The position numbers were made by a program, and so were the translations under genes. DNA of 64,000 nt, taken from assembly GCA_965207065.1 (NCBI GenBank), contig OZ242260.1:1664001-1728000 (forward strand), in the 5' to 3' direction. Positions within the stretch are counted from its first letter, which is position 1; each line of letters opens with the position of its first letter. Shown piece by piece: positions 1-64,000 of this stretch. The stretch comes from a bacterium. GTDB lineage: Bacteria; UBA8248. The notes under the pieces are model-generated. The model was not told the origin of the DNA. It ran no database searches and saw only the letters and a list, made by a program, of their open reading frames with translations.

Positions 1-552
1 TTCAATACGGATAGGCAGCTTTATTTCCTGGAGTCTATGGTTTCAGTTGCACTAAGGACGCAACGTCCTTTCCTTTCTCAAGCCTTGATCAAGGCGCTAA
101 ACTACCACGCCATTGCTTGTCTACATGTGAATGCAGGTGAATATCGTCCTTGCGAAGTGAAAGTCGGTAGCTACGAACCGCCGGCGCATTATCGCGTACA
201 AGCCCTAATGGATGATTTCGTAAATCTTGTAAATCGGTACTGGGAGAATGAAGACCCGGTTCTTCTCTCTGCTTTTGTTCTCTGGCAACTCAATGTCATT
301 CACCCGTTTATCAATGGAAACGGAAGAACGGCGCGCGCTTGCTGTTATTTTGTGCTTTGCGTCAAATCAGGGGGATGGATAAGCGGAAAAGCTATATTGC
401 CGCAGCTTTTACAGCAACATAGAGAAGAATATGTTTCTGCACTTCAATATGCGGACAATGCGGCAAAACTGAAAACGTCAAATCAAGAAGCTCTTGGACC
501 TTTGCGTGATCTAATTAGAAAACTCCTGAATATACAGCTGGCCGATCACTAG
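1..552 (+). CDS. Fic family protein (probably 5'-partial)
   Basis: Fic motif HPFINGNGRTAR. The frame is open from base 1, and the DNA is visibly more AT-rich than its neighbours. Confidence 0.9.
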   Translation, partial: FNTDRQLYFLESMVSVALRTQRPFLSQALIKALNYHAIACLHVNAGEYRPCEVKVGSYEPPAHYRVQALMDDFVNLVNRYWENEDPVLLSAFVLWQLNVIHPFINGNGRTARACCYFVLCVKSGGWISGKAILPQLLQQHREEYVSALQYADNAAKLKTSNQEALGPLRDLIRKLLNIQLADH

Positions 553-637
553 ATGGCTTTCAGGCTATGTCCAGACTAAGCCATTAAGATCTGCCCGAGA
601 AAGTCGCTTGTGTTTAGGCCCACCAACTGGTGAACCC

Positions 638-1372
638 CTACCCCCCCTCCGCCTCGACGGCTTGGGCCATCTCGCCCATCGAGAAGAAGATGAAGTCGGT
701 CGTCGGCATATTCTCGACCTTCTCCGTCGCCCCCCAGCTTCCCCCCTCGGAAAGCCTCTGCCGGTCGATCCAGGCGTTGGCGAGGCCGAACCGGTTCGCG
801 GGCGCATGGTCGTGGCGCAGGCTCTGCGCCGTGTGCAGTACGTCGGATTTATCCAGCCCGAAGTCTGACTTCAGGTGCGACAGGAGATACTCGAAATTGG
901 CGTCGGCGGGCTTGTAGGTGCCGATGTCCTCGGCGGTATAAACGGCGTCGAACGCGACGCCCAGCTTGCGGTTCGAGGCGGCGAAGCCCTCGCGGTGCAC
1001 GTTCGAGAGGATGACGAGCTTGTAATGCCGCTTCAGGATGCGCAGCGCGTCCGCGGTATCTGCGAAGGCCGGCCACAGCGGCACGGATGCGCCGAACGCC
1101 TCATCGAGCGCGCCGCTCGTCTCGAATCCCAGACTCTCGGCCATGCTCCGGTGGACTCGTGCGAGGAGGTCGGGATAGTGAAGCCCGGGCGAGGCGTGCT
1201 CGTGGTGGGCTTCCCACTTGGCGAAGGCTAAGAGCGCGGCCTCGCGCGTCACCGCAGAGTCGCCGCCACTCATGATGAGCGGCTGCAGTGCGTCCCAGAT
1301 GCCGGCCTCCCAGTCGATGAGCGTGCCGTAGCAGTCGAACGTGAGTACTTTGTAATCGGTCAGTCGGGCCAT
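638..1372 (-). CDS. HAD-superfamily hydrolase, haloacid dehalogenase type II-like
   Basis: Motifs FDCYGTLIDWE, LSN, YKP and LHTAQSLRHDH. Confidence 0.88.
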   Translation of the reverse strand: MARLTDYKVLTFDCYGTLIDWEAGIWDALQPLIMSGGDSAVTREAALLAFAKWEAHHEHASPGLHYPDLLARVHRSMAESLGFETSGALDEAFGASVPLWPAFADTADALRILKRHYKLVILSNVHREGFAASNRKLGVAFDAVYTAEDIGTYKPADANFEYLLSHLKSDFGLDKSDVLHTAQSLRHDHAPANRFGLANAWIDRQRLSEGGSWGATEKVENMPTTDFIFFSMGEMAQAVEAEGG

Positions 1373-1674
1373 GGTCCGGGTTTCCTGTGAGGTGGGAGTC
1401 GGGATTTTTTGAACAAGCCAAAGTCTGATTGAGAAAGGATCTAAGGCTCTGCGCGAGGACTGTCAAGGATCGCCCCGGCATGCCTGAATCCAAAAACCCG
1501 GTTTGCATGGCGGAAGTAAATGTTTGTATAGTATGAATCTCTTTGTAATTTGTGAGATTGTATACAGTATACTTTATTGACGGCGGTTTTGCTCCGGGAG
1601 TCCCGGGTGGCGGAACCCGCTGATAATGAAAGTATTTCTAGAGCCGATTCATCATTTTGCGCTTGGAGACGCCC

Positions 1675-2844
1675 ATGGCTGAAGAAAAACCCCGCCAATT
1701 CGTTGGCAGCGTGGAATTCAAAAAAGGTCTCGAGGGGGCCATCACGAACGAGAGCGCCATCAGCTACGTCGATGGAGCGAACGGCAAGCTCATCTATCGC
1801 GGGTACAGCATCGACGACCTCTGCGCCGGAGGCGGGGGCTACGAGGAAACGGCCTACCTGCTGCTGAACGGAAAGCTGCCCACCCGGGCGGAACTCGACG
1901 TCTTCAATGCGGATCTCGCCTTGCGCCGGCCCATCCCCCAGCCGGTGAAAGACCTGATCGTGCAGATCGCCGGCACGTGCCACCCCATGAGCTCGCTGCG
2001 CACCGCCGTCTCCATGCTCGGCTGCCTGAATCCGAAGGAATTCGAGGTGACGGTGGAGAACGATTACGACATCGCCCTCACGCTCACGGCGCAGTTCCCC
2101 ACCCTGGTGGCAGCTATCCAGCGGGCGCGGAGGGGCGAGTTCCTCATCGAGCCCGACCCCGGCAAAGGGTTGTCCGAGGATTTCCTGAGCATGATGACGG
2201 GCGAGACGCCGGACGCGCGCACCGTGGAGGTGATGGATATGGCTCTCATCATCCACGCCGAACACGGCATGAACGCCTCCACCTTCTCCTCGATGGTCAC
2301 GAACAGCTCGCTAACGGATTTCTACAGCTCCATCGTCGCGGGCATCGGCTCGCTCAAGGGGCCCCTCCACGGCGGCGCCAACGAGGCCACGCTGCGCACG
2401 TTCCAGGAGATCGGAGACCCAGCCACGACGGAAGACTGGTTCGCGGCGGCGAAGTCGAAGAAGGTGAAGGTGATGGGCTTTGGCCACCGCGTCTACAAGG
2501 CCTACGACCCGAGGGCGCGCCTGTTCGACCCCATCGCCAAGGAATTCTCCGCGCGCGCCGGCACGAGCCATCTTTATGAGATCGCGAAAAAGCTCGAAGC
2601 CCTCGTGGTGGCGGACTTAGGGGGAAAGGGCATCTTCCCCAACGTCGATTTCTTCTCGGGCATCATCTACGACGCCATGGGCATCGACACGGACATGTTC
2701 ACGCCCATCTTCGCCGTGCCGCGCATCGCCGGGTGGTCGGCGCGCATCCTCGAGTACCTGCCCGACAACCGGCTCTTCAGGCCCCGCGCGGTCTACATCG
2801 GCGACCTGGAGTCGCAATACACGCCGATTGGCGAGCGCAGCTAG
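1675..2844 (+). CDS. gltA: Citrate synthase (citrate/2-methylcitrate synthase family)
   Basis: Motifs GPLHGGANE, MGFGHRVYKAYDPR and PNVDFFSG. ATG at 1675 follows a GGAG RBS. Confidence 0.92.
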   Translation: MAEEKPRQFVGSVEFKKGLEGAITNESAISYVDGANGKLIYRGYSIDDLCAGGGGYEETAYLLLNGKLPTRAELDVFNADLALRRPIPQPVKDLIVQIAGTCHPMSSLRTAVSMLGCLNPKEFEVTVENDYDIALTLTAQFPTLVAAIQRARRGEFLIEPDPGKGLSEDFLSMMTGETPDARTVEVMDMALIIHAEHGMNASTFSSMVTNSSLTDFYSSIVAGIGSLKGPLHGGANEATLRTFQEIGDPATTEDWFAAAKSKKVKVMGFGHRVYKAYDPRARLFDPIAKEFSARAGTSHLYEIAKKLEALVVADLGGKGIFPNVDFFSGIIYDAMGIDTDMFTPIFAVPRIAGWSARILEYLPDNRLFRPRAVYIGDLESQYTPIGERS

Positions 2845-2861
2845 CTTCAATAAGCAAACAG

Positions 2862-2895
2862 AAAGGCGGCCTCTCGAACGGGGGCCGCTTTTTTT
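2862..2895 (+). terminator. Intrinsic terminator after citrate synthase
   Basis: GCGGCCTCTCG/CGGGGGCCGC hairpin followed by a T run. Confidence 0.8.
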
Positions 2896-2936
2896 CGTCT
2901 ATTTCTTGAATAATCTGAAACCGAGGAGGGGTCCCC

Positions 2937-3356
2937 GTGGTGTTTGAAGACGGCTTCGTGATCGAGACGAAAGGGATGACGGACATTCTGGACATCACGC
3001 TCCAGGTCGAGCTCATCGTTTCGGCAAGCAAGGTGCAAACTGGAATCGTCCTGGCCTTCACGCCCGGCTCGACGGCGGGTCTCACGACGATGGAGTATGA
3101 GCCGGGAACGGTTTCTGACCTGAAAGAGGCTATCGCCCGACTGGCGCCCGAGGAATTGGACTACGCGCATGTCCTCTCGGGAGACGGGAACGGCTTCTCC
3201 CACGTCCGCGCCGCCCTGCTGGGGCCCAGCCTCTCTCTTTCCGTCCGGGGAGGCGCGCTCGTCACCGGAAAATGGCAGCAGGTCGTCCTGGTCGATTTCG
3301 ACAACCGCCCGAGGAACAGGCGTGTGGAAGTCCAGGTTCTGGGGGATAATTCTTAA
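2937..3356 (+). CDS. yjbQ: YjbQ/UPF0047 family protein
   Basis: Motifs GSTAGLTTMEYEPG, NGFSHVRAALLG and GKWQQVVLVDFD; GAGG RBS. Confidence 0.9.
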   Translation: MVFEDGFVIETKGMTDILDITLQVELIVSASKVQTGIVLAFTPGSTAGLTTMEYEPGTVSDLKEAIARLAPEELDYAHVLSGDGNGFSHVRAALLGPSLSLSVRGGALVTGKWQQVVLVDFDNRPRNRRVEVQVLGDNS

Positions 3357-3412
3357 TCAATGGGGATTCTAAACTTCAGTTGACGGCTTCTTTTTTCTGT
3401 TCGGGTTTTTCT

Positions 3413-3461
3413 CACTCCCCCTTGAGGGGTCGGGCATCCCGAGGGGAATGCCCGATGAAAA
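3413..3461. repeat. Dispersed palindromic repeat (inverted copy at about 54837-54887)
   Basis: CACTCCCCCTTGAGGGGTCGGGCATCCCGAGGGGAATGCCCGATGAAAA; a near-identical reverse complement lies at 54837-54887. Confidence 0.85.
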
Positions 3462-3489
3462 ACTCCACAGCAGCAGGATTGCAGGTTTT

Positions 3490-3517
3490 GTAGGGACAGG
3501 TCGCGACCTGTCCCTAC
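3490..3517. repeat. GTAG-type REP-like palindrome
   Basis: Perfect 28-bp palindrome GTAGGGACAGGTCGCGACCTGTCCCTAC; other copies at 24415, 42728 and 51683. Confidence 0.92.
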
Positions 3518-3679
3518 GGCCTCTTTTTCATCGGGTTCGTTCATTTAAGGGTTTTGCCAACCAAGGAGAAGGGGAATTCCACTCCCCCCTTCTCGGTGCT
3601 GTTGAAAAACTGCACAGAAGGAGCGCGCTAAATTCCACTCCCCCTTTGAGAGTTCTTGCCGTCCGACGAGAGAGTAATT

Positions 3680-3831
3680 CACTCCCCCCTTGAGGGGGAG
3701 TCACAGAGGCCGAGTGCTTTGGACGAAGGCCGATGTGGTGGGGGGAGGTTTGCTCTGTGGCATGTCCCCCCACCGATTCAGCCTTCGCATAATCCGCTTG
3801 GCTTCATCGACTCCCCCTCAAGGGGGGAGTG
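3680..3831. mobile_element. MITE-like element with 23-bp perfect terminal inverted repeats
   Basis: CACTCCCCCCTTGAGGGGGAGTC (3680-3702) and GACTCCCCCTCAAGGGGGGAGTG (3809-3831); non-coding interior. Confidence 0.7.
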
Positions 3832-3982
3832 ATTCCATCATTTCCTATCGCACTCGGCGCATGGAACACTGCCGTAAAGGCATGTATATAATTCTTTAAT
3901 CAATCCGGGCCGGATGCGCACCAGATGGCGTGGCGACCGGGAATCAAGCTCCCCGGCCTTTCTCGCAGCGAAGTATGAAAGG

Positions 3983-4402
3983 CTAGTCGTCGCCTTCGGC
4001 GAACTCCTCGAACGTGTAGAACAGCCCGTCCAGCACCCGCGCCGCCTGCTCGTCCACGCCCGGCTTGTCGAGGGGCAGGTCGATGGCGTAGCGGAACACG
4101 CCGTCGTGGTAGTGCTCCACCTTGTGCTCTTCCTCCTCGCCCGCTTCCTCCATCCCGTCGTACACGAAATCGTCAATCGGGTCCTTGCTGTCGAGGATGG
4201 CGAGTTCGATGTCCTCGTTCATGTAGCGGTCGGCGGTGGCGAAGCTGATGCGGAGCTTGCCGTCGGCGTCGTTTTTCACCATATCGAACCAGCAGACCTC
4301 GTTCACGACGAGGCGGATGGAGCGGCCCGAAGGGTCGGGTTCGGGGGTGAAGCGGTCATCGGTAGCGTAGCGTTTGATCATGCCTGTGATGATGTCGGCC
4401 AA
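3983..4402 (-). CDS. Hypothetical acidic protein
   Basis: 139 aa, host-like codon usage, GGAGG RBS before a TTG start. No family recognised. Confidence 0.75.
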   Translation of the reverse strand: MADIITGMIKRYATDDRFTPEPDPSGRSIRLVVNEVCWFDMVKNDADGKLRISFATADRYMNEDIELAILDSKDPIDDFVYDGMEEAGEEEEHKVEHYHDGVFRYAIDLPLDKPGVDEQAARVLDGLFYTFEEFAEGDD

Positions 4403-4585
4403 AACAGGAGCCTCCCTGCGCGTGGTTTTTAGTGTGTGGAAATCCGCTCTTTCCTCGTTCGGGGGGAAATATAGCTTGGAGTCTTCGTTTCGCCAAGCGG
4501 CGACGGGGGTCGGGAACGAGAGGCCGGCCTAAATCTTAAGATCGCTCGTTGCGGGAGAGATATCGCTGTGTTGTTGGCTGTGTTG

Positions 4586-4637
4586 TTGAAAAACAACGGG
4601 GATGAGCGGCGCGCGATAACTCGAGCCGCTCATCCCC
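4586..4637 (-). terminator. Intrinsic terminator of the TTT transporter operon
   Basis: 13-bp stem GGGGATGAGCGGC/GCCGCTCATCCCC followed on the minus strand by GTTGTTTTT. Confidence 0.75.
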
Positions 4638-4661
4638 TGAATGATGCTTGGTCCTATAGAC

Positions 4662-5642
4662 CTATTTCTTCATCGTCATGGCCTTGATGAGCTTCGTGTA
4701 GCCGTCGTAGTTCGGCTTTCTGGACTTCTCATAGTCCGCGCCGCTCACGAAAACCACGTTCTCGCCGATGCTGCGCATGAAACGCTTGAACGACTTGTTC
4801 TTCGTGAGCTTCTCGAATGCGCCGCGGAGCTTCTTCAGCCTGTCGGCGGGCGTCTTGGCAGGCGCCATGAAGATGCGGTCCATCGTGAAGCCCACGCCCT
4901 TGTAGCCGAGTTCCGTCGTGGTCGGGACTTCCTTGAAGTCCTTGTCCTTCGAGAGGCGCATATCGCCCGTGAGCGCGAGCACGGTGACCTTTCCGGACTT
5001 CTTGTGGGGGCGAAGCTGGGTCGGGAAGGCGATGCCCACGTCGTCCTGGCCCGAGAGGACGGCGCGCAATGCGGGGCCCCCGCCTTTATGCGGGATGAAG
5101 TTCACCTTGATGCCCGCCGAGCGGACGAACTGCATCGAGGGCACGTGGCCCGCGCCCCAAACGCCGCTGTGGCCCCAGTTGACCTTGCCGGGGTTTTTCT
5201 TGGCGTAGGCGACGAATTCCTTCATGTTCTTCCACGGCCGGTTCGCGAGCGAGAAGAACACCGGCTGCCCGTGGTTGATCTTGGCGACGGCCGAGAAATC
5301 GCGCAGCGTGTTGAAGGGCACCTTGCGGGTCTGCGGCACGAGCTGGTCGAAGCCGTTGTGGGTGAAGAGCAGGGTGTAGCCGTCCGGCTTGGCCTTGGCG
5401 ACGAAGCCTGTGCCCTTCATGCCCGCGCCGCCCGGCACGAGCTTCACGACCATGGGCTGGCCGAGAATGTCGGCGATGATGCTGGTGATGCCGCGTGCGT
5501 GGAGGTCGTGGCTGCCGCCCGCGCCCACAGGCAGGACGAGCGTGATGGGTCTGTCGGGATAGGCCGCCGTGCTCGCGGAGGGCAGACCCAGCGCGACGAA
5601 CAGGACCAGCGCGGCCGCGATGGCGAAGAAGCGTTTTTTCAT
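4662..5642 (-). CDS. tctC: Tripartite tricarboxylate transporter substrate-binding protein (TctC/Bug)
   Basis: Signal peptide MKKRFF..., YPDRPITLVLPVGAGG and PDGYTLL; AAGGAG RBS. It forms only the 3' part of the 963-aa track ORF. Confidence 0.93.
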   Translation of the reverse strand: MKKRFFAIAAALVLFVALGLPSASTAAYPDRPITLVLPVGAGGSHDLHARGITSIIADILGQPMVVKLVPGGAGMKGTGFVAKAKPDGYTLLFTHNGFDQLVPQTRKVPFNTLRDFSAVAKINHGQPVFFSLANRPWKNMKEFVAYAKKNPGKVNWGHSGVWGAGHVPSMQFVRSAGIKVNFIPHKGGGPALRAVLSGQDDVGIAFPTQLRPHKKSGKVTVLALTGDMRLSKDKDFKEVPTTTELGYKGVGFTMDRIFMAPAKTPADRLKKLRGAFEKLTKNKSFKRFMRSIGENVVFVSGADYEKSRKPNYDGYTKLIKAMTMKK

Positions 5643-5668
5643 GATGATCTCCTTTGATGTATTTGCCT

Positions 5669-7174
5669 TCATGAGGCGGCGGACCCCTTGGTGCGCTGCC
5701 ACATCGGGCGAAGAATGAGAAATGCAATCCAGACCAGCGCCGCTATGAGAAATGCGGACGCTATCGGCCTTTGCAGGAACAGGTACGAAAACGGAGCCCC
5801 TTTCGCGTAGAGCATCGACTGGCTCAAACGATACTCTATCGGCTCGGCCAGCACAAAAGCGATGATGAGGGGCGCCAGGTCGAACTTGAATTTTCTGAGA
5901 ATATAGGCGCATACGCCGATGATGACCATCAGGATCACGTCGGTGTTCGCCCCGGTGGAGAGCGTGCCCACGAAGGCGAGCGCCACGATGACGGGGATGA
6001 GATACGCCTTTTTGAACTGAATGGCCCGGGCGAAGGGTTTCAGAAGAACGTAGCCCAGGAAGAAGAACAGCACGTTCGCCAGCACCATCGTGAGGATGAG
6101 CGCGTACATGAGCGCGCCTTGCTCCTGGAATATCTGGGGTCCCGGCCGCATGCCGTGCGCCACGAAAGCGCCCAGCAGGATGGCCGTCACGTTGTCTCCG
6201 GGAATGCCCAGCGTCAGCAGGGGAACCAGCGTGGGGCCGTTCACGGCGTTGTTCGCGGCCTCGGGCGCAGCTATCCCGTCGAGTTCGCCCTTGCCGAAGT
6301 TCTCCGGGTTTTTGGAGGCGCGCTTCGCTGCGCTGTAGCCGATGAATGCGGCGACGACCTGTCCCACGCCCGGCACCATGCCGATGCCCGTGCCGATGGC
6401 TGTCGAGCGCAGGATGGAGCGGATCGACGCCTTGAACTCGCGCCAGCGCAGCCGTTCTCCCGCCTTGGCGAGGTTCACGTGTTCGCTGATGAAGCGCACG
6501 GTGCGCGTTTCGACCGCCTCCAGTATCTCGGGCATCGCGAAGATGCCGATGGCCAGCGGGATGAGGGGAATGCCGCCGCTCAGCGCTTCCAGGCCGAACG
6601 TCATTCGCGTGGAGCCGGTGGTGGCGTCGGTGCCGATGAAGCCCAGCCCCATGCCGATGCAGGCGGCGATGGCTCCTTTTAAGCCTGAATCGCTCGAGAC
6701 GCTCGCGATGAGCACGAGCGAGAAAATGATGACGGCAAACACTTCCGGCGGGCCGATCAGGAGCGTGATGATGGCGATGGGGCCGATGAGCGCCAGGGTG
6801 AAGATGTCCGAGAGCGTATCGGCAATGGTGGAGGAGAACAGCGCCATCTCGAGCGCCTTTCGCCCCTCGCCCTTGCGCGTGAGTGCGGGGCCGTCGAACG
6901 TGGTGGCGATGGATGCGCCCGTTCCCGGAATGCCGACCAGAATCGCCGGAATGCTGCCCCCGTAAATACCGCCCTTGTAGATGCCGATCAGGAACGGGAT
7001 GCCGAGCATGGGTTCGAGCTTGAAGGAAATCGGAAGCAGAACCGACATGGCGAGGATGGTGGTGAGACCGGGCATCGCGCCCACGAACATGCCGATGGTC
7101 AGACCTGCGCATATGTAGAGATAGGTGTCCACGCGCATCAGGAGGGCGAAGGCTTGGAGGAAAGCGTCGAGCAA
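5669..7174 (-). CDS. tctA: TTT transporter permease TctA
   Basis: Motifs GAMPGL, YGGSIPAIL..IPG, APEAANNA and PLLTLGIPG. Confidence 0.95.
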   Translation of the reverse strand: MLDAFLQAFALLMRVDTYLYICAGLTIGMFVGAMPGLTTILAMSVLLPISFKLEPMLGIPFLIGIYKGGIYGGSIPAILVGIPGTGASIATTFDGPALTRKGEGRKALEMALFSSTIADTLSDIFTLALIGPIAIITLLIGPPEVFAVIIFSLVLIASVSSDSGLKGAIAACIGMGLGFIGTDATTGSTRMTFGLEALSGGIPLIPLAIGIFAMPEILEAVETRTVRFISEHVNLAKAGERLRWREFKASIRSILRSTAIGTGIGMVPGVGQVVAAFIGYSAAKRASKNPENFGKGELDGIAAPEAANNAVNGPTLVPLLTLGIPGDNVTAILLGAFVAHGMRPGPQIFQEQGALMYALILTMVLANVLFFFLGYVLLKPFARAIQFKKAYLIPVIVALAFVGTLSTGANTDVILMVIIGVCAYILRKFKFDLAPLIIAFVLAEPIEYRLSQSMLYAKGAPFSYLFLQRPIASAFLIAALVWIAFLILRPMWQRTKGSAAS

Positions 7175-7186
7175 GGCCGGGTCTCC

Positions 7187-7765
7187 CTATTTCCCGAGAA
7201 ATACGCCGGAGAGGAACTTCATGATCGCGTCCTCGACGACGGCGATGGCCTCGTAGTCGCTCCTCGGCAGCGAGATGAGCAGCAATCTCTCGAAGATGAA
7301 GCGCACGACGATGGGCATCAGAATGGAGACGGAGGCGACGATCCATATCTGCCGTATGCCCAGGTACCAGATGACCGCGCCGGCCATCAAGAGCGTCGAC
7401 AGGCCGTAGCCCAGCGCCGACACGAGAAGGGAATAAGCGGCGACGATGACGATCATCTTCGCCCCGCGAATGAAGCGCTCCGCCTCGTTCGTATCCGCGG
7501 CGGAGCGCACGTAACGCGCCCTTCGCCATGCGTCCAGCGTATAGAAGGCGCACAGGACGGCGAGAACGGCGAAGGCGAGTTCCGGGAAGAATATGGGTGA
7601 AAGGCGCAGAAAATCCTGCGCGGAGGTGATGCCGCCCGACGCGATCAAGTAGGGCATGAAAACGGCGAGCCCCGCCGCGAGGAGCGTCATCCCTCCGGCC
7701 AGATAGACTTCCAGGCGCAGCATGGTGGGGCTTGGCGCGCTGGTTGATTCTTCGTCCGAAGCCAT
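7187..7765 (-). CDS. tctB: TTT transporter small subunit TctB
   Basis: Multi-TM protein upstream of tctA with FIFERLLLISLP near the C-terminus. Start estimated at MASDEE. Confidence 0.8.
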   Translation of the reverse strand: MASDEESTSAPSPTMLRLEVYLAGGMTLLAAGLAVFMPYLIASGGITSAQDFLRLSPIFFPELAFAVLAVLCAFYTLDAWRRARYVRSAADTNEAERFIRGAKMIVIVAAYSLLVSALGYGLSTLLMAGAVIWYLGIRQIWIVASVSILMPIVVRFIFERLLLISLPRSDYEAIAVVEDAIMKFLSGVFLGK

Positions 7766-7955
7766 GGAGCGTCCTGTTGCATGGGGTCGTTTTTTCCCCG
7801 CCGACCCGGAGGCGCTTCTCATCGCCCGATGAAGTGGTGTCGTTCGATGGATTTGCGTATTATTCACCAGTTGGCTGGCAGTAGCAATCTTTCATCCCAT
7901 CCGTTCGCATATGCGCGCCACGTGCGCAACCCGAGGATTCAAGGAGAGAAGTTAC

Positions 7956-8339
7956 ATGAAAATCATCAATTCCATGAGCGTGGACAAGGACAAAGCCTAC
8001 GAGCCTCCCTATTCGATCATGTGGGGGGTGAACGACGAGACGACCGACACGAAGGTCATGACCATGCAGCGCACCATCATCCCCCCCGGTGGGAAGAACA
8101 AGATGCACACCCACACGTGCGACGCCGTGTTTTATGTGAACAAGGGGCCCATTTACGTCTATATGGGGGACCCGGAAAACCCCGAAAGAATCCTCGTCGA
8201 GTCGGGTCATTTCTGCTACGCGCCCGCGGGCGAGCCGCACGGGCAGGAGAACCCGAGCGAGACCGAGCCCGCCGAACTCATCGCCACCTACGGAAACTGC
8301 TCCCACCAGGACAAGGCGGGCACGACCTTCGTGCAGTAG
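7956..8339 (+). CDS. Cupin domain protein
   Basis: PPGGKNKMHTHTCD and PAGEPHGQEN cupin motifs; AAGGAG RBS before ATG 7956. Confidence 0.88.
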   Translation: MKIINSMSVDKDKAYEPPYSIMWGVNDETTDTKVMTMQRTIIPPGGKNKMHTHTCDAVFYVNKGPIYVYMGDPENPERILVESGHFCYAPAGEPHGQENPSETEPAELIATYGNCSHQDKAGTTFVQ

Positions 8340-8371
8340 CATCTCACCTATCTTATTGATGGAGTCATTCG

Positions 8372-9112
8372 ATGGATCGAGGAATCTGGGCGTCCTGGTA
8401 CGACCTGCCCGAAGACAAAAAAGAAGACTACTGCGCCTGGCTGCACGGGCGTCACCTGCCGGCCATGCTGAGGCGGGCGGGGTTTCTGTGGGCGGCGCAT
8501 TACGAGGTTGAAGGCGAAGGCGCGCAGATGAAGCAGGTGAAGAACACGGCGCTCACCTACGCCGCGCCAGGTGAGGTTCCCGGCGGTACGGGGTACGTCC
8601 TCCTCATCGGGGCGGTCTCTCCGCACGTGTTTTTCGACCCCGCGCTCGCCGACGTCGAAAAAGAATATGACGATGAGACGCGCGCCATGCTGGCCCTTCG
8701 CGAAGGTTATCGCGAATGCATCTTCAGCGAGGAGGCCCGCGTCGACGGCCCCGACGTCGCCGAGAGAGGTCCCGGCATCACGCCCGGCCCCGCGATCCAG
8801 ATGGGGCAGTTCCTCTCCCGGGACGCGGAGGCGGAGCACGACCTCGGCGCGTGGTACGCCCAGTATCGCCTGAAATTCATGGAGGGGATGCCCGGCTGCA
8901 TCGGCGCGCGGAAGCTGCTTTCCGCCGCCGGCTGGGCCAAGCATTCGATTTTTTACGAGTTCACCTCGCTCGAAGCGCGAGAGGAGGGTTTTCAGAAGCA
9001 CGAGAGCCTCTCGCTCGATGAGAGCGGGTGGTCGGGCCGGGTGGTGAGATCGCTCATCCACGCCCCCGGCAGCCCGAGCGTGGGCCGCCGCCTGTGGCCG
9101 CCTGTGAACTGA
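8372..9112 (+). CDS. Hypothetical protein, probable tandem dimeric alpha/beta-barrel (EthD-like)
   Basis: Two internally similar halves (AWLHGRHLPAMLRRAGF / AWYAQYRLKFMEGMPGC); GGAG RBS. Confidence 0.7.
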   Translation: MDRGIWASWYDLPEDKKEDYCAWLHGRHLPAMLRRAGFLWAAHYEVEGEGAQMKQVKNTALTYAAPGEVPGGTGYVLLIGAVSPHVFFDPALADVEKEYDDETRAMLALREGYRECIFSEEARVDGPDVAERGPGITPGPAIQMGQFLSRDAEAEHDLGAWYAQYRLKFMEGMPGCIGARKLLSAAGWAKHSIFYEFTSLEAREEGFQKHESLSLDESGWSGRVVRSLIHAPGSPSVGRRLWPPVN

Positions 9113-9143
9113 GCCTTGATACCCATACGGGAAGGAGAAATTG

Positions 9144-9830
9144 ATGGCGCAACTACCGATTCTGAGTGATGAAGAAGCCGGCCCCGAAGCCACCGTGGTG
9201 TTCGACGCGAGCCGCAAGATGTTCGGCCGCGTGGCGAACGCCATCCGCGTGAGTTCGGCCAGCCCGAAGATGCTTCAGCCGCTGTTCGGCTTTCTGATCT
9301 CGCTGTGCCGGGCCGAGATCACCGACGTGCTGGACGCGAAGACGAAGGCGCTCCTGATCTTGAAAACCTCGATGGAAAACGGGTGTAAGTACTGAACGGC
9401 CCACAACGTCACGTTCGGTCGAGCGTGCGGGTTGTCGGATGAGCAGATTGACGCCGTGAGGGACGACGCGTATCAGGAATCGGATCTGTTCACCGACGCC
9501 GAGAAGGCGGCCATCGCCTGGGCCTATCACCTGACGAAATACACCTTCGCCCAGAACCCCGAAGCGCTTGCGAACATGAAGAAGCACTACGATCACGCCC
9601 AGCTCGTCGAGGCGACCCTGGTGTCGGGCTATTTCAACATGTGGAACCGCTTCACCGACGCGCTCGAGACCGACATCGAAGGTCATGACCAGATGACCCT
9701 GTTCACCAAATCCGCCGTGATCGACAAACAGGACCTGGCCGATTTCATGAACGAGTGCTGGTGGGCGAAAGAGGGCGCATCTGATGAGCAGGAAGAAGCG
9801 CTCCCTGCGACTGCGAAATCAGGGGATTGA
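9144..9830 (+). CDS. AhpD/carboxymuconolactone decarboxylase-like selenoprotein (CxxU; TGA 9393-9395 read as Sec)
   Basis: Track ORFs 9141-9395 and 9432-9830 are in one frame. Readthrough gives NGCKY-U-TAH, matching the AhpD CxxCxxH motif, and a SECIS-like hairpin follows. Confidence 0.88.
9403..9435 (+). promoter_or_regulatory. Putative bacterial SECIS element
   Basis: Lower stem ACAAC/GTTGT, upper stem CACGTTC/GAGCGTG, and a G-first loop GGTC about 22 nt after the TGA. Confidence 0.72.
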
Positions 9831-9874
9831 TTTTTCTGGATTCATAAGAGGGGCGAAGCGGGATATCTCGGGGA

Positions 9875-10600
9875 TCAGACGCCCAGGAAGCGGGATTTGA
9901 TCTCCTCGTTCGCGGCGAGCTCATCGGGCGTTGAGGAGTGAACCACGCGGCCCCGGTTCAGCACGTGGACGTAATCGCACGAGGCGAGTGCGAACTTCAT
10001 GTTCTGCTCGACCAGCAGGATGGCGAGCTTGCTCTCTTTGAGTTTCGAGAGCGTCTCCCCCATCGCGCGGACCAAAAGGGGCGCGAGCCCCTCGGTGGGT
10101 TCATCGAGCAGGAGCATCTTGGGGTTCGTCATCAGCGAGCGGGCGAAGGCCAGCATCTGCTGCTCCCCGCCGCTCAACTGATTGCCCATGTTGCGCAGGC
10201 GCTCCTTCAAGCGCGGGAAGAGGGCTAGCACCCGGTCCAGATCCCAGAGTTCTTCGCCGCCGCTGGCCGCGCCTTCCTTCTCCCCGAGCAGGAGATTTTC
10301 CATCACGGTGAGGGATGGGAATATCCGCCGCCCCTGCGGCACGAGGGCCACGCCCAGGCTCACAATCTCGTGGGGTGGCAAGGCTGTGATGTCGGCGCCG
10401 TCGAACGTGACTTTCCCCGTACGCGGTTTCGTGAATCCGATGATGGAGCGGATGAGCGTGGTCTTGCCCATGCCGTTTCTACCCAGCACGGCCATCACTT
10501 GGCCCTCGGCGATTTCGAGGGAAAGGCCCTGGAGGACGTAGCTGTCTCCGTAATAGGTGTGGATGTCGTCCACCTTCAGCATCGGGCCGTTGTCAGTCAT
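9875..10600 (-). CDS. livF: Branched-chain amino acid-type ABC ATPase
   Basis: GRNGMGKTT, LSGGEQQM, LLLDEP. Confidence 0.92.
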   Translation of the reverse strand: MTDNGPMLKVDDIHTYYGDSYVLQGLSLEIAEGQVMAVLGRNGMGKTTLIRSIIGFTKPRTGKVTFDGADITALPPHEIVSLGVALVPQGRRIFPSLTVMENLLLGEKEGAASGGEELWDLDRVLALFPRLKERLRNMGNQLSGGEQQMLAFARSLMTNPKMLLLDEPTEGLAPLLVRAMGETLSKLKESKLAILLVEQNMKFALASCDYVHVLNRGRVVHSSTPDELAANEEIKSRFLGV

Positions 10601-11369
10601 AGCCTAAGTAGATCTCCTGAACGGTCTGGTTCGCGCGGACTTCCTCTTTGGGGCCGTCGGCGATGACTTCCCCCTCGTGCATGACCATCAGCTTGTCCAC
10701 CAGTTCGAAGGCGACGTCCATGTCGTGTTCGATGATGAGCATCGTTATCTCCGGGTCGAGTTCCTTGAGCAGGGATACGACGTCGGCGGATTCGGCGGGC
10801 GAGAGCCCGGCCGTGGGTTCGTCCAGGAGCAGCACCTTCGGGTTCTCGACCAGGGCGAGGGCGATTTCGATTTGCCTCTGGTAGCCGTGGGAGAGGTCCT
10901 TCACGATGAGGTTTTGCATGTTCCACAGATTCAGTTTCCTCATCATCTCCTCGGCCTTGTCATATATATGCCGGTGGCTCTTGATGGTGCGGATCATCGA
11001 GAACTTGGTTCGCTCCAGGGCCTGCGCCGCCAGCAGGACGTTGTCCAGTACGGACAGGTTGGGGAACAGGTTGGTGATCTGGAAGGTCCTGGCCATGCCG
11101 AGGTGGGTCCGCTGGTGTGTCGGCAGCCGCGTGATGTCCTCTCCGTAGAGATAAACCCTCCCGTGCGTCGGGTCGAGTTCGCCCGCTATCATGTTGAAAA
11201 ACGTGGTTTTCCCCGCGCCGTTCGGGCCGATGATGCCCCGGCGTTCGCCGTTCTCCACGGCGAGGTCGACGTTGTTGACCGCGACGAGGCCGCCGAAGTG
11301 CTTGGCGAGTCCTTCCGCCTTCAGGCACGCGGCGGACCCGTTCGATCCCTGTTGGGCTTCCTGCTCCAA
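10593..11369 (-). CDS. livG: Branched-chain amino acid-type ABC ATPase
   Basis: GPNGAGKTT, ARTFQ, LLLDEPTAG, IEHDM. Confidence 0.92.
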   Translation of the reverse strand: MEQEAQQGSNGSAACLKAEGLAKHFGGLVAVNNVDLAVENGERRGIIGPNGAGKTTFFNMIAGELDPTHGRVYLYGEDITRLPTHQRTHLGMARTFQITNLFPNLSVLDNVLLAAQALERTKFSMIRTIKSHRHIYDKAEEMMRKLNLWNMQNLIVKDLSHGYQRQIEIALALVENPKVLLLDEPTAGLSPAESADVVSLLKELDPEITMLIIEHDMDVAFELVDKLMVMHEGEVIADGPKEEVRANQTVQEIYLGYD

Positions 11370-11488
11370 GGCCGACCTCCTTAGCGTCGTTCAGTTTGCC
11401 TCGGTGGGGCTGAGTGGACCACCGCGCGCGGGTGCGGGAAAATTCCCCTCCGCGCGCGATGGTCCTTGTTCAGGCGCTTAACCGGCCC

Positions 11489-12745
11489 CTACTTCGCGCA
11501 ATTCTTGCACGGGGGATAATCCCTGGTGTAGGGCGGCTTCTTCATGAACTCATCCGGCTTGTAATTCCAGAACTGGCTCACGTTCGGGATGACCGCCAGG
11601 ACCTTGTTTATCTTCTTGCCGGTCTCATCCTTCATGACCATGCGGACGTACACGTTCATCTTGAACGTCCCGTGGCCGTCTGACGCTCTCGGCCCAGCCG
11701 GCATGCCGGATGCGACTTTCAGGTTCTTGAGCGCGGCGAAGAACTTGTCCTTGTCCTCCACGTTGCCGTTCACGGCTTCTACCGCCTTGTAGATAGACAC
11801 CAATCCGCCGTAATACCCCTCGGCGTAGTAGCCGGGGTCTTTCTTGGCGTGCTTCCTGAACGCCTTGACGAAGTCCTGGTTGTCCTTCGTCTGGATGTCG
11901 GCGCTGTAGATCAGGGCCGAAATCCAGCCGAGCACTTCATCCCCCTGTGCGTCGATGACGAATTCGTCCGTGTTCGTCCCGTTGCCCAGGATCACGTACT
12001 TGTTCGCCAGGCCGGCTTCCTTGAGCTGTTTCGGAAGCCGCAGACCCTGCGCCGCCGCCAGGGTCAGGAAGAGGGCGTCGGCGTCCTTCCTGAGCTTGCC
12101 GATGTAGGGGCCGTAGTCCACCGTGTTGATGGGCATGTACATCTTCTGGATCACCTTGCCGCCCATGTCCTCGAACACCTGCTGGAAGCCGCCCGTCGAC
12201 TCGTAGCCGAACGCGTAGTCGGGGCCGATGGTGATCACCTTCTTGATGTTCGGCATCGCCGTCCGCACCCAGTGGGCGAACGCGTGCATGGGCTGGCTGC
12301 AGGAGAAATACGTGATCGCGTATTTCTTGCGCTTCCGCTTGGAGATGTCGTCGGGGCACGACCAGATCAGAATCGGGGTCTTGTAGCGGTCGGCCAGCGG
12401 CGCAATCGCATAGCCGGTCGAACCGAAGAGACCGCCCATCGCGATGTGGACCTTGTCCCGCGTGAGCATCTTGCGCACCCGGGTCACGGCCAGGGCCACC
12501 TTGCTCTCGTTGTCCTCGATGAAGAATTTCACATCGCGGCCGGCCACCTTGTCCCCGAACTTCTCGCGGAACACCTTGAGAGCGTTCATCTGGTCCGAGC
12601 CGTGCTTGGCGAGAACCCCCTTCTTGGAGGTGAGCAGCCCGATTTTGATGGGCCCTTTCGCCGCGAGCGCAGGTCCTGTGGCGAGGAGCGCGGCGAGTGT
12701 AAAAGCGAGGGGAACGACGAGAAAAACGGTGAGTTTCCGAATCAT
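11489..12745 (-). CDS. Liv-type (HAAT) ABC substrate-binding protein
   Basis: Signal peptide, PIKIGLL and DYAFGYE; operon context. Confidence 0.9.
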   Translation of the reverse strand: MIRKLTVFLVVPLAFTLAALLATGPALAAKGPIKIGLLTSKKGVLAKHGSDQMNALKVFREKFGDKVAGRDVKFFIEDNESKVALAVTRVRKMLTRDKVHIAMGGLFGSTGYAIAPLADRYKTPILIWSCPDDISKRKRKKYAITYFSCSQPMHAFAHWVRTAMPNIKKVITIGPDYAFGYESTGGFQQVFEDMGGKVIQKMYMPINTVDYGPYIGKLRKDADALFLTLAAAQGLRLPKQLKEAGLANKYVILGNGTNTDEFVIDAQGDEVLGWISALIYSADIQTKDNQDFVKAFRKHAKKDPGYYAEGYYGGLVSIYKAVEAVNGNVEDKDKFFAALKNLKVASGMPAGPRASDGHGTFKMNVYVRMVMKDETGKKINKVLAVIPNVSQFWNYKPDEFMKKPPYTRDYPPCKNCAK

Positions 12746-12788
12746 GGAAATTCCTCCTCTGATAGACGACGACCCTGAAGTGGGCCGA

Positions 12789-13742
12789 TCATTCGTTGTT
12801 CGCTTTTTGAGCCTTCGTTCTCAGTTGCTTGATGAAGCCCATGATGCCCTCGGGCGCGAAAAGAACCACCACGATGTAGATGCAGCCTACGACTGTCAGC
12901 GAGCGTTCGGTGAACATGTTCACGGAGTTGTCGAGAATGACGAATATGGTGGAGCCCAGGAGGGGCCCGGCCAGCGTTCCTGGCCCGCCCAGCGAGACCA
13001 TCAGCAGGGCGTTGAACGAGGTCACCAGTTCGACGTCGGTCGGAGCGACGTAGCTGTTGTAGAACACCCAGAGAAAACCGGCCAGGCCGCTGAATATGCC
13101 CGAGATCATGTAGATGATGAACTTGTGGAACCATACGTTGTAGCCCAGGGCCCGCATGCGCGATTCGCTCTCGCGGATCCCCACCATCGTCTTCCCGAAA
13201 CACGAGTGTACGAGAACGGAGAAGAACAGGAACACCCCCGCGGCCACGATGAGGGTGAAATAGTAGTAGGTGATCGTATCTTCCATGAATAAGGGGCGCT
13301 CGATGCCCGCGATGCCGTTTTCGCCGCCGGTCATCGAGTCCCACCGATAGGCGAGTCCCCAGATGATCATGGCCAGGGCGAACGTGATCATCAGGAAGTA
13401 CACGTCCGACGCCCGCAGCGCGACGAGCGCGCAGATGGCCGTTACCACCGCCGCGGCGATGATCGCGACGACGAACGCCTCGCCGAACGAAGCGCCGTAG
13501 GTCGACGACATGATGGCCGCCGCATAGGCGCCCGTGCCGAAATAGGCCGCGTGACCCAGTGAGGCCATACCGGTGTAGCCGAGCATCAAGTCGAGGCTCA
13601 GGGCGAGAATCCCCCATATCAGGCACTGGTTCAGGACGAGCACGGAGAACTCGTCCACGAACAGCGGCGATACGCATGCCAAAGCCAGAACGCAGGCAAT
13701 CGCGATCATCCTGCTCCGGCTGGTCAGGAGTTCGCCTATCAC
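12789..13742 (-). CDS. livM: Liv-type ABC permease
   Basis: GYTGMASLGHAAYFG, TGGENG. Confidence 0.92.
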   Translation of the reverse strand: MIGELLTSRSRMIAIACVLALACVSPLFVDEFSVLVLNQCLIWGILALSLDLMLGYTGMASLGHAAYFGTGAYAAAIMSSTYGASFGEAFVVAIIAAAVVTAICALVALRASDVYFLMITFALAMIIWGLAYRWDSMTGGENGIAGIERPLFMEDTITYYYFTLIVAAGVFLFFSVLVHSCFGKTMVGIRESESRMRALGYNVWFHKFIIYMISGIFSGLAGFLWVFYNSYVAPTDVELVTSFNALLMVSLGGPGTLAGPLLGSTIFVILDNSVNMFTERSLTVVGCIYIVVVLFAPEGIMGFIKQLRTKAQKANNE

Positions 13743-14596
13743 ATCACTCTCCCGAACAGTCCGGATGGACGTATGGCGAGAATGACGGCCATCGGCAGGA
13801 ACAGGGTGAAATACGCGAATTCGGGAAAGAAGGTTTTGCCCAGATTGTCGATGATGCCGACGAGCAGGCTGGCGACGACCGCGCCTTTGAGGCTGCCCAT
13901 CCCGCCCACGATGATGGCGACGAAGGCGAAGGGGAGGATCTCGAAATCAAGCCCCGCCTGGATGCCGAGCCAGGGCGCCGCCAGAACGCCGCTCATGCCG
14001 GCCAGGAACGAACCGAGTCCGAAGACGAGGCTGAACACGACGGGCACGTTCACGCCCATCCCGCCCGCCATCTCCACGTCGTCGACGGCGGCTCTCACCG
14101 AGGAGCCGACTTTGGTCCTGCTCTCGAAGAACCACAGCGCCGTCGCCGTTACCGCGGCGAATACGATGAGGAACAACCTGTACATGGGGAAGGAGAATCC
14201 CCCGATCCGTCCCGTGCTGGCCAGGAACTTCGGCGCATCCATGCTGACCGGATCAGGCCCCCAGATGACGAGAATCGCGTCCTGCAAAACGAGAACGAAG
14301 CCCATGGTGATCAGCACCTGGCCCAGGTCGTTCCCCTGAAGGCGGCGCAAGAAGACGCGCTCGATCACGATGCCCATGATGGCGATCGCGATTCCGCCGA
14401 TCAGGATGGCGAGGAAAAAATTTCCCGTCATCTTGAGGGTCGTGAGTCCGAAGTACGCGCCCACGAGGAAGTAGGTCCCGTGCGTGACGTTAATGACCTT
14501 CATGACGCCGAATATCAGGGAGAGGCCCATCGCCAGCAGGAAGACGATAGCGCCGTAGGAGATGCCGTTGAATATCTGGGTGAGCCAGAAAGTCAT
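13739..14596 (-). CDS. livH: Liv-type ABC permease
   Basis: GLSLIFGVMKVINVTHG, GGMGSLKGA; GGAGG RBS before MTFW. Confidence 0.92.
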   Translation of the reverse strand: MTFWLTQIFNGISYGAIVFLLAMGLSLIFGVMKVINVTHGTYFLVGAYFGLTTLKMTGNFFLAILIGGIAIAIMGIVIERVFLRRLQGNDLGQVLITMGFVLVLQDAILVIWGPDPVSMDAPKFLASTGRIGGFSFPMYRLFLIVFAAVTATALWFFESRTKVGSSVRAAVDDVEMAGGMGVNVPVVFSLVFGLGSFLAGMSGVLAAPWLGIQAGLDFEILPFAFVAIIVGGMGSLKGAVVASLLVGIIDNLGKTFFPEFAYFTLFLPMAVILAIRPSGLFGRVM

Positions 14597-14898
14597 TTGC
14601 ACGCCTCCTGCGTGTATGACCCGGCGCGATAATGGGAAGGTCTGCAACAGCAATCGTGCGTGTTGCACCCCTCCTTCCCGGTGAGGGGTATGGGATATGG
14701 TATGAAATGTATGCTCCGTACTATAGCATGGACGTGATAAAGTGAAAAGGTATCGTCTTTAACACTATTTTGCGAAAAATCAGGAATCGCTCGCCGGCCC
14801 GTGCGCATCGGGACGCGGGTCTTCTGATGAAGGTGATTTTTTGACGGGAGATTTTTCCGTACCCGGGATACAGGGTCGTCTCCCAGGAGGGACATACC

Positions 14899-16326
14899 AT
14901 GAGCGCAGATGATATTTGCCGGCTCGGGCTATATGAGCTTTCAGAACGTATCGGGGAAGGGGAGCTTTCTCCCGTAGATGCGGTCGAGGCGTTTTTGAGG
15001 CGCATCGATTCCATCAACCCCCGCATTTTGGGCTTTCTGGAGGTGACGGCCGACGCCGCGCTGGCAGAGGCGAAGCGCGCGCAGGAAGAAATCGCCGCAG
15101 GCCGCAGGCTGGGTCCCTTGCACGGGGTTCCCTACGGGGTCAAGGACATCATCGACACGGCGGGCGTGCGGACGACGCGCGGGTCGAGCTTCTTCCGCGA
15201 CAATGTGCCCGAGCGGGACGCGGAATGCGTCGCCCGTCTCAAGCGCGCCGGCGCGATTCTGCTCGGGAAATGCCATACCCAGGAGTTCGCCTCCGGGCCG
15301 CTCAGCCAAAACGCGCACTTCGGCACCGCGCACAACCCGTGGGACACCGACCGCATGACGGGCGGCTCGAGCACGGGGTCGGGCGCATCGGTCGCCGCCG
15401 GCCTATGCCCCGTCGCCATCGGTACGGACACGGGCAGCTCCATCCGCGGGCCTGCGGCGTTGTGCGGTCTCGTGGGACTCAAGCCCACCCACGGACGGGT
15501 CAGCCTGCGCGGCGTGTGCCCCAACTGTCTGAGCTACGACCACGTGGGACCGATAGCCCGCTCGGCAAAAGACGCCGCTCTCTTTCTGCAGGGGATGGCG
15601 GGCTACGACGCGCAAGACCCCTACAGCCGCGACATGCCGGTTCCCGACTTCTCCGCCCGGCTCGATGCGGGCGCGGTGGGTCTGCGGGTGGGCCTGTGCC
15701 CCGGCCTTTCGGGCGGCTTCGAGGCGGACGCGGAGGTGGTGGGGGCTTTCGAGCGCGCCGTCGGCGTGTTTCGTGAGTCGGGAGCGCGGGTCGAGACGCT
15801 GCCCTTCGACGATGCGGAGCGCCTGATGGCTGTGAACCGCGTCATCATCCAGTGCGAGTTCGCCGAGTTCCACAGGCCGCTCTATGAGCAGAACCCCGAC
15901 GGCTACGGTCCCTCCACGCGCGAGCGGGTGGAGGCGAGCCTCGCGGGGGCCGATCTGGACGAGTACATCCGCGCCGGGCGCGAGCGGGAGGTACTGCGGC
16001 GCAAGGTGCTCGATCTGTTCGAGGAGGTGGACGTCATCTTGACGCTCGCCCTGCCGTGCATTGCCCCGCGACTCGACGACTTGAAGGCCCATATCAATGG
16101 CGAGGAGGTGGATTACTCCCTGGGCCTGACCATGCCGTACCTCACCCACCAGAACCTGACGGGGTTCCCGGCGGCGGTGGTTCCCACCGGGTTTTCGGAA
16201 AAAGAGGGAATGCCCATGTCGCTTCAGGTGATTGGGCGGCCCTGGGAGGAGGCGGAGGTGCTGCGCGCGGTGAACGCCTATGAGGCGGCGACGCCCGAGC
16301 TGCGGAATCGGCGTCCCGCGCTGTGA
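14899..16326 (+). CDS. Amidase signature family enzyme
   Basis: GVPYGVKD, GGSSTGS and GTDTGSSIRGPA (Ser-Ser-Lys triad). Confidence 0.93.
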   Translation: MSADDICRLGLYELSERIGEGELSPVDAVEAFLRRIDSINPRILGFLEVTADAALAEAKRAQEEIAAGRRLGPLHGVPYGVKDIIDTAGVRTTRGSSFFRDNVPERDAECVARLKRAGAILLGKCHTQEFASGPLSQNAHFGTAHNPWDTDRMTGGSSTGSGASVAAGLCPVAIGTDTGSSIRGPAALCGLVGLKPTHGRVSLRGVCPNCLSYDHVGPIARSAKDAALFLQGMAGYDAQDPYSRDMPVPDFSARLDAGAVGLRVGLCPGLSGGFEADAEVVGAFERAVGVFRESGARVETLPFDDAERLMAVNRVIIQCEFAEFHRPLYEQNPDGYGPSTRERVEASLAGADLDEYIRAGREREVLRRKVLDLFEEVDVILTLALPCIAPRLDDLKAHINGEEVDYSLGLTMPYLTHQNLTGFPAAVVPTGFSEKEGMPMSLQVIGRPWEEAEVLRAVNAYEAATPELRNRRPAL

Positions 16327-16403
16327 GGGGATGTTGAAAAAGCCCCATTGACGGGAAACCCCTATAGGATTAACCCGTCCTGGCCGCTTTGCAGGGGATA
16401 AAG

Positions 16404-16462
16404 GCACCCCCCCTACCCCCCCTTGTCAGGGGTCAATTCCGACTGATGAAGGAGGAATTGCA
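16404..16462. repeat. Single end of a dispersed inverted-repeat element (full copy at 54672-54817)
   Basis: GCACCCCCCCTACCCCCCCTTGTCAGGGGTCAATTCCGAC...GGAGGAATTGCA is shared with 54672-54731. Confidence 0.85.
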
Positions 16463-16499
16463 TTCTCTCCCGGCGCCATTGACGCAAAGGGGACGACGC

Positions 16500-17498
16500 A
16501 TGCGAATGAAAGCAGCCGTTTATCACGGACCGCGGGACATCCGCGTGGAGCAGGTGGAGCGGCCGGGCCCCGGCGAGCATGACGTATTGGTGCGGGTGAG
16601 GGCGTGCGGTATTTGCGGCTCCGACTTGCACATGTACCGCCTCGGCATGTTCGAGGTGCTGGGGCGCCGGATTGATGAGCACCGGCGGATTATGGGTCAT
16701 GAGTTGAGCGGTGAAATCGTCGAGGTGGGAGAGAAAGTGAGCGGCTTTTCCGTAGGGGACCGCATCACCGGGCTGGGCCACGGCGGCTTTGCGGAGTACG
16801 TGCCGGTCCGTGTTACCGAGCGCAGCCCGCACATCCTGCCGGAGTCCGTCACTTTCGAGGAAGGCGCGACGCTCGAACCGCTGGCCACCTCCCTGCACGG
16901 CGTGTCCCTGGGAAAGCCGGCGGCCGGTGAGACGGTGGTCGTACTGGGCGCCGGCATTATCGGCTTGGGCTGTATCCAGGCCATCCGGGCGAGCGTCGAT
17001 TGCCGCATCATCGCCGTCGACGCTTCCGAGCGCCGCCTGAACATGGCTAAAAATCTCGGCGCCGACGCCGCCGTCAACCTGACCGAAACCGACCCGGTGG
17101 AAGCCGTGATTGATCTCACCGGCGGCGCCAGGCCGGTGGAGCGTTTCGGCGTTCGCGGCGGCAACACCGACCTGGTGATCGACTGCGCCGGCGCGCCGTC
17201 TTCGCCTGACCAGGGCCTGCTCATGCTGAAGCAGCAGTTCGGCCGCTTGGTGCTGGTCGCCCTGTTCGAGCGTCCCGTTGATATGGATTTCAACCAGGTG
17301 GTGCGCAAACACGTCGCCGTCTATGGGTCCTGGACCTGGACCGGGGACGACTACCGCCGCGCCATCGCGCTAGTTGAAAGCGGTAAGGTTCAGCGCGGGC
17401 CCTTGATTTCCCATGTCCTCGACCTCGAGGATGCTCCCGAGGCGTTCGCCGTTCAGGACCGGCCCGACGCCGCCATCAAGGTGATGCTGAAGCCCTGA
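16500..17498 (+). CDS. Zinc-dependent alcohol dehydrogenase (MDR family)
   Basis: CGICGSDLH, GHE and GAGIIG; lacks the four-Cys structural zinc loop. Confidence 0.9.
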   Translation: MRMKAAVYHGPRDIRVEQVERPGPGEHDVLVRVRACGICGSDLHMYRLGMFEVLGRRIDEHRRIMGHELSGEIVEVGEKVSGFSVGDRITGLGHGGFAEYVPVRVTERSPHILPESVTFEEGATLEPLATSLHGVSLGKPAAGETVVVLGAGIIGLGCIQAIRASVDCRIIAVDASERRLNMAKNLGADAAVNLTETDPVEAVIDLTGGARPVERFGVRGGNTDLVIDCAGAPSSPDQGLLMLKQQFGRLVLVALFERPVDMDFNQVVRKHVAVYGSWTWTGDDYRRAIALVESGKVQRGPLISHVLDLEDAPEAFAVQDRPDAAIKVMLKP

Positions 17499-17558
17499 TA
17501 TCTGTGGATTTTCGTTCCGCTACCGTGGTCGGCGTCCCGTGGCGCAAGTGTCGTCAGC

Positions 17559-18149
17559 CTACTTGTCGTCTTTGTTGAAGCCCAGCAGTTCGTCAACCAA
17601 CTCCTTGCGTTTATAGAGCAGCATCGCGGTGATAAGGACGGTGAGGACCATCAGGGGAACGTCGCCCTTGCCGACGAAAATGGCGACGCCCGGCATCAGC
17701 AGGATGGCGATGAGTTCCGCGTGATCGCGCCTGCCGGTCAGGGCGGAGATGAGCAGGGCGACGGTGGCGCAGATCACCAGGGTGAGAGGCGACACGCCGA
17801 GCAGCGCGCCCGAGGTGCTCGCCGTTCCGCGTCCGCCGCGAAACCCGTGAAAAACCGGCAGTATCTCGCCGAGCACCACGCAGACGCAGGCCAGTGCGGC
17901 GATCCACGGAGAGTCGCTCATGAACCAGGCGAAACCCAGCGCCAGTTGCGCTTTCAGGAGATCGGCGATAAAGACGAGCGCGCCCACGCGATCCCCCAGA
18001 ACCATCCAGGCGTTCGCGTAATCGAGTTGTCCGCTCCCGTACATTCGCAAGTCGATGCCACGCGCCTTGGCGGCGAACCAGGCGGCGGAGACCGAACCGA
18101 TGTCGTAGGTGATGCATCCCACGATGATGACGGGAGCAAGAAATTCCAA
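17559..18149 (-). CDS. PlsY-like glycerol-3-phosphate acyltransferase homologue with divergent motifs
   Basis: GIDLRMYGSG, DLLKA, PVFHGFRGGRG. TTG start after GGAGG. Confidence 0.75.
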   Translation of the reverse strand: MEFLAPVIIVGCITYDIGSVSAAWFAAKARGIDLRMYGSGQLDYANAWMVLGDRVGALVFIADLLKAQLALGFAWFMSDSPWIAALACVCVVLGEILPVFHGFRGGRGTASTSGALLGVSPLTLVICATVALLISALTGRRDHAELIAILLMPGVAIFVGKGDVPLMVLTVLITAMLLYKRKELVDELLGFNKDDK

Positions 18150-18309
18150 GAGAACCTCCGGGCATGAAAAATCACGGCCCCCCATATTGCAGTATTCTTC
18201 CGCGCATGAAAAGCGGCGCGCGCGAAGGCGGAGCTTGGTGCAAGGAGGGCGCATATTCCAGAATTTCATCGCGCAAAGGAGGGATGGAAGTTATTGGCAA
18301 GCGGATCGA

Positions 18310-19113
18310 TTATTTATTCAGAATCTCTTTCTTGCGGCGCTGGAGGTAGACGCTGCGAATCAGGGTGTAGTAGTCCAGGGCGAGGGGGTCTTTCTTGAGC
18401 AGTTCGATGGGTTCGATTAAGCGCTCGCGGAGGTCGACGCCCTCCAGGAGCCTTACTCCAAAAAGAAAATCCGCCAGGTCGACCCTGTGTCCGAAGAGAA
18501 TTTTCTCCGAGTCGTCACCGGTGGCGCCCAGATAATTGAGCGGGTTGAGGAAGGCGTCCCCCACCTTGCCGAAACCGTCCCGGACCGTCGATGGCCCTAT
18601 AACGGGCAGCACGAGATATACCCCTTCTTCCACGCCCCAAACGCCTAAGGTCTGGCCGAAATCCTCGTCGTGAAACGGCACTCCCAAGCCGGTCGCCACG
18701 TCGAACAATCCTCCCACTCCCAGGGTGGTGTTGATCAGGAACCGGCTCAGGGTCATACCGGCGCGCTCGCCCTCCCCCTGGAGGACGTCGTTCGCCAGAA
18801 TGAAGGGGGCGTTCAGGTTGCGCATGAAATTGCGGAACGTATCGCGGATGGGTTTTGGGAATAAGGCCCGGTATATCTTTGCGAGCGGGAGGAAAATGAC
18901 GGCGTCCAGGCCCTCGTTGAAATCGAAGACCGCGCGGTTGAAGTCCTCGAACGGGTCTATGGATTCAGTGGCTTGTTCCCCATTGTCGATGTCATGATCC
19001 GAACCGAAGGCGATGGAGGCCGGAGCGCTCAGAAGTGCGAGGCTCAAGACGAGCGCGAGCAGTCTGCGTACCTGCGGATATCTCTTTCTGTTTCCTCTCG
19101 TCGGGCGAGACAA
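18310..19113 (-). CDS. mlaA: MlaA/VacJ phospholipid asymmetry protein
   Basis: DPFEDFNR, RFLINTTLGVGGLFDVA, EDFGQTLG, LPVIGPSTVRD. Confidence 0.93.
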   Translation of the reverse strand: MSRPTRGNRKRYPQVRRLLALVLSLALLSAPASIAFGSDHDIDNGEQATESIDPFEDFNRAVFDFNEGLDAVIFLPLAKIYRALFPKPIRDTFRNFMRNLNAPFILANDVLQGEGERAGMTLSRFLINTTLGVGGLFDVATGLGVPFHDEDFGQTLGVWGVEEGVYLVLPVIGPSTVRDGFGKVGDAFLNPLNYLGATGDDSEKILFGHRVDLADFLFGVRLLEGVDLRERLIEPIELLKKDPLALDYYTLIRSVYLQRRKKEILNK

Positions 19114-19248
19114 TGGAATTCACTCCGTTTTCAAGTCGTTATCGCTGACTCGAAAATAGCTGATGCGAGAATATCCACTCAACCGGGCGGATGACATCAT
19201 AGCTTGATGATTGAAGAGAGACCAGAAAATTTTCTGCGATTGCGGCCT

Positions 19249-20238
19249 CTACGCCAGAGAGCCTCCGCAGGAGGAGCCGGCGCCCGCGGTGCAGCCGAAG
19301 CAATGATCGTCCAGAAGAATTTCCCGGCCCAGCAGATCGGCGGGCGCCACGTCCCACAGTTTCAGGGGTGTTCCGTTGCCCAGAGACATGTTGAGCATCT
19401 GGTTGAAGTCGCAGTCATACAAGACGCCGTCCCATCCCACGCTGATGAGGTTTCGGCACATGAGGCCGGGTAGCGTTCCGGGATTGTAGGCTTCGCGCAG
19501 CGTGGCCATGTAGGAATCCAGTTTGCCGTTCACCTTCAGATAACTGGCGAAACGGGTGATGGGCATGTTGGTGATGGTGTAGAGATGATGAAATCGGATG
19601 CCGTAGCGCTTGAGGAGTTCGCGTTTGTAGTCCGCCTCGAGCCCCTCCTGGGGCGGTGGGAGATTGTCGTCCACGGGATTGTAGACGAGGTTCAGGGTCA
19701 GATCTCCCGGCGGGCCGAACCCCGCCTCGTTCAACTCCCGGAGCGCGCGGATGGATTTTTCAAATACGCCGTCTCCTCGCTGGCCGTTCACGTTTTCCTC
19801 GAGATAGCAAGGCAGCGAGCAGATGAGTTCCACCCGGTTTTCGCGGTAGAAATCGATCAAGTCCTCCTGGCCCGGCTCGTAGACGACCGTGAGGTTGCAG
19901 CGAACCATTACGTGGCGGCCCTTGCGGCGGGCGTTCGTGACGATGCGTCTGAAATGGGCGTTGAGTTCCGGTGCGCCTCCCGTGATGTCGACGCTGGATA
20001 TCTCGGTATCCTCGAGCCATTCGATGATGCGGTTCGCCGTTTCCTCGGTCATGATCTCCTTGCGGTGCGGTCCCGCGCCCACATGGCAATGCGCGCAAGT
20101 CTGGTTGCAGTACTTGCCAACGTTGATCTGTAGCGTGGTGAGTTCAGTGCGTTCCAGGAGAGGAGCGTCCTCCCGGATGCGGTCTATGAATTTCACGCCG
20201 CCGTTCGAATTGAGAGGCAAGGATATATGTGCGGGCAT
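19249..20238 (-). CDS. arsS: Radical SAM protein of the ArsS (arsenosugar biosynthesis) family, Cys form
   Basis: CNQTCAHCHV, DITGGAPE, YDCDFNQ and C-terminal HCFGCTAGAGSSCGG. Confidence 0.85.
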   Translation of the reverse strand: MPAHISLPLNSNGGVKFIDRIREDAPLLERTELTTLQINVGKYCNQTCAHCHVGAGPHRKEIMTEETANRIIEWLEDTEISSVDITGGAPELNAHFRRIVTNARRKGRHVMVRCNLTVVYEPGQEDLIDFYRENRVELICSLPCYLEENVNGQRGDGVFEKSIRALRELNEAGFGPPGDLTLNLVYNPVDDNLPPPQEGLEADYKRELLKRYGIRFHHLYTITNMPITRFASYLKVNGKLDSYMATLREAYNPGTLPGLMCRNLISVGWDGVLYDCDFNQMLNMSLGNGTPLKLWDVAPADLLGREILLDDHCFGCTAGAGSSCGGSLA

Positions 20239-20272
20239 CGTTTCTCCCGAGGGACAAGAATCGTTCTTGATC

Positions 20273-20659
20273 TTAAGCGGTTCGCACCAGTTTTCTGCGA
20301 AGCGATTTGATGCGCCTTCTCACGCGCTTGAGCTGAATGCCGTCTTTCGCCTCGATATTCTGGTCCCGCATGTTCTTGAGAGCCTTGATCCGTTGCTTTA
20401 CGTCGCTCCTGTCTATTTTGGAGGTGCGCTTCGCCTCGATCAAAGGGATGTCATTTATCTCCTTGAGCGCCCGGATCAACTGGTTTTTGTCCATGCCGTG
20501 AACGCCCGAGATCTTTCCGCCGTAGGCCAGGGCGGCTTCCTTTAGCTTGGGCACGTTCATCTTGTCGATATCTTTGGCCGTCAGAACTGGACCCTTCTCT
20601 TCGGGGGCCGCCGCTTCTTCTTGGGGAGCTTCCGCTTCGTTTTTTTCTTCTTCCGCCAT
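20273..20659 (-). CDS. Rho N-terminal (helix-extension-helix) domain small protein
   Basis: DKMNVPKLKEAA..GVHGMDKNQLIRAL plus a basic C-terminal helix; GGAGAGG RBS. Confidence 0.7.
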   Translation of the reverse strand: MAEEEKNEAEAPQEEAAAPEEKGPVLTAKDIDKMNVPKLKEAALAYGGKISGVHGMDKNQLIRALKEINDIPLIEAKRTSKIDRSDVKQRIKALKNMRDQNIEAKDGIQLKRVRRRIKSLRRKLVRTA

Positions 20660-21002
20660 TTCCCTCTCCATGAAAACGTTTTCGCCCCGATGCGCACCCG
20701 CGCGCATTTCTGGGGAATGGTATCGCTAAATGGTTCCCGTCCATACGGGTTGACCGCCAAACCTAGCAAAACGGGGTGCGATGATCAACGGCCTCGCGCG
20801 CGCGGCCCGGTGGGGAGAGGTGATGTGATAGACTTGGCCGCGCTCCATACGGGCGAATTCGCATGTACGGGAAGGGGCGGGGAATGGGTTCACCAACCGC
20901 GTCGATAGATTCTTTGAGACTTGCCCGCTGATGGCAGCAATGATAAAAACTGAGTATACGTAAATTTGAGCGCGATTATTCGTTGAACAAGAGAGGCGAA
21001 CC

Positions 21003-22016
21003 GTGGCAGAGAAACTACTCGAAGTAAAAGATATGGTGAAGCACTTTCCGGTGCGTGGGGGCGTATTCTCCCGGGTTCGCAACTATGTGCGCGCCGTGGA
21101 CGGGGTGAGCTTCGATCTGGAGCCTAGCGAGACGCTCGGGCTCGTCGGGGAAAGCGGGTGCGGGAAATCCACCACGGGCCGGGCCATACTGCGCCTCATC
21201 GAGCCGACCTCGGGCGTAGTGAACTTCCAGGGCACCGACGTTTGCACCCTGAACAGGGAGTCGATGCGCAAGCTCAGGCGCGAGATGCAAATCATCTTCC
21301 AGGACCCGTATGCGTCCCTGAACCCGCGCATGACGGTGGGCAGCATCGTCGGCGAGCCGTTGACCATCCACGGCATTGCCAAAGGTAAGGAAAAAGAGGA
21401 GAAGGTCGCCTCGCTTCTCCACCGGGTGGGCTTGAGGCCCGAGCATATACGGCGCTATCCGCATGAGTTCTCGGGCGGACAGCGCCAGCGCATCGGCATC
21501 GCCCGCGCCCTGGCGCTCAATCCGAAGCTCATCATCGCGGACGAGCCCGTCAGCGCGCTCGACGTGTCGATTCAGGCGCAGGTGATCAACCTGCTCGAAG
21601 ACCTGCAACAAGAATTCGGAATCGCGTTCGTGCTCATCGCGCACGATCTGGCCGTCGTCCAGCACGTGAGCGACCGCATCGCCGTCATGTACCTGGGCAA
21701 GATCGTGGAGATGGCCTCGGCCGACAAGGTGGTGATGGAGGCGAAGCACCCCTATACCGAGGCGCTGCTCTCCGCCGTGCCGATTCCGGACCCGACGCTC
21801 AAGAAAAAACGCATGATCCTGACCGGCGACGTGCCCAGTCCCGTGAATCCTCCCTCGGGGTGTCGATTCCATACGAGATGCCCCTACAAGGAAGACAGGT
21901 GTGTGGCGGAGGAGCCGCCGATGCGCGAAATCAGCACGGGTCATTTCGCGGCATGTCACTTCTCGGAAAAACTCTATGGCGTGGGGCCGAAAACGAACGG
22001 GGCGCCCGCGGGCTAG
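21003..22016 (+). CDS. Oligopeptide/dipeptide ABC ATPase (OppF/DppF type)
   Basis: [30 protein letters not shown]. Confidence 0.93.
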
Positions 22017-22085
22017 GCGGTTCTGACCGTCGCCCGACGTTGCACGGGCGCATCGCTTTTCCTCAGGCGGGGCGTATCGCCCGGC

Positions 22086-23651
22086 TTGGGCATCGGTCGA
22101 CGTGTGATTGATGTGAAATTCCTAAAACCAATTTCCCCTTTTCTGCTGTTTGCGCTCATCACGGCCCTTTTTTCAGCGGGTGCGACCTATTTCGCCCATC
22201 GAGCCGTCCAGGGCGTGCTCCTGAGTCGACACGCCGAGCGCGACGCGAGGCGCCTGCAGGACCTGAAAACCAGGATGCGGGGGCGCGTCGACTCCCTGCT
22301 CGGGAAGATCCAGGGGGCCGAGCTTCTGATGGCGGCGGTTTCGGGCGTCGCGAATAGGGAGGGGAAGGCGCTTTCGTTTCTCCTGGGCGGAGAATCGAGA
22401 GACTCCTTTGCCGCCTCGGTGCTGCTCGATGAGCGGGGCAAGATCGTGGACTCTCGCAGGGTGGGCAACATGCCGCCGCCGGGAGGCGAGGAGAAAGGTC
22501 TCTGGTCGGGAGCAAGCCGTTCGCTCCTCTCCTTGTTGAAACGAGAAGGAGGAGCGGGGCCGTCGAGGAGGAAGTTCGACATTCAGTCGAGCACGCTGGG
22601 CGGCGCGCCGGCCGTGCTGGTGCTGGCGCCCTCGACGTCGACGAAGGGTATGTGGGGCATCGTCGTTGCGGCGGAATCGCTGCTGCCGTTGCGGGAGGAC
22701 GAGCCGGCCCCCGGCGAGAGCATATTTCTGTTGGCGGAGCCCGAACAAAAGGTACTCTTCGCCAAACGGGGTGAGAAGTTTCTGGCCGAGAGTATCGCCG
22801 GGGCTTTCAAGACGGAACTCGCCTCGGTCCTCGATCTCCCGGTATGTTGTGATCCTGCCGCGTTCAATGCCGAGAACAGGAACAAACGCTCGATGGCGGA
22901 GTCCGTATTCTATCTGGGTATGAGGCGATTGCGCCTCGTCCACCTGACGGAACGCACGAAGACAGACTCAGGATTGGCAATACTGGCCGGTGTGATGACG
23001 GCGGGCTGGCTCGCATCGCTCGCATTGTTTTCCATTCTGAAGCCCCGCGAGGGAAGCGAAACCACACCTCCTCTGACGAGAGAGGTCGGGGCGGACGAGG
23101 GGGCATCCCGTCGAAAACTTGATTCGGACCAATTCGCCACCATCTTGAGAGTGAGTGAATCCGTGGCTGCGGGCGCGCACTTCCACAGTGTTATCCTCAC
23201 CGTCGTGGAGGAGGTCTCACGTTTTTTCTCGACGAAAAGATACTACGCCGCGCTATACGATGAAACGACGGAGCAGTTTCTCGAAGTGTGCTCCTCGCGC
23301 GTGGGCGGGGCCTACCGAGGCGCCATCGTCTCCCCCGACTCCGGTCTGCCGGAGAGGATCGCTATCAGGGAAAAAGAGATCGTCGAGGTGCCCTTCACCG
23401 ATCAATGGTACGGCGCGCCCGAAGTTCTCAAGGCCGAAAAGATGGGCGGCGCCGTAGTCTTTCCTCTGATCGCGCTGGGAAAAGTAGTGGGGCTGGCCTC
23501 GTTTTATTTCGATGCCTCTCGGGAGATGTCCGATGACGAGGTCGATTATTGCGCCATACTCTTTCACCAGGCCGCCATCGCCATATCACGCGCTCTGGCT
23601 GCCGGCGCTCCCCGAGCGCGCGCGGCGGATTCGCCCGAAGATGAGGCGTAG
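22086..23651 (+). CDS. Membrane protein with an extracytoplasmic domain and a C-terminal GAF domain
   Basis: Two TM segments; the C-terminus VVFPLIALGKVVGLASFYF..QAAIAI is GAF-like. Start codon uncertain. Confidence 0.7.
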   Translation: MGIGRRVIDVKFLKPISPFLLFALITALFSAGATYFAHRAVQGVLLSRHAERDARRLQDLKTRMRGRVDSLLGKIQGAELLMAAVSGVANREGKALSFLLGGESRDSFAASVLLDERGKIVDSRRVGNMPPPGGEEKGLWSGASRSLLSLLKREGGAGPSRRKFDIQSSTLGGAPAVLVLAPSTSTKGMWGIVVAAESLLPLREDEPAPGESIFLLAEPEQKVLFAKRGEKFLAESIAGAFKTELASVLDLPVCCDPAAFNAENRNKRSMAESVFYLGMRRLRLVHLTERTKTDSGLAILAGVMTAGWLASLALFSILKPREGSETTPPLTREVGADEGASRRKLDSDQFATILRVSESVAAGAHFHSVILTVVEEVSRFFSTKRYYAALYDETTEQFLEVCSSRVGGAYRGAIVSPDSGLPERIAIREKEIVEVPFTDQWYGAPEVLKAEKMGGAVVFPLIALGKVVGLASFYFDASREMSDDEVDYCAILFHQAAIAISRALAAGAPRARAADSPEDEA

Positions 23652-23660
23652 CGAGAAAAT

Positions 23661-24338
23661 ATGAACGAGGCGAGGCTGCGGCCGAAAGATTTCGAGACGC
23701 TCTACTCGGGCTTTGCGAGTCCGCCGGCGCGGTTCGACTGCGGCAAGAAATGCGCGCCCTTTAATGAGGGAGTTCCTTTTTGCTGCGATTCGGGGTGGGT
23801 GGTTCCCGTCGCCAGTCATGAAGAGTGGAACTATCTCGAATCTCGCACAAGGCTATGGCATGAGTTCAGACCGCGCACGCCCCCTGAACTCGCGATGGTC
23901 GAAGAAGTCGACCCCGAGCAGAGCATTTTCATCGAATGCAGGGGCGCCCGGCATTGCGAGCGGGAGAACCGCTCCGTCTCGTGCCGCACGTTTCCCTATG
24001 AACCCTATTTCGATGGCGAGGAGAATCTCCTGGGTCTGGTCTACAACCGGGTGCTGGAGGGGAAATGCTACCTCGTGGATCGCCACCGCGTGGCGACGAA
24101 AAAGTTTATTGGCGAATTCCTGCGTTTTTTCAACCGGTATTTCGAACTGCAGCCCGGTGAGCGCGAACTCTATATCGAGCAAAGCAGGCGCTATCGCCGG
24201 ACGATGAGCCGCAGGAAAAGACCCCTCGTGGTCTTGACGCCCGAGGGCCCCTGCGAGGCGGCTTATCGGGGCGGAAAGCTCATTGGACCCTGGCGGGGGG
24301 CCGACCCTCCCGAGAGCGCGTACCGGCCCGGGGAGTGA
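23661..24338 (+). CDS. Cys-rich hypothetical protein (YkgJ-like metal cluster pattern)
   Basis: CGKKC...CC...C...C...SCRTFP...C. Confidence 0.65.
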   Translation: MNEARLRPKDFETLYSGFASPPARFDCGKKCAPFNEGVPFCCDSGWVVPVASHEEWNYLESRTRLWHEFRPRTPPELAMVEEVDPEQSIFIECRGARHCERENRSVSCRTFPYEPYFDGEENLLGLVYNRVLEGKCYLVDRHRVATKKFIGEFLRFFNRYFELQPGERELYIEQSRRYRRTMSRRKRPLVVLTPEGPCEAAYRGGKLIGPWRGADPPESAYRPGE

Positions 24339-24414
24339 TGGGGAATTAACTCGCTGGAATGTATGTCGGATCTGGCTTCGTTCCAGCGAACCGCCAGATT
24401 CTTCTAACCGACCC

Positions 24415-24442
24415 GTAGGGACAGGTCGCGACCTGTCCCTGC
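24415..24442. repeat. GTAG-type REP-like palindrome
   Basis: 27 of 28 bases match the 3490 copy. Confidence 0.9.
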
Positions 24443-24491
24443 AAAGGTAGAAATCCCTTCCCCCGTAAACCGAACTGACGCCCCAAGGCGT

Positions 24492-25700
24492 TTATTTTTC
24501 CATCTCATCCGCCATGTCGGCGATGGCGCGGCCTATCATCAAAGACGCCGTTGCGCCCGGCGAGGGAGCGTTGCACACGTGAACGGCTCCCTCGGTCCGG
24601 ATGATGGAGAAATCATCGAGCAGGCCGCCGGCCCGGTCCACCGCCTGTGCGCGAACGCCCGCGCCTGCGGGCACCAGGTCCGACTCCCGGATCTCGGGCA
24701 TGAGCTTTTGCAGCGCGCGCGTGAATGCGGATTTGCTGAGGGAGCGGACCATCTCGCCCAGCCCGGTCTTCCAGTATTTGCGAGCCAGCCGCAGGAAGCC
24801 GGGGTAGGTGAGCGTTTCGTAGAGATCGTAGGGGTCGACCCGCGTCTTCGTGTAGCCCTCCCGCATGTAAGCCAGAACGGCGTTCGGCCCCGCTTCGACG
24901 CTCCCGTCCACGCGGCGTGTGAAGTGAACCCCGAGAAAGGGGAACGCCGGGTCGGGCACCGGATAGATAAGGCTCTTGACGAGCGAGCGGCGTTCTGGCG
25001 TGAGTTCGTAATACTCGCCGCGGAAGGGTACGATTTTCATCGGCGGCGCTCCGCCTGCGAGGCTGGCTATCCTGTCGGCATAAAGCCCCGCGCAGTTGAC
25101 GATGAGTTTCCCCCCGAAATCCCCCGCCGTCGTCTCGACGCGTTTTTCTCCTCGCGATACGGTGATTCCGGTCACTTTCGCGGATGTCTGGATGCGCTGC
25201 CCCGCCTCGGCCACGATGCGGGCGTAGGCGCGGACGACGCCGCCGTAGTCGATGATGCCCGTGGAGGGGACCCGAAGCGCCTTGACGCCCCGGGTGTGTG
25301 GTTCGACTTCCTTCAGTTCTTCGGGCCCCAGAACCGCGATGTTCTCGATGCCGTTCGCCGCGCCCCGTCGGTAGAGTTCCTCGAGACGGGGGATTTCCGC
25401 CTCCTTCGTGGCGACGACCACCTTGCCGCAGATTTCGTGGTCGATCCCGTGTTCCTGCGCGAAGCGCACCATCGCGGCCGCCCCCTCGACGCAGGTCTTC
25501 GCCTTGAGCGAGCCGGGGCGGTAGTAGAGTCCCGCGTGGATCACGCCGCTGTTGTGGAGCGACTGGTGGCGGCCGACATCGGCTTCTTTCTCGAGGACGA
25601 GGACGCGTTTTTCGGGGTGGCGGCGGGTGATCTGCATGGCGGTGGAAAGGCCGAGTATGCCCCCTCCGATGACGATGACGTCCCACGTTGTCCGGTTCAT
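24492..25700 (-). CDS. lhgO: L-2-hydroxyglutarate oxidase
   Basis: GGGILG, HNSGVIHAGLYYRPGSLKA, PFLGVHFT, NAPSPGAT. Confidence 0.93.
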   Translation of the reverse strand: MNRTTWDVIVIGGGILGLSTAMQITRRHPEKRVLVLEKEADVGRHQSLHNSGVIHAGLYYRPGSLKAKTCVEGAAAMVRFAQEHGIDHEICGKVVVATKEAEIPRLEELYRRGAANGIENIAVLGPEELKEVEPHTRGVKALRVPSTGIIDYGGVVRAYARIVAEAGQRIQTSAKVTGITVSRGEKRVETTAGDFGGKLIVNCAGLYADRIASLAGGAPPMKIVPFRGEYYELTPERRSLVKSLIYPVPDPAFPFLGVHFTRRVDGSVEAGPNAVLAYMREGYTKTRVDPYDLYETLTYPGFLRLARKYWKTGLGEMVRSLSKSAFTRALQKLMPEIRESDLVPAGAGVRAQAVDRAGGLLDDFSIIRTEGAVHVCNAPSPGATASLMIGRAIADMADEMEK

Positions 25701-25804
25701 TACCCAACCTCGAAAATAATAACAATAAGAAAAAACGAGAGATTTTTTAAGGCGATGAGGATACCCCAAAGCGATGGAGATGGCTCCTCGCGTTTAGTTT
25801 TCGG

Positions 25805-25833
25805 TTGACATCAAGTATTGCCCTCATTATCCT
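25805..25833 (+). promoter_or_regulatory. Sigma70-type promoter of the TAXI operon
   Basis: TTGACA-17 nt-TATCCT. Confidence 0.65.
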
Positions 25834-26009
25834 TCAACTAGCGATCATCCCGAATATAAAGCGTCGGCAATGGCGATAACGATAGGCATTCTGCAGAATT
25901 CGTCATTTGCGAGTAATGGGCGTATGTACTGCTTATACAGAGGAAACGCGCATCAGCAATGCTTGGCAAGTTCATTTTCCCCCCTCACCTCACTCAAGGA
26001 GAATACACG

Positions 26010-27002
26010 ATGAAAAGGACAATGAAATTCATACTCGCTTCCGTCGTGGCGGTTTCGCTGGCGGGAGCGGCGGTTCCGGCAAGCGCCGCGAAATTCCTCG
26101 TGGTCGGCGGCGGCTCAACCACGGGCGTGTACTACCAGGTCGCTCTCAACGTCTGCAAGCTGGTGAACAAGAACCTGAAGGGCAAGGGCTACAACTGCAT
26201 CGGCCGTCCCGCCCTGGGTTCGGTGTTTAACATCAACGCCATCAAGCGCGGCCTGCTGAACTTCGGCGTTGCCCAGTCCGACAGGAACTTTCAGGCGTAT
26301 AACGGCACAGCCGACTGGAAGGGCAAAGCCTATAAGGGCCTGCGCAGCGTCTTCAGCGTTCACCCGGAAACCATCATGCTCGTCGCGCGCGCGGATTCGG
26401 GCATCATGAAGGTGTCGGATCTCAAGGGACGCCGGGTCAACATCGGCAACCCCGGCTCCGGCCAACGCGGAAACGCGACGGACATCCTGAAAATTTACGG
26501 CATCGACATGAACAAGGACATCAAGGCCGAGGGTCTGCAGCAGGGCGGTGCGAACCGCGCGCTGGTGGACAAGAAGATCGACGCGTTCTTCTACACTGTC
26601 GGCAACCCCTGGGGCGGCGGTCTCGAGATCTCCAACAGCACGGCGATCCGCATGATTCCCGTGAACTCCATGGGCATCCAGAAGCTCGTGGCCGGCAAGC
26701 CCTACTACGTGATGACGAATATTCCGGGCGGCATCTACAAGGGCGTCAAGAAAGACGTGCCGACCTACGCGGTGAAGGCCACTTTCGTGACCGGTAAAAA
26801 CCAGCCCAACGACGTGGTCTACAACGTCGTGAAGACCATCTTCGATAATCTCGACCAGTTCCGCGCCACGCACGCGGCGTTCAAATACCTGACGAAGAAA
26901 GACATGCTCGGCGGCCTCTCGGCTCCCTTCCATCCGGGCGCCGTGCGTTATTACGAAGAAACAGGCCTGATGAAGAAGATGATGAAGAAGATGAAGAAGT
27001 AG
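26010..27002 (+). CDS. TAXI family TRAP substrate-binding protein
   Basis: GGSTTGVYY, GSVFNI, GNPGSG, PFHPGA; AAGGAG RBS. Confidence 0.93.
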   Translation: MKRTMKFILASVVAVSLAGAAVPASAAKFLVVGGGSTTGVYYQVALNVCKLVNKNLKGKGYNCIGRPALGSVFNINAIKRGLLNFGVAQSDRNFQAYNGTADWKGKAYKGLRSVFSVHPETIMLVARADSGIMKVSDLKGRRVNIGNPGSGQRGNATDILKIYGIDMNKDIKAEGLQQGGANRALVDKKIDAFFYTVGNPWGGGLEISNSTAIRMIPVNSMGIQKLVAGKPYYVMTNIPGGIYKGVKKDVPTYAVKATFVTGKNQPNDVVYNVVKTIFDNLDQFRATHAAFKYLTKKDMLGGLSAPFHPGAVRYYEETGLMKKMMKKMKK

Positions 27003-27113
27003 TTCGAACGAACTTCCACCGCATGGGCCGGGGGGCCGATCGCCCTCCGGCTTCGTGTGGTGAATCGAGATCCAGTCTTTCACGAAATGGGTTTTCGTTT
27101 GAGGGGCGAATGA

Positions 27114-29363
27114 ATGAGCGAGCCGGGTGATTCCGCAGACGCCTTGAGCGCAGGGATAGACGAGGAATCGAAGAAGGCGGCGGAGGAAATCGCCGCCGAA
27201 GCGGAATCAGGCGGAAGGCAGCCCAAGAACCTCACAGCCTGGCTGGTCTCGGTTCTGGCTATCTCCTGGTCTTGTTTTCAGCTCTACATCGCCTACACAC
27301 CGCTTAACTCCATTATCGCCAGAAGCATCCATCTCACCTTCGCCATCACGATGGTCTATCTCGCTTTCCCGGGTACGAAAAAGCCCGGCGAGAGCTGGGT
27401 TCAGCGTGTATCGCTCCAGCTTTTCCCCGGCTTCTTGCGGCCCCAGCGCTCTACGCGGCAGGTCATCCCCTGGTACGACTACGCGCTCGCGATCCTCGCA
27501 GGTTTGGGCGCGCTCTACATGGCCTGGGATTACGTGAACATCATCCAGCGATCGGGTCTACCCATCCAGCGCGACGTCATTGTGGGGGCGATTCTCGTCC
27601 TTCTGCTTCTGGAGGCCGCGCGCCGCGCGCTCGGGCCCGCGCTGCCGATTCTCGCCATCTTGTTTTTGCTCTATTGCTTCGCGGGTCCCTACATGCCCTC
27701 GTTCATCGCGCATCCGGGCGTTCCGCTCGAATTCGTCGTGGACCACATGTATCTGAGCGACAGCGGCATCTGGGGCGTACCTATCGGGGTGTCGACGAGC
27801 TTCGTGTTCCTCTTCGTGCTGTTCGGCTCCCTGCTCGACAAGGCGGGGGCGGCGAACTACTTCGTGCAGGTGGCCTTCGCGGCGCTGGGCCGATTCCGGG
27901 GCGGACCCGCCAAGGCGGCCGTGGTCGCCTCGGGCATGACGGGGCTTGTCTCGGGCTCATCCATCGCGAACGTGGCGACGACGGGGACCTTCACGATTCC
28001 GCTGATGAAAAAAGTGGGCCTGCCCGCCTACAAGGCGGGCGCCGTGGAAGTGGGCGCGAGCACGAACGGACAGCTCATGCCGCCGGTCATGGGCGCCGCC
28101 GCGTTCATCATGGCGGAATTCCTGGGCCTCGCGTATCTCGACGTGGTGCGCGCCGCGATACTGCCGGCCCTGCTGTCTTATATCGCCCTGTTCTACGTCG
28201 TTCATTTAGAAGCGCTCAAGTTAAACTTAAGGCCGCTGAGAGAGGATGAACTGCCCTCGTTCTGGCACACGCTCATCAGCGGCATCCACTACGTCGTTCC
28301 CATCCTGGCGCTGATCTACACGCTCGTCATCCTGCGCATGTCGGCCGTGGCCTCGGCGTTCAACGCGATTCTGCTGACCATGGCGATCATCGTCGTCCAG
28401 CGTCCCATGCAGAACACCATCGCCGTCCTGGGCGATATGAAGCGCGAGAAGGGCGTCGCCCACCTGCGGGAGTTGTTCGGCGAGGCGCACTTCAAGGAGT
28501 TGGAGGATCGCCTCTGGCACGGTGTGCTCTCCGGTTTCGGCCAGAGCTTCGGCGACGTCTGGCAGGGGATGATGGCCGGGGCCAAGAACATGATGGGCAT
28601 CGGCGTGGCGACCGCGGCGGCGGGCATCATCGTCGGCACCGTGACGCTCACGGGGCTCAGCGGCCGCTTCATTGAATTGATTGAAATCATCTCTCTCGGC
28701 AACGTGGTGCTCATGCTCCTGCTCACCGCGTTGTGCTCGCTCATCCTGGGGATGGGCCTGCCCACGACGGCGAACTACATCGTCATGGCGACGCTCACCG
28801 CGCCCGTCATCGTGAGCCTGGGCGGGAAGGCGGGCCTCGTGGTGCCGCTGCTCGCAGCCCATCTGTTCGTCTTTTACTTCGGCATCCTGGCCGACGACAC
28901 GCCGCCGGTGGGTCTCGCCGCGTTCGCCGCCTCGGCGATAGCCAAGTCGGACCCCATCCAGACGGGCGTGCAGGGCTTCGTCTACGATTTGCGGACCGCC
29001 GTGCTGCCGTTCGTCTTCATCTTCAACCTGGAGTTGTTGATGATGCAGGGCGTCGGCCCCAAGGGCGAGATCATCTGGATCAACGACGTGATGAAAATCG
29101 CCTGGGTGTGTTTTGTCTCCCTTGTGGCGATGTTCGCCTTTGCGTCCGCGCTTCAGGGTTATTTCGCCGATAATTGCAACTGGGGCGAGCGGGCAGTGTT
29201 GATGGTGGTGTGCATCGCAGCGTTCAGACCCTCGCTCATCACGGATTTCACGAGCGGGCCGCGCCCCGTCGTGCAGCTCATCGCGGTGGCGATTTTCGCC
29301 GCATTGTACTGGTATCAGCACACCAGGCGAAAAGGGCAGACGCCGCAGCCGGCGCCCGCCTGA
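27114..29363 (+). CDS. TRAP transporter fused 4TM/12TM permease
   Basis: GGPAKAAV, GQLMPPVMGAAAF, LGMGLPTTANY, DDTPPV. Confidence 0.93.
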   Translation: MSEPGDSADALSAGIDEESKKAAEEIAAEAESGGRQPKNLTAWLVSVLAISWSCFQLYIAYTPLNSIIARSIHLTFAITMVYLAFPGTKKPGESWVQRVSLQLFPGFLRPQRSTRQVIPWYDYALAILAGLGALYMAWDYVNIIQRSGLPIQRDVIVGAILVLLLLEAARRALGPALPILAILFLLYCFAGPYMPSFIAHPGVPLEFVVDHMYLSDSGIWGVPIGVSTSFVFLFVLFGSLLDKAGAANYFVQVAFAALGRFRGGPAKAAVVASGMTGLVSGSSIANVATTGTFTIPLMKKVGLPAYKAGAVEVGASTNGQLMPPVMGAAAFIMAEFLGLAYLDVVRAAILPALLSYIALFYVVHLEALKLNLRPLREDELPSFWHTLISGIHYVVPILALIYTLVILRMSAVASAFNAILLTMAIIVVQRPMQNTIAVLGDMKREKGVAHLRELFGEAHFKELEDRLWHGVLSGFGQSFGDVWQGMMAGAKNMMGIGVATAAAGIIVGTVTLTGLSGRFIELIEIISLGNVVLMLLLTALCSLILGMGLPTTANYIVMATLTAPVIVSLGGKAGLVVPLLAAHLFVFYFGILADDTPPVGLAAFAASAIAKSDPIQTGVQGFVYDLRTAVLPFVFIFNLELLMMQGVGPKGEIIWINDVMKIAWVCFVSLVAMFAFASALQGYFADNCNWGERAVLMVVCIAAFRPSLITDFTSGPRPVVQLIAVAIFAALYWYQHTRRKGQTPQPAPA

Positions 29364-29452
29364 CCCGCGCGGGCTACTCGGCCCGGCTTCATCTCTGATT
29401 GTCTCCAAGGTTCCAGAGCAAGATTGGGTTGTGATAGGCTTGTCGGCCTCAT

Positions 29453-29529
<77 letters not shown>

Positions 29530-29687
29530 GAGAAAAAACACTCTCTGTTGCCCAAGGGAGAATCACGTCTCGAAATAGTGAAATTCACCCCCTCCTGCAC
29601 TGCGCAAACCTGCTTGATTCTGCTACCTTATGGGCGGATGAATCTCCCTTATTCTTGAATCGTTCTATTTTTCACAGGAGCGCGTTC

Positions 29688-30875
29688 GTGCAGAATCATT
29701 CTTTACCCCTTTCCCGCTTCAAGGTCCTGGATCTCACCCGCGCGCGGGCCGGCCCCACGGCGGTTCGCCAGTTCGCGGACTGGGGGGCGGACGTCATCAA
29801 GATAGAAGCGCCCCCCGCGAGCGGTTTTTCGGACAACATGGCCCAACCCCGGGGCGGCTATGAGGCGCAGAACCTGCACCGCAACAAGAGAGGCATGACA
29901 CTTAACCTGCGCGAAGAAAAAGGCCGCGAGATATTCTTCCGCCTGGTGGAAGGCGCCGACGTCGTCATCGAAAACTACCGGCCCGACGTGAAGCACCGCC
30001 TGGGGGTGGATTACGAGGCGTGCCGAGCCGTGAACCCGCGCATCGTCTACGGGAGCATCTCCGGTTTCGGGCAGGAGGGGCCCTACCGCAAGCGGCCGGG
30101 GCTGGACATGACGGCCCAGGGGCTGAGCGGTCTCATGTCCGTCACGGGAAAGCCGGGGGGCGGTCCAATGCGGGTGGGCATTCCGCTCGCCGACCTCTCG
30201 GCGGGCTTCATGCTCGCGCAGGGGATTATGATCGCCCTGCTCGAGCGCGAAGTGTCGGGCGAGGGTCAATGGGTGCACACCTCGCTTCTCGAAGCCCAGA
30301 TTCAGATGATGGACTTTCAGGCCGCGAGATACCTTCTTTTTGAGGACGTGCCGACCCAGCAGGGGAATAACCACCCCACCTTTTTGCCGGCGGGCGTTTT
30401 CGAGACCGCGGACGGACAGATCATCATCCAGTCCGGCCCCCAGCATCTCTGGAAGCGCCTCGTACATGCTCTCGAAATGCCCGAACTCTTAGAGAATCCG
30501 GACTATGAGAGCGTACCCAGTCGATTCGAGAACAAAGAGGTCCTGCACGAGACTATCAATCAGCGTACGCAAACGAAGCCGGGTGCGGAATGGATCGACA
30601 TACTGAACGAGGCGGGAATCCCCTGCGGGCCCATTTACACGGTGGACAAGACGTTCGCCGACCCCCAGGTCAAGGGGCTGAACATGTCGCCCGAGGTCGA
30701 ACATCCCGAAAAAGGGCCCATTAAAATTGTGGGCCAGGCGGTGAAGCTCACGCGAACGCCGCAGAAAATGCGCAACTCGACGCCCGAGGTGGGCGAGCAT
30801 ACGGAAGAGATTTTGAATCAAATGGGCTACGATGCGGAAGCGATAAACCAATTGCGCGATGCGGGCATCGTCTGA
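29688..30875 (+). CDS. Family III (CaiB/BaiF) CoA-transferase
   Basis: VLDLTRARAGP, GADVIKIE, RNKR, ISGFGQEGP. GTG start after AGGAG; the track's longer start overlaps the tRNA. Confidence 0.93.
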   Translation: MQNHSLPLSRFKVLDLTRARAGPTAVRQFADWGADVIKIEAPPASGFSDNMAQPRGGYEAQNLHRNKRGMTLNLREEKGREIFFRLVEGADVVIENYRPDVKHRLGVDYEACRAVNPRIVYGSISGFGQEGPYRKRPGLDMTAQGLSGLMSVTGKPGGGPMRVGIPLADLSAGFMLAQGIMIALLEREVSGEGQWVHTSLLEAQIQMMDFQAARYLLFEDVPTQQGNNHPTFLPAGVFETADGQIIIQSGPQHLWKRLVHALEMPELLENPDYESVPSRFENKEVLHETINQRTQTKPGAEWIDILNEAGIPCGPIYTVDKTFADPQVKGLNMSPEVEHPEKGPIKIVGQAVKLTRTPQKMRNSTPEVGEHTEEILNQMGYDAEAINQLRDAGIV

Positions 30876-30907
30876 AAACTATCCTGCCCCCTCGGGGGGC
30901 GCAGCGT

Positions 30908-31714
30908 ATGGAGCATGGAATGCAGTTATCGACGGAGAAGATGGCTTTCGAGGTGGACGGCGGCATCGGCTGGATGATCTTCAACAACCCCGAGCGGAGG
31001 AACGCGCTCTCGCTCGAGATGTGGGGGGCCATCGCCGAGATACTGGGTTCTTACGAGGCGGACGACGACATCCGCGTCGTGGTGATGAAGGGCGCGGGCG
31101 ATAAGGCGTTCGTCTCGGGCGCGGACATCTCCCAGTTCGCCAAGAACAGGAGCAACGCCGAGCAGGCCGCCGAGTACACGCGGATTTCCGAGGAAGCCAA
31201 AGAGATCATGGTGGGGATGAAAAAGCCGCTGATCGCCATGATCCAGGGCTATTGCCTGGGCGGCGGGCTGGGCATCGCGCTGAACGCCGACATCCGGGTC
31301 GCGTCGGACGATTCGCAGTTCGGCATCCCCGCCGGGCGTCTGGGCATCGCCTATGGCTTCGACAACCTGAAGCAGCTCGTCGATTTGGTGGGACCCGCCA
31401 AGGCGAAGGAGATTCTCTTCACCGCCCGGCGCATTCAGGCGGCGAAGGCCCTCGAAATCGGGCTGTTGAATGAAGTCGTGCCGGTCGACGAGTTGGAGAA
31501 CTACGTGGTGGACATGGCCTCCACCATCGCGAACAACGCGCCGCTCTCGGTCAAGGCGTCCAAGCTCACCATCGGCGAGGTGGTGAAAGACGGCGCCGAC
31601 CGCGATCTGGAGATGGTCGCCAGAATCTCGAAAGAGTGTTTCGACAGCGCCGACTATAAGGAAGGCCGCACGGCGTTCATGGAGAAGAGAAAGCCCGTCT
31701 TCACGGGCAGATAG
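30908..31714 (+). CDS. Enoyl-CoA hydratase/isomerase (crotonase) family protein
   Basis: FVSGADI, GYCLGGG, EGRTAFMEKRKP. Confidence 0.92.
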   Translation: MEHGMQLSTEKMAFEVDGGIGWMIFNNPERRNALSLEMWGAIAEILGSYEADDDIRVVVMKGAGDKAFVSGADISQFAKNRSNAEQAAEYTRISEEAKEIMVGMKKPLIAMIQGYCLGGGLGIALNADIRVASDDSQFGIPAGRLGIAYGFDNLKQLVDLVGPAKAKEILFTARRIQAAKALEIGLLNEVVPVDELENYVVDMASTIANNAPLSVKASKLTIGEVVKDGADRDLEMVARISKECFDSADYKEGRTAFMEKRKPVFTGR

Positions 31715-31736
31715 AGGGCCGGTCCGGGAGAATCCG

Positions 31737-32342
31737 ATGAATGATGAGATATTCACCGAGGTCATCTCCCCCGCCGGTATTCCCAGGATACCGGATGAGG
31801 CCTTAAAGCCCAGACCGGAGGCGCTGGAAGGCGCGGTTCTCGGGATTTTGGAGAACAACAAGGAATTCTCCGACTGGGTGCTGGACAGGGTGCTTGAGAG
31901 GCTTCGAGCCTCGTTCGGCATCAAGGAGGTCGTCCAGCGCAGGAAGCATCACCTCGCCCAGGCGGCATCCCCTGAAATTATCGAGGAGTTGCACGCGCGC
32001 TGCGACGCCGTTCTGGTCGGCGTGGGGCACTGAGGCTCTTCCACGTCGTGGAGTGTCCGCGACGCGGTGGAACTCGAGAGGTTGGGAAGCCCCGCCTGCG
32101 TCATCGTGAGCCGGGGGTTCAGCCACAGCGGGCGCGCGATAGCGAGGAGGCAGGGCTACGGCGGCCTGCCCATCGTCGAGATGGACCACCCGCTCGCCGC
32201 TCCCGAGAGAGTAGCCCTTCACCCCAAGGCGGACGCCATCGTGAATGAGGTCGTCCACGCGCTCACGGGCGACCCGGAAAGACTCCGGGCCGAATACGCG
32301 GAGAAGAAGTTCCGGGGTCCTGAGAATCTTTGCCCGAAATAG
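31737..32342 (+). CDS. UGSC-family selenoprotein with U-G-S-S motif (TGA 32031-32033 read as Sec)
   Basis: Track ORFs 31737-32033 and 32067-32342 are in frame. Readthrough gives CDAVLVGVGH-U-GSSTSWSVRDAVELERLG..HPL, followed by a strong hairpin. Confidence 0.85.
32039..32072 (+). promoter_or_regulatory. Putative bacterial SECIS element
   Basis: Lower stem TTCCAC/GTGGAA, upper stem GTCGTGGA/TCCGCGAC, and loop GTG about 20 nt after the TGA. Confidence 0.72.
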
Positions 32343-32354
32343 GGGAGGCGGAAT

Positions 32355-33428
32355 TTGGCCGTGAACGTCGAAAACCCCTCTCTTGAGGCGGGCCGGCGGG
32401 TTTTGCCGGTCACAGGCTCCCTCGATGAGGTGAACGCATATTTCTACGAGCGCGGCTGGACGGACGGGCTGCCCATCGTCCCGCCCACGCGCGAGCGCGT
32501 GGAAAGCCTGCTCACCGGCTGGCCGGGAGAGGCGGATGAGGAAATCGCCGAGGTTCCTCCCCTCATGGGAATGGCGACGGTCCGCGCAATCGCGGTGAAC
32601 GCCGTGATGGCCGGCTGCGCGCCCGAATACCTGTCCGTCGTCGTCGCTGCCGTCACCGCAATCACCAGGCCGCGCTATGGACTCAGCCACCGCCAGACGA
32701 CCACGCACCCCGCCACCGCGCTCATTATCGTGAACGGCCCTATTGCGAGGCGTCTCAAAATCAACTCGGGCTCCGGCCTTTTCGGCCCCGGCTGGCGGGC
32801 GAACGCGACGATTGGTCGCGCGCTCAGGCTTTGCCTCATCAATTTGGGAGGGGCGATTCCCGGCGAGGTGGACCGCGCCCAGCACGCGCATCCGGGAAAA
32901 TACACCTACTGCATCGCCGAGAACGATGGCGCGAACCCCTGGGAGCCTTATCACGTCGAGCGCGGTTTTGAGCCGGATGAGAGCACGGTGACGCTCACCT
33001 GCGGCGAGGCGCCCCACTGCATCACGGACAACTACAACACCGAGCCCCACGCGCTGCTCTTCGGCTACGCGGACTCGATGGCGACCCTGGGCGGGAACAA
33101 CCTCTCCTCCCAGGGAGAGCCCGTCCTCGTCATGGCGCCCGAGCACGCCGCCTATATCGCGCGGGCGGGCTGGAGCAAAGCGGACGCGAAGCGCTATCTG
33201 TTCGAGAAGGCGCGAAAGCCCTGGAAGCACGTGGGCGTCCGGGGAAAATCGAAAGGCCCCACCTTTCCCGTCTGGGTCGACAGGACGGACCCCGAAGCCT
33301 CCGTGCCCATCCTCACCCACGCGGACGCCCTCATCCTCATCGTAGGCGGCGGCGAGGGCCAGAAATCCATGTGGATTCCCACCCCTGGCGCGCAGACGCT
33401 GAGCGTCATCGAGAGAATCAGAGGGTAG
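32355..33428 (+). CDS. Uncharacterised protein of the 'TDGLPIVPPT' family (usual neighbour of UGSC proteins)
   Basis: GWTDGLPIVPPT, AVNAVMAGC.PEY, RANATIGRALRL; GGAGG RBS. Confidence 0.85.
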   Translation: MAVNVENPSLEAGRRVLPVTGSLDEVNAYFYERGWTDGLPIVPPTRERVESLLTGWPGEADEEIAEVPPLMGMATVRAIAVNAVMAGCAPEYLSVVVAAVTAITRPRYGLSHRQTTTHPATALIIVNGPIARRLKINSGSGLFGPGWRANATIGRALRLCLINLGGAIPGEVDRAQHAHPGKYTYCIAENDGANPWEPYHVERGFEPDESTVTLTCGEAPHCITDNYNTEPHALLFGYADSMATLGGNNLSSQGEPVLVMAPEHAAYIARAGWSKADAKRYLFEKARKPWKHVGVRGKSKGPTFPVWVDRTDPEASVPILTHADALILIVGGGEGQKSMWIPTPGAQTLSVIERIRG

Positions 33429-33512
33429 GGACACTCGATTGTATCCCTATCGCTTCGCTAGTAGGCTTGGGTGGATGTCATTTAGGTAACGACGTTAATT
33501 GCATTTTGCCGC

Positions 33513-33541
33513 TTGCCTTAATGTATCTCTCAGGATACAAT
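33513..33541 (+). promoter_or_regulatory. Toxin-antitoxin promoter with overlapping operator palindrome
   Basis: TTGCCT-17 nt-TACAAT; TGTATC-N6-GATACA at 33522-33539. Confidence 0.7.
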
Positions 33542-33547
33542 TAAGTG

Positions 33548-33838
33548 ATGATCGAGGTTCGTCAAACCGATCAATATGCCCGATGGTTCGAGAGGCTTCG
33601 GGATAAGCGGGCAAAGGCGCGCATCAATACCCGCATCAGACGGTTGTCTTTGGGGAACCCTGGTGACGTGCGGGCTGTCGGGCATGGTGTATCGGAACTT
33701 CGGATAGACTACGGGCCCGGCTATCGCGTTTACTTTGTACAGCAAGGGCAATCCTTGGTGTTGTTGCTGGCCGGGGGAGATAAAAGTACTCAGGCTCGGG
33801 ATATCCTAAGAGCGCGGAATTTAGCGCAAGAGCTATAG
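33548..33838 (+). CDS. RelE/ParE-family toxin (addiction module killer)
   Basis: RIRRLSLGNPGD, VSELRIDYGPGYRVY, LLAGGDKSTQ. Confidence 0.92.
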   Translation: MIEVRQTDQYARWFERLRDKRAKARINTRIRRLSLGNPGDVRAVGHGVSELRIDYGPGYRVYFVQQGQSLVLLLAGGDKSTQARDILRARNLAQEL

Positions 33839-33847
33839 GAGTTTGTG

Positions 33848-34132
33848 ATGACGAATACAAGGATCAAGCCGTGGGATGCGGCGGATAATCTAAATACCAA
33901 AGAGGATATCGTTCTATACCTCGAGGCGGCTTTCGAGGATGGCGACCCGGCGCTCATCGCGGCGGCACTGGGGGACGCCGCGAGAGCCAGGGGAATGACG
34001 AAAGTCGCCGCCGAAGCCGGCCTGGGCAGGGAGAGCCTCTACAAGGCGCTATCGCCCGGCGGGAATCCCGGGTTCGCCACCGTACTCAAGGTCATGCGCG
34101 CCCTGGGTCTTCGGCTTCGCCCATCCGCTTGA
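33848..34132 (+). CDS. Addiction module antidote, HTH antitoxin
   Basis: ALGDAARARGM, GLGRESLYKALS..GNP.FATVLKV. Confidence 0.92.
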   Translation: MTNTRIKPWDAADNLNTKEDIVLYLEAAFEDGDPALIAAALGDAARARGMTKVAAEAGLGRESLYKALSPGGNPGFATVLKVMRALGLRLRPSA

Positions 34133-34383
34133 GTTCACGGCAAAGTTGCTTGATGTCCCGGTGACAGTTACGAAAGAGTACCAACCAGACATATTTCCCT
34201 GCTGATTCTGAAAATTCTGCATCTTTATCTGCAGGCTCAGAAAAATTCATCTGCAGTCCAGAAAAAAAGGTTGTGAGAGCATCCCCATCATGCTATTTTT
34301 TTCATTCCACACTAGACTTATTTTCAGAGGACGTTTCTTCAATTTCTTGATGCCCGCGAGGGCCCACGAGGGAGACAATTGTG

Positions 34384-35409
34384 ATGAAAAAACACCTGTT
34401 CACCGTAGTTTGCGCGTTTGCCGCCGTTGCGGTAATCGCAAGCGCCGCGTTCGCCGCCAGCTCGACGCTGGAGACCGTGAAAAAGCGCGGCAATCTCATC
34501 TGCGGCGTGAACACCGGCCTGACGGGATTCTCCGCGCCCGACGACAAGGGCGTCTGGAGAGGTTTCGACGTCGATTACTGCCGCGGCATCAGCGCAGCGA
34601 TTTTCGGCAATCCCGACAAGGTGACCTACAAGCCGCTGACCGGCAAGACGCGCTTCCCGGCGCTCCAATCCGGTGAGATCGACGTCCTCTCGCGCAACAC
34701 GACCTGGACCTTCAAGCGCGACGTGAACCTGGGCTTAGAGTTCGTGGGCGTGTTGTATTACGACGGGCAGGGCTTCATCGCCCGCAAGTCCCTCGGCGTC
34801 AAGAGCGCCAAGGAACTCGGCGGCGCTTCGATCTGCATCCAGACGGGCACCACGACCGAGCTCAACCTGGCGGACTTTTTCCGCAGCAACAAGATGAAGT
34901 TCAAATCGGTCGTCGTCGAGGACGCGGCCGAGGCGCGCCAGAACTACGCCGCCAACCGCTGCGACGCCTACACGACGGACCGCTCCGGCCTGGCCGCCCA
35001 GCGCTCCGTGCTCAAGAACCCGGCGGACCACGTGATTCTGCCCGAAATCATCTCGAAGGAGCCGCTCGGCCCCGTCGTGCGTCATGGTGACAACGTGTGG
35101 GGCGACATCGCCCGCTGGGTGCGCAACGCGCTCATCGTCGCCGAGGAACTCGGCATCACCTCCAAGAATGTCGACGCCATGAAGAAATCGAGCAACCCCG
35201 AGATCAAGCGCATGCTCGGCCAGGAAGGCGATTTCGGCAGCATGCTCGGCCTCCCGAAAGACTGGGCCTACAACGTCATCAAGGGCGTAGGCAACTATTC
35301 CGAGATCTACGAGCGCCACATCGGCCCCAAGACGGCCGTTGGCCTTGCGCGCGGCTACAACCAGCTCTGGACGAAGGGCGGCATTCTCTACTCGCCTCCA
35401 TTCCGCTAA
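34384..35409 (+). CDS. aapJ: General L-amino acid ABC substrate-binding protein
   Basis: GFDVDYCR, LSRNTTWT, IISKEPLGP, YSPPFR. Confidence 0.93.
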   Translation: MKKHLFTVVCAFAAVAVIASAAFAASSTLETVKKRGNLICGVNTGLTGFSAPDDKGVWRGFDVDYCRGISAAIFGNPDKVTYKPLTGKTRFPALQSGEIDVLSRNTTWTFKRDVNLGLEFVGVLYYDGQGFIARKSLGVKSAKELGGASICIQTGTTTELNLADFFRSNKMKFKSVVVEDAAEARQNYAANRCDAYTTDRSGLAAQRSVLKNPADHVILPEIISKEPLGPVVRHGDNVWGDIARWVRNALIVAEELGITSKNVDAMKKSSNPEIKRMLGQEGDFGSMLGLPKDWAYNVIKGVGNYSEIYERHIGPKTAVGLARGYNQLWTKGGILYSPPFR

Positions 35410-35525
35410 GCCGACTGAACGTGTAAGATAAGACCGTACCGGCTCCGGGGATTTCCCCGGGGCCGGGCGGCGCGTTCTCGAAGCAAAGATACCGCGCAGG
35501 CGAAGTCGCACACCGGGGACTCGAT

Positions 35526-36725
35526 ATGGCGGTAGACTCTCAACAAGCAGGCGCGCGGCCAAGCGCCGCCCGCTGGTGGTATGACCCCAAAGTCCGGGCG
35601 ATCGCGTTCCAGGTCGCCTTCGTACTGGCGCTCATCGGCCTCGGCGTCTACCTGATCCACAACACGATCATCAATCTCGAGAAACGAAACATCAAGGCGG
35701 GGTTCGATTTTCTCAATAACCCGGCAGGCTTCGAGATTCCGCTCACGCTCATCCCCTACTCCGTCGAGGCGGGCTCGACCCACGGTTCGGTATTCATCGT
35801 CGGTCTGCTCAACACGCTCCTCATCTCGGTCCTGGGCATCGTGCTGGCGACGATTCTGGGCTTTATTCTCGGCGTGCTCAGGCTCTCGAACAACTGGCTG
35901 GTCTCGAAACTGGTAGGGGTTTATATCGAGTCGGTGCGCAACGTGCCGCTGCTGCTGCAATTTTTGTTCTGGCACTTCGCCGTCTTTCAGTCGCTTCCCC
36001 TGGTGCGCCAGGCCATACCGCCGTTCGGAACGATCTTTATCCACAACCGCGGCCTCACGATCCCGAAGCCGCTCCCCCAGCCGGGCTTCATGGTGGTCGT
36101 GATATCGGTCTTCGTCGCCATCGCGGCGATTATCTATCTCAAGAAATGGGCGCGCAGGCGTCAGGACGCGACAGGAGAGCAGTTCCCCGTCTTCTGGGCG
36201 TCGCTCGGCGTCCTCATCGGCGCGCCGCTGCTCGCCTCGGCTGCGACCGGTTTTCCGCTGGCCTGGGAATACGCCGAACTGGGCCGGTTCCGCTTCACGG
36301 GCGGCCTCGAAATCCAGATAGAGTTGTTCGCTTCGCTGACCGCGCTCACTGTCTACACGTCTTCGTTCATCGCCGAAATCGTCCGCGCCGGCATTCTCGC
36401 CGTCTCGCGCGGCCAGCAGGAGGCCGCCTATTCGCTGGGGGTGCGGCCGGGGCCGACTTTGAGGCTCGTCATCATTCCCCAGGCGCTCCGGGTCATCGTG
36501 CCGCCGCTGGTGAGCCAATACCTGAACCTGACCAAGAACTCATCCCTCGGCATCGCCATCGGCTATCCCGATCTGTTCAACGTCTTCGGCGGCATCTCGC
36601 TCAACCAGACCGGCCAGGCCATCGAAATTATCTTTATGTGCGTGGTGGTGTATCTCACCTTCAGCCTGCTGATATCGCTCTACATGAACTGGTACAACAG
36701 GCGCATATCGCTGGTGGAGAGATGA
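35526..36725 (+). CDS. aapQ: General L-amino acid ABC permease
   Basis: RNVPLLLQ, QYLNLTKNSSL, NQTGQAIE. Confidence 0.93.
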   Translation: MAVDSQQAGARPSAARWWYDPKVRAIAFQVAFVLALIGLGVYLIHNTIINLEKRNIKAGFDFLNNPAGFEIPLTLIPYSVEAGSTHGSVFIVGLLNTLLISVLGIVLATILGFILGVLRLSNNWLVSKLVGVYIESVRNVPLLLQFLFWHFAVFQSLPLVRQAIPPFGTIFIHNRGLTIPKPLPQPGFMVVVISVFVAIAAIIYLKKWARRRQDATGEQFPVFWASLGVLIGAPLLASAATGFPLAWEYAELGRFRFTGGLEIQIELFASLTALTVYTSSFIAEIVRAGILAVSRGQQEAAYSLGVRPGPTLRLVIIPQALRVIVPPLVSQYLNLTKNSSLGIAIGYPDLFNVFGGISLNQTGQAIEIIFMCVVVYLTFSLLISLYMNWYNRRISLVER

Positions 36726-36729
36726 GGCC

Positions 36730-37860
36730 ATGAGCGATATTGCGAACAATCCGGACAGGAGCTTCGTCCGCACGGAAAATATCCCCGAGGCGCCGCCGCC
36801 GGTCTCGACCGCGGGCGTAGCCGGCTGGATGCGGGCGAACCTGTTCTCTTCGCCGGCCAATACGGCGCTCACGTTGCTGACGCTCTATCTCCTCTATCTG
36901 ATCGTGCCGCCGCTGTTCGAGTGGGCCTTCATCAACTCGCTCCTGGAGGGTGAGTCCAACAAGGACTGCCGGGGGATCGAGGGCGCCTGCTGGGTTCTGG
37001 TGCCGAAACGATTCGGGCAGTACATCTACGGCTTCTACCCTGAGCCCGAGCGCTGGCGGGTGAACCTCACCTTCATCCTGTTCTGCCTGAACCTCCTGCC
37101 GGTGCTGTCCGACAGGGTGCCGGGCCGCACCTTCTCCGCGCTTTTCCTGGTATTCGGTTTCCCCATCGTCGCCTTCGTTCTGCTCCACGGCGCCTTCGGC
37201 CTGGAGAGCGTGCCGACGCACAAGTGGGGCGGCCTGACGCTCACCCTCGTGTTCGCCTCGGTCGCCATCCTGTTCTCATTGCCCATCGGCGTTCTGCTGG
37301 CGCTCGGGCGGCGCTCGGAGATGCCCGTCATCCGCACGATCTGCATCGCCTTCATCGAGCTCTGGCGCTCGGTGCCGCTCATCACCGTGCTCTTCATGGC
37401 CTCATTCATGCTGCCGCTGTTCACGCCCGAGGGGGTGAACGCCAACGAACTGCTGCGCGCCCTGATAGGGTTCATCATGTTCGCCTCCGCCTATATGGCG
37501 GAAGTCGTGCGCGGCGGGCTGCAGGCGCTGCCGAAGGGCCAGACCGAGGCGGCCATGGCGCTGGGCCTGAACTACTGGAAGTCGATGCAGCTCATCATCC
37601 TGCCCCAGGCGCTCAAAATCGTGATTCCGGGCATCGTCAACACCTTCATCGCCCTGTTCAAGGATACCGCGCTGGTATCGATCATCGGGCTGTTCGACCT
37701 GCTGCTCGTGGCCCGCTCGGCCGTGACGGACCCCAAATGGCTGGGCCTCGAACATGAATCCTACATCTTCGCGGCTCTCATCTATTTCATATTCTGCTTC
37801 AGCATGTCGCGCTACAGCCTGTGGCTTGAGCGCAAGCTCGACACGGGCCACCGTAATTAA
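36730..37860 (+). CDS. aapM: General L-amino acid ABC permease
   Basis: [28 protein letters not shown]. Confidence 0.93.
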
Positions 37861-37877
37861 GCGGGAGGAAACGACTC

Positions 37878-38666
37878 ATGAGTGAAAACGCGGGCGAAGC
37901 CGGGGCGGTAAATACGGAAACCCTCTCGAACGAGCCGATTATCCGCATCGAGGGCATGAACAAGTGGTTCGGCCAGTTCCACGTCCTGCGCGACATCGAC
38001 CTCACCGTCTACCGGGGCGAGCGCATCGTCATCTGCGGGCCCTCGGGTTCGGGCAAATCGACTCTCATCCGCTGCATCAACCGCCTGGAAGAACACCAGA
38101 AAGGCGCTATCGTGGTCCAAGGCATCGAGTTGACCGGGGACTTGAAGCAAATCGACAACGTGCGCCGGGAAGTCGGTATGCTGTTCCAGCAGTTCAACCT
38201 TTTTCCGCACCTGACGGTGCTCGAGAACTGCACCCTGGCGCCCATCTGGGTGCGCAAGACGCCCAGGGCCGAGGCGGAAGAACTCGCGATGGAATACCTG
38301 ACGCGCGTCAAGATTCCCGAGCAGGCCCTGAAATACCCAGGCCAGCTATCGGGCGGCCAGCAGCAGCGCGTGGCCATTGCGCGCTCATTGTGCATGCGGC
38401 CCAAAATTATGCTGTTCGACGAGCCGACATCCGCGCTGGACCCAGAGATGATAAAAGAAGTGCTCGACGTGATGGTCGAACTCGCCGAGACCGAGATGAC
38501 GATGCTCGTCGTGACGCACGAGATGGGCTTCGCGCGCCAGGTCGCCCACCGGGTGATCTTCATGGACGAGGGGCAGATCATCGAGCAGAACGAACCCGAA
38601 GAATTCTTCTACCGCCCCCAATCGGACCGCACGAAACTCTTCCTGAGCCAGATACTTTCGCATTAG
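37878..38666 (+). CDS. aapP: General L-amino acid ABC ATPase
   Basis: [25 protein letters not shown]. Confidence 0.93.
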
Positions 38667-39040
38667 GGGGGCGGGAGACAGACTCCTGGCGTGATCGGCC
38701 CCAAACGTCAAGCGTTCTTGTTCCGTCTCCACGACACTGCTTGTTTCTCCATGCGGGCGCAAGAATAGCTCATGAAATTTTCTTTAGCCTTACCGTTTTG
38801 CCCTGTCCTGCGGGCGGGGGAAACCGCCCCAGTCCCGACGAAATTCCCAATCTTGCGCTTCATTGACAATTTAGGTAGCATTTCTCATCTTATAAGCTCT
38901 CTTCTTATTGACTAAAGTATATTTGAATATCTGGAGAACGGCGTTACGCGACCGCGTTGATCCCGTCTCCAGGTTGTGGGGTGAGTGCATACTTAAGGGT
39001 ATTTACTCACCAAAACGTAGTCAAAAGGGGGGCTTGCGAT

Positions 39041-40087
39041 ATGAAATGCGCGTGGAAACGATTCAAATATTTCATGCTCGTTGCGGTTGTAGCGGTCTGG
39101 ACCTTTGGCTCGGGCGCCGGCGTCTCGGAAGCGGGCAAGCACAAACTAGTGGTGGGCTCGGGCGGCGGCAACATCGGGGCGCCCATCCACGTCGCCAAGA
39201 CGAAGGGCTACTTCGCGCAAGAGGACCTTGTGATCGAACACAAGATATTCTCCTCCGGCGCGGCCATGGTTGAGGCGCTCGCGGCAGGCGGAGTCGAACT
39301 GGGACACTCGGGGGATTTGCCGTTTGTCTCGCTGGCTGCCGCCAACGTGCCCGCCTGCATCATCGCCCAGAACGGGCAGGACAAGGATTACCTCGAGATT
39401 TTTGTCGGCAAGGACCTGGGCATGACGAAGCCTACCGACTTCTACGGGAAAAAGATCGGGTTGCGGTTTGCATCTGCGGCCCACATTCTGTGGATCAATT
39501 TTCTTCAAAAATACAGCCTGGACGCCAAAAAGATCCGGGTGGTGAATCTGACGCCGAACGATCTCATCGCCGCTTACAAGAACAAGGACGTGGACGGCGG
39601 GGTGGTTTGGTATCCGCATCTGACGACCGCGGAAAAGGTCCGGCCGACGCATTTTGCGCATTCCCAGTTGCTCAACAAGTTCAGCAAAATGGCGAAGCCC
39701 GCCAACATCCACCTTTCCTTCACCCTCATCAGCGCGCGGAAAGCGGCCCTGAAAAACAAGCCGGACGCCATGAGGGCGTATATGCGCGCGATGTTGAAGT
39801 CCTACCGGTTCATGAACGATTCGGGAAATCGCGCAGAGTTTCTCGGTATCCTGGGCAAGGCATACAAGATGTCCGCTCCCGCGATGAAACCCATTCTTGA
39901 CAACACTTTTTACAGGCTTGAAATTACGGATGAGATGGTGAACGCCGAGCAGGCGGTGGCCGATAATATGAAAAGGGTCGGCAGGAAGCTCAAAAGAACG
40001 CCGAACATGAAAGAATTCGTCTATACGGATCTCCTGAAGTCGGTCGCGAAGGACCTGGCGAAGACCGAAGGGGCCTGCAAGCTTTAG
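39041..40087 (+). CDS. NitT/TauT/SsuA-type ABC substrate-binding protein
   Basis: Signal peptide, KGYFAQEDL, FSSGAAMVEAL; operon context. Confidence 0.88.
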   Translation: MKCAWKRFKYFMLVAVVAVWTFGSGAGVSEAGKHKLVVGSGGGNIGAPIHVAKTKGYFAQEDLVIEHKIFSSGAAMVEALAAGGVELGHSGDLPFVSLAAANVPACIIAQNGQDKDYLEIFVGKDLGMTKPTDFYGKKIGLRFASAAHILWINFLQKYSLDAKKIRVVNLTPNDLIAAYKNKDVDGGVVWYPHLTTAEKVRPTHFAHSQLLNKFSKMAKPANIHLSFTLISARKAALKNKPDAMRAYMRAMLKSYRFMNDSGNRAEFLGILGKAYKMSAPAMKPILDNTFYRLEITDEMVNAEQAVADNMKRVGRKLKRTPNMKEFVYTDLLKSVAKDLAKTEGACKL

Positions 40088-40137
40088 CAGGACAGTTTCA
40101 CATTGCCGGTTTGGGGTGTCTGTATGGAATTTCCGGT

Positions 40138-40950
40138 ATGACGGTTAATCTGCAAGTAAATCGGGTTTCGAAAGAATTCATCGACCGGCGCTCCAAATCA
40201 ACGGTGCGGGCGCTGGATGAAATTAACCTCGAGGTCCAAAAAGGCGAAGTCATCTGCATCCTCGGTCCCAGCGGATGCGGAAAATCCACCCTCCTGAATA
40301 TCATTGCGGGATTCCTCCCCCCTTCGGGTGGGGAGGTCCGCGTCGATGGGCGTCCGGTCATCGAGCCGGGACCCGATCGGGGTTTCGTCTTCCAGGAATT
40401 CGCCCTTTTCCCCTGGCGGACGGTGCTCGAAAATATCGAATTCGGTCCTGTCCTGAAGGGGATGGAAAAAGCCGACCGGCACGCCCGCGCACGGGAGCTC
40501 ATCCAGCGCATCCACCTGACGGGATTTGAGGACAAATACCCTTTCGAGCTTTCGGGCGGAATGAAGCAGCGCGTCGGGATCGCCCGGGCGCTGGCGAACG
40601 ATCCCGAAGTGCTTTTGATGGACGAGCCTTTCGGCGCACTGGACGCCCAGACGCGCCGGGTAATGCAGGAAGAACTCCTGAAGCTTCTCGGTGAAACGAA
40701 GAAAACCGTCCTCTTCGTGACCCACGCCATCGACGAGGCCATCGTTCTGGCCGACCGGGTGATGGTCATGACGGCCCGCCCGGGCCAGGTGAAGGCTCTT
40801 CTCGGTGTTGACCTTCCCCGTCCCCGGGAGAGGACTTCTCCCGAATTCAACGAACTGTACCGGATGATGGACGACCTCATCCGGGTCGAAGTGGAGAAGT
40901 CGCTGGAAGTGCAGGATTCGGATTCCGCGGCTTCGGGAGAGGGTGCATGA
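40138..40950 (+). CDS. NitT/TauT-type ABC ATPase
   Basis: GPSGCGKST, LSGGMKQR, DEPFGALD. Confidence 0.93.
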   Translation: MTVNLQVNRVSKEFIDRRSKSTVRALDEINLEVQKGEVICILGPSGCGKSTLLNIIAGFLPPSGGEVRVDGRPVIEPGPDRGFVFQEFALFPWRTVLENIEFGPVLKGMEKADRHARARELIQRIHLTGFEDKYPFELSGGMKQRVGIARALANDPEVLLMDEPFGALDAQTRRVMQEELLKLLGETKKTVLFVTHAIDEAIVLADRVMVMTARPGQVKALLGVDLPRPRERTSPEFNELYRMMDDLIRVEVEKSLEVQDSDSAASGEGA

Positions 40951-41717
40951 ACAGAAAAATGGTGACGCGCGTCATCTCTATCGGGGGATTGGTTATTCTC
41001 TGGTTCGTGGTCACGTATTACAAATTGGTCAATCCGCTCTTTTTGCCGCCTCCCAAGGAAGTTCTGGAAGGAGCGGTTGATCTTTTTCAAGCGGGTGAGT
41101 TGCGGGAGCACATAACCGCCAGCCTTTGGCGGATGTTCATGGGCTTCGTCGTTGGTTCTTTTACCGGCGTAATTATCGGAATCCTGATGGGCCAATTCCG
41201 TTTCTTTCACGCGGCGATAGGGCCATTGGTCGAAATCATCCGGCCCATTCCCGGCCTGGCCTGGATTCCGGTGGCCCTTATCTGGTTCGGTATCGAAGAC
41301 GCCTCCAAGGTATTCATCATATCCATGGGAGTGTTCATCGCCGTTGTCACGAATACCTTCGTGGGGGTCCGCTCGCTGGACCCGGTTCTGGTGCGCGCCG
41401 CGCGCAGCCTGGGGGCCACCCGCCGGGACATTTTCTTCCGCGTGGTCCTTCCCGGAACCCTCCCTTACATCTTCACCGGTTTTCGGCTGGGCGTTCAGGT
41501 TTCTTTCGCCTTGCTGGTTGCGGCGGAGTTGGTGGGTTCTACATCGGGCCTGGGATTTCTGATTCAGGACGCCCGGAATTATTTCCGCGGGGATTTGGTC
41601 ATCCTGGGTATGGCCGTCATCGGCGCCCTGGGATTCAGCATCACGCGCCTCGTGGAAATCGCGGAGAGGTGGTTTCTCCGCTGGCATTCCAAGAGCCGGG
41701 AAGGCGCGTTCTACTAG
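40947..41717 (+). CDS. NitT/TauT-type ABC permease
   Basis: RPIPGLAWIP, AARSLGA, VAAEL. Confidence 0.92.
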   Translation: MNRKMVTRVISIGGLVILWFVVTYYKLVNPLFLPPPKEVLEGAVDLFQAGELREHITASLWRMFMGFVVGSFTGVIIGILMGQFRFFHAAIGPLVEIIRPIPGLAWIPVALIWFGIEDASKVFIISMGVFIAVVTNTFVGVRSLDPVLVRAARSLGATRRDIFFRVVLPGTLPYIFTGFRLGVQVSFALLVAAELVGSTSGLGFLIQDARNYFRGDLVILGMAVIGALGFSITRLVEIAERWFLRWHSKSREGAFY

Positions 41718-41725
41718 GAGAGACG

Positions 41726-42499
41726 TTGCAAACGCAATCTGTGTCAGGCCGATTTGGAATATCCACCATCTCGGTGGCGGGGTTCGTCGTCCTTTGGCAG
41801 CTCTCCGTCACCCTCGGATTGGTGGACCCGCTCATCCTTCCGTCTCCCTGGATGGCCATCCAGTCCGGAATCAGGCGTGCGGAAGGGGGTGAGCTTCTTC
41901 ACCACATCATCGCCTCGGTGCTTCGTATCACCGAGGGGTTCTTTCTGGGCTCCGTCATCGGCATCTTGCTCGGTTTGCTCATGGGTCAGGTCCGGATCAT
42001 CGGCGATGCGCTCGAACCGATCGTGGACATATTCCGGCAAATACCCGAGGTTGCGTGGATTCCCCTCGCCATCCTGATGTTCCAGATGGGAGAGGGTTCC
42101 AAGATTTTCATCATCACCTACGGCGCGCTGTTTCCCGCCATCATCTGCACCTTTGACGGCGTCAAGCTGACCGAGCCCTCCATCATCCGCGCGGCGCGCT
42201 CCCTGGGCGCGAGCAAGAGGCAGCTTTTCTGGCGGGTCACGCTGCCCGCCACATTGCCCCACATTATGACCGGGCTGTGGATCGGACTCGGCTACGCTTT
42301 CCGCGGGCTCATCGCGGCCGAGCTGGCGGGGGCGCAGGAGGGAATCGGGTTCATGATCATGCTGGCGCGGGAAGACAACCTGACCGCGGACGCTTTCATG
42401 GGCATGGCGCTCATCGGGGTGATTGGCTTTTGCGCCATCTACGGCCTGGGCGCGGTCCGCAACTACTTTCTCCGCTGGCACGAGAGCACGCAGGAGTAA
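41726..42499 (+). CDS. NitT/TauT-type ABC permease
   Basis: 3' part of track ORF 41126-42499. TTG start after AGGAG; RQIPEVAWIP, AARSLGA. Confidence 0.88.
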   Translation: MQTQSVSGRFGISTISVAGFVVLWQLSVTLGLVDPLILPSPWMAIQSGIRRAEGGELLHHIIASVLRITEGFFLGSVIGILLGLLMGQVRIIGDALEPIVDIFRQIPEVAWIPLAILMFQMGEGSKIFIITYGALFPAIICTFDGVKLTEPSIIRAARSLGASKRQLFWRVTLPATLPHIMTGLWIGLGYAFRGLIAAELAGAQEGIGFMIMLAREDNLTADAFMGMALIGVIGFCAIYGLGAVRNYFLRWHESTQE

Positions 42500-42555
42500 G
42501 GTTTTTCATTCGGCCCGTCCTCCCCTTCCACCCGGGCCGGGCGGCAAGACCCCCG

Positions 42556-42663
42556 CATGGACGAGGGCCGGATAGTCGAGCGGAACGAACCCCACGAATC
42601 CTTCCACAACCACAAATCCGACCGCACGAAACGCGTCCTGAGCCAGATACTCTCGCATTAGGG
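42556..42663 (+). pseudogene. Degenerate duplicate of the aapP 3' end
   Basis: Translates as MDEGRIVERNEPHESFHNHKSDRTKRVLSQILSH*, versus Aap[35 protein letters not shown] (38561-38668). Confidence 0.9.
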
Positions 42664-42692
42664 TCAATCGCGACTGGTGGAGGAGTAAAAAA

Positions 42693-42976
42693 CACTCCCC
42701 CCTTGAGAGGGTTGTTGAATAAGTCCCGTAGGGACAGGTCGCGACCTGTCCCTACAACGTCCGTAGCAGTTTCGTTCGTCATTCCGGCGTATGCCGGAAT
42801 CCAGAGCTGATGAGAACGAAGACGCGGAGACTTCTAGCTCTCTTGATGAACTGATTCTATATGGTGGTGAAAGACAAAAAGATAAAACCCCTGGATTCCG
42901 GCATGCGCCGGAATGACGGCGGTGGACAATTGCGACCGAGGAGGGGTTTTTCAATAATCCCATCAAGGGGGGAGTG
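42693..42976. mobile_element. Nested composite of inverted-repeat elements
   Basis: Outer inverted repeats CACTCCCCCCTTGA/TCAAGGGGGGAGTG. Inside are the REP at 42728-42755 and the CGTCATTCCGGC pair at 42777-42804 / 42891-42918. Confidence 0.75.
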
Positions 42977-43086
42977 GTTCCGCCATATTCTAAAGGGAGG
43001 ATGTCTCCTCAAGGGGTCAATCCCGAACAAGATGCAAAACGTAGGATAGCTCTTCCCGTTCAAACCACAATCAGCTTCACTAACCC

Positions 43087-44772
43087 CTAATCCGGCGGCC
43101 CGTAAGCCCCCGGTGCGAGGGCTTCGATGTCGGTGACGACGTCGAGGATGACGGGGCCTCCCTTCATGCTGAAGGCCTGATCGAACGCACTTCCAAGTTC
43201 GCCCGGTTTTTCCACGCGGATGCTCGCGGCGCCCATGGACTTTGCGATTTCGGTGAAGTTCGTCTGGTTGAAATGCCAGAGTTCGTGCGCCTTGCCGCGC
43301 TGTTCCCCGCCGTAGGCGTCGTCGAAAATCTTGGTCTCCTGGTTCTGGGAGCCGTTGTTGTTCACGAGAATGACGGCGTTGATGCCCCATCGCACGGCGG
43401 TCTCGACTTCGCCGATGTGATACCAGAAACCCGCATCACCCGTGAAGAGGACCACGGGACGCTCGGGCGCGCCGCACTTGGCCCCCAACGCCGCCGGGAA
43501 TCCCCAGCCCAGGTGGCCCGCCGCGCGCATGAAGCTGACGTCGGGGCTTTTGAGGTCCAGGTAGCCGCCCGTCCACATGCCCGAATGTCCGGTGTCGGCC
43601 AAGACGATGGCGTCGGACGGCAGATGCTCGCCCAGCGTCTTGCAGACGCGCTCGGGCCGCATGGGCGAGGCGTCCGAGTTCAGCAGCGGCGCGAATTCCG
43701 CACGCCACGCAGCGCCCACTCCCTCGACGCGGGATAGCCACGCCGCCCGCGCGGGGACTTCTTCCGCCGCTTCGATGAGTTTACCGAGCGAGATTTTCGC
43801 ATCGCCCATGATGGAGGCCTCGAGCGGGTAGTTGCGCCCGAGTTCTTCGGGGTCGATGTCGAGTTGAATCGCTTTGACCCCGATTTTCGGCACGCGCCAG
43901 AAGTGGGTGGTCATGCCGCCCGTCTGGGTGCCGATGAAAAAGACGAGGTCGGCTTCTGACACCAGTTCGTTCGCGCTGCGTCTGGAATAAGAGCCCACCA
44001 CGCCGACCGATAAGGGGTGATCGCCCGGAATGGATTCCTTGCCGTTCATGGAGGTGGCGACGGGAATTTGCAGCTTCTCGGCAAGCGCCACCAGCTCCGC
44101 GTTCGCGCCCGAGGTCCTGACGCCGCCGCCCGCGACGATGATGGGCCGCTCGGCTTTCGCGATTACTTCCAGCGCGTGGGCGATGCTTGCAGGTTCCGGT
44201 TCGGGCCTGTAGGCGGGAACTTGCCTGAAATTCTCCTCGACGATCAATTCCAGATCGGCCACGTCCTGCTCCACCTGCCCCAGGTTCCCGCCGAAGCGCA
44301 GGTGCACGGGGCCGGGCGTACCCGAAGTGGCGACGCGGAAGGCCTGGCGCAGCAGATCGGGAAAACGCGAAACGTCATCCACCGTGGCGTTGAACTTGGT
44401 GACCGGGTCGAACGCGCTGATGTCTTCTGTTTCCTGGTAGGCGTTCCGGTAGCGGATCTGCGGCGTGGTGCCGCCTGTGAAGGCGATGAGGGGCGCGCAG
44501 GCGAGGTGGGCGTCGCGCAGGCCCGCCGCCAGGTTCACGCCGCCCACGATCTGCGCCATGCAGACGCCGGGGCGGCCCGAGGCGCGCGCGTAGCCATCCG
44601 CCATGTAGGCCGCAGCCTTCTCCCCGTGCGTCAGGACGCGGGCGATGCCCGTGCCGCGCTCATCCATCTGGGCGAGTGAGTGGCTCAGAATCGTCGGCAC
44701 AAAGAAAATGTGGGTGACGCCGTAGGCGTGGAGGGCGTCAGCCATGAACTGCGCCCCGCTCATCTTGGGCAT
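43087..44772 (-). CDS. Thiamine diphosphate-dependent enzyme (acetolactate synthase-like)
   Basis: HGEKAAAYMADGYAR, PGPVHL and the GDAG...NN ThDP motif. Confidence 0.92.
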   Translation of the reverse strand: MPKMSGAQFMADALHAYGVTHIFFVPTILSHSLAQMDERGTGIARVLTHGEKAAAYMADGYARASGRPGVCMAQIVGGVNLAAGLRDAHLACAPLIAFTGGTTPQIRYRNAYQETEDISAFDPVTKFNATVDDVSRFPDLLRQAFRVATSGTPGPVHLRFGGNLGQVEQDVADLELIVEENFRQVPAYRPEPEPASIAHALEVIAKAERPIIVAGGGVRTSGANAELVALAEKLQIPVATSMNGKESIPGDHPLSVGVVGSYSRRSANELVSEADLVFFIGTQTGGMTTHFWRVPKIGVKAIQLDIDPEELGRNYPLEASIMGDAKISLGKLIEAAEEVPARAAWLSRVEGVGAAWRAEFAPLLNSDASPMRPERVCKTLGEHLPSDAIVLADTGHSGMWTGGYLDLKSPDVSFMRAAGHLGWGFPAALGAKCGAPERPVVLFTGDAGFWYHIGEVETAVRWGINAVILVNNNGSQNQETKIFDDAYGGEQRGKAHELWHFNQTNFTEIAKSMGAASIRVEKPGELGSAFDQAFSMKGGPVILDVVTDIEALAPGAYGPPD

Positions 44773-44810
44773 GTTTTAATAATCCTCAGAAATATTGGGA
44801 AAAGAAGCCG

Positions 44811-45605
44811 TCAAATTCCTATCATTTGTTTCGCCTCGTCCACGTTCGCGATTTCGCGGCCCATCTCGCCGGCGATTCTGGCGATTCGCGCGACGTGATC
44901 GGCGTTGTCGCCCAGTTCGCCGGGGTGGAGATAGGGCTCATCCTCGGTGCCCACGCGCACGTGGCCGCCGTGCATAACGGCCATCGTCTGCATGTGGATG
45001 TGCGTGGGGCCTGTGGCGCTCGTGATGTAGACCGAATCGGCGGGCAGGTTCGAGACGCGGTGCAGGAACTCGCTCAGCGAGGGCGGCGACCATGCCCCGC
45101 CCGGACGCCCGAAGAAACACGTCATGAGAACGGGCGGCTCGAGTAGCCCTTTCTGGAGCAGGTCGTCGATCATCCAGGTCTCGCCCAGGGTGAAGACCTC
45201 GAACTCGGGCTTGACGTTGTAATCCCTGCACAGCCGCATCATCTCGGCCAATTCCTCGCGGGGGTGGAGCATCATCACGTCGCGCGCGATGAAGGCCATG
45301 TTGTGCGCGCCGACGGCGACGGACATCATCTCGGGATGGTTCTTCACCACCTCTTTTCGCTGCTCGACCGTCTGGGTGGAGATGCCGTACTGGAGCATGA
45401 TTCCGCACCTGTCTCTGATGGCTTTCGAGTGAGACGCCCAGGCCTCGTAGTTCGTGGGCGGCGCATGGATGTGGGCGGTGGAAGCGCCCGCCTCATAAGC
45501 CTTTTCCACCGAGTCGGCGAGGACTTCAGAATCCGCGAAACGCTGCGGCACGCCCTCGTGCATCGAGGTGTCCGCCGCGCAGTTGATGATCATCATTTTT
45601 TCCAT
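44811..45605 (-). CDS. Beta-keto acid cleavage enzyme (BKACE/DUF849)
   Basis: AGASTAHIH, KPEFEVF, GGHVRVGTED. Confidence 0.9.
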   Translation of the reverse strand: MEKMMIINCAADTSMHEGVPQRFADSEVLADSVEKAYEAGASTAHIHAPPTNYEAWASHSKAIRDRCGIMLQYGISTQTVEQRKEVVKNHPEMMSVAVGAHNMAFIARDVMMLHPREELAEMMRLCRDYNVKPEFEVFTLGETWMIDDLLQKGLLEPPVLMTCFFGRPGGAWSPPSLSEFLHRVSNLPADSVYITSATGPTHIHMQTMAVMHGGHVRVGTEDEPYLHPGELGDNADHVARIARIAGEMGREIANVDEAKQMIGI

Positions 45606-45637
45606 GAAGCGCTCCTTTATGATGCCGTAAGTTTCCT

Positions 45638-46441
45638 CTAGTTCATGCCGAGTATCTGCTTCGCCTCATCGACCGTGGCCGGGTCGCGGCCGAGTTCGTG
45701 GCCGATGCGCGCGATGCGTGCGACCAATTGCGCGTTGTTCTCGCACAGCACGCCCTCGGTGTAGTAGGGCTCATCCTCCGTTCCCACGCGCACGTGGCCG
45801 CCCTCGATGATGGTGACGGTCTCGAGCGCGTTCGAAGTGGGGCCGGCCGAACTGCACGAGAAGACGCAGCCCTCGGGCAGATGGTCGATGCGGTGGAGAA
45901 GCTCCTTGAGCGTGGCGGGAGCGTAGAAGCCGCCCGGCCAGCCAAAGAAGATGGTGATGACAACCGGGTCTTCCACCAGCCCCTTGTCCAGCAGCCATTC
46001 GAGGTTCCACAAGTGGCCCAGGTTGAAGCATTCGAACTCGGGCTTCACGCCGTGGTCGTTGAACAGGCGCACCTGGTCTTCTATCTCCTGGCGGGAGTGC
46101 TCGACCAGCAAATCGGCGTCCACGAAGGCGAAATCATGGGATCCTAAGGCGATGGAGGCCATATCCGGCTTCAAGTGGATGATCTTCTGTCTTCCAGGCA
46201 GGCCCATCGCGGCGATACCGAACTGGATAAGCACCTCGGGGCAGGCCTCGCGCACCGCGTTCGTGAGCGGCTCCCAGCTTTCGAGCTTCATGGGGATGCC
46301 GTGGATGTGGGCGATGGCCGCGCCGGCCTCGTAGCTGTCCTTTATCTCTCTGGCAACGGCGTCGGGCGTCTGGAGCCGCTTGGGCACGCCCGCGTGCTTC
46401 CGGGTGTCCGCCGCGCAGTTGGTGATGATGAGTTTCTCCAT
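45638..46441 (-). CDS. Beta-keto acid cleavage enzyme (BKACE/DUF849)
   Basis: AGAAIAHIH, KPEFECF, GGHVRVGTED. Confidence 0.9.
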   Translation of the reverse strand: MEKLIITNCAADTRKHAGVPKRLQTPDAVAREIKDSYEAGAAIAHIHGIPMKLESWEPLTNAVREACPEVLIQFGIAAMGLPGRQKIIHLKPDMASIALGSHDFAFVDADLLVEHSRQEIEDQVRLFNDHGVKPEFECFNLGHLWNLEWLLDKGLVEDPVVITIFFGWPGGFYAPATLKELLHRIDHLPEGCVFSCSSAGPTSNALETVTIIEGGHVRVGTEDEPYYTEGVLCENNAQLVARIARIGHELGRDPATVDEAKQILGMN

Positions 46442-46478
46442 TCGGTGCGCTCCTCAGGCTGTGTTTCCGGTTATTGAT

Positions 46479-47252
46479 CTAATCCAGGGAACCTTCCACG
46501 TAGAGGAGGTTTCGGATTCTCTGCGTGAGTTCGACGAACATCTCATCGCCCATGGTGGAGAGCGAACGCGGGCGGGGGATGTCGACGGTGATGATCTCCG
46601 ATATCCGGCCCGGCCTCGGCGTCATGACGATCACCCTGTCGCCCAGGAAAACGGCCTCGGGGATGGAGTGGGTGATGAAGAAGACGGTCTTCTTGCTCTC
46701 CAGCCAGATTCGCTGGAGTTCCAGGTTCATCTGCTCGCGCGTCATGGCGTCGAGCGCACCGAAGGGCTCATCCATCAAAAGCACGTTCGGGTCGTGGATG
46801 AGCGCGCGGATGATGGCGTTTCGCTGGCGCATGCCGCCCGAGAGTTCATGGGGGTACTTGTCCTCGAAACCATCGAGACCCACGAGTTGGATGAGGTCGT
46901 GCGCGCGCGGGAGCGTTTGCTTCGCGTCCAGCCCCAGAATCTCGGCGGGCAGCATGGTGTTCTGGAGCACGTTCCGCCACAGGAGGAGAACCGGGTCCTG
47001 AAAGACGATGCCGACGTCGTTTCGCGGGCCGTCGATGGGCGTGTCCTTGAGCGAGCAGGCGCCGGACGTCTTGGCGAGCAGGCCGCCCAGGATTTTCAGC
47101 AGCGTGCTCTTGCCGCAGCCGCTCGGACCGACGACGGAGACGAACTCGCCCTCAGCGATCTCGAAGTTGATGTCCGTCAGGGCGTGCACGATCTCGCGGC
47201 TCGCGGTGACGTATTCCTTCTCCAGGTTCGTTACCGAAATATATGCGTTCAT
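46479..47252 (-). CDS. NitT/TauT-type ABC ATPase
   Basis: GPSGCGKST, LSGGMRQR. Confidence 0.93.
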   Translation of the reverse strand: MNAYISVTNLEKEYVTASREIVHALTDINFEIAEGEFVSVVGPSGCGKSTLLKILGGLLAKTSGACSLKDTPIDGPRNDVGIVFQDPVLLLWRNVLQNTMLPAEILGLDAKQTLPRAHDLIQLVGLDGFEDKYPHELSGGMRQRNAIIRALIHDPNVLLMDEPFGALDAMTREQMNLELQRIWLESKKTVFFITHSIPEAVFLGDRVIVMTPRPGRISEIITVDIPRPRSLSTMGDEMFVELTQRIRNLLYVEGSLD

Positions 47253-47313
47253 CTTTCTCCGAAACCCCCGGCGAACGAATCGCCGGGGGCGATTTCCTTA
47301 GATTGTTCGTCTC

Positions 47314-48234
47314 TTAAGCGCCCATCGTCTTGTCCGTCTCAGGCGCCCAGAAGAGCACTTTTTTCTTCACGAAGCGCACCACCTGGTGCATTCCCAGGCC
47401 CATGCACGAGAGGATCACCAGGATGGCGAACGTGCCCGTGGTGTCGCTGCTGAAGCTCATCTGCATGAGCAGAATGCCCAGACCGCACTGGCCGCGGCCG
47501 CCCCACATGCACTGGCCCGCGCCGACGAACTCGCCGAGAATCGCGCCGAGCAGACTGAACACCACCGCTATCTCGAAGCCCGCGAAGATGAAGGGCAGGG
47601 CGTTGGGGAACTGCATCTTCCAGAACATCTGCCAGCGCGAGGCGGAGAGCGAGCGCATGAGGTCTATCTGGTCCGACGCCGCGGACTTGAGCCCCACCAT
47701 GGTGTTCACCAGCAGCGGGAAGAACGCCACGAGACCGGCCAGGAAGATTTTCGACTTCACCTCGTAGCCGAACCAGATGATGAACAGGGGCGCGATGGCG
47801 AGTTTGGGCAGGGTCTGGAACGCGACCACGTAAGGCATGATGATCGCCTCGACCCATTTCGACTGCATGAACGCCAGCCCGAGTCCCAGCCCGATGAAGC
47901 TGCCCATGAAAAAGCCCATGACGGCCTCGAACAGCGTGTGGCTGATGTGGTTGTAGAAGCTCGTCTTCATCAGCCCCATGAAGTCCGCAGCGCCCTCGAC
48001 TTCCCCGCCCACGTCGTAGAAGAACAGCCCGCGCAGAAGCGCCGTGGCCACGCCCGAGGGCGCCGGGAAGATGAAATCGTCCACCTCGAAGTAGGTCACC
48101 GTCCATTCCCAGACGATGATCAGCACCACGAAGGAGACGGCGAAAAGCAGATACGGCCTTTGCAGCAGCGTCTCCGAAAGCGTGGGGCCGCCCGCAGCCT
48201 TCGGGGCTTCGTTTTTCCGGTCAGTAGTCGCCAT
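47314..48234 (-). CDS. NitT/TauT-type ABC permease
   Basis: QTLPKLAIAPL, FFPLLVNT, GEFVGA. Confidence 0.92.
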   Translation of the reverse strand: MATTDRKNEAPKAAGGPTLSETLLQRPYLLFAVSFVVLIIVWEWTVTYFEVDDFIFPAPSGVATALLRGLFFYDVGGEVEGAADFMGLMKTSFYNHISHTLFEAVMGFFMGSFIGLGLGLAFMQSKWVEAIIMPYVVAFQTLPKLAIAPLFIIWFGYEVKSKIFLAGLVAFFPLLVNTMVGLKSAASDQIDLMRSLSASRWQMFWKMQFPNALPFIFAGFEIAVVFSLLGAILGEFVGAGQCMWGGRGQCGLGILLMQMSFSSDTTGTFAILVILSCMGLGMHQVVRFVKKKVLFWAPETDKTMGA

Positions 48235-48246
48235 TTCGCTTGCCTC

Positions 48247-49389
48247 TTACTTCTGCATCTTCATCATCGCCTTGAATTTTTTCAACTCCTTGGCGAAGTC
48301 GAAGCTCTTGGCGCGGTTGATGACCTCATTGCGGTCGAAGTCGTTGACCTCGTCAATCAGCTCGTTCGTGTACAGCGATTTCACCTGTTCTTCGGTCAGC
48401 TTCTTGTCCAGTCCCACGAACTTCACGTACTCGGCCCATTCGCCGTCGTGGTGCGCGCCGAACTTTTTAATCTTTTCATCATCCAGGCGCAGCTTGGGCG
48501 CGCGCGACTTGAGCACCTTGATCATCCGGGCGGTGGCCTGCGCGTCGCTCATTCCCTTGGGCTTCGATTCGGGGTAGAGCACCCAGTGGATTTTTAGCGC
48601 GGCTTCGGGGTTCGTGTAGAAGAAGAGGCTGCCCTTGGCCAGACCGCGCAGAAAGCCCACCACGGTGTCGCGGTTGTCCGCCAGGAATTTTGTGTTGATC
48701 CACACGACGTTGCCGAAGAGATTCTGCGTCCAGTCCTTCTGGTAGGGGATCATGTCGAACTTGAATCCGGCCGCCTTCGCCAGGGTGTACTGGATGTCCA
48801 CGTTCGCCCAGGCCTCCACGCGGCCGAGCTTCATGGCGGCGGCGGCTTTGGAGGCGGGTCCGACGGGAAGATACGTCACTTCCTGCTTGTCGGCGGGGAT
48901 GCCGCAGGTCTCGAGCGCTTTCCGCACGAAGATGGGGCCCGAGTCGCGCTGGCTCATGACGCCGACTTTCTTGCCTTGTAAGTCGCAGACGGACTTGATC
49001 TTGCTGCCCGGCGGCACGGCCACGCCGTCGGCGTAGATGGCGTCACGGTTCAGGATGTAGACGCCCTTGACGGGAGGCATCTTCTTGCCGCGCGCGGCGC
49101 GGAAGAGAATCGGGATGGGCCTCGGCAGGCCGACGTGCGTGCGGCCCGAGAGCACCCAGCCCATCGCCTGCGCGCCGCCCTGGGCGGCGACGAACTGCGC
49201 GTCCACGCCGTTCTCCTGGTAGTAGCCCAGGAAATTTCCGATCCAAAGAAACGATATGCCCGGGTTGAACAGCGGGTTCGCCATCGTCACCTTGATGTTC
49301 TTGAGCTTCATGGCGTCGGACGGCGCCGGCGCCGCGACGAGAAACGCGAACAGGGCCGCGACGGCGATTACGAGTCGAAACTTTTTCAT
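48247..49389 (-). CDS. NMT1/THI5-like ABC substrate-binding protein
   Basis: Signal peptide, GYYQENGVD, DLQGKKVGV, NPEAA. Confidence 0.88.
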   Translation of the reverse strand: MKKFRLVIAVAALFAFLVAAPAPSDAMKLKNIKVTMANPLFNPGISFLWIGNFLGYYQENGVDAQFVAAQGGAQAMGWVLSGRTHVGLPRPIPILFRAARGKKMPPVKGVYILNRDAIYADGVAVPPGSKIKSVCDLQGKKVGVMSQRDSGPIFVRKALETCGIPADKQEVTYLPVGPASKAAAAMKLGRVEAWANVDIQYTLAKAAGFKFDMIPYQKDWTQNLFGNVVWINTKFLADNRDTVVGFLRGLAKGSLFFYTNPEAALKIHWVLYPESKPKGMSDAQATARMIKVLKSRAPKLRLDDEKIKKFGAHHDGEWAEYVKFVGLDKKLTEEQVKSLYTNELIDEVNDFDRNEVINRAKSFDFAKELKKFKAMMKMQK

Positions 49390-49436
49390 GAGAGTTCTCC
49401 TCCTTGGGAATTATGAGTCAGCTAAAATCACTCGTT

Positions 49437-50204
49437 CTAATCCTCTACTATCGCTACCGGGCGCACCCACGCGCCGCTCGCGTCCTTCACGTTGATCGGA
49501 AAGCAGCATATCTTGAAGCCGTGCGGCTTCGGGATCGCGCCGATGTTGGTGATCTGCTCAATCTGGAAATACTCGCGCTGCCTGCCGAGGATGTGGTGGC
49601 AGGGCATGAGGGATTCGCGCTTGCCCGCCTTGAACTCGGGCACCTGGAAGCTGAAGGGCCTGTCGAAACCGAAGGCGTCGATGGCGATGACGCGCACGCC
49701 GCGATCGAGTAGATACTCCGTCGCCGGGATGCTCATGCCCGGGTGTAGTTCGGGGTAGTCCGGGTTGTCTCGGTGCTCGTCCGTGCCCGTCCACAGGAGC
49801 ACGATGTCGCCCGCCTTGACCTCGTAGTCGATCTTCGTGAGGCACGCCTTGATGTCCTCTTCGCTGATCCAGTCGCCTGTATTCTTATGCCTTAAATCCA
49901 GCACCACGCCGTCGCCGTAGCACCACTCGAGCGGCACCTTGTCGATCTTGCGGGAGGGTTCGCCCGCCACGGTGGGGCCGTAGTGCCAGGGGGCGTCCAT
50001 GTGGGTGGCCGAGTGGGTGGATACGGTGACGAACTCCGCCGCCCCGCCCACGCCGTCGTGAAGCTCCTCTATCGGGATGTCCCAGGTCTTGGCCGAGCGC
50101 GCGCCGAACTCCTCATGGTCGAGGTAGGTGACCTCGGGCGGGCGCGGCTCGTTCGAGCCGTTCATGATGGGGGTGCTGAGATCGATGAATCTGGTAGCGC
50201 ACAT
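49437..50204 (-). CDS. Cyclase family (kynurenine formamidase-like) metal hydrolase
   Basis: IDLS, THSATHMDAPWH, GAWVRPVA. Confidence 0.9.
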   Translation of the reverse strand: MCATRFIDLSTPIMNGSNEPRPPEVTYLDHEEFGARSAKTWDIPIEELHDGVGGAAEFVTVSTHSATHMDAPWHYGPTVAGEPSRKIDKVPLEWCYGDGVVLDLRHKNTGDWISEEDIKACLTKIDYEVKAGDIVLLWTGTDEHRDNPDYPELHPGMSIPATEYLLDRGVRVIAIDAFGFDRPFSFQVPEFKAGKRESLMPCHHILGRQREYFQIEQITNIGAIPKPHGFKICCFPINVKDASGAWVRPVAIVED

Positions 50205-50246
50205 GGCCTTTCCTTTACTGGTTGGAAACCGTTTTAGCCGGATCGC

Positions 50247-51482
50247 CTAGACGACCCAGAGTTTTCTCTCCTGCGGGTAGACGGGCTCATACCCGGTTTC
50301 GGTGACGACGACGGTTTTCTCTATCTGGGTTCCGCCCATGCCGAATATCTGGCAGGGGTTTTCGACGCATATCGTCGTGCCCGCCTCGAGCGGGAAATCG
50401 CTCGAATCCGGAAGGAAGGGGCTGCCCTGCGGCGCGGGTTCCGCGAGGACGTAGGGCACCTCGCGCTGCTCCAGACCGATGGCGTGGCCGGCGAAGTTGC
50501 CGTTGTGCTCGGGCAGCCCCGCCGCGCGCGTGGATTCCAGCAAAGTGCGGTGAATGGTGGAGCCGAGCACGCCGGCCTTGACCTTCGACATCGCGGCCTC
50601 GAAGCCTTCCTCGGTCGCCTTCCACAAATCGAGCTGCGCTTTGGTCGGCTCGCCCAGCACGCCGCCCCAGCCGGTGTCCCCCTGGTAGTTGTTCAGGACG
50701 ACGCCGGCGTCGAACTTCCACATCTCGCCCTTGGCGATCTTCTTGTCGGTGGGCGGGAAGATGCCCGTCGCCCGGCGGCCCGAGCAGAAGTGGAACCACT
50801 GCCATTTGCCGCCCATGCGCCCCACTTCCGCCGCGAAGACAGACGCGACTTCGCGCTCGGTCGCGCCTTCCGCCACCACGTTCGATGCGGCGATTCCCGC
50901 CTTCTCGTTCACTTCGGCGGCGGCGGCGAGCGCGGCTATCTCGTCCGGCGTCTTGACCATGCGGATCAATCGGAAGAAATCCGCCGCGTCGACGATCTCC
51001 GCATCCGGCAGGGCCGCCTCTATCTGGGCGCGCACGTTCGGCATCACGCGCTCCTGATCGAGCGCGAGGCGCGCCTTCGTGAGGCCGCGGTTTTTGAGGG
51101 CGAGCGCAAGGGCCTCGCCCGGATTCTTGCCGCGCTTGTGGTCGTCGTTGTAGAGGCCCAGGTAGGTTTCCTCCTCGGGCGTCTGCGCCTGCTCATCTGC
51201 CGGCTGGATGAGGGCGCTCTTGCCGCCGAATGTGTAGAGGTCCTTGATCCAGGACTGCTGGGCCGAGACGTAGGTGACCTCCTGGCCCGGCACGATGAGG
51301 GCGGGGGCCGCGCCTTCGTCGCGCGCGAAGACGGCGAACATGTGGACGGAATAGGCATAGACCTTGTTCGACCACCCCACGGTGCCCGCGAGGTAGGTGA
51401 CGTTCTCGGGCGTGGAGGCGATGATGGCGTCGAAACCGAAATCGGCCATCAGCCCGCGCGCGCGCTCTGCGTTCAGATACAT
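50247..51482 (-). CDS. M24 family (Xaa-Pro peptidase/creatinase-like) hydrolase
   Basis: PENVTYLAG, RMVKTPDEI, GHAIGL, IEKTVVVTETG. Confidence 0.88.
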   Translation of the reverse strand: MYLNAERARGLMADFGFDAIIASTPENVTYLAGTVGWSNKVYAYSVHMFAVFARDEGAAPALIVPGQEVTYVSAQQSWIKDLYTFGGKSALIQPADEQAQTPEEETYLGLYNDDHKRGKNPGEALALALKNRGLTKARLALDQERVMPNVRAQIEAALPDAEIVDAADFFRLIRMVKTPDEIAALAAAAEVNEKAGIAASNVVAEGATEREVASVFAAEVGRMGGKWQWFHFCSGRRATGIFPPTDKKIAKGEMWKFDAGVVLNNYQGDTGWGGVLGEPTKAQLDLWKATEEGFEAAMSKVKAGVLGSTIHRTLLESTRAAGLPEHNGNFAGHAIGLEQREVPYVLAEPAPQGSPFLPDSSDFPLEAGTTICVENPCQIFGMGGTQIEKTVVVTETGYEPVYPQERKLWVV

Positions 51483-51682
51483 TGTGCGTTCCTCGAAGCA
51501 GGGGGATTCGGGAGATGCCGAAACGCCCCGTTCGGGTTCCGGCCTTCCAAGCGATCCGCGTTATGTCAATTTCGGGAAGCCTATCAAATCGGCCCAAGCC
51601 TGAAAAGGGAAGCAGGGGTTCGGAATGCGGCAAATCGTTCCATATTTTGGGACGAGAGGGGTTTTTGGGGTAGAAATCAAGT

Positions 51683-51729
51683 GTAGGGACAGGTCGCGAC
51701 CTCGGACAGGCACGGGGGCCTGTCCCTAC
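51683..51729. repeat. Hybrid GTAG REP-like palindrome
   Basis: GTAGGGACAGGTCGCGACCT fused to CGGACAGGCACGGGGGCCTGTCCCTAC. Confidence 0.85.
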
Positions 51730-51764
51730 ATTGATGCGTGTGTCTGTTTGATCCCTGACGAAAC

Positions 51765-52673
51765 CTAAATCGGCTGTGCGCCCTGGATCTGCGTGCGGTG
51801 CATGAGGCGCGGGTGCGTGCCCGCGTGGGGTTCGCGGTAGTGCATGGTGCAGCGGTTGTCCCACAAGAGCACGTCGCCGAGCCGCCAGACGTGCGCCCAT
51901 ACGAGTTCATCGCGGCTTGCGTGCTCCCAGAGGAAATCGAGGAGCGCCTCGCTCTCTTCTTCTTCCATGTCGTCGATATACTGGGAGGGATAGACCCGCC
52001 TGCGGCCGAGATAGAGTGCTTTTCTGCCAGATTCGGGGTGCGTGCACACGAGGGGATGGTGCGGCCCCGGCACCTCGGAGGGTTTCGTCGGCAGCTTGAC
52101 GCCCGGACGGAGCGTGCCCGCGGAGTTTCTGCTCGCATCGTGGACGGCGGTCTTGCCCTCGATTTTCTGCTTCACGTCCTCGGGCAGGGTCTCATACGCC
52201 ATGTACTGGTTGCTGAAGCAGGTGTTCCCGCCCGAAGGCGGCAGCATCCGCCCGTAGAGCATGCTGCCCGCGGGCGGTTTTTCGGTGTAGGAATTGTCGT
52301 TGTGCCAGACGACCTCGCCGGATCCCAGGCTTTCGTTCTGCTGCACGGGATTTCCGTCATCATCGAGATTATGGACGACGGTGATTTCCGCATACTTGGC
52401 CGCCCAGGACTGCTGTTTCCCCGCCTTGTCGTAAAACGCCTTGGCGGCGGGCACGACGGCCTCGCCGAAGATGCGCGTGGCGTCCAGGTGCTGCTCCTCG
52501 GTCATCTCCTGATCCCGGAACAGGAGAACGAGGTGTTCCGTCCATGCGTCGCGCAGGGCTTGCTTCACCTCATCGGGCATGGGCTGGGCCAGGTCGACAC
52601 CCCTGATCTCGGCACCCAGGGCGGCGCCCGTCGGCGCCACTTCCAGACTATCGAGCGTGTTTTTCGCGTTCAT
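51765..52673 (-). CDS. TauD/TfdA Fe(II)/2-oxoglutarate dioxygenase
   Basis: LGAEIRGVDL, WHND, WDNRCTMHYR; GGAG RBS before MNAK. Confidence 0.93.
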   Translation of the reverse strand: MNAKNTLDSLEVAPTGAALGAEIRGVDLAQPMPDEVKQALRDAWTEHLVLLFRDQEMTEEQHLDATRIFGEAVVPAAKAFYDKAGKQQSWAAKYAEITVVHNLDDDGNPVQQNESLGSGEVVWHNDNSYTEKPPAGSMLYGRMLPPSGGNTCFSNQYMAYETLPEDVKQKIEGKTAVHDASRNSAGTLRPGVKLPTKPSEVPGPHHPLVCTHPESGRKALYLGRRRVYPSQYIDDMEEEESEALLDFLWEHASRDELVWAHVWRLGDVLLWDNRCTMHYREPHAGTHPRLMHRTQIQGAQPI

Positions 52674-52758
52674 TTTGGTGAACTCCTCCTGATTCAAATG
52701 TGGCGCGTCATAGCCGCCGGATATGTATTTCCACATTCAAACAAAATTCCAAGCGCGT

Positions 52759-53241
52759 TCATGCCGACTCGCCGCTCGTGCGCGCTACCAGAGTCCGAAG
52801 CGCCTCGCGGCTCTCGGTTTGCGCTTCAATCGATTCGCGCAACGCCTTGCGGCCCTCTGCCTGGCTGTCTATCAGCGCCCGCAACGAGGCCATTCTTTCA
52901 TTGTGCCTGCTTTTTGATTCTTCCCGCCCGCTCTGAATTTCCGCCATTCTATCCTGATGCCTGCGCTCTGAGTCAGCATCTTTACGTCGTGATTCTTCCA
53001 ACACCTGCTGATGCCTGTGTTCTGATTCCTCCTGCCGGCGCCGTGCCTCTTCCATCCACTCGTCGTGCTTTCGCTGCGATTCGGTCATCCTCTCGTTGTG
53101 CGTGCGCTCGGAAGTCGCCGCGCGCGTCTCCGCGCCCCGCGCCATCACGCGAATGCCGTGATGAATCAGCGCAAGGCCGCCGTATGCGGCGATGAGATTC
53201 AAATATGCGGCGAGCAGACTCAGGGACTCATACCTCGTCAT
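52759..53241 (-). CDS. Membrane-anchored coiled-coil repeat protein
   Basis: N-terminal hydrophobic helix followed by repeated S-x-[RS]-[RKT]-H-x-[EDQ]-x-[ML] units. Confidence 0.7.
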   Translation of the reverse strand: MTRYESLSLLAAYLNLIAAYGGLALIHHGIRVMARGAETRAATSERTHNERMTESQRKHDEWMEEARRRQEESEHRHQQVLEESRRKDADSERRHQDRMAEIQSGREESKSRHNERMASLRALIDSQAEGRKALRESIEAQTESREALRTLVARTSGESA

Positions 53242-53386
53242 CCCACTTTTCCCCCTATTAGCGGATAAGCAGGCCCTGGTTTCTCCGTCCTCGCGCTCCC
53301 GAAGATTTCACCAATGGCCTTACGGTTCGGATGAACGGGTCCATTTTTCTAGCAGTCTACAGAACGGGCGCTTGCCTGTAAAGATT

Positions 53387-54571
53387 TCAGGCGGCGCTCA
53401 CGCGCGCGCGTCTTTTCTGCTCGGTGTGAATGAGCCAGGCGAGGCTCGTGGCGATGAGGCAGAGCAGGGAATAGAAGAGGAACGATTGCCTCAAGCCCAC
53501 GGCCTGGGCGATGAGTCCTCCCAGGAAGGGCGACATGACCGAGGCCGCCTCGTTCGCAGTGTACATGAGGCCGATGGCGCTGGTGCGGTTTTTCTCGCGA
53601 ACCACGCCGGTGGTGAGGGTGAGCATGAGGCTCTGGGAGGGGTTCAGGCACGCGCCCAGGAGCGCGAGCAGGCCGAAGAAGATGACTGCGGATTCGGCTT
53701 GCGACAAGAATGCGAGGGAGAGTGCGCTCGTCGCCATCATGAATAGGATGACGCGCGTCTCTTTCCTGGGGTCGGTGTATTTCCCCCATATCACGGCGAA
53801 GACCGTGCCGACCAGGAAATAGGCCGTGATGGCCCAGCCCACCTCGATGGTGCCCAGCCCCAGCCCCTCAGCCAGCAGCAGCGGCAGGAAGGTCATGATG
53901 CCCCTCAAGCCCATCACCCGGCAGGAGGAGAGCAGCGTCATCAGGATCATGAATTTATCGCCCAGAAGCTCGCTGAAAGTCGACTTGGCCTCCTTGGCCA
54001 TCGACTTCCGCTCGCTGGGCACGTCCTGAAACCGCAGCCAGATGAGGAGCGCGCACGCGATGCCCGGCAGCACGAAATACTGCGCCGCGGCGCGCCAGCT
54101 CGCGAGATAGACCGTGAGCCAGCCCATGGCTACAGGTGTGAGGATGCTGCCGAAATCGCCCCCCGCCTTGAAAAGCCCCATGGCGAGGCCGCGGTTTCTG
54201 GGGCTTTCTGCGGCGATCATCGAGACCGCCGCGGGGTGATAGGCCGAACAGCCCAGTCCACTCAGGAAGACGAAGGTGAGGAGCGCCGCGTAGGTGGTCG
54301 AATAGCCGTAGAACCAGGCGGGCAGTGCGTTGAAGAGGAGCGAGAACCCCAGAATGAGGCGTGTTCTACCGGTGAAATCCCCCAGAAAGGAAATCGGCAG
54401 CTGAAACAGGCTGCTCGATAAGGCGTAGACGGAGGCGATGAGGCCCGTCTGCGCGTAGTTCAGCCCGAAATCCGCCATGATGAGCGGGAGGATGGGCGTC
54501 AGAATCCGGTTGTAGAGCGAGTTCACCGAATGGCTCGACGCGATGATGAGGATGTTGGCGCGTGCGCTCAT
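53387..54571 (-). CDS. MFS transporter (Fsr-like)
   Basis: Multiple TM segments; GCSAYHP, RGLAMGLF..GG. Confidence 0.9.
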   Translation of the reverse strand: MSARANILIIASSHSVNSLYNRILTPILPLIMADFGLNYAQTGLIASVYALSSSLFQLPISFLGDFTGRTRLILGFSLLFNALPAWFYGYSTTYAALLTFVFLSGLGCSAYHPAAVSMIAAESPRNRGLAMGLFKAGGDFGSILTPVAMGWLTVYLASWRAAAQYFVLPGIACALLIWLRFQDVPSERKSMAKEAKSTFSELLGDKFMILMTLLSSCRVMGLRGIMTFLPLLLAEGLGLGTIEVGWAITAYFLVGTVFAVIWGKYTDPRKETRVILFMMATSALSLAFLSQAESAVIFFGLLALLGACLNPSQSLMLTLTTGVVREKNRTSAIGLMYTANEAASVMSPFLGGLIAQAVGLRQSFLFYSLLCLIATSLAWLIHTEQKRRARVSAA

Positions 54572-54671
54572 GCGGATTCCAGGGTGGGGGAATGGTTGAA
54601 CGATGAAGCCGCGCCATTCATACCATCAAACGGCGGGCGCGGGGAAGTGGAAGCCCCTTTCGACTGGAAAA

Positions 54672-54817
54672 GCACCCCCCCCTACCCCCCCTTGTCAGGG
54701 GTCAATTCCGACCGAGGAGGGAGGAATTGCAAGCCGATGCGTTTCCCGCCAATGGCTTATGCAAACGCTCGTTCCTCACTCGCGTTTGACCCCTGACAAG
54801 GGGAGTAGGGGGGGTGC
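54672..54817. mobile_element. MITE-like element with inverted ends of about 32 bp
   Basis: GCACCCCCCCCTACCCCCCCTTGTCAGGGGTCAA ... TTGACCCCTGACAAGGGGAGTAGGGGGGGTGC. Confidence 0.72.
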
Positions 54818-54836
54818 CATTACCCACTCAAGGACT

Positions 54837-54887
54837 TTTTCATCGGGCATTTCCCTCGGGATGCCCCGACCCCTCAATGGGGGAGTG
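54837..54887. repeat. Inverted copy of the 3413-3461 repeat
   Basis: TTTTCATCGGGCATTTCCCTCGGGATGCCCCGACCCCTCAATGGGGGAGTG. Confidence 0.85.
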
Positions 54888-55027
54888 AAATCTAGCTTGC
54901 GCCTTCTGAGGGGTTCTTCAACAATCCCGCGCGCGCTCACGATACGCCGGGGGTATGATATGCTGTCGAAGAACATGCGATGATCACGACAATCGCCCGG
55001 GAACGAAGCGCGAAGGGGTATAATCGC

Positions 55028-56650
55028 GTGAAATTGAAATACGATTTCGATACGCTTCGGGGAGACCTTTTCGGGGGCGTCACCGCCATGGTGGTGGCCT
55101 TGCCGCTGTCTCTGGCCTACGGCGTGGCGTCCGGCATGGGGGCTGCGGCGGGGCTGTACGGCGCGATTGCGGTGGGCTTTTTCGCGGCCGTCTTCGGCGG
55201 AACGGCGACCCAGATTTCCGGCCCCACCGCGCCGATGGCCATCGTGATGGCGGTCGTCATCTCTACGTATGCGAAAGATCTCACCGAAGCCCTGACGGTC
55301 GTCGTGATGGGGGGTCTCCTGCAAGCCCTCCTGGGCGTATTGAAGCTCGGCCGCTTCGTGGCCTACACGCCGTATGTGGTCGTCTCGGGCTTCATGTCCG
55401 GGATCGGCGTCCTCGTGATGGCGATTCAGGTGCTGCCATTTCTCGGCTCGGCGCCCGCGCCCGGTGGCGCCTTGGGCATGATTTTCGCGCTGCCCGAGGC
55501 GGTGCGCGACCTCAACCCGAGCGCTTTCGGGGTCGGGCTCGTCACGCTCGGCGTCGCGGTCTTCTGGCCGCCGCGGTTCCGGAAAATCCTGCCCACGCCC
55601 CTGGTGGGACTTTTCGCCGGCACGCTCATCGGCGTCTTGTGGCTGCACGATGCGCCCGTCATCGGGAGGGTGCCGACGGGTTTGCCGGGGCTGCAAATCG
55701 GGCTGCCCTCCCTGGGCTTTCTGGCGCACGCGGTGGAGCCCGCGCTCATTCTCGCCCTGATCGGCTCGGTGGTGAGCCTTCTCACCTGCCTGGTGGCCGA
55801 CTCGATGACCCGCACGAGCCACGACCCGGACCGCGAACTCATCGGCCAGGGCGTGGGCAACGCGGCGGCGGGCCTCATCGGCGGACTGCCCGGCGCAGGC
55901 ACCCCCGTCTACACCGTGCCGAACATACGCTCCGGCGGGCGGACCCGGGCGGCGGGTGCGATATTCGCGGTGTTCCTGCTGGCGATCCTGCTGGGCCTCG
56001 GGCCGTACGTGGAATCGATTCCGCTCGCCGCTCTCGCGGGCGTTCTGATCAAGGTGGGCTGGGACATCATCGACTGGGGTCTGCTCACCCGCCTCCAGCG
56101 CATCAAGCGAGAACACCTCTTCGTCCTCCTGACGACGCTGTTGCTCACGGTGTTCGTCGACCTGATAAGCGCCGTGGCGATAGGCCTCATCGTCGCGGGC
56201 CTGGCGCATGCGGGACAACTCGAGAACCTGGAACTCGACAGCGTTGTCTCCGTACCGCTGCTGGACCAGATGTTCCTCTACGAGGGAGAAGAAGTGGAAG
56301 GGGTCGACCCGTTCGAGGCGCGCGTCGGCATGGTGGCGCTCCGGGGGAGCTTCACCGTCGCGTCGTCCAAAAAGCTGGTACGGACGATAAGCCTCGACAT
56401 CAAGGATCATGAAGTCGTCATCTTCAATTTCACGGACGCCACCTACATCGACGACAGCGCCGCCATGGTCATCAAGCAACTCATCGAAGTCGCCACCGAA
56501 GAGGATACTGAGTCCATCGTCATCGGGCTTTCGGGCGACGTGGCGGAGACCCTCGATGCGCTCGACGTCCTGCGCGAGGTGCCGGATGAGCGAATCGTGG
56601 AGAACCTGGACCAGGCGCGAGAGATCGCGAAGCCTCTCGTGGGGGTTTGA
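55028..56650 (+). CDS. SulP/SLC26 anion transporter with STAS domain
   Basis: GDLFGGVTAMVVALP, ISGPT, RELIGQG, YIDDSA. Start estimated by alignment to the paralogue. Confidence 0.92.
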   Translation: MKLKYDFDTLRGDLFGGVTAMVVALPLSLAYGVASGMGAAAGLYGAIAVGFFAAVFGGTATQISGPTAPMAIVMAVVISTYAKDLTEALTVVVMGGLLQALLGVLKLGRFVAYTPYVVVSGFMSGIGVLVMAIQVLPFLGSAPAPGGALGMIFALPEAVRDLNPSAFGVGLVTLGVAVFWPPRFRKILPTPLVGLFAGTLIGVLWLHDAPVIGRVPTGLPGLQIGLPSLGFLAHAVEPALILALIGSVVSLLTCLVADSMTRTSHDPDRELIGQGVGNAAAGLIGGLPGAGTPVYTVPNIRSGGRTRAAGAIFAVFLLAILLGLGPYVESIPLAALAGVLIKVGWDIIDWGLLTRLQRIKREHLFVLLTTLLLTVFVDLISAVAIGLIVAGLAHAGQLENLELDSVVSVPLLDQMFLYEGEEVEGVDPFEARVGMVALRGSFTVASSKKLVRTISLDIKDHEVVIFNFTDATYIDDSAAMVIKQLIEVATEEDTESIVIGLSGDVAETLDALDVLREVPDERIVENLDQAREIAKPLVGV

Positions 56651-56690
56651 GGCGTAGGATGCGTCGTATGATGGAAAAGGGTTTCCTCCC

Positions 56691-58307
56691 GTGAACTACG
56701 ATCTCCAGACGCTTCGCGGAGACGTCTACGGCGGCCTCACCTCGACGGTGGTTGCGCTTCCCTTCGCGCTCTCTTTCGGCGTGGCCTCAGGCCTGGGCGC
56801 GGCGGCGGGCCTCTATGGCGCGATAGCGCTCGGTTTTTTCGCGGCGATCTTCGGCGGCTCGCGAGCCGTCATCTCGGGACCTGCGCCTTCGATGACCGTC
56901 GCCATGGCGGTCATCGTCACCACCCACGCAACGAACTTGGCCGAAGCCCTGAGCGTGGTCGTTCTGGGCGGCCTTCTGCAGGTGCTACTGGGCGCGCTGG
57001 GCGCCGGGCGCTTCGTGGTCTACACGCCCCACGTGGTCGTCTCGGGCTTCATGTCCGGCATCGGCGTCATCATCATGGCGATCGAGGCCTTGCCCTTTCT
57101 CGGCGCGCCGCCCGCGCCGGGGGGCTTCATGGGCGCAATCCGCGCGCTCCCCGAGGCGCTGGCCGGGATCAACGCGGACGCCTTGGGCGTCGGCGCCGCC
57201 GCGCTTGCCGCCTTCGCCTTCTGGCCGCGCCGCTACGCGAGGTTTTTGCCTCCTCCTCTTATGGCGCTCGTGGTCGGCTGGCTTCTGGGCGTCTTCTGGC
57301 TGAGCGACGCGCCCACCATCGGGCGGATGCCGACGGGGCTTCCGGGACTGGAACTGGGTTTGCCCTCCGCCGGTTTCCTGGCAGGCGCCCTGCAACCGGC
57401 GATCGTCCTCGCCCTTCTGGGCTCCATCGACAGCCTTCTCGCCGCCCTGGTGGCCGACTCGCTCACCGGCTCGCGCCACAACCCGAGCCGCGAACTGGTG
57501 GGGCAGGGCATCGGCAACGTGGCCGCGGGCCTGATCGGCGGACTCCCCGGCGCCGGGGCCACCGTGAGCACGGTGACGAACATCCGCGCAGGCGGGCAGA
57601 CGCGGGTTTCGGGCGTACTTCGCGCCGTGCTGCTGCTGGCGCTCCTGCTCGGTCTCGGTCGGTACGTCGAGTCGATTCCGCTCGCCGCTCTGGCGGGCGT
57701 TCTGATGAAGGTGGGCTGGGACATCGTCGACTGGCGGCTGCTCGCGCGGGTGCGCCACATCCGGCGCGAGCATCTCTTCGTCATGCTGATGACGCTCGGC
57801 CTCACGGTGTTCGTCGATCTGCTGACCGCCGTGGCGATAGGCCTCATCGCCGCTGGAATGGCCCACGCGAAACATCTCGAGCGCCTCGAGATCGACAACG
57901 TGGTCTCCGTGCCGATGCTGGATCACATATTCCTTGGTGAACTTCAAGATGCGGCCTCGGTGAACCCGTATGCCGCGCGCGTCGGCCTGGTGGGGCTCCG
58001 GGGGAGCTTCACCGTCGCCTCATCCCATGAGCTGGTCGCGGCCATCAGCGCGGACATCAAGGATCACGAAGTCGTCATCTTCGATTTTTCGGGCGCCACC
58101 TATCTCGATGACAGCGCGGCTATGCTCATCAGGCGGCTCATGGACATCGCCGCGCAGGAGCGCACCGCGTTCATCGTGATGGGCCTCGGGGGCGACGTCG
58201 CGCACACCCTCCGCGCGTTCGACGTTCTGCGCGACGCGCCCGGGGAGCGCATCGTCGAGACCCTGGAGGAGGCGCGCGAAACCGCGAAGAAGATCCTGGG
58301 GGTGTAG
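56691..58307 (+). CDS. SulP/SLC26 anion transporter with STAS domain (tandem paralogue)
   Basis: Colinear with, and highly similar to, the preceding gene. Confidence 0.92.
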   Translation: MNYDLQTLRGDVYGGLTSTVVALPFALSFGVASGLGAAAGLYGAIALGFFAAIFGGSRAVISGPAPSMTVAMAVIVTTHATNLAEALSVVVLGGLLQVLLGALGAGRFVVYTPHVVVSGFMSGIGVIIMAIEALPFLGAPPAPGGFMGAIRALPEALAGINADALGVGAAALAAFAFWPRRYARFLPPPLMALVVGWLLGVFWLSDAPTIGRMPTGLPGLELGLPSAGFLAGALQPAIVLALLGSIDSLLAALVADSLTGSRHNPSRELVGQGIGNVAAGLIGGLPGAGATVSTVTNIRAGGQTRVSGVLRAVLLLALLLGLGRYVESIPLAALAGVLMKVGWDIVDWRLLARVRHIRREHLFVMLMTLGLTVFVDLLTAVAIGLIAAGMAHAKHLERLEIDNVVSVPMLDHIFLGELQDAASVNPYAARVGLVGLRGSFTVASSHELVAAISADIKDHEVVIFDFSGATYLDDSAAMLIRRLMDIAAQERTAFIVMGLGGDVAHTLRAFDVLRDAPGERIVETLEEARETAKKILGV

Positions 58308-58343
58308 GGGGGGGGGTGAGCGGCGGTTGGATCGCTTGAGTTT

Positions 58344-58697
58344 TCAGGCGGAGACGGCGTCTTTTGGCGGACTCGCCGGCTCGATCCCGGGCAGAATGTC
58401 GATGAGTTCACGCTTGGCCGCTTCGAGGTCGCAGGTCATCTGCATGCGCAGCCACAATTTCGCCGCCTCGTCGTCCTTGCCGCACAGCCGGGTGAAACGA
58501 AGCGCCAGGTTCGGCGTAACACGCTCGGGAGCCTTCTCGCGGATGACGGCGTGGAGCCGCTGACGGGAGATACCCATGCGCTTTGCAGCTTCGCTGACGC
58601 TCAGCCCGAGTCCTTCCTTGAGAATCGCGCCCCAGGCCTCGCCCGGGTGAGAGACCCGCATGCCGCGCTCGCCAGCGGGAAGGTCTTTATTACTCAT
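58344..58697 (-). CDS. higA: HigA-family antitoxin
   Basis: HPGE, HTH LSVSEAAKRMGISRQRL, WLRMQ; overlaps the toxin stop codon (TGATG). Confidence 0.9.
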   Translation of the reverse strand: MSNKDLPAGERGMRVSHPGEAWGAILKEGLGLSVSEAAKRMGISRQRLHAVIREKAPERVTPNLALRFTRLCGKDDEAAKLWLRMQMTCDLEAAKRELIDILPGIEPASPPKDAVSA

Positions 58698-58978
58698 CAG
58701 TGATAGTCCTCCAGATCGACGCGGAAGGCCGCGCCGTCGTCTTCGCTCCATTCGAACGTGAGCCGCCAATTTGCAGTTACGCGCACGGCGTATCGCTTCG
58801 GCTCACCTTGGAGCGGATGATACCCGAAGCCGGGTTGATCCATATCTTCAGGACGGTTCGAAACGTCGAGAACATTCAAAAGCAACCTTACCCGCTTCCT
58901 CATGTTGGCGTTGATACGGGAATCGTCGTCCCGCTCCCAAAGACGCTTCAACGCCCGTTCCCTGAAACTCTTGATCAT
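58697..58978 (-). CDS. higB: HigB-family toxin
   Basis: MIKSFR, HPLQG, VTANWRLTF, LEDYH. Confidence 0.93.
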   Translation of the reverse strand: MIKSFRERALKRLWERDDDSRINANMRKRVRLLLNVLDVSNRPEDMDQPGFGYHPLQGEPKRYAVRVTANWRLTFEWSEDDGAAFRVDLEDYH

Positions 58979-58985
58979 AGGTGCA

Positions 58986-59014
58986 ATTTTAGTGCGCCAC
59001 GCCTACTGTGTCAA
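58986..59014 (-). promoter_or_regulatory. Sigma70 promoter of higBA
   Basis: TTGACA-17 nt-TAAAAT, 7 nt before the ATG. Confidence 0.8.
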
Positions 59015-59177
59015 CTAAAGCATTACACTTCCGGTGTGTCAAATGGGAAGGGCGCCATCTCAATGACGAATGAACCTGCTCGTTCCTGACCCCTCTCATC
59101 AAAGCAGAGACTTCATCCGTGGAGCAGCGTGGCGTCTCTTCTTCATTGCATTCGGGCGATGCCCCCCGTGGAGCGAC

Positions 59178-59306
59178 TCAAACCGGCGAGGTTTCGTCGC
59201 CTTGGCCCAAGGCGCGCTGGATGATCACGCAGTCGAGCCATCGGCCGTGCTTGAAACCGACCGATGGCAGAACGCCGACGAGCCGGAATCCGGCGCGCCC
59301 GTGCAG
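59178..59306 (-). pseudogene. 3' relic of a phosphinothricin-acetyltransferase-like (YncA/Pat) GNAT gene
   Basis: The minus strand reads LHGRAGFRLVGVLPSVGFKHGRWLDCVIIQRALGQGDETSPV*; no N-terminal part is present. Confidence 0.82.
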
Positions 59307-59412
59307 CGTGTTAAAGGCCGCCCTCCGCGCTGACGCCGGTCGAGAGGACGAAACGGCTCATAGCGGCGGAACCACCCGCCAGGCCGCTCGCAGCCTACGT
59401 TTCATTCATAGG

Positions 59413-60171
59413 TCATGCCAGAGGGATCATATAGCGCCGCATGAGCCTGTGGATGGTCATCCGGAAGAGCTGGTCGGTGATGAGGCCGAACGTGCCCAGC
59501 ATCAAGAAGCCGACGAACATCTCGGCGGGTGCGATGATGTTCGTGCTCTGCATGATGAGGAAGCCGATTCCCTGATCGGCGGCCAGCATCTCCGCGGCCA
59601 CGACGCCCATGAAGGAAAAGCCCAGCGCGATCCGCAGCCCGGTGAGGATGTGGGGCCATGCCGACGGCAGGACGATGCGCATGAAGACGTCTTGTTTGCG
59701 CGCGCCCAGGCAAAGGGCGGCACGCACCCGGATCTGGGGGGTGGAGGCCACCCCGGCCGCGGTGTTGAACAGCACCGCGATCCCCGCGGCGTAGGAGATG
59801 ATGAAGTATTTTCCGATCTCGCCGATCCCGAAGATCGAGACGACCAGCGGAATGAGGGCCACCGGCGGGATGTTCCGGCAGAACTCCAGGGGTGGCTCGA
59901 TGAGGTCCCGGGCCAGGCGAATCGCCCCGGTCGCCACCCCGACCGTGATCCCGATGACGCAGCCCAGGGCGTAGCCTAAGACGATGCGCCCAAGGCTCGC
60001 CCCGAGGTGGGCGAACAGCTCGGTGTTCCAGATCATCTCGGCGAGTTTCCCGGCCACCGAGACGGGCGAGGGAACGATCGCAGCCTCGAAGAAGGTCCCG
60101 CTCGTCATCCACCAGACCCCGACGAACACCAGGACCGAAACCGACAGCCTCGCCAGCTTTCCCGCATTCAT
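59413..60171 (-). CDS. NitT/TauT-type ABC permease
   Basis: 3' part of track ORF 59413-60906, starting MNAGK; RNIPPVALIP, VVAAEM. Confidence 0.9.
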   Translation of the reverse strand: MNAGKLARLSVSVLVFVGVWWMTSGTFFEAAIVPSPVSVAGKLAEMIWNTELFAHLGASLGRIVLGYALGCVIGITVGVATGAIRLARDLIEPPLEFCRNIPPVALIPLVVSIFGIGEIGKYFIISYAAGIAVLFNTAAGVASTPQIRVRAALCLGARKQDVFMRIVLPSAWPHILTGLRIALGFSFMGVVAAEMLAADQGIGFLIMQSTNIIAPAEMFVGFLMLGTFGLITDQLFRMTIHRLMRRYMIPLA

Positions 60172-60194
60172 TCGTCCCGACCTCCCTTTCCGCC

Positions 60195-60962
60195 TCAGTC
60201 GAACGCTGCCGTCTGCAGCATGTAGCGACGCATGAGCCTTCCGATGGTGAACTGGAAGGCGCGATCCGTCACGAGCCCGATCAGGCCCAGCAGGAACAGA
60301 CCCGAGAACATCTGCTCGGGAAGCAGCATGTTCCGGCTTTGCATGATGAGGTAGCCCACGCCGGTCTCGGCCGCGATCATCTCCGCGGCCACCACGCCCA
60401 TGAACGCGAAGCCGAGCGCGACCCGCAGCCCGGTGAGGATGAACGGCCAGGCCGAGGGCAGCACCACGCGCGCGAAGATGTCCCAACGCCCCGCTCCCAG
60501 GCACATGGCCGCGCGGACGCGAATCTGGGGGGTGGACGCCACTCCTGCTGCGGTGTTGAAGACGACCGGAATGATGGTCGAATAGATGATGACGAAATAC
60601 TTGCTGGGCTCCTCCAGGCCAAAGGCGTTCACCGCCAGCGGAATGATGGCGACCGGCGTAATGTTGCGCACGAACTGAAGGGGGGGCTCGAGCATGTCCT
60701 CGGCAATCCGGATCCGCGCAACGGCGACACCCGTGAGAATCCCCAGGACGGAACCGAACGCATAACCGACGATCACGCGCCGGAGGCTGGCCCAGGCGTG
60801 AAAGAGTATCTCGCCGTCCGCCGTCATCTCCCAGAGGTTCACGGCGACCTTGTGCGGCGGGGGCACCAGGATCGGGTTGAAGATGGTGCCGCTGCTCAGC
60901 CACCACAGGGCGAGCGCCCCGACGACCGACAGCGCTCTCAGAAAAAACTTCCGGGGGTTCAC
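60195..60962 (-). CDS. NitT/TauT-type ABC permease
   Basis: RNITPVAIIP, VVAAEM. Confidence 0.92.
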   Translation of the reverse strand: MNPRKFFLRALSVVGALALWWLSSGTIFNPILVPPPHKVAVNLWEMTADGEILFHAWASLRRVIVGYAFGSVLGILTGVAVARIRIAEDMLEPPLQFVRNITPVAIIPLAVNAFGLEEPSKYFVIIYSTIIPVVFNTAAGVASTPQIRVRAAMCLGAGRWDIFARVVLPSAWPFILTGLRVALGFAFMGVVAAEMIAAETGVGYLIMQSRNMLLPEQMFSGLFLLGLIGLVTDRAFQFTIGRLMRRYMLQTAAFD

Positions 60963-61744
60963 CGGGCGCGCATCCTCTGCACTTCTTCGTCGATGAGCGA
61001 CTCGACCCGGCTGTACATGGCGGCGAAATCGGGATTAGACGGTGAGCGGGGCTCTTTCAGGTCGAGCTGAAAGACCTCCTTGATCCCCGCCTCCGGACCG
61101 GCCGTCATCACCGCCAGGTGGGTGCTCAGGAGAAGCGCCTCGAAGATGTCGTGGGTGATGTAGAAAATGGTCTTGCCCGTCTCGTCCCAGATTTTGCGGA
61201 ATTCAATCTGAAGGTGTTTCTTCGTGATCGCGTCCAGCGCCGCGAAAGGCTCGTCCATGAGGAGGATGTCCGGGTCGTTCGCGAGCGCGCGGGCAATCTG
61301 GATGCGCTGCTTCATCCCGCCCGAAAGCTCGAAGGGAAACTTCCCGCTATCGGCGTCGAGGCCCACGAGGCGGAGATACTTGTCGGCCCGCTCATTGCGC
61401 ACCTGGGCGCCGAGGCGGGCCATCTTCGGACCGAACTCCACGTTTTCGCGCGCGTTCATCCAGGGGAAGAGGGCGTTGCTGACGTCCTGGAAGATGACCG
61501 TCCTGTCCGTTCCGGGTGCGGTGACGGGGTTATCGTCGAGGGAAACGCTTCCGGTGGTAGCTTCCTCAAAGCCGGCGACAATGTTGAGGAGGGTGGATTT
61601 GCCGCACCCGCTCGGTCCGAGGAGGGTGAAGAAAGACCCCCGCTCCACTGTCAGGGTGACGTCCCGCAACACCTGCGCGACGCCCCCGTCGGCGCGGGTA
61701 AAATCCTTCCCCACGCCCTCCAGGCGTAAGACCCGCCAGCTCAC
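60959..61744 (-). CDS. NitT/TauT-type ABC ATPase
   Basis: GPSGCGKST, LSGGMKQR. Confidence 0.93.
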   Translation of the reverse strand: MSWRVLRLEGVGKDFTRADGGVAQVLRDVTLTVERGSFFTLLGPSGCGKSTLLNIVAGFEEATTGSVSLDDNPVTAPGTDRTVIFQDVSNALFPWMNARENVEFGPKMARLGAQVRNERADKYLRLVGLDADSGKFPFELSGGMKQRIQIARALANDPDILLMDEPFAALDAITKKHLQIEFRKIWDETGKTIFYITHDIFEALLLSTHLAVMTAGPEAGIKEVFQLDLKEPRSPSNPDFAAMYSRVESLIDEEVQRMRAR

Positions 61745-61817
61745 TCCGCCTCCTCGTCCCCGCCCCCGGGCCGCTTGGCCGGCCGGAGGCGGGGAAAACC
61801 GCGTTATCTAACGGCGC

Positions 61818-62807
61818 CTACTTGATGAGCTTGGGGCTCACCGACTTCAGGCCCCGCGTGTCAAAGAGCGTGCTCCAGTTCACCTTGGCCTTGGACTTGC
61901 CCTTCGAGATCATGAAGTTGTTGAGACCGTCCATGTCCTTTCGAAACTGCGGCGTATAGGCTACGTCCATGTTCATGACCCGGATCATCCGCCTGGCCTT
62001 GTCCGCAGGGACTTTGAACTCCTTGCCCACGATCTTCGCCGCTTCGTCGACGTTCTTCGCGGAGAATTCGGCGCCCTGGATCGTCCCCTTGATCAGAGCC
62101 GTCACGGCGTCGAAGTCGTTCTCGATGAGGTCCTTGCGAGCGGACGTGACCATGTACTCGGTGAAGAAGCCCTTGCCCGTACTCAGGATGTGCACCTTGT
62201 CCGCTCCCGACACCTCGACCGACCGCCAGCCGAAGGGCTGCCAGATCGTAAAGCCGTCCAGGTCGCCCCGGTCGAGGGCGACGACCATCTCGGCCGGCTT
62301 GACGTTCTTGTACTTCACGTCGGAGAGCTTGACGCCATTGGCGTCGAGATACTTGGCCGCGAAGAACTCAGACGTCGTCCCCAGCCATACGCCCATCGTC
62401 TTGCCGATGAAATCCTTGGCGCCCTTGATCCCTTTCTTGGCGACCACCACCGAAAGCTCGGTGTAGTGCGCGGAGGGATGGAGCCCGACGATCTTGCCCT
62501 TGGTCTGGAGCCAGGTGCGTACGGCGGGCCAGTCCCCCGTGTTCACGAAGTCACCCCGCCCCGCGATGAACGACTGCGCGGCGACGCCGCCCGAGGTGAA
62601 TTTCTTGAGTTTCACGTTGAGACCCAGCTTCTTGTAGAACCCCTTGTGGACCGCAGTCACCATCGGCGCGAACTGGGGCGTGGAGCCGATGAGGTATGTG
62701 TACTGCGACTTCTTGGGAGCCGCCCACGAGGGAACGGCCACAGCCAAGGCGAATGCCGCCAGTAAAATCACCACAAACAAGCGTTTCCTGCTTTCCGTGT
62801 GACGCAT
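61818..62807 (-). CDS. SsuA/TauA-type ABC substrate-binding protein
   Basis: Signal peptide, KGFYKKLGL, FTSG, IWQP. Confidence 0.9.
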   Translation of the reverse strand: MRHTESRKRLFVVILLAAFALAVAVPSWAAPKKSQYTYLIGSTPQFAPMVTAVHKGFYKKLGLNVKLKKFTSGGVAAQSFIAGRGDFVNTGDWPAVRTWLQTKGKIVGLHPSAHYTELSVVVAKKGIKGAKDFIGKTMGVWLGTTSEFFAAKYLDANGVKLSDVKYKNVKPAEMVVALDRGDLDGFTIWQPFGWRSVEVSGADKVHILSTGKGFFTEYMVTSARKDLIENDFDAVTALIKGTIQGAEFSAKNVDEAAKIVGKEFKVPADKARRMIRVMNMDVAYTPQFRKDMDGLNNFMISKGKSKAKVNWSTLFDTRGLKSVSPKLIK

Positions 62808-62985
62808 TGCTCACCCTCCCTGTTGTGATAGCCTCGAAAAACGCACATCGCCCGGAACTTCCCCGGACGTTCGCGTGAAATCCAGTTTCCAGTCCTCCGG
62901 GCCGGACGCCGCGAGAAGTCCAACTGAATACCCCGGGGGAAAACCGTATCCCCTTCTACGCATTCGCCTTCCACCTCCCGCGGGG

Positions 62986-64000
62986 CTAGAGCGTGACCGT
63001 GCTATGTCGCTGCTGGTCTATCTTCCGCTGGATGTGGGGGAGGATTTCCTCCCTCGGCTTGCCGCAAACGTCAAGCAGCAAGCTCGCATAGACCTTCGTG
63101 GTCTGGTAGAGGTCCTCCAGGCTCACGTGCTCGCCGATGTTCGGGTCCCACCCCGGCACCCCTGAGCGGGTCCTGCCGGATGGTCCGTAATTGAGCGCGG
63201 GAATGCCGTAGCGCGTGATGTGTGAGGCGTCCGAAATCCAGCCCTCGGTCACCGTTTCCGGATCCTGGCCGTGCACCGACTTGTGGGCGCGCTTGATGGC
63301 GCCGTATATGTATTCGTCATCTTCGATCTCCGCGCCCGGGTTGGACATGTACATCTCGAGGTCCACCTTGAGGTCGGGGTCTCCGGCTACGATCTCTTCG
63401 ATGATGTCCTGAATCTCGCGCTTGATCTCCAGGGGGTGCTGCCTGGGCAAGAGGCGCGTATCCAGATAGAGGTTGCAGAAAACGGGAGTGCGGCTGCACC
63501 TCCAGGGCCAGCCGCCCTCGATGGCCGCAATGTTCACGTTGGCGTTCGAATTGCCGTAAGGGTGCGCTTCACGGTACTTGGGCGCCCAGCGCTCCAGGGC
63601 GTCGAGGATTTTCTTCATCTTCAAAATGGCGTTGACCGCGTTGTGCGCGTAGGTCGTGTGGGCCGGCGTCCCGTAGACGGTGATCTTGTGATAGACGTAG
63701 CCCATATGGCCGAGAACCACCCGCATCTCCGAGGGCTCGCCGATGACCGCCATATCGGCGCTGCCGCCGTGGGTGGCCAGATAGCAGGCGCCGCAGCCGC
63801 CGCCCCGGTAGTGCTTGCCCTGGTACTGGTCGATCGCGCCCATCTCAATCTCGCCGCCCACCGCCCCGACGGTGACGTTTCCCTTGAGTTTCACACCCGC
63901 GCTCTGGATGGCGTTCAAGGCCTCGACGTAGCAGGCGATCGCGCCCTTCATGTTGTAGATGCCCAGGCCGTATATCCATTCCTCGCCCGTAGCGGGGTCG
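62986..64000 (-). CDS. M20 family metallohydrolase (ArgE/DapE-like), 5'-partial
   Basis: YGLGIYNMKG, GGEIE, IGEPS, YGP..EHVS. The frame is open to the window edge. Confidence 0.88.
   Translation of the reverse strand, partial: DPATGEEWIYGLGIYNMKGAIACYVEALNAIQSAGVKLKGNVTVGAVGGEIEMGAIDQYQGKHYRGGGCGACYLATHGGSADMAVIGEPSEMRVVLGHMGYVYHKITVYGTPAHTTYAHNAVNAILKMKKILDALERWAPKYREAHPYGNSNANVNIAAIEGGWPWRCSRTPVFCNLYLDTRLLPRQHPLEIKREIQDIIEEIVAGDPDLKVDLEMYMSNPGAEIEDDEYIYGAIKRAHKSVHGQDPETVTEGWISDASHITRYGIPALNYGPSGRTRSGVPGWDPNIGEHVSLEDLYQTTKVYASLLLDVCGKPREEILPHIQRKIDQQRHSTVTL

Follow-up and report, generated by a model that had tools for sequence, protein, structure and literature searches.

The gene at 31737..32342 on the forward strand of the window (the whole stretch of 64,000 nucleotides that was analysed) is a genuine, so far unannotated UGSC-family selenoprotein gene with an in-frame UGA that is predicted to be decoded as selenocysteine (Sec). 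The UGSC family itself has long been known from the work of Zhang and Gladyshev on the Olavius symbionts (2007) and on the GOS dataset (2008), and this gene belongs to its U-G-S-S variant branch. The 201-residue protein, a remote homologue of the Sec domain of GrdB and PrdB, is read jointly with its neighbour: it would provide the smaller, selenol-bearing subunit of an enzyme made up of two parts. The probability of this reading is estimated at about 0.62.

Reading frame and UGA decoding

The frame starts with ATG at 31737, contains a TGA at 32031..32033 (+) and ends with TAG at 32340-32342. With translation table 11, it falls into two ORFs in one frame, 31737-32033 (98 aa) and 32067-32342 (91 aa), which the sequence-only reading had joined into one protein of 201 aa. 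This proved correct, with the match to the UGSC model PF24696 spanning the TGA. When TGA is translated as U, the 201 codons in front of the TAG yield a protein of 201 residues, in which codon 99 is the U of GVGH-U-GSSTSWSVRD. Three lines of evidence point to Sec at this codon, namely the orthologues, the Cys column of the family and the Sec machinery of the genome.

A SECIS-like hairpin follows the UGA and probably helps to decode it as selenocysteine. Its core (32044..32064, +) consists of an upper stem of 9 bp, which pairs TGA+13..+21 with +25..+33 (32044-32052 and 32056-32064 of the window), and a G-U-G loop, with weaker outer pairs extending to approx. 32031-32076. The hairpin begins 11 nt downstream of the UGA. 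The 60 nt from the TGA onwards fold with -24.9 kcal/mol (z = -2.0), and 7 out of 200 shuffles were equally stable. The bSECIS model, as given in the legend to Fig. 2 of PMC13188914, comprises a loop of 3-9 nt with a G within its first two positions, an upper stem of 4-16 bp, a distance of 16-37 nt from UGA to loop and a minimum free energy of at most -7.5 kcal/mol. With its GUG loop of 3 nt, its stem of 9 bp, a spacing of 19 nt and the above folding energy, the hairpin lies within all four constraints. Over 31 distinct UGSC TGA sites, 93.5% of the hairpin cells are paired, in comparison to 15-54% when the 3' partners were slid. G23 and U24 are invariant over these sites. Compensatory double changes occur at two hairpin pairs, and the observed covariation score was reached by 0 of 500 shuffles. 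The hairpin with a G-first loop that had been noticed 3' of the TGA is thus backed by the bSECIS model as well as by covariation.

The genome encodes the Sec machinery that had been named as a check, with all components above their curated cut-offs: selA (579 bits), selB (386 bits), selD (334 bits) and tRNA-Sec (75.9 bits). The selD gene itself carries a TGA. All eight UGSC paralogues in the genome contain one TGA followed by a hairpin in the same place, a site that the focal gene accordingly shares with the seven others.

Family membership and the H-[U/C]-G-[S/A]-S subfamily

PF24696 matched residues 9-177 of the protein across the TGA (E = 4.5e-44, model positions 2-171 of 172). Its score of 151 bits is far above the gathering cut-off of 25 and confirms the proposed assignment to the UGSC family, although the score with the equivalog model NF041046 was 118.2 bits and thus below the cut-off of 125. 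On this model, the six stand-alone canonical paralogues reached 140.4-159.2 bits, the UGSC fusion of the genome 97.3 bits, and the sequences P0003 and P0007 104.4 and 112 bits, respectively. Among the stand-alone UGSC paralogues, the focal copy diverges most, and its Pfam score of 144 bits ranks seventh of the eight in the genome. Pfam and PDB sequence searches with the focal protein gave no match beyond UGSC.

As in the described family, the domain covers residues 9-177, and the Sec or Cys stands in the same column and is followed by Gly-Ser. The alignment proposed earlier as a check showed Cys in the Sec column of 136 of the 144 family representatives that span the site, and homology is continuous across this column. 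Gly follows in the adjacent column of 138 representatives, and the Asp at position +10 is nearly invariant (136/144). At position +3, the C of UxxC and of the U-G-S-C motif, 122 representatives have Cys and 16 have Ser, and six have neither of the two; the focal protein carries Ser102 here. It differs from the described family also by a His for the usual Asp at position -1, by a C-terminal tail of the form ...AEYAxKKFxxPE and by its NF041046 score below the cut-off.

The combination of His at -1 with Ser at +3 was found as H-C-x-S in four representatives, in addition to the focal and the metagenome clades, and D-C-G-T-S and D-C-G-S-S forms exist among the representatives as well. A pattern scan of genome contigs, which covered Cys codons only, yielded 30 Cys-type loci with H-C-G-[SA]-S, mostly from Alphaproteobacteria. 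A second Sec-type lineage with H-U-G-S-S was present on at least 28 metagenome contigs, reading through GVGH-TGA-GSST and each with a hairpin. The metagenome scan comprised at least 119 loci, and 90 out of 119 were without a UGSC-like tblastn match. Judged by these sequences, H-[U/C]-G-[S/A]-S is a distinct and widespread subfamily in which Ser replaces the Cys that gave the family its name. The sequence-only reading had described Ser in place of the usual Cys as a variant of this gene; the replacement itself holds, as Ser102 (TCC) occurs without exception in the 21 orthologues, but it marks a whole subfamily and is not a peculiarity of the focal gene. In a FastTree phylogeny of the UGSC domain (185 columns), the resolution was too weak to count independent losses of the Cys at +3.

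Orthologues and selection

Orthologues were found in 20 out of 22 other congeneric genomes. All 21 orthologous genes, down to 74% identity, have the same TGA and the invariant motif GVGH-U-GSST.WSVRD, which is more than chance. TGA-GGC, encoding Sec and then Gly, occurs in the focal gene and in 21/21 orthologues, while Cys199 in the tail is absent from two of the 21. The ratio dN/dS, calculated over 190 pairs, was 0.20 for the half N-terminal of the TGA and 0.19 for the C-terminal half. Changes at the inner hairpin pairs are wobble or compensatory changes.

Predicted fold and relation to GrdB and PrdB

The structure model of the UGSC protein (pLDDT 95.1) is an alpha/beta sandwich of five strand-helix units. 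The Sec lies at the junction of strand 3 and helix 3, at the N-terminus of the helix. Foldseek and VIA-align listed flavodoxins, azoreductases and domains of the B12-binding or Rossmann type, and there was no thioredoxin among the matches listed, although a family may be related without appearing in these lists. The modelled domain appears flavodoxin/Rossmann-like, in contrast to the Trx-like fold guessed in 2008. A GrdB or PrdB structure was neither among the structure-search matches listed nor retrieved in the literature search.

Selenoprotein B is the common name of GrdB/F/H (glycine/sarcosine/betaine reductase) and of PrdB (D-proline reductase), represented by PF07355 and TIGR01917. A resemblance to the Sec region of these proteins had been suggested, and it was recovered by profile-profile comparison. 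As all 28 GRDB matches from the protein database were cut at the Sec codon, the profile was built from the DNA of related genomes. Using hhalign, UGSC was aligned to the GrdB/PrdB Sec domain with a probability of 93.2% (E = 3e-7), and with the 28 read-through GRDB genes this rose to 94.4% (E = 8.4e-8) over 84 columns, Sec on Sec. A reversed profile reached 0.3% and ten column shuffles at most 0.3%, while masking of the Sec column still left 90%. Two UGSC paralogues furthermore matched TIGR01917 over the Sec region with E-values of 2.3e-4 and 4.8e-4; these matches are weak, with 20.2 and 19.1 bits against a cut-off of 602. The PF07355 (GRDB) model stops one residue before the Sec. The focal protein itself gave no GRDB match (E ≤10) and no TIGR01917 match (E ≤0.01) and is therefore not a member of the GrdB/PrdB family. 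The profile comparison and the sub-threshold hmmscan matches of the paralogues, which confine the homology to about 85-115 columns, support a remote homology between the UGSC domain and the C-terminal domain that bears the Sec in GrdB and PrdB.

This domain aligns to UGSC residues 87-179, again with Sec on Sec. Both share the succession of a strand, U-G-x-x-T-x-x-S/G, a helix with ...LE[RK]xG[IV]PT, a further strand and ...HP[LFV]G. UxxCxxC, present in several UGSC paralogues, is the motif given for GrdB in the review PMC13188914, and the GRDB-family genes of the same bacterial family include forms without the Cys at +3, namely, U-G-T-G and U-G-T-S. On the other hand, GrdB has 200-340 N-terminal residues that are absent from UGSC proteins. 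The UGSC partner also differs from the pyruvoyl subunit GrdE/PrdA (PF09338): this identity was tried and rejected with an hhalign probability of 0.08%. The analogy to the Stickland reductases may consequently end at the Sec domain. The sole PF09338 gene of the genome (C1:3091211-3092377) lies beside a full-length GRDB gene, approx. 1.4 Mb from the window, and none of grdA, grdC and grdD was found in the focal operon.

The partner gene

The UGSS gene is followed after 12 nt by a gene with a TTG start that encodes a partner of 357 aa (32355..33428, +). The partner belongs to a very large unnamed family of at least 7,994 clusters, which are named 'hypothetical protein'. Sequence searches with it against Pfam, NCBIfam and PDB gave no match, and an Atlas search returned 'hypothetical protein' clusters only. 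The focal genome contains 15 paralogues of the family. Of the 20 orthologue loci, 19 have a partner gene directly after the UGSC gene (at the remaining one, the contig ends), and so do 29 of the 30 Cys-type loci and 13 metagenome loci. The partners of the Cys-type proteins are 57-65% identical to the focal partner, compared to 50% at most for the paralogues in the focal genome. In the partner tree, the focal partner, its orthologues and the Cys-type partners form a clade of 37/37 tips (support 0.96) that excludes ten of the genome's own paralogues.

The GOS paper of 2008 reported a 'UGSC/Unknown_1' fusion, and the focal gene shares with the known family this 'Unknown_1' domain as neighbour or fusion partner, here as an adjacent gene. 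Natural fusions of UGSC and partner comprise one protein of 536 aa in the focal genome and two of 533 aa in Actinomycetota; 19 of the 150 family representatives listed are longer than 400 aa. A homology between UGSC and its own partner was rejected (hhalign 0.4%). Cys88 of the partner is near-invariant. A compensating Cys specific to the partners of the Ser subfamily was looked for, but none was found.

Operon and possible substrates

Four genes on the same strand precede the pair. A TAXI-type (NMT1_3) solute-binding protein gene of a TRAP transporter (25959..27002; PF16868, E = 9.4e-77) is followed by the gene of the TRAP transporter fused permease (27114..29363; TIGR02123, 649.6 bits), a family-III CoA-transferase gene (29424..30875) and an enoyl-CoA hydratase gene (30908..31714; PF00378, NF004781). 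The latter is separated by 22 nt from the UGSS gene downstream of it and belongs to the same operon. The best NCBIfam matches of the CoA-transferase were succinate-glutarate and succinyl-CoA:mesaconate CoA-transferases, with scores far below the cut-offs. The enoyl-CoA hydratase gene is present in 20/20 orthologue loci and the CoA-transferase gene in 19/20, with the contig ending at the remaining locus. TRAP-TAXI transporter, CoA-transferase III and enoyl-CoA hydratase around the pair are conserved in the genus. With regard to this operon, a small di- or tricarboxylic acid, or the CoA ester of such an acid, is the probable substrate. The conserved operon narrows the search for substrates to small carboxylates and CoA esters and renders the function testable. 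Around the Cys-type pairs, MmgE/PrpD, Iso_dh and TctC, MFS or ABC carboxylate transporters were found, and no other gene of the focal operon is held in common. As these neighbourhoods differ from the focal operon, the substrate may differ between lineages.

Proposed mechanism and alternative explanations

According to the preferred reading, the UGSS protein would be the small selenol subunit and the 357-aa partner the large subunit of a two-part enzyme. The Sec selenolate would attack a substrate held by the partner. Since there is no Cys at +3, Sec would act without a local resolving Cys and the adduct would have to be resolved in trans, with Cys88 of the partner, another thiol protein and, in the genus, possibly Cys199 of the tail as candidates. 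ArsC form 1, listed in the GOS table as 'Arsenate reductase 1, UxxS', likewise has a Ser at +3, and some GOS ArsC reads contain H-U-G-S-S. This shows that a selenol can form a functional active site with no Cys next to it, its adduct being resolved by an outside thiol; still, ArsC is of an unrelated family and fold, has no partner gene and is similar in the short motif only. A wider proposal is put forward tentatively and is rather doubtful as a whole: UGSC proteins and their partners might represent a large class of two-subunit reductases, in which a free GrdB/PrdB-like selenol domain works with a large subunit of new fold in place of the pyruvoyl subunit. H-[U/C]-G-S-S would then be a natural 'Cys-to-Ser mutant' in which catalysis proceeds by a covalent Se-substrate adduct resolved in trans and not by a UxxC selenylsulfide, and in this genus the pair might carry out a reductive step in the degradation of an imported C4-C6 dicarboxylate as CoA ester.

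If the TGA were a true stop, the gene would be a decaying or split copy with a fragment of 98 residues and perhaps a C-terminal piece translated from its own start, and relaxed constraint would account for the Ser at +3. Such a copy could be as divergent as the focal one, which ranks low among the paralogues and below the NCBIfam cut-off, and some relatives are indeed present in public protein sets as truncated halves, with P0009, P0022 and P0037 ending at ...GVGH. However, gene callers yield such halves at any Sec codon, and the Cys-type relatives are single continuous proteins. TGA, motif and frame are kept in 21/21 genomes over the whole range of identities, dN/dS downstream of the TGA equals that upstream, and the hairpin is conserved, with its inner pairs changing in a wobble or compensatory manner. 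The model furthermore places the TGA inside a single compact domain, where strand 3 passes into helix 3, so that neither half could fold alone. Decay is hence largely refuted already and its probability is close to nil.

The chemistry of Sec99 can be explained in two other ways. The UGSS protein could be a thioredoxin-type thiol/selenol oxidoreductase that shuttles electrons to the partner with no attack on a substrate carbon, in agreement with the GOS paper, which placed UGSC under the UxxC redox motifs along with its guess of the fold, and with the model, where the Sec stands at the N-terminus of a helix like the CxxC of redox proteins. This is considered unlikely, as the Ser at +3 in 21/21 orthologues and in the whole subfamily does not permit the intramolecular Se-S bond of a UxxC site, the alpha/beta sandwich had flavodoxin/Rossmann-like domains as its top structure matches with no thioredoxin among those listed, and the GrdB/PrdB Sec domain is the only sequence-level relative outside the UGSC family. 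Clearly less probable again is a role of Sec99 as a metal or cofactor ligand together with His98 and Asp109, the exchange of D to H along with C to S re-tuning the ligand set. In the focal subfamily, Ser at +3 does come together with His at -1, and the Asp at +10 hardly varies across the representatives, but the Pfam, PDB and structure searches matched no family or structure with a metal site. The D-C-G-T-S and D-C-G-S-S forms also argue that His is not required once the Cys is lost, and the Sec of GrdB/PrdB is described as a reactive residue and not as a ligand in PMC13188914.

Implications for the UGSC family

In the GOS dataset, 255 Sec-containing versus 21 Cys-containing UGSC sequences were counted, and of the selenoprotein families predicted in aquatic metagenomes UGSC is one of the most abundant; no function has been assigned to it in the literature since about 2007. 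A whole branch of the family has kept the Sec and lost the neighbouring Cys, and so the UxxC redox couple is apparently not the essential chemistry. The Sec domain, related to GrdB/PrdB by its profile and not thioredoxin-like in the model, would rather point to catalysis in which the selenol reacts covalently with a substrate bound to the partner. Since the subfamily is below the NCBI naming cut-off and its genes are split by gene callers, it has been missed systematically. Three H-U-G-S-S reads were already filed as 'UGSC-containing' in the GOS dataset of 2008.

The UGSS gene and its probable selenocysteine decoding

The sequence-only reading had joined two ORFs across a TGA into one gene, and the sequence bore this out. 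The frame runs on the forward strand from an ATG at 31737 through an in-frame TGA (32031-32033) to a TAG at 32340-32342. Under table 11 it is split into two ORFs of 98 and 91 aa in a common frame, while translation of TGA as U gave 201 residues with U at codon 99, flanked by GVGH-U-GSSTSWSVRD. The read-through product, with C for U, matched PF24696 (Pfam UGSC) with an E-value of 4.5e-44 over residues 9-177, a match that spans the TGA.

The window covers positions 1664001-1728000 of C1, the single contig of the focal genome (4.48 Mb, 59.5% G+C). This genome contains selA, selB, selD and tRNA-Sec, the machinery on which the sequence-only reading depended. selA (579 bits) and selB (386 bits) adjoin each other approx. 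25 kb from the window; both scored over the curated cut-offs, as did selD (334 bits) and tRNA-Sec (75.9 bits). The selD gene (C1:543537-544499, reverse strand, locus L011; C1 is the focal contig) carries one in-frame TGA of its own and its product is therefore a Sec-type selenophosphate synthetase. Eight PF24696 genes were found in the genome. Each has a single in-frame TGA and, at the same position 3' of it, a hairpin. The UGSS copy is the odd one among them, the other seven reading D/G/V-U-G-[SG]-C. On these sequence data the UGSS locus is a real, unannotated gene of a predicted selenoprotein, that is, one gene with putative Sec-decoding signals and the machinery for them.

It is hidden because gene callers stop at the TGA and because the subfamily scores below the NCBI naming cut-off of 125 bits. 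The database fragments P0009, P0022 and P0037 stop at ...GVGH. With the NCBIfam UGSC model NF041046, the UGSS protein reached 118.2 bits and its relatives P0003 and P0007 reached 104.4 and 112, compared to 140-159 bits for the six stand-alone canonical paralogues.

SECIS-like hairpin

The hairpin with a G-first loop noticed earlier after the TGA was recovered by folding. The 60 nt from the TGA gave -24.9 kcal/mol (z -2.0; 7 of 200 shuffles equal or better). The fold has a G-U-G loop on an upper stem of 9 bp, and less stable outer pairs extend it to about the span of the earlier reading (32039-32072). The bacterial SECIS model in the legend of Fig. 2 of PMC13188914 has a loop of 3-9 nt with a G in its first two positions, an upper stem of 4-16 bp, a UGA-loop distance of 16-37 nt and an MFE of at most -7.5 kcal/mol. 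The focal hairpin lies within all of these limits (loop 3 nt, stem 9 bp, G first, 19 nt, -24.9 kcal/mol).

Covariation was studied on 31 distinct 48-nt segments from the TGA on, taken from paralogues, orthologues and other relatives. The 9-pair helix was paired in 93.5% of cells versus 15-54% when the 3' partners were slid, and the observed covariation score was reached by none of 500 shuffles. Two helix pairs showed compensatory double changes, G-C to A-U once and G-C to C-G four times, and the loop positions G23 and U24 were invariant across the 31 segments. Among the orthologues, the three inner-stem substitutions seen each yielded a G-U wobble pair; in five orthologues a change disrupts the 9-bp stem at its second pair, counted from the base.

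Conservation among orthologues

The orthologue search covered 41 genomes, namely the focal one and 40 relatives. An orthologue with 74-92% identity and one TGA was present in 20 of the 22 other genomes of the genus, and the remaining two (G007 and G009) gave paralogue-level matches only. The best match outside the genus had 40% identity. The motif GVGH-TGA-GSST(S/L)WSVRD was found in 21/21 genes, so that Ser does stand in place of the usual Cys at +3 (the third residue after the Sec site), as had been claimed. For 20 genes of 202 codons (190 pairs; L057 with 194 codons was left out), dN/dS by Nei-Gojobori was 0.20 over codons 1-98 and 0.19 over codons 100-201. Given this agreement and the conservation, the frame after the TGA is therefore taken to be translated and under equal constraint, which excludes both a pseudogene and a plain stop at the TGA.

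Cys121 at the start of strand 4 was kept in 21/21 orthologues. Cys199 (window 32331-32333, forward strand) lies in the flexible C-terminal tail (N-L-C-P-K); 19 of the 21 orthologues retain it, and the two exceptions have Ser or Trp there.

Distribution of the UGSS form

When 1.84 billion representatives were searched exhaustively with HMMER, 928 UGSC family members were found at E up to 0.001, and the site was spanned by 144 of the best 150. In this sample, which is biased towards focal relatives and gene-caller-readable (Cys) forms, the Sec column held Cys in 136 sequences, Ser in 6 and His and Ile in one each; Cys or Sec at the TGA is what the sequence-only reading had expected of homologues. 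At +3, 122 sequences had Cys, 16 had Ser and 3 had Pro, while Asn, Ala and Thr occurred once each. The residue before the site (-1) was Asp in 120 and His in 8, and +9 was not conserved (His 34, Arg 30, others). The closest full-length relatives beyond the genus among these best 150 were P0003 (41% identity, GVGH-C-GSSSPW) and P0080. P0004 and P0007 have H-C-G-A-S and P0019 has Q-C-G-A-S; P0003 and P0019 share the focal-type C-terminal tail.

One genome per species was scanned with a pattern that allowed only Cys codons at the site, which gave 30 loci of Cys-type relatives (H-C-G-[SA]-S), mostly in Alphaproteobacteria MAGs, many of them Xanthobacteraceae, and a minority in Acidobacteriota and Actinomycetota. 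Metagenome contigs were scanned with GGN-CAY-TGA-GGN-TCN-TCN-AC, which returned at least 119 loci. A UGSC-like tblastn match was found in 29 of those listed, and 28 of the 29 read through GVGH-TGA-GSSTPWT(A/V)RDA with 34-49% identity to the UGSS protein. No two of these 28 sites have the same sequence, and every one has a GC-rich hairpin of its own with G and U in the loop. Ser at +3 is fixed in a widespread subfamily.

Supplementary Dataset S1 of the GOS paper (PMC2398784) contains 18 'UGSS' strings. Fifteen are within the arsenate reductase UxxS section and three, reading GVGH-U-GSSSPWSVHDAVALE, are in the '#UGSC-containing' section; the only one of these three that extends to the C-terminus has the same tail as the UGSS protein. 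Cys199 is missing from this read and from P0003, the H-[U/C]-G-S-S relatives whose C-terminus could be seen. The H-U-G-S-S form has therefore been in public data since 2008, labelled UGSC. The parts of the GOS main text consulted give the UGSC family only as UxxC (PMC2398784), and a literature search for 'UGSS' together with 'selenocysteine' found no paper. UGSS is a new, textually undescribed variant of UGSC that is not unique to this locus.

Comparison with GrdB and PrdB

The likeness to GrdB/PrdB proposed in the sequence-only reading held up as a remote homology of the Sec domain. The focal genome has four GRDB-family (PF07355) genes, at C1:3095011-3096324 (forward; L100 1492-2805; the 438-aa GrdB-type copy) and at C1:1874035-1874970, 831999-832901 and 1074556-1075398 (-). 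In each of the four, the ORF stops at an in-frame TGA that coincides with the end of the Pfam model, and read-through adds 86-133 residues (for example ...VLPAT-U-GTGTRSGAALARALEREGIPTVIVT...HHPFG). On the GrdB-type copy the model ends at residue 349, one short of Sec350, and leaves 88 residues after Sec uncovered; its database relatives stop at 348-350 aa in 28/28 cases among the matches listed. Routine domain scans never link the families because the Pfam GRDB model omits the sole part homologous to UGSC. A GrdE/PrdA-type gene and a thiolase-like/DUF5940 gene lie near this copy.

When a 121-sequence UGSC alignment was compared with the four GRDB genes, hhalign gave a probability of 93.2% (E 3e-7, 85 columns) with Sec on Sec. 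With 28 GRDB genes read through the TGA, drawn from 12 genomes of the focal bacterial family, it reached 94.4% (E 8.4e-8; UGSC 87-179 on GRDB 339-429), compared to 0.3% for the reversed template and at most 0.3% for ten column-shuffled templates. The match survived masking of the Sec column in query and template alike (90.0%, E 1.7e-6) and was also obtained with the eight UGSC paralogues alone (89.8%, 115 columns). As independent evidence, two canonical UGSC paralogues matched TIGR01917, the NCBIfam model of full-length GrdB, over the Sec region (E 2.3e-4 and 4.8e-4). The motif given for GrdB in PMC13188914, UxxCxxC, also occurs in three UGSC paralogues. In the 438-aa copy the site is U-G-T-G-T-R-S-G and lacks the Cys residues of this motif, and U-G-T-G and U-G-T-S forms without a +3 Cys occur among the GRDB genes of the focal bacterial family. 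These comparisons support a remote homology between the Sec domains of UGSC and GrdB/PrdB. Membership of the UGSS protein in the GrdB/PrdB family itself was not supported: it did not match the family models, with no Pfam GRDB row at E up to 10, it differs from GrdB in lacking the N-terminal two thirds, and its partner is unrelated to the pyruvoyl subunit, hhalign giving 0.08% with the only PF09338 protein of the genome.

The partner protein

The partner ORF (32355-33428, forward strand, 357 aa) starts 12 nt past the TAG of the UGSS gene. Pfam, NCBIfam and PDB sequence searches gave no match, and a structure search of the PDB with its AlphaFold model (pLDDT 87.3, pTM 0.89) gave no convincing relative. 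With E limited to 1e-10, the family numbers at least 7,994 clusters, and source names, where given among the matches listed, are all 'hypothetical protein'. Conserved residues include D37-G-L-P, P44-T, A86-G-C88-x-P, G128-P and N150...G154-R. Cys88 was invariant in one alignment (A4, 47 sequences) and present in at least 90% of another (A6, 62 sequences).

The focal genome has 15 copies with 33-50% identity. Seven are fused to a UGSC gene or lie no more than 200 nt from one, and five are 1-6 kb from one. Four of these five are in tandem (C1:1430014-1434198; L036 about 205-3349 and upstream); they are found 2.7-5.9 kb away on the upstream side of the UGSC paralogue at C1:1436901. The other three (C1:4402239, 3074574 and 4430064) have no UGSC gene within 400 kb. 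The fusion (C1:1410918-1412525, reverse strand; L039 4921-6528) has 536 codons with one TGA and joins a U-G-G-C UGSC domain to a partner domain; a free partner copy lies immediately downstream (L039 3883-4914, reverse strand). Among the best 150 of the 928 UGSC representatives, 19 were longer than 400 aa. A 'UGSC/Unknown_1' fusion with one conserved Cys is described in the GOS paper (PMC2398784). Cys-type fusions of 533 aa (H-C-G-[SA]-S domain plus partner) were found on two Actinomycetota MAG contigs (L094 4004-5602 and L095 3992-5590, forward strand); both are flanked by a GntR/UTRA regulator and a 'Cyclase' (PF04199) gene.

At 29 of 30 Cys-type loci the UGSC-type gene is succeeded by a partner, and so is UGSS at 19 of 20 orthologue loci, the contig ending in the remaining locus of each set; a partner also comes after the UGSS-type gene in 13/13 metagenome loci that reach far enough. 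These adjoining partners have 55-72% identity to the focal one, above any focal-genome paralogue. In a FastTree tree of 47 partners (353 columns), the focal partner, 10 orthologues and 26 Cys-type partners formed one clade (37/37 tips, support 0.96) with 10 focal-genome paralogues outside. Co-occurrence and clade therefore indicate that the UGSC-type gene and its obligatory partner are inherited as a unit, and that a distinct H-[U/C]-G-[S/A]-S lineage exists in which the focal pair forms the Sec branch.

As to mechanism, a selenolate at a helix N-terminus may attack a substrate bound by the partner. Since there is no Cys at +3, the Se adduct would be resolved by a thiol in trans. Candidates for this thiol are Cys88 of the partner, a thiol protein from outside the pair and, in this genus, tail Cys199 (NLCPK).

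Gene neighbourhood

Four genes lie upstream of UGSS. The first two encode a TAXI-type binding protein (25959-27002) and a fused TRAP permease (27114-29363); they are followed by genes for a CoA-transferase of family III (29424-30875) and for an enoyl-CoA hydratase (30908-31714), and the gaps in this run up to UGSS are 22-111 nt. The top NCBIfam rows of the CoA-transferase were of the succinate-glutarate and succinyl-CoA:mesaconate types, both far under their cut-offs. The order CoA-transferase, hydratase, UGSS, partner was kept in 20/20 orthologue loci, so far as the contigs extend.

None of the focal operon's neighbour genes was found within 4 kb of Cys-type pairs. In Pfam scans of 43 ORFs flanking such pairs at nine loci, the recurrent types were GntR regulators, MmgE/PrpD-family enzymes (six ORFs, spread over five loci), components of carboxylate transport (TctC, MFS or ABC) and, at two loci, Iso_dh-type dehydrogenases. 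By their neighbours, both settings loosely point to the catabolism of di- or tricarboxylic acids.

Directly 3' of the operon, ahead of an ABC transporter cluster (34381-37860), lies a toxin-antitoxin-like pair (33545-34132, forward strand), in which a 97-aa Gp49/HigB-like protein (PF05973) is coupled with a 95-aa antidote of the HI1420 type (PF21716).
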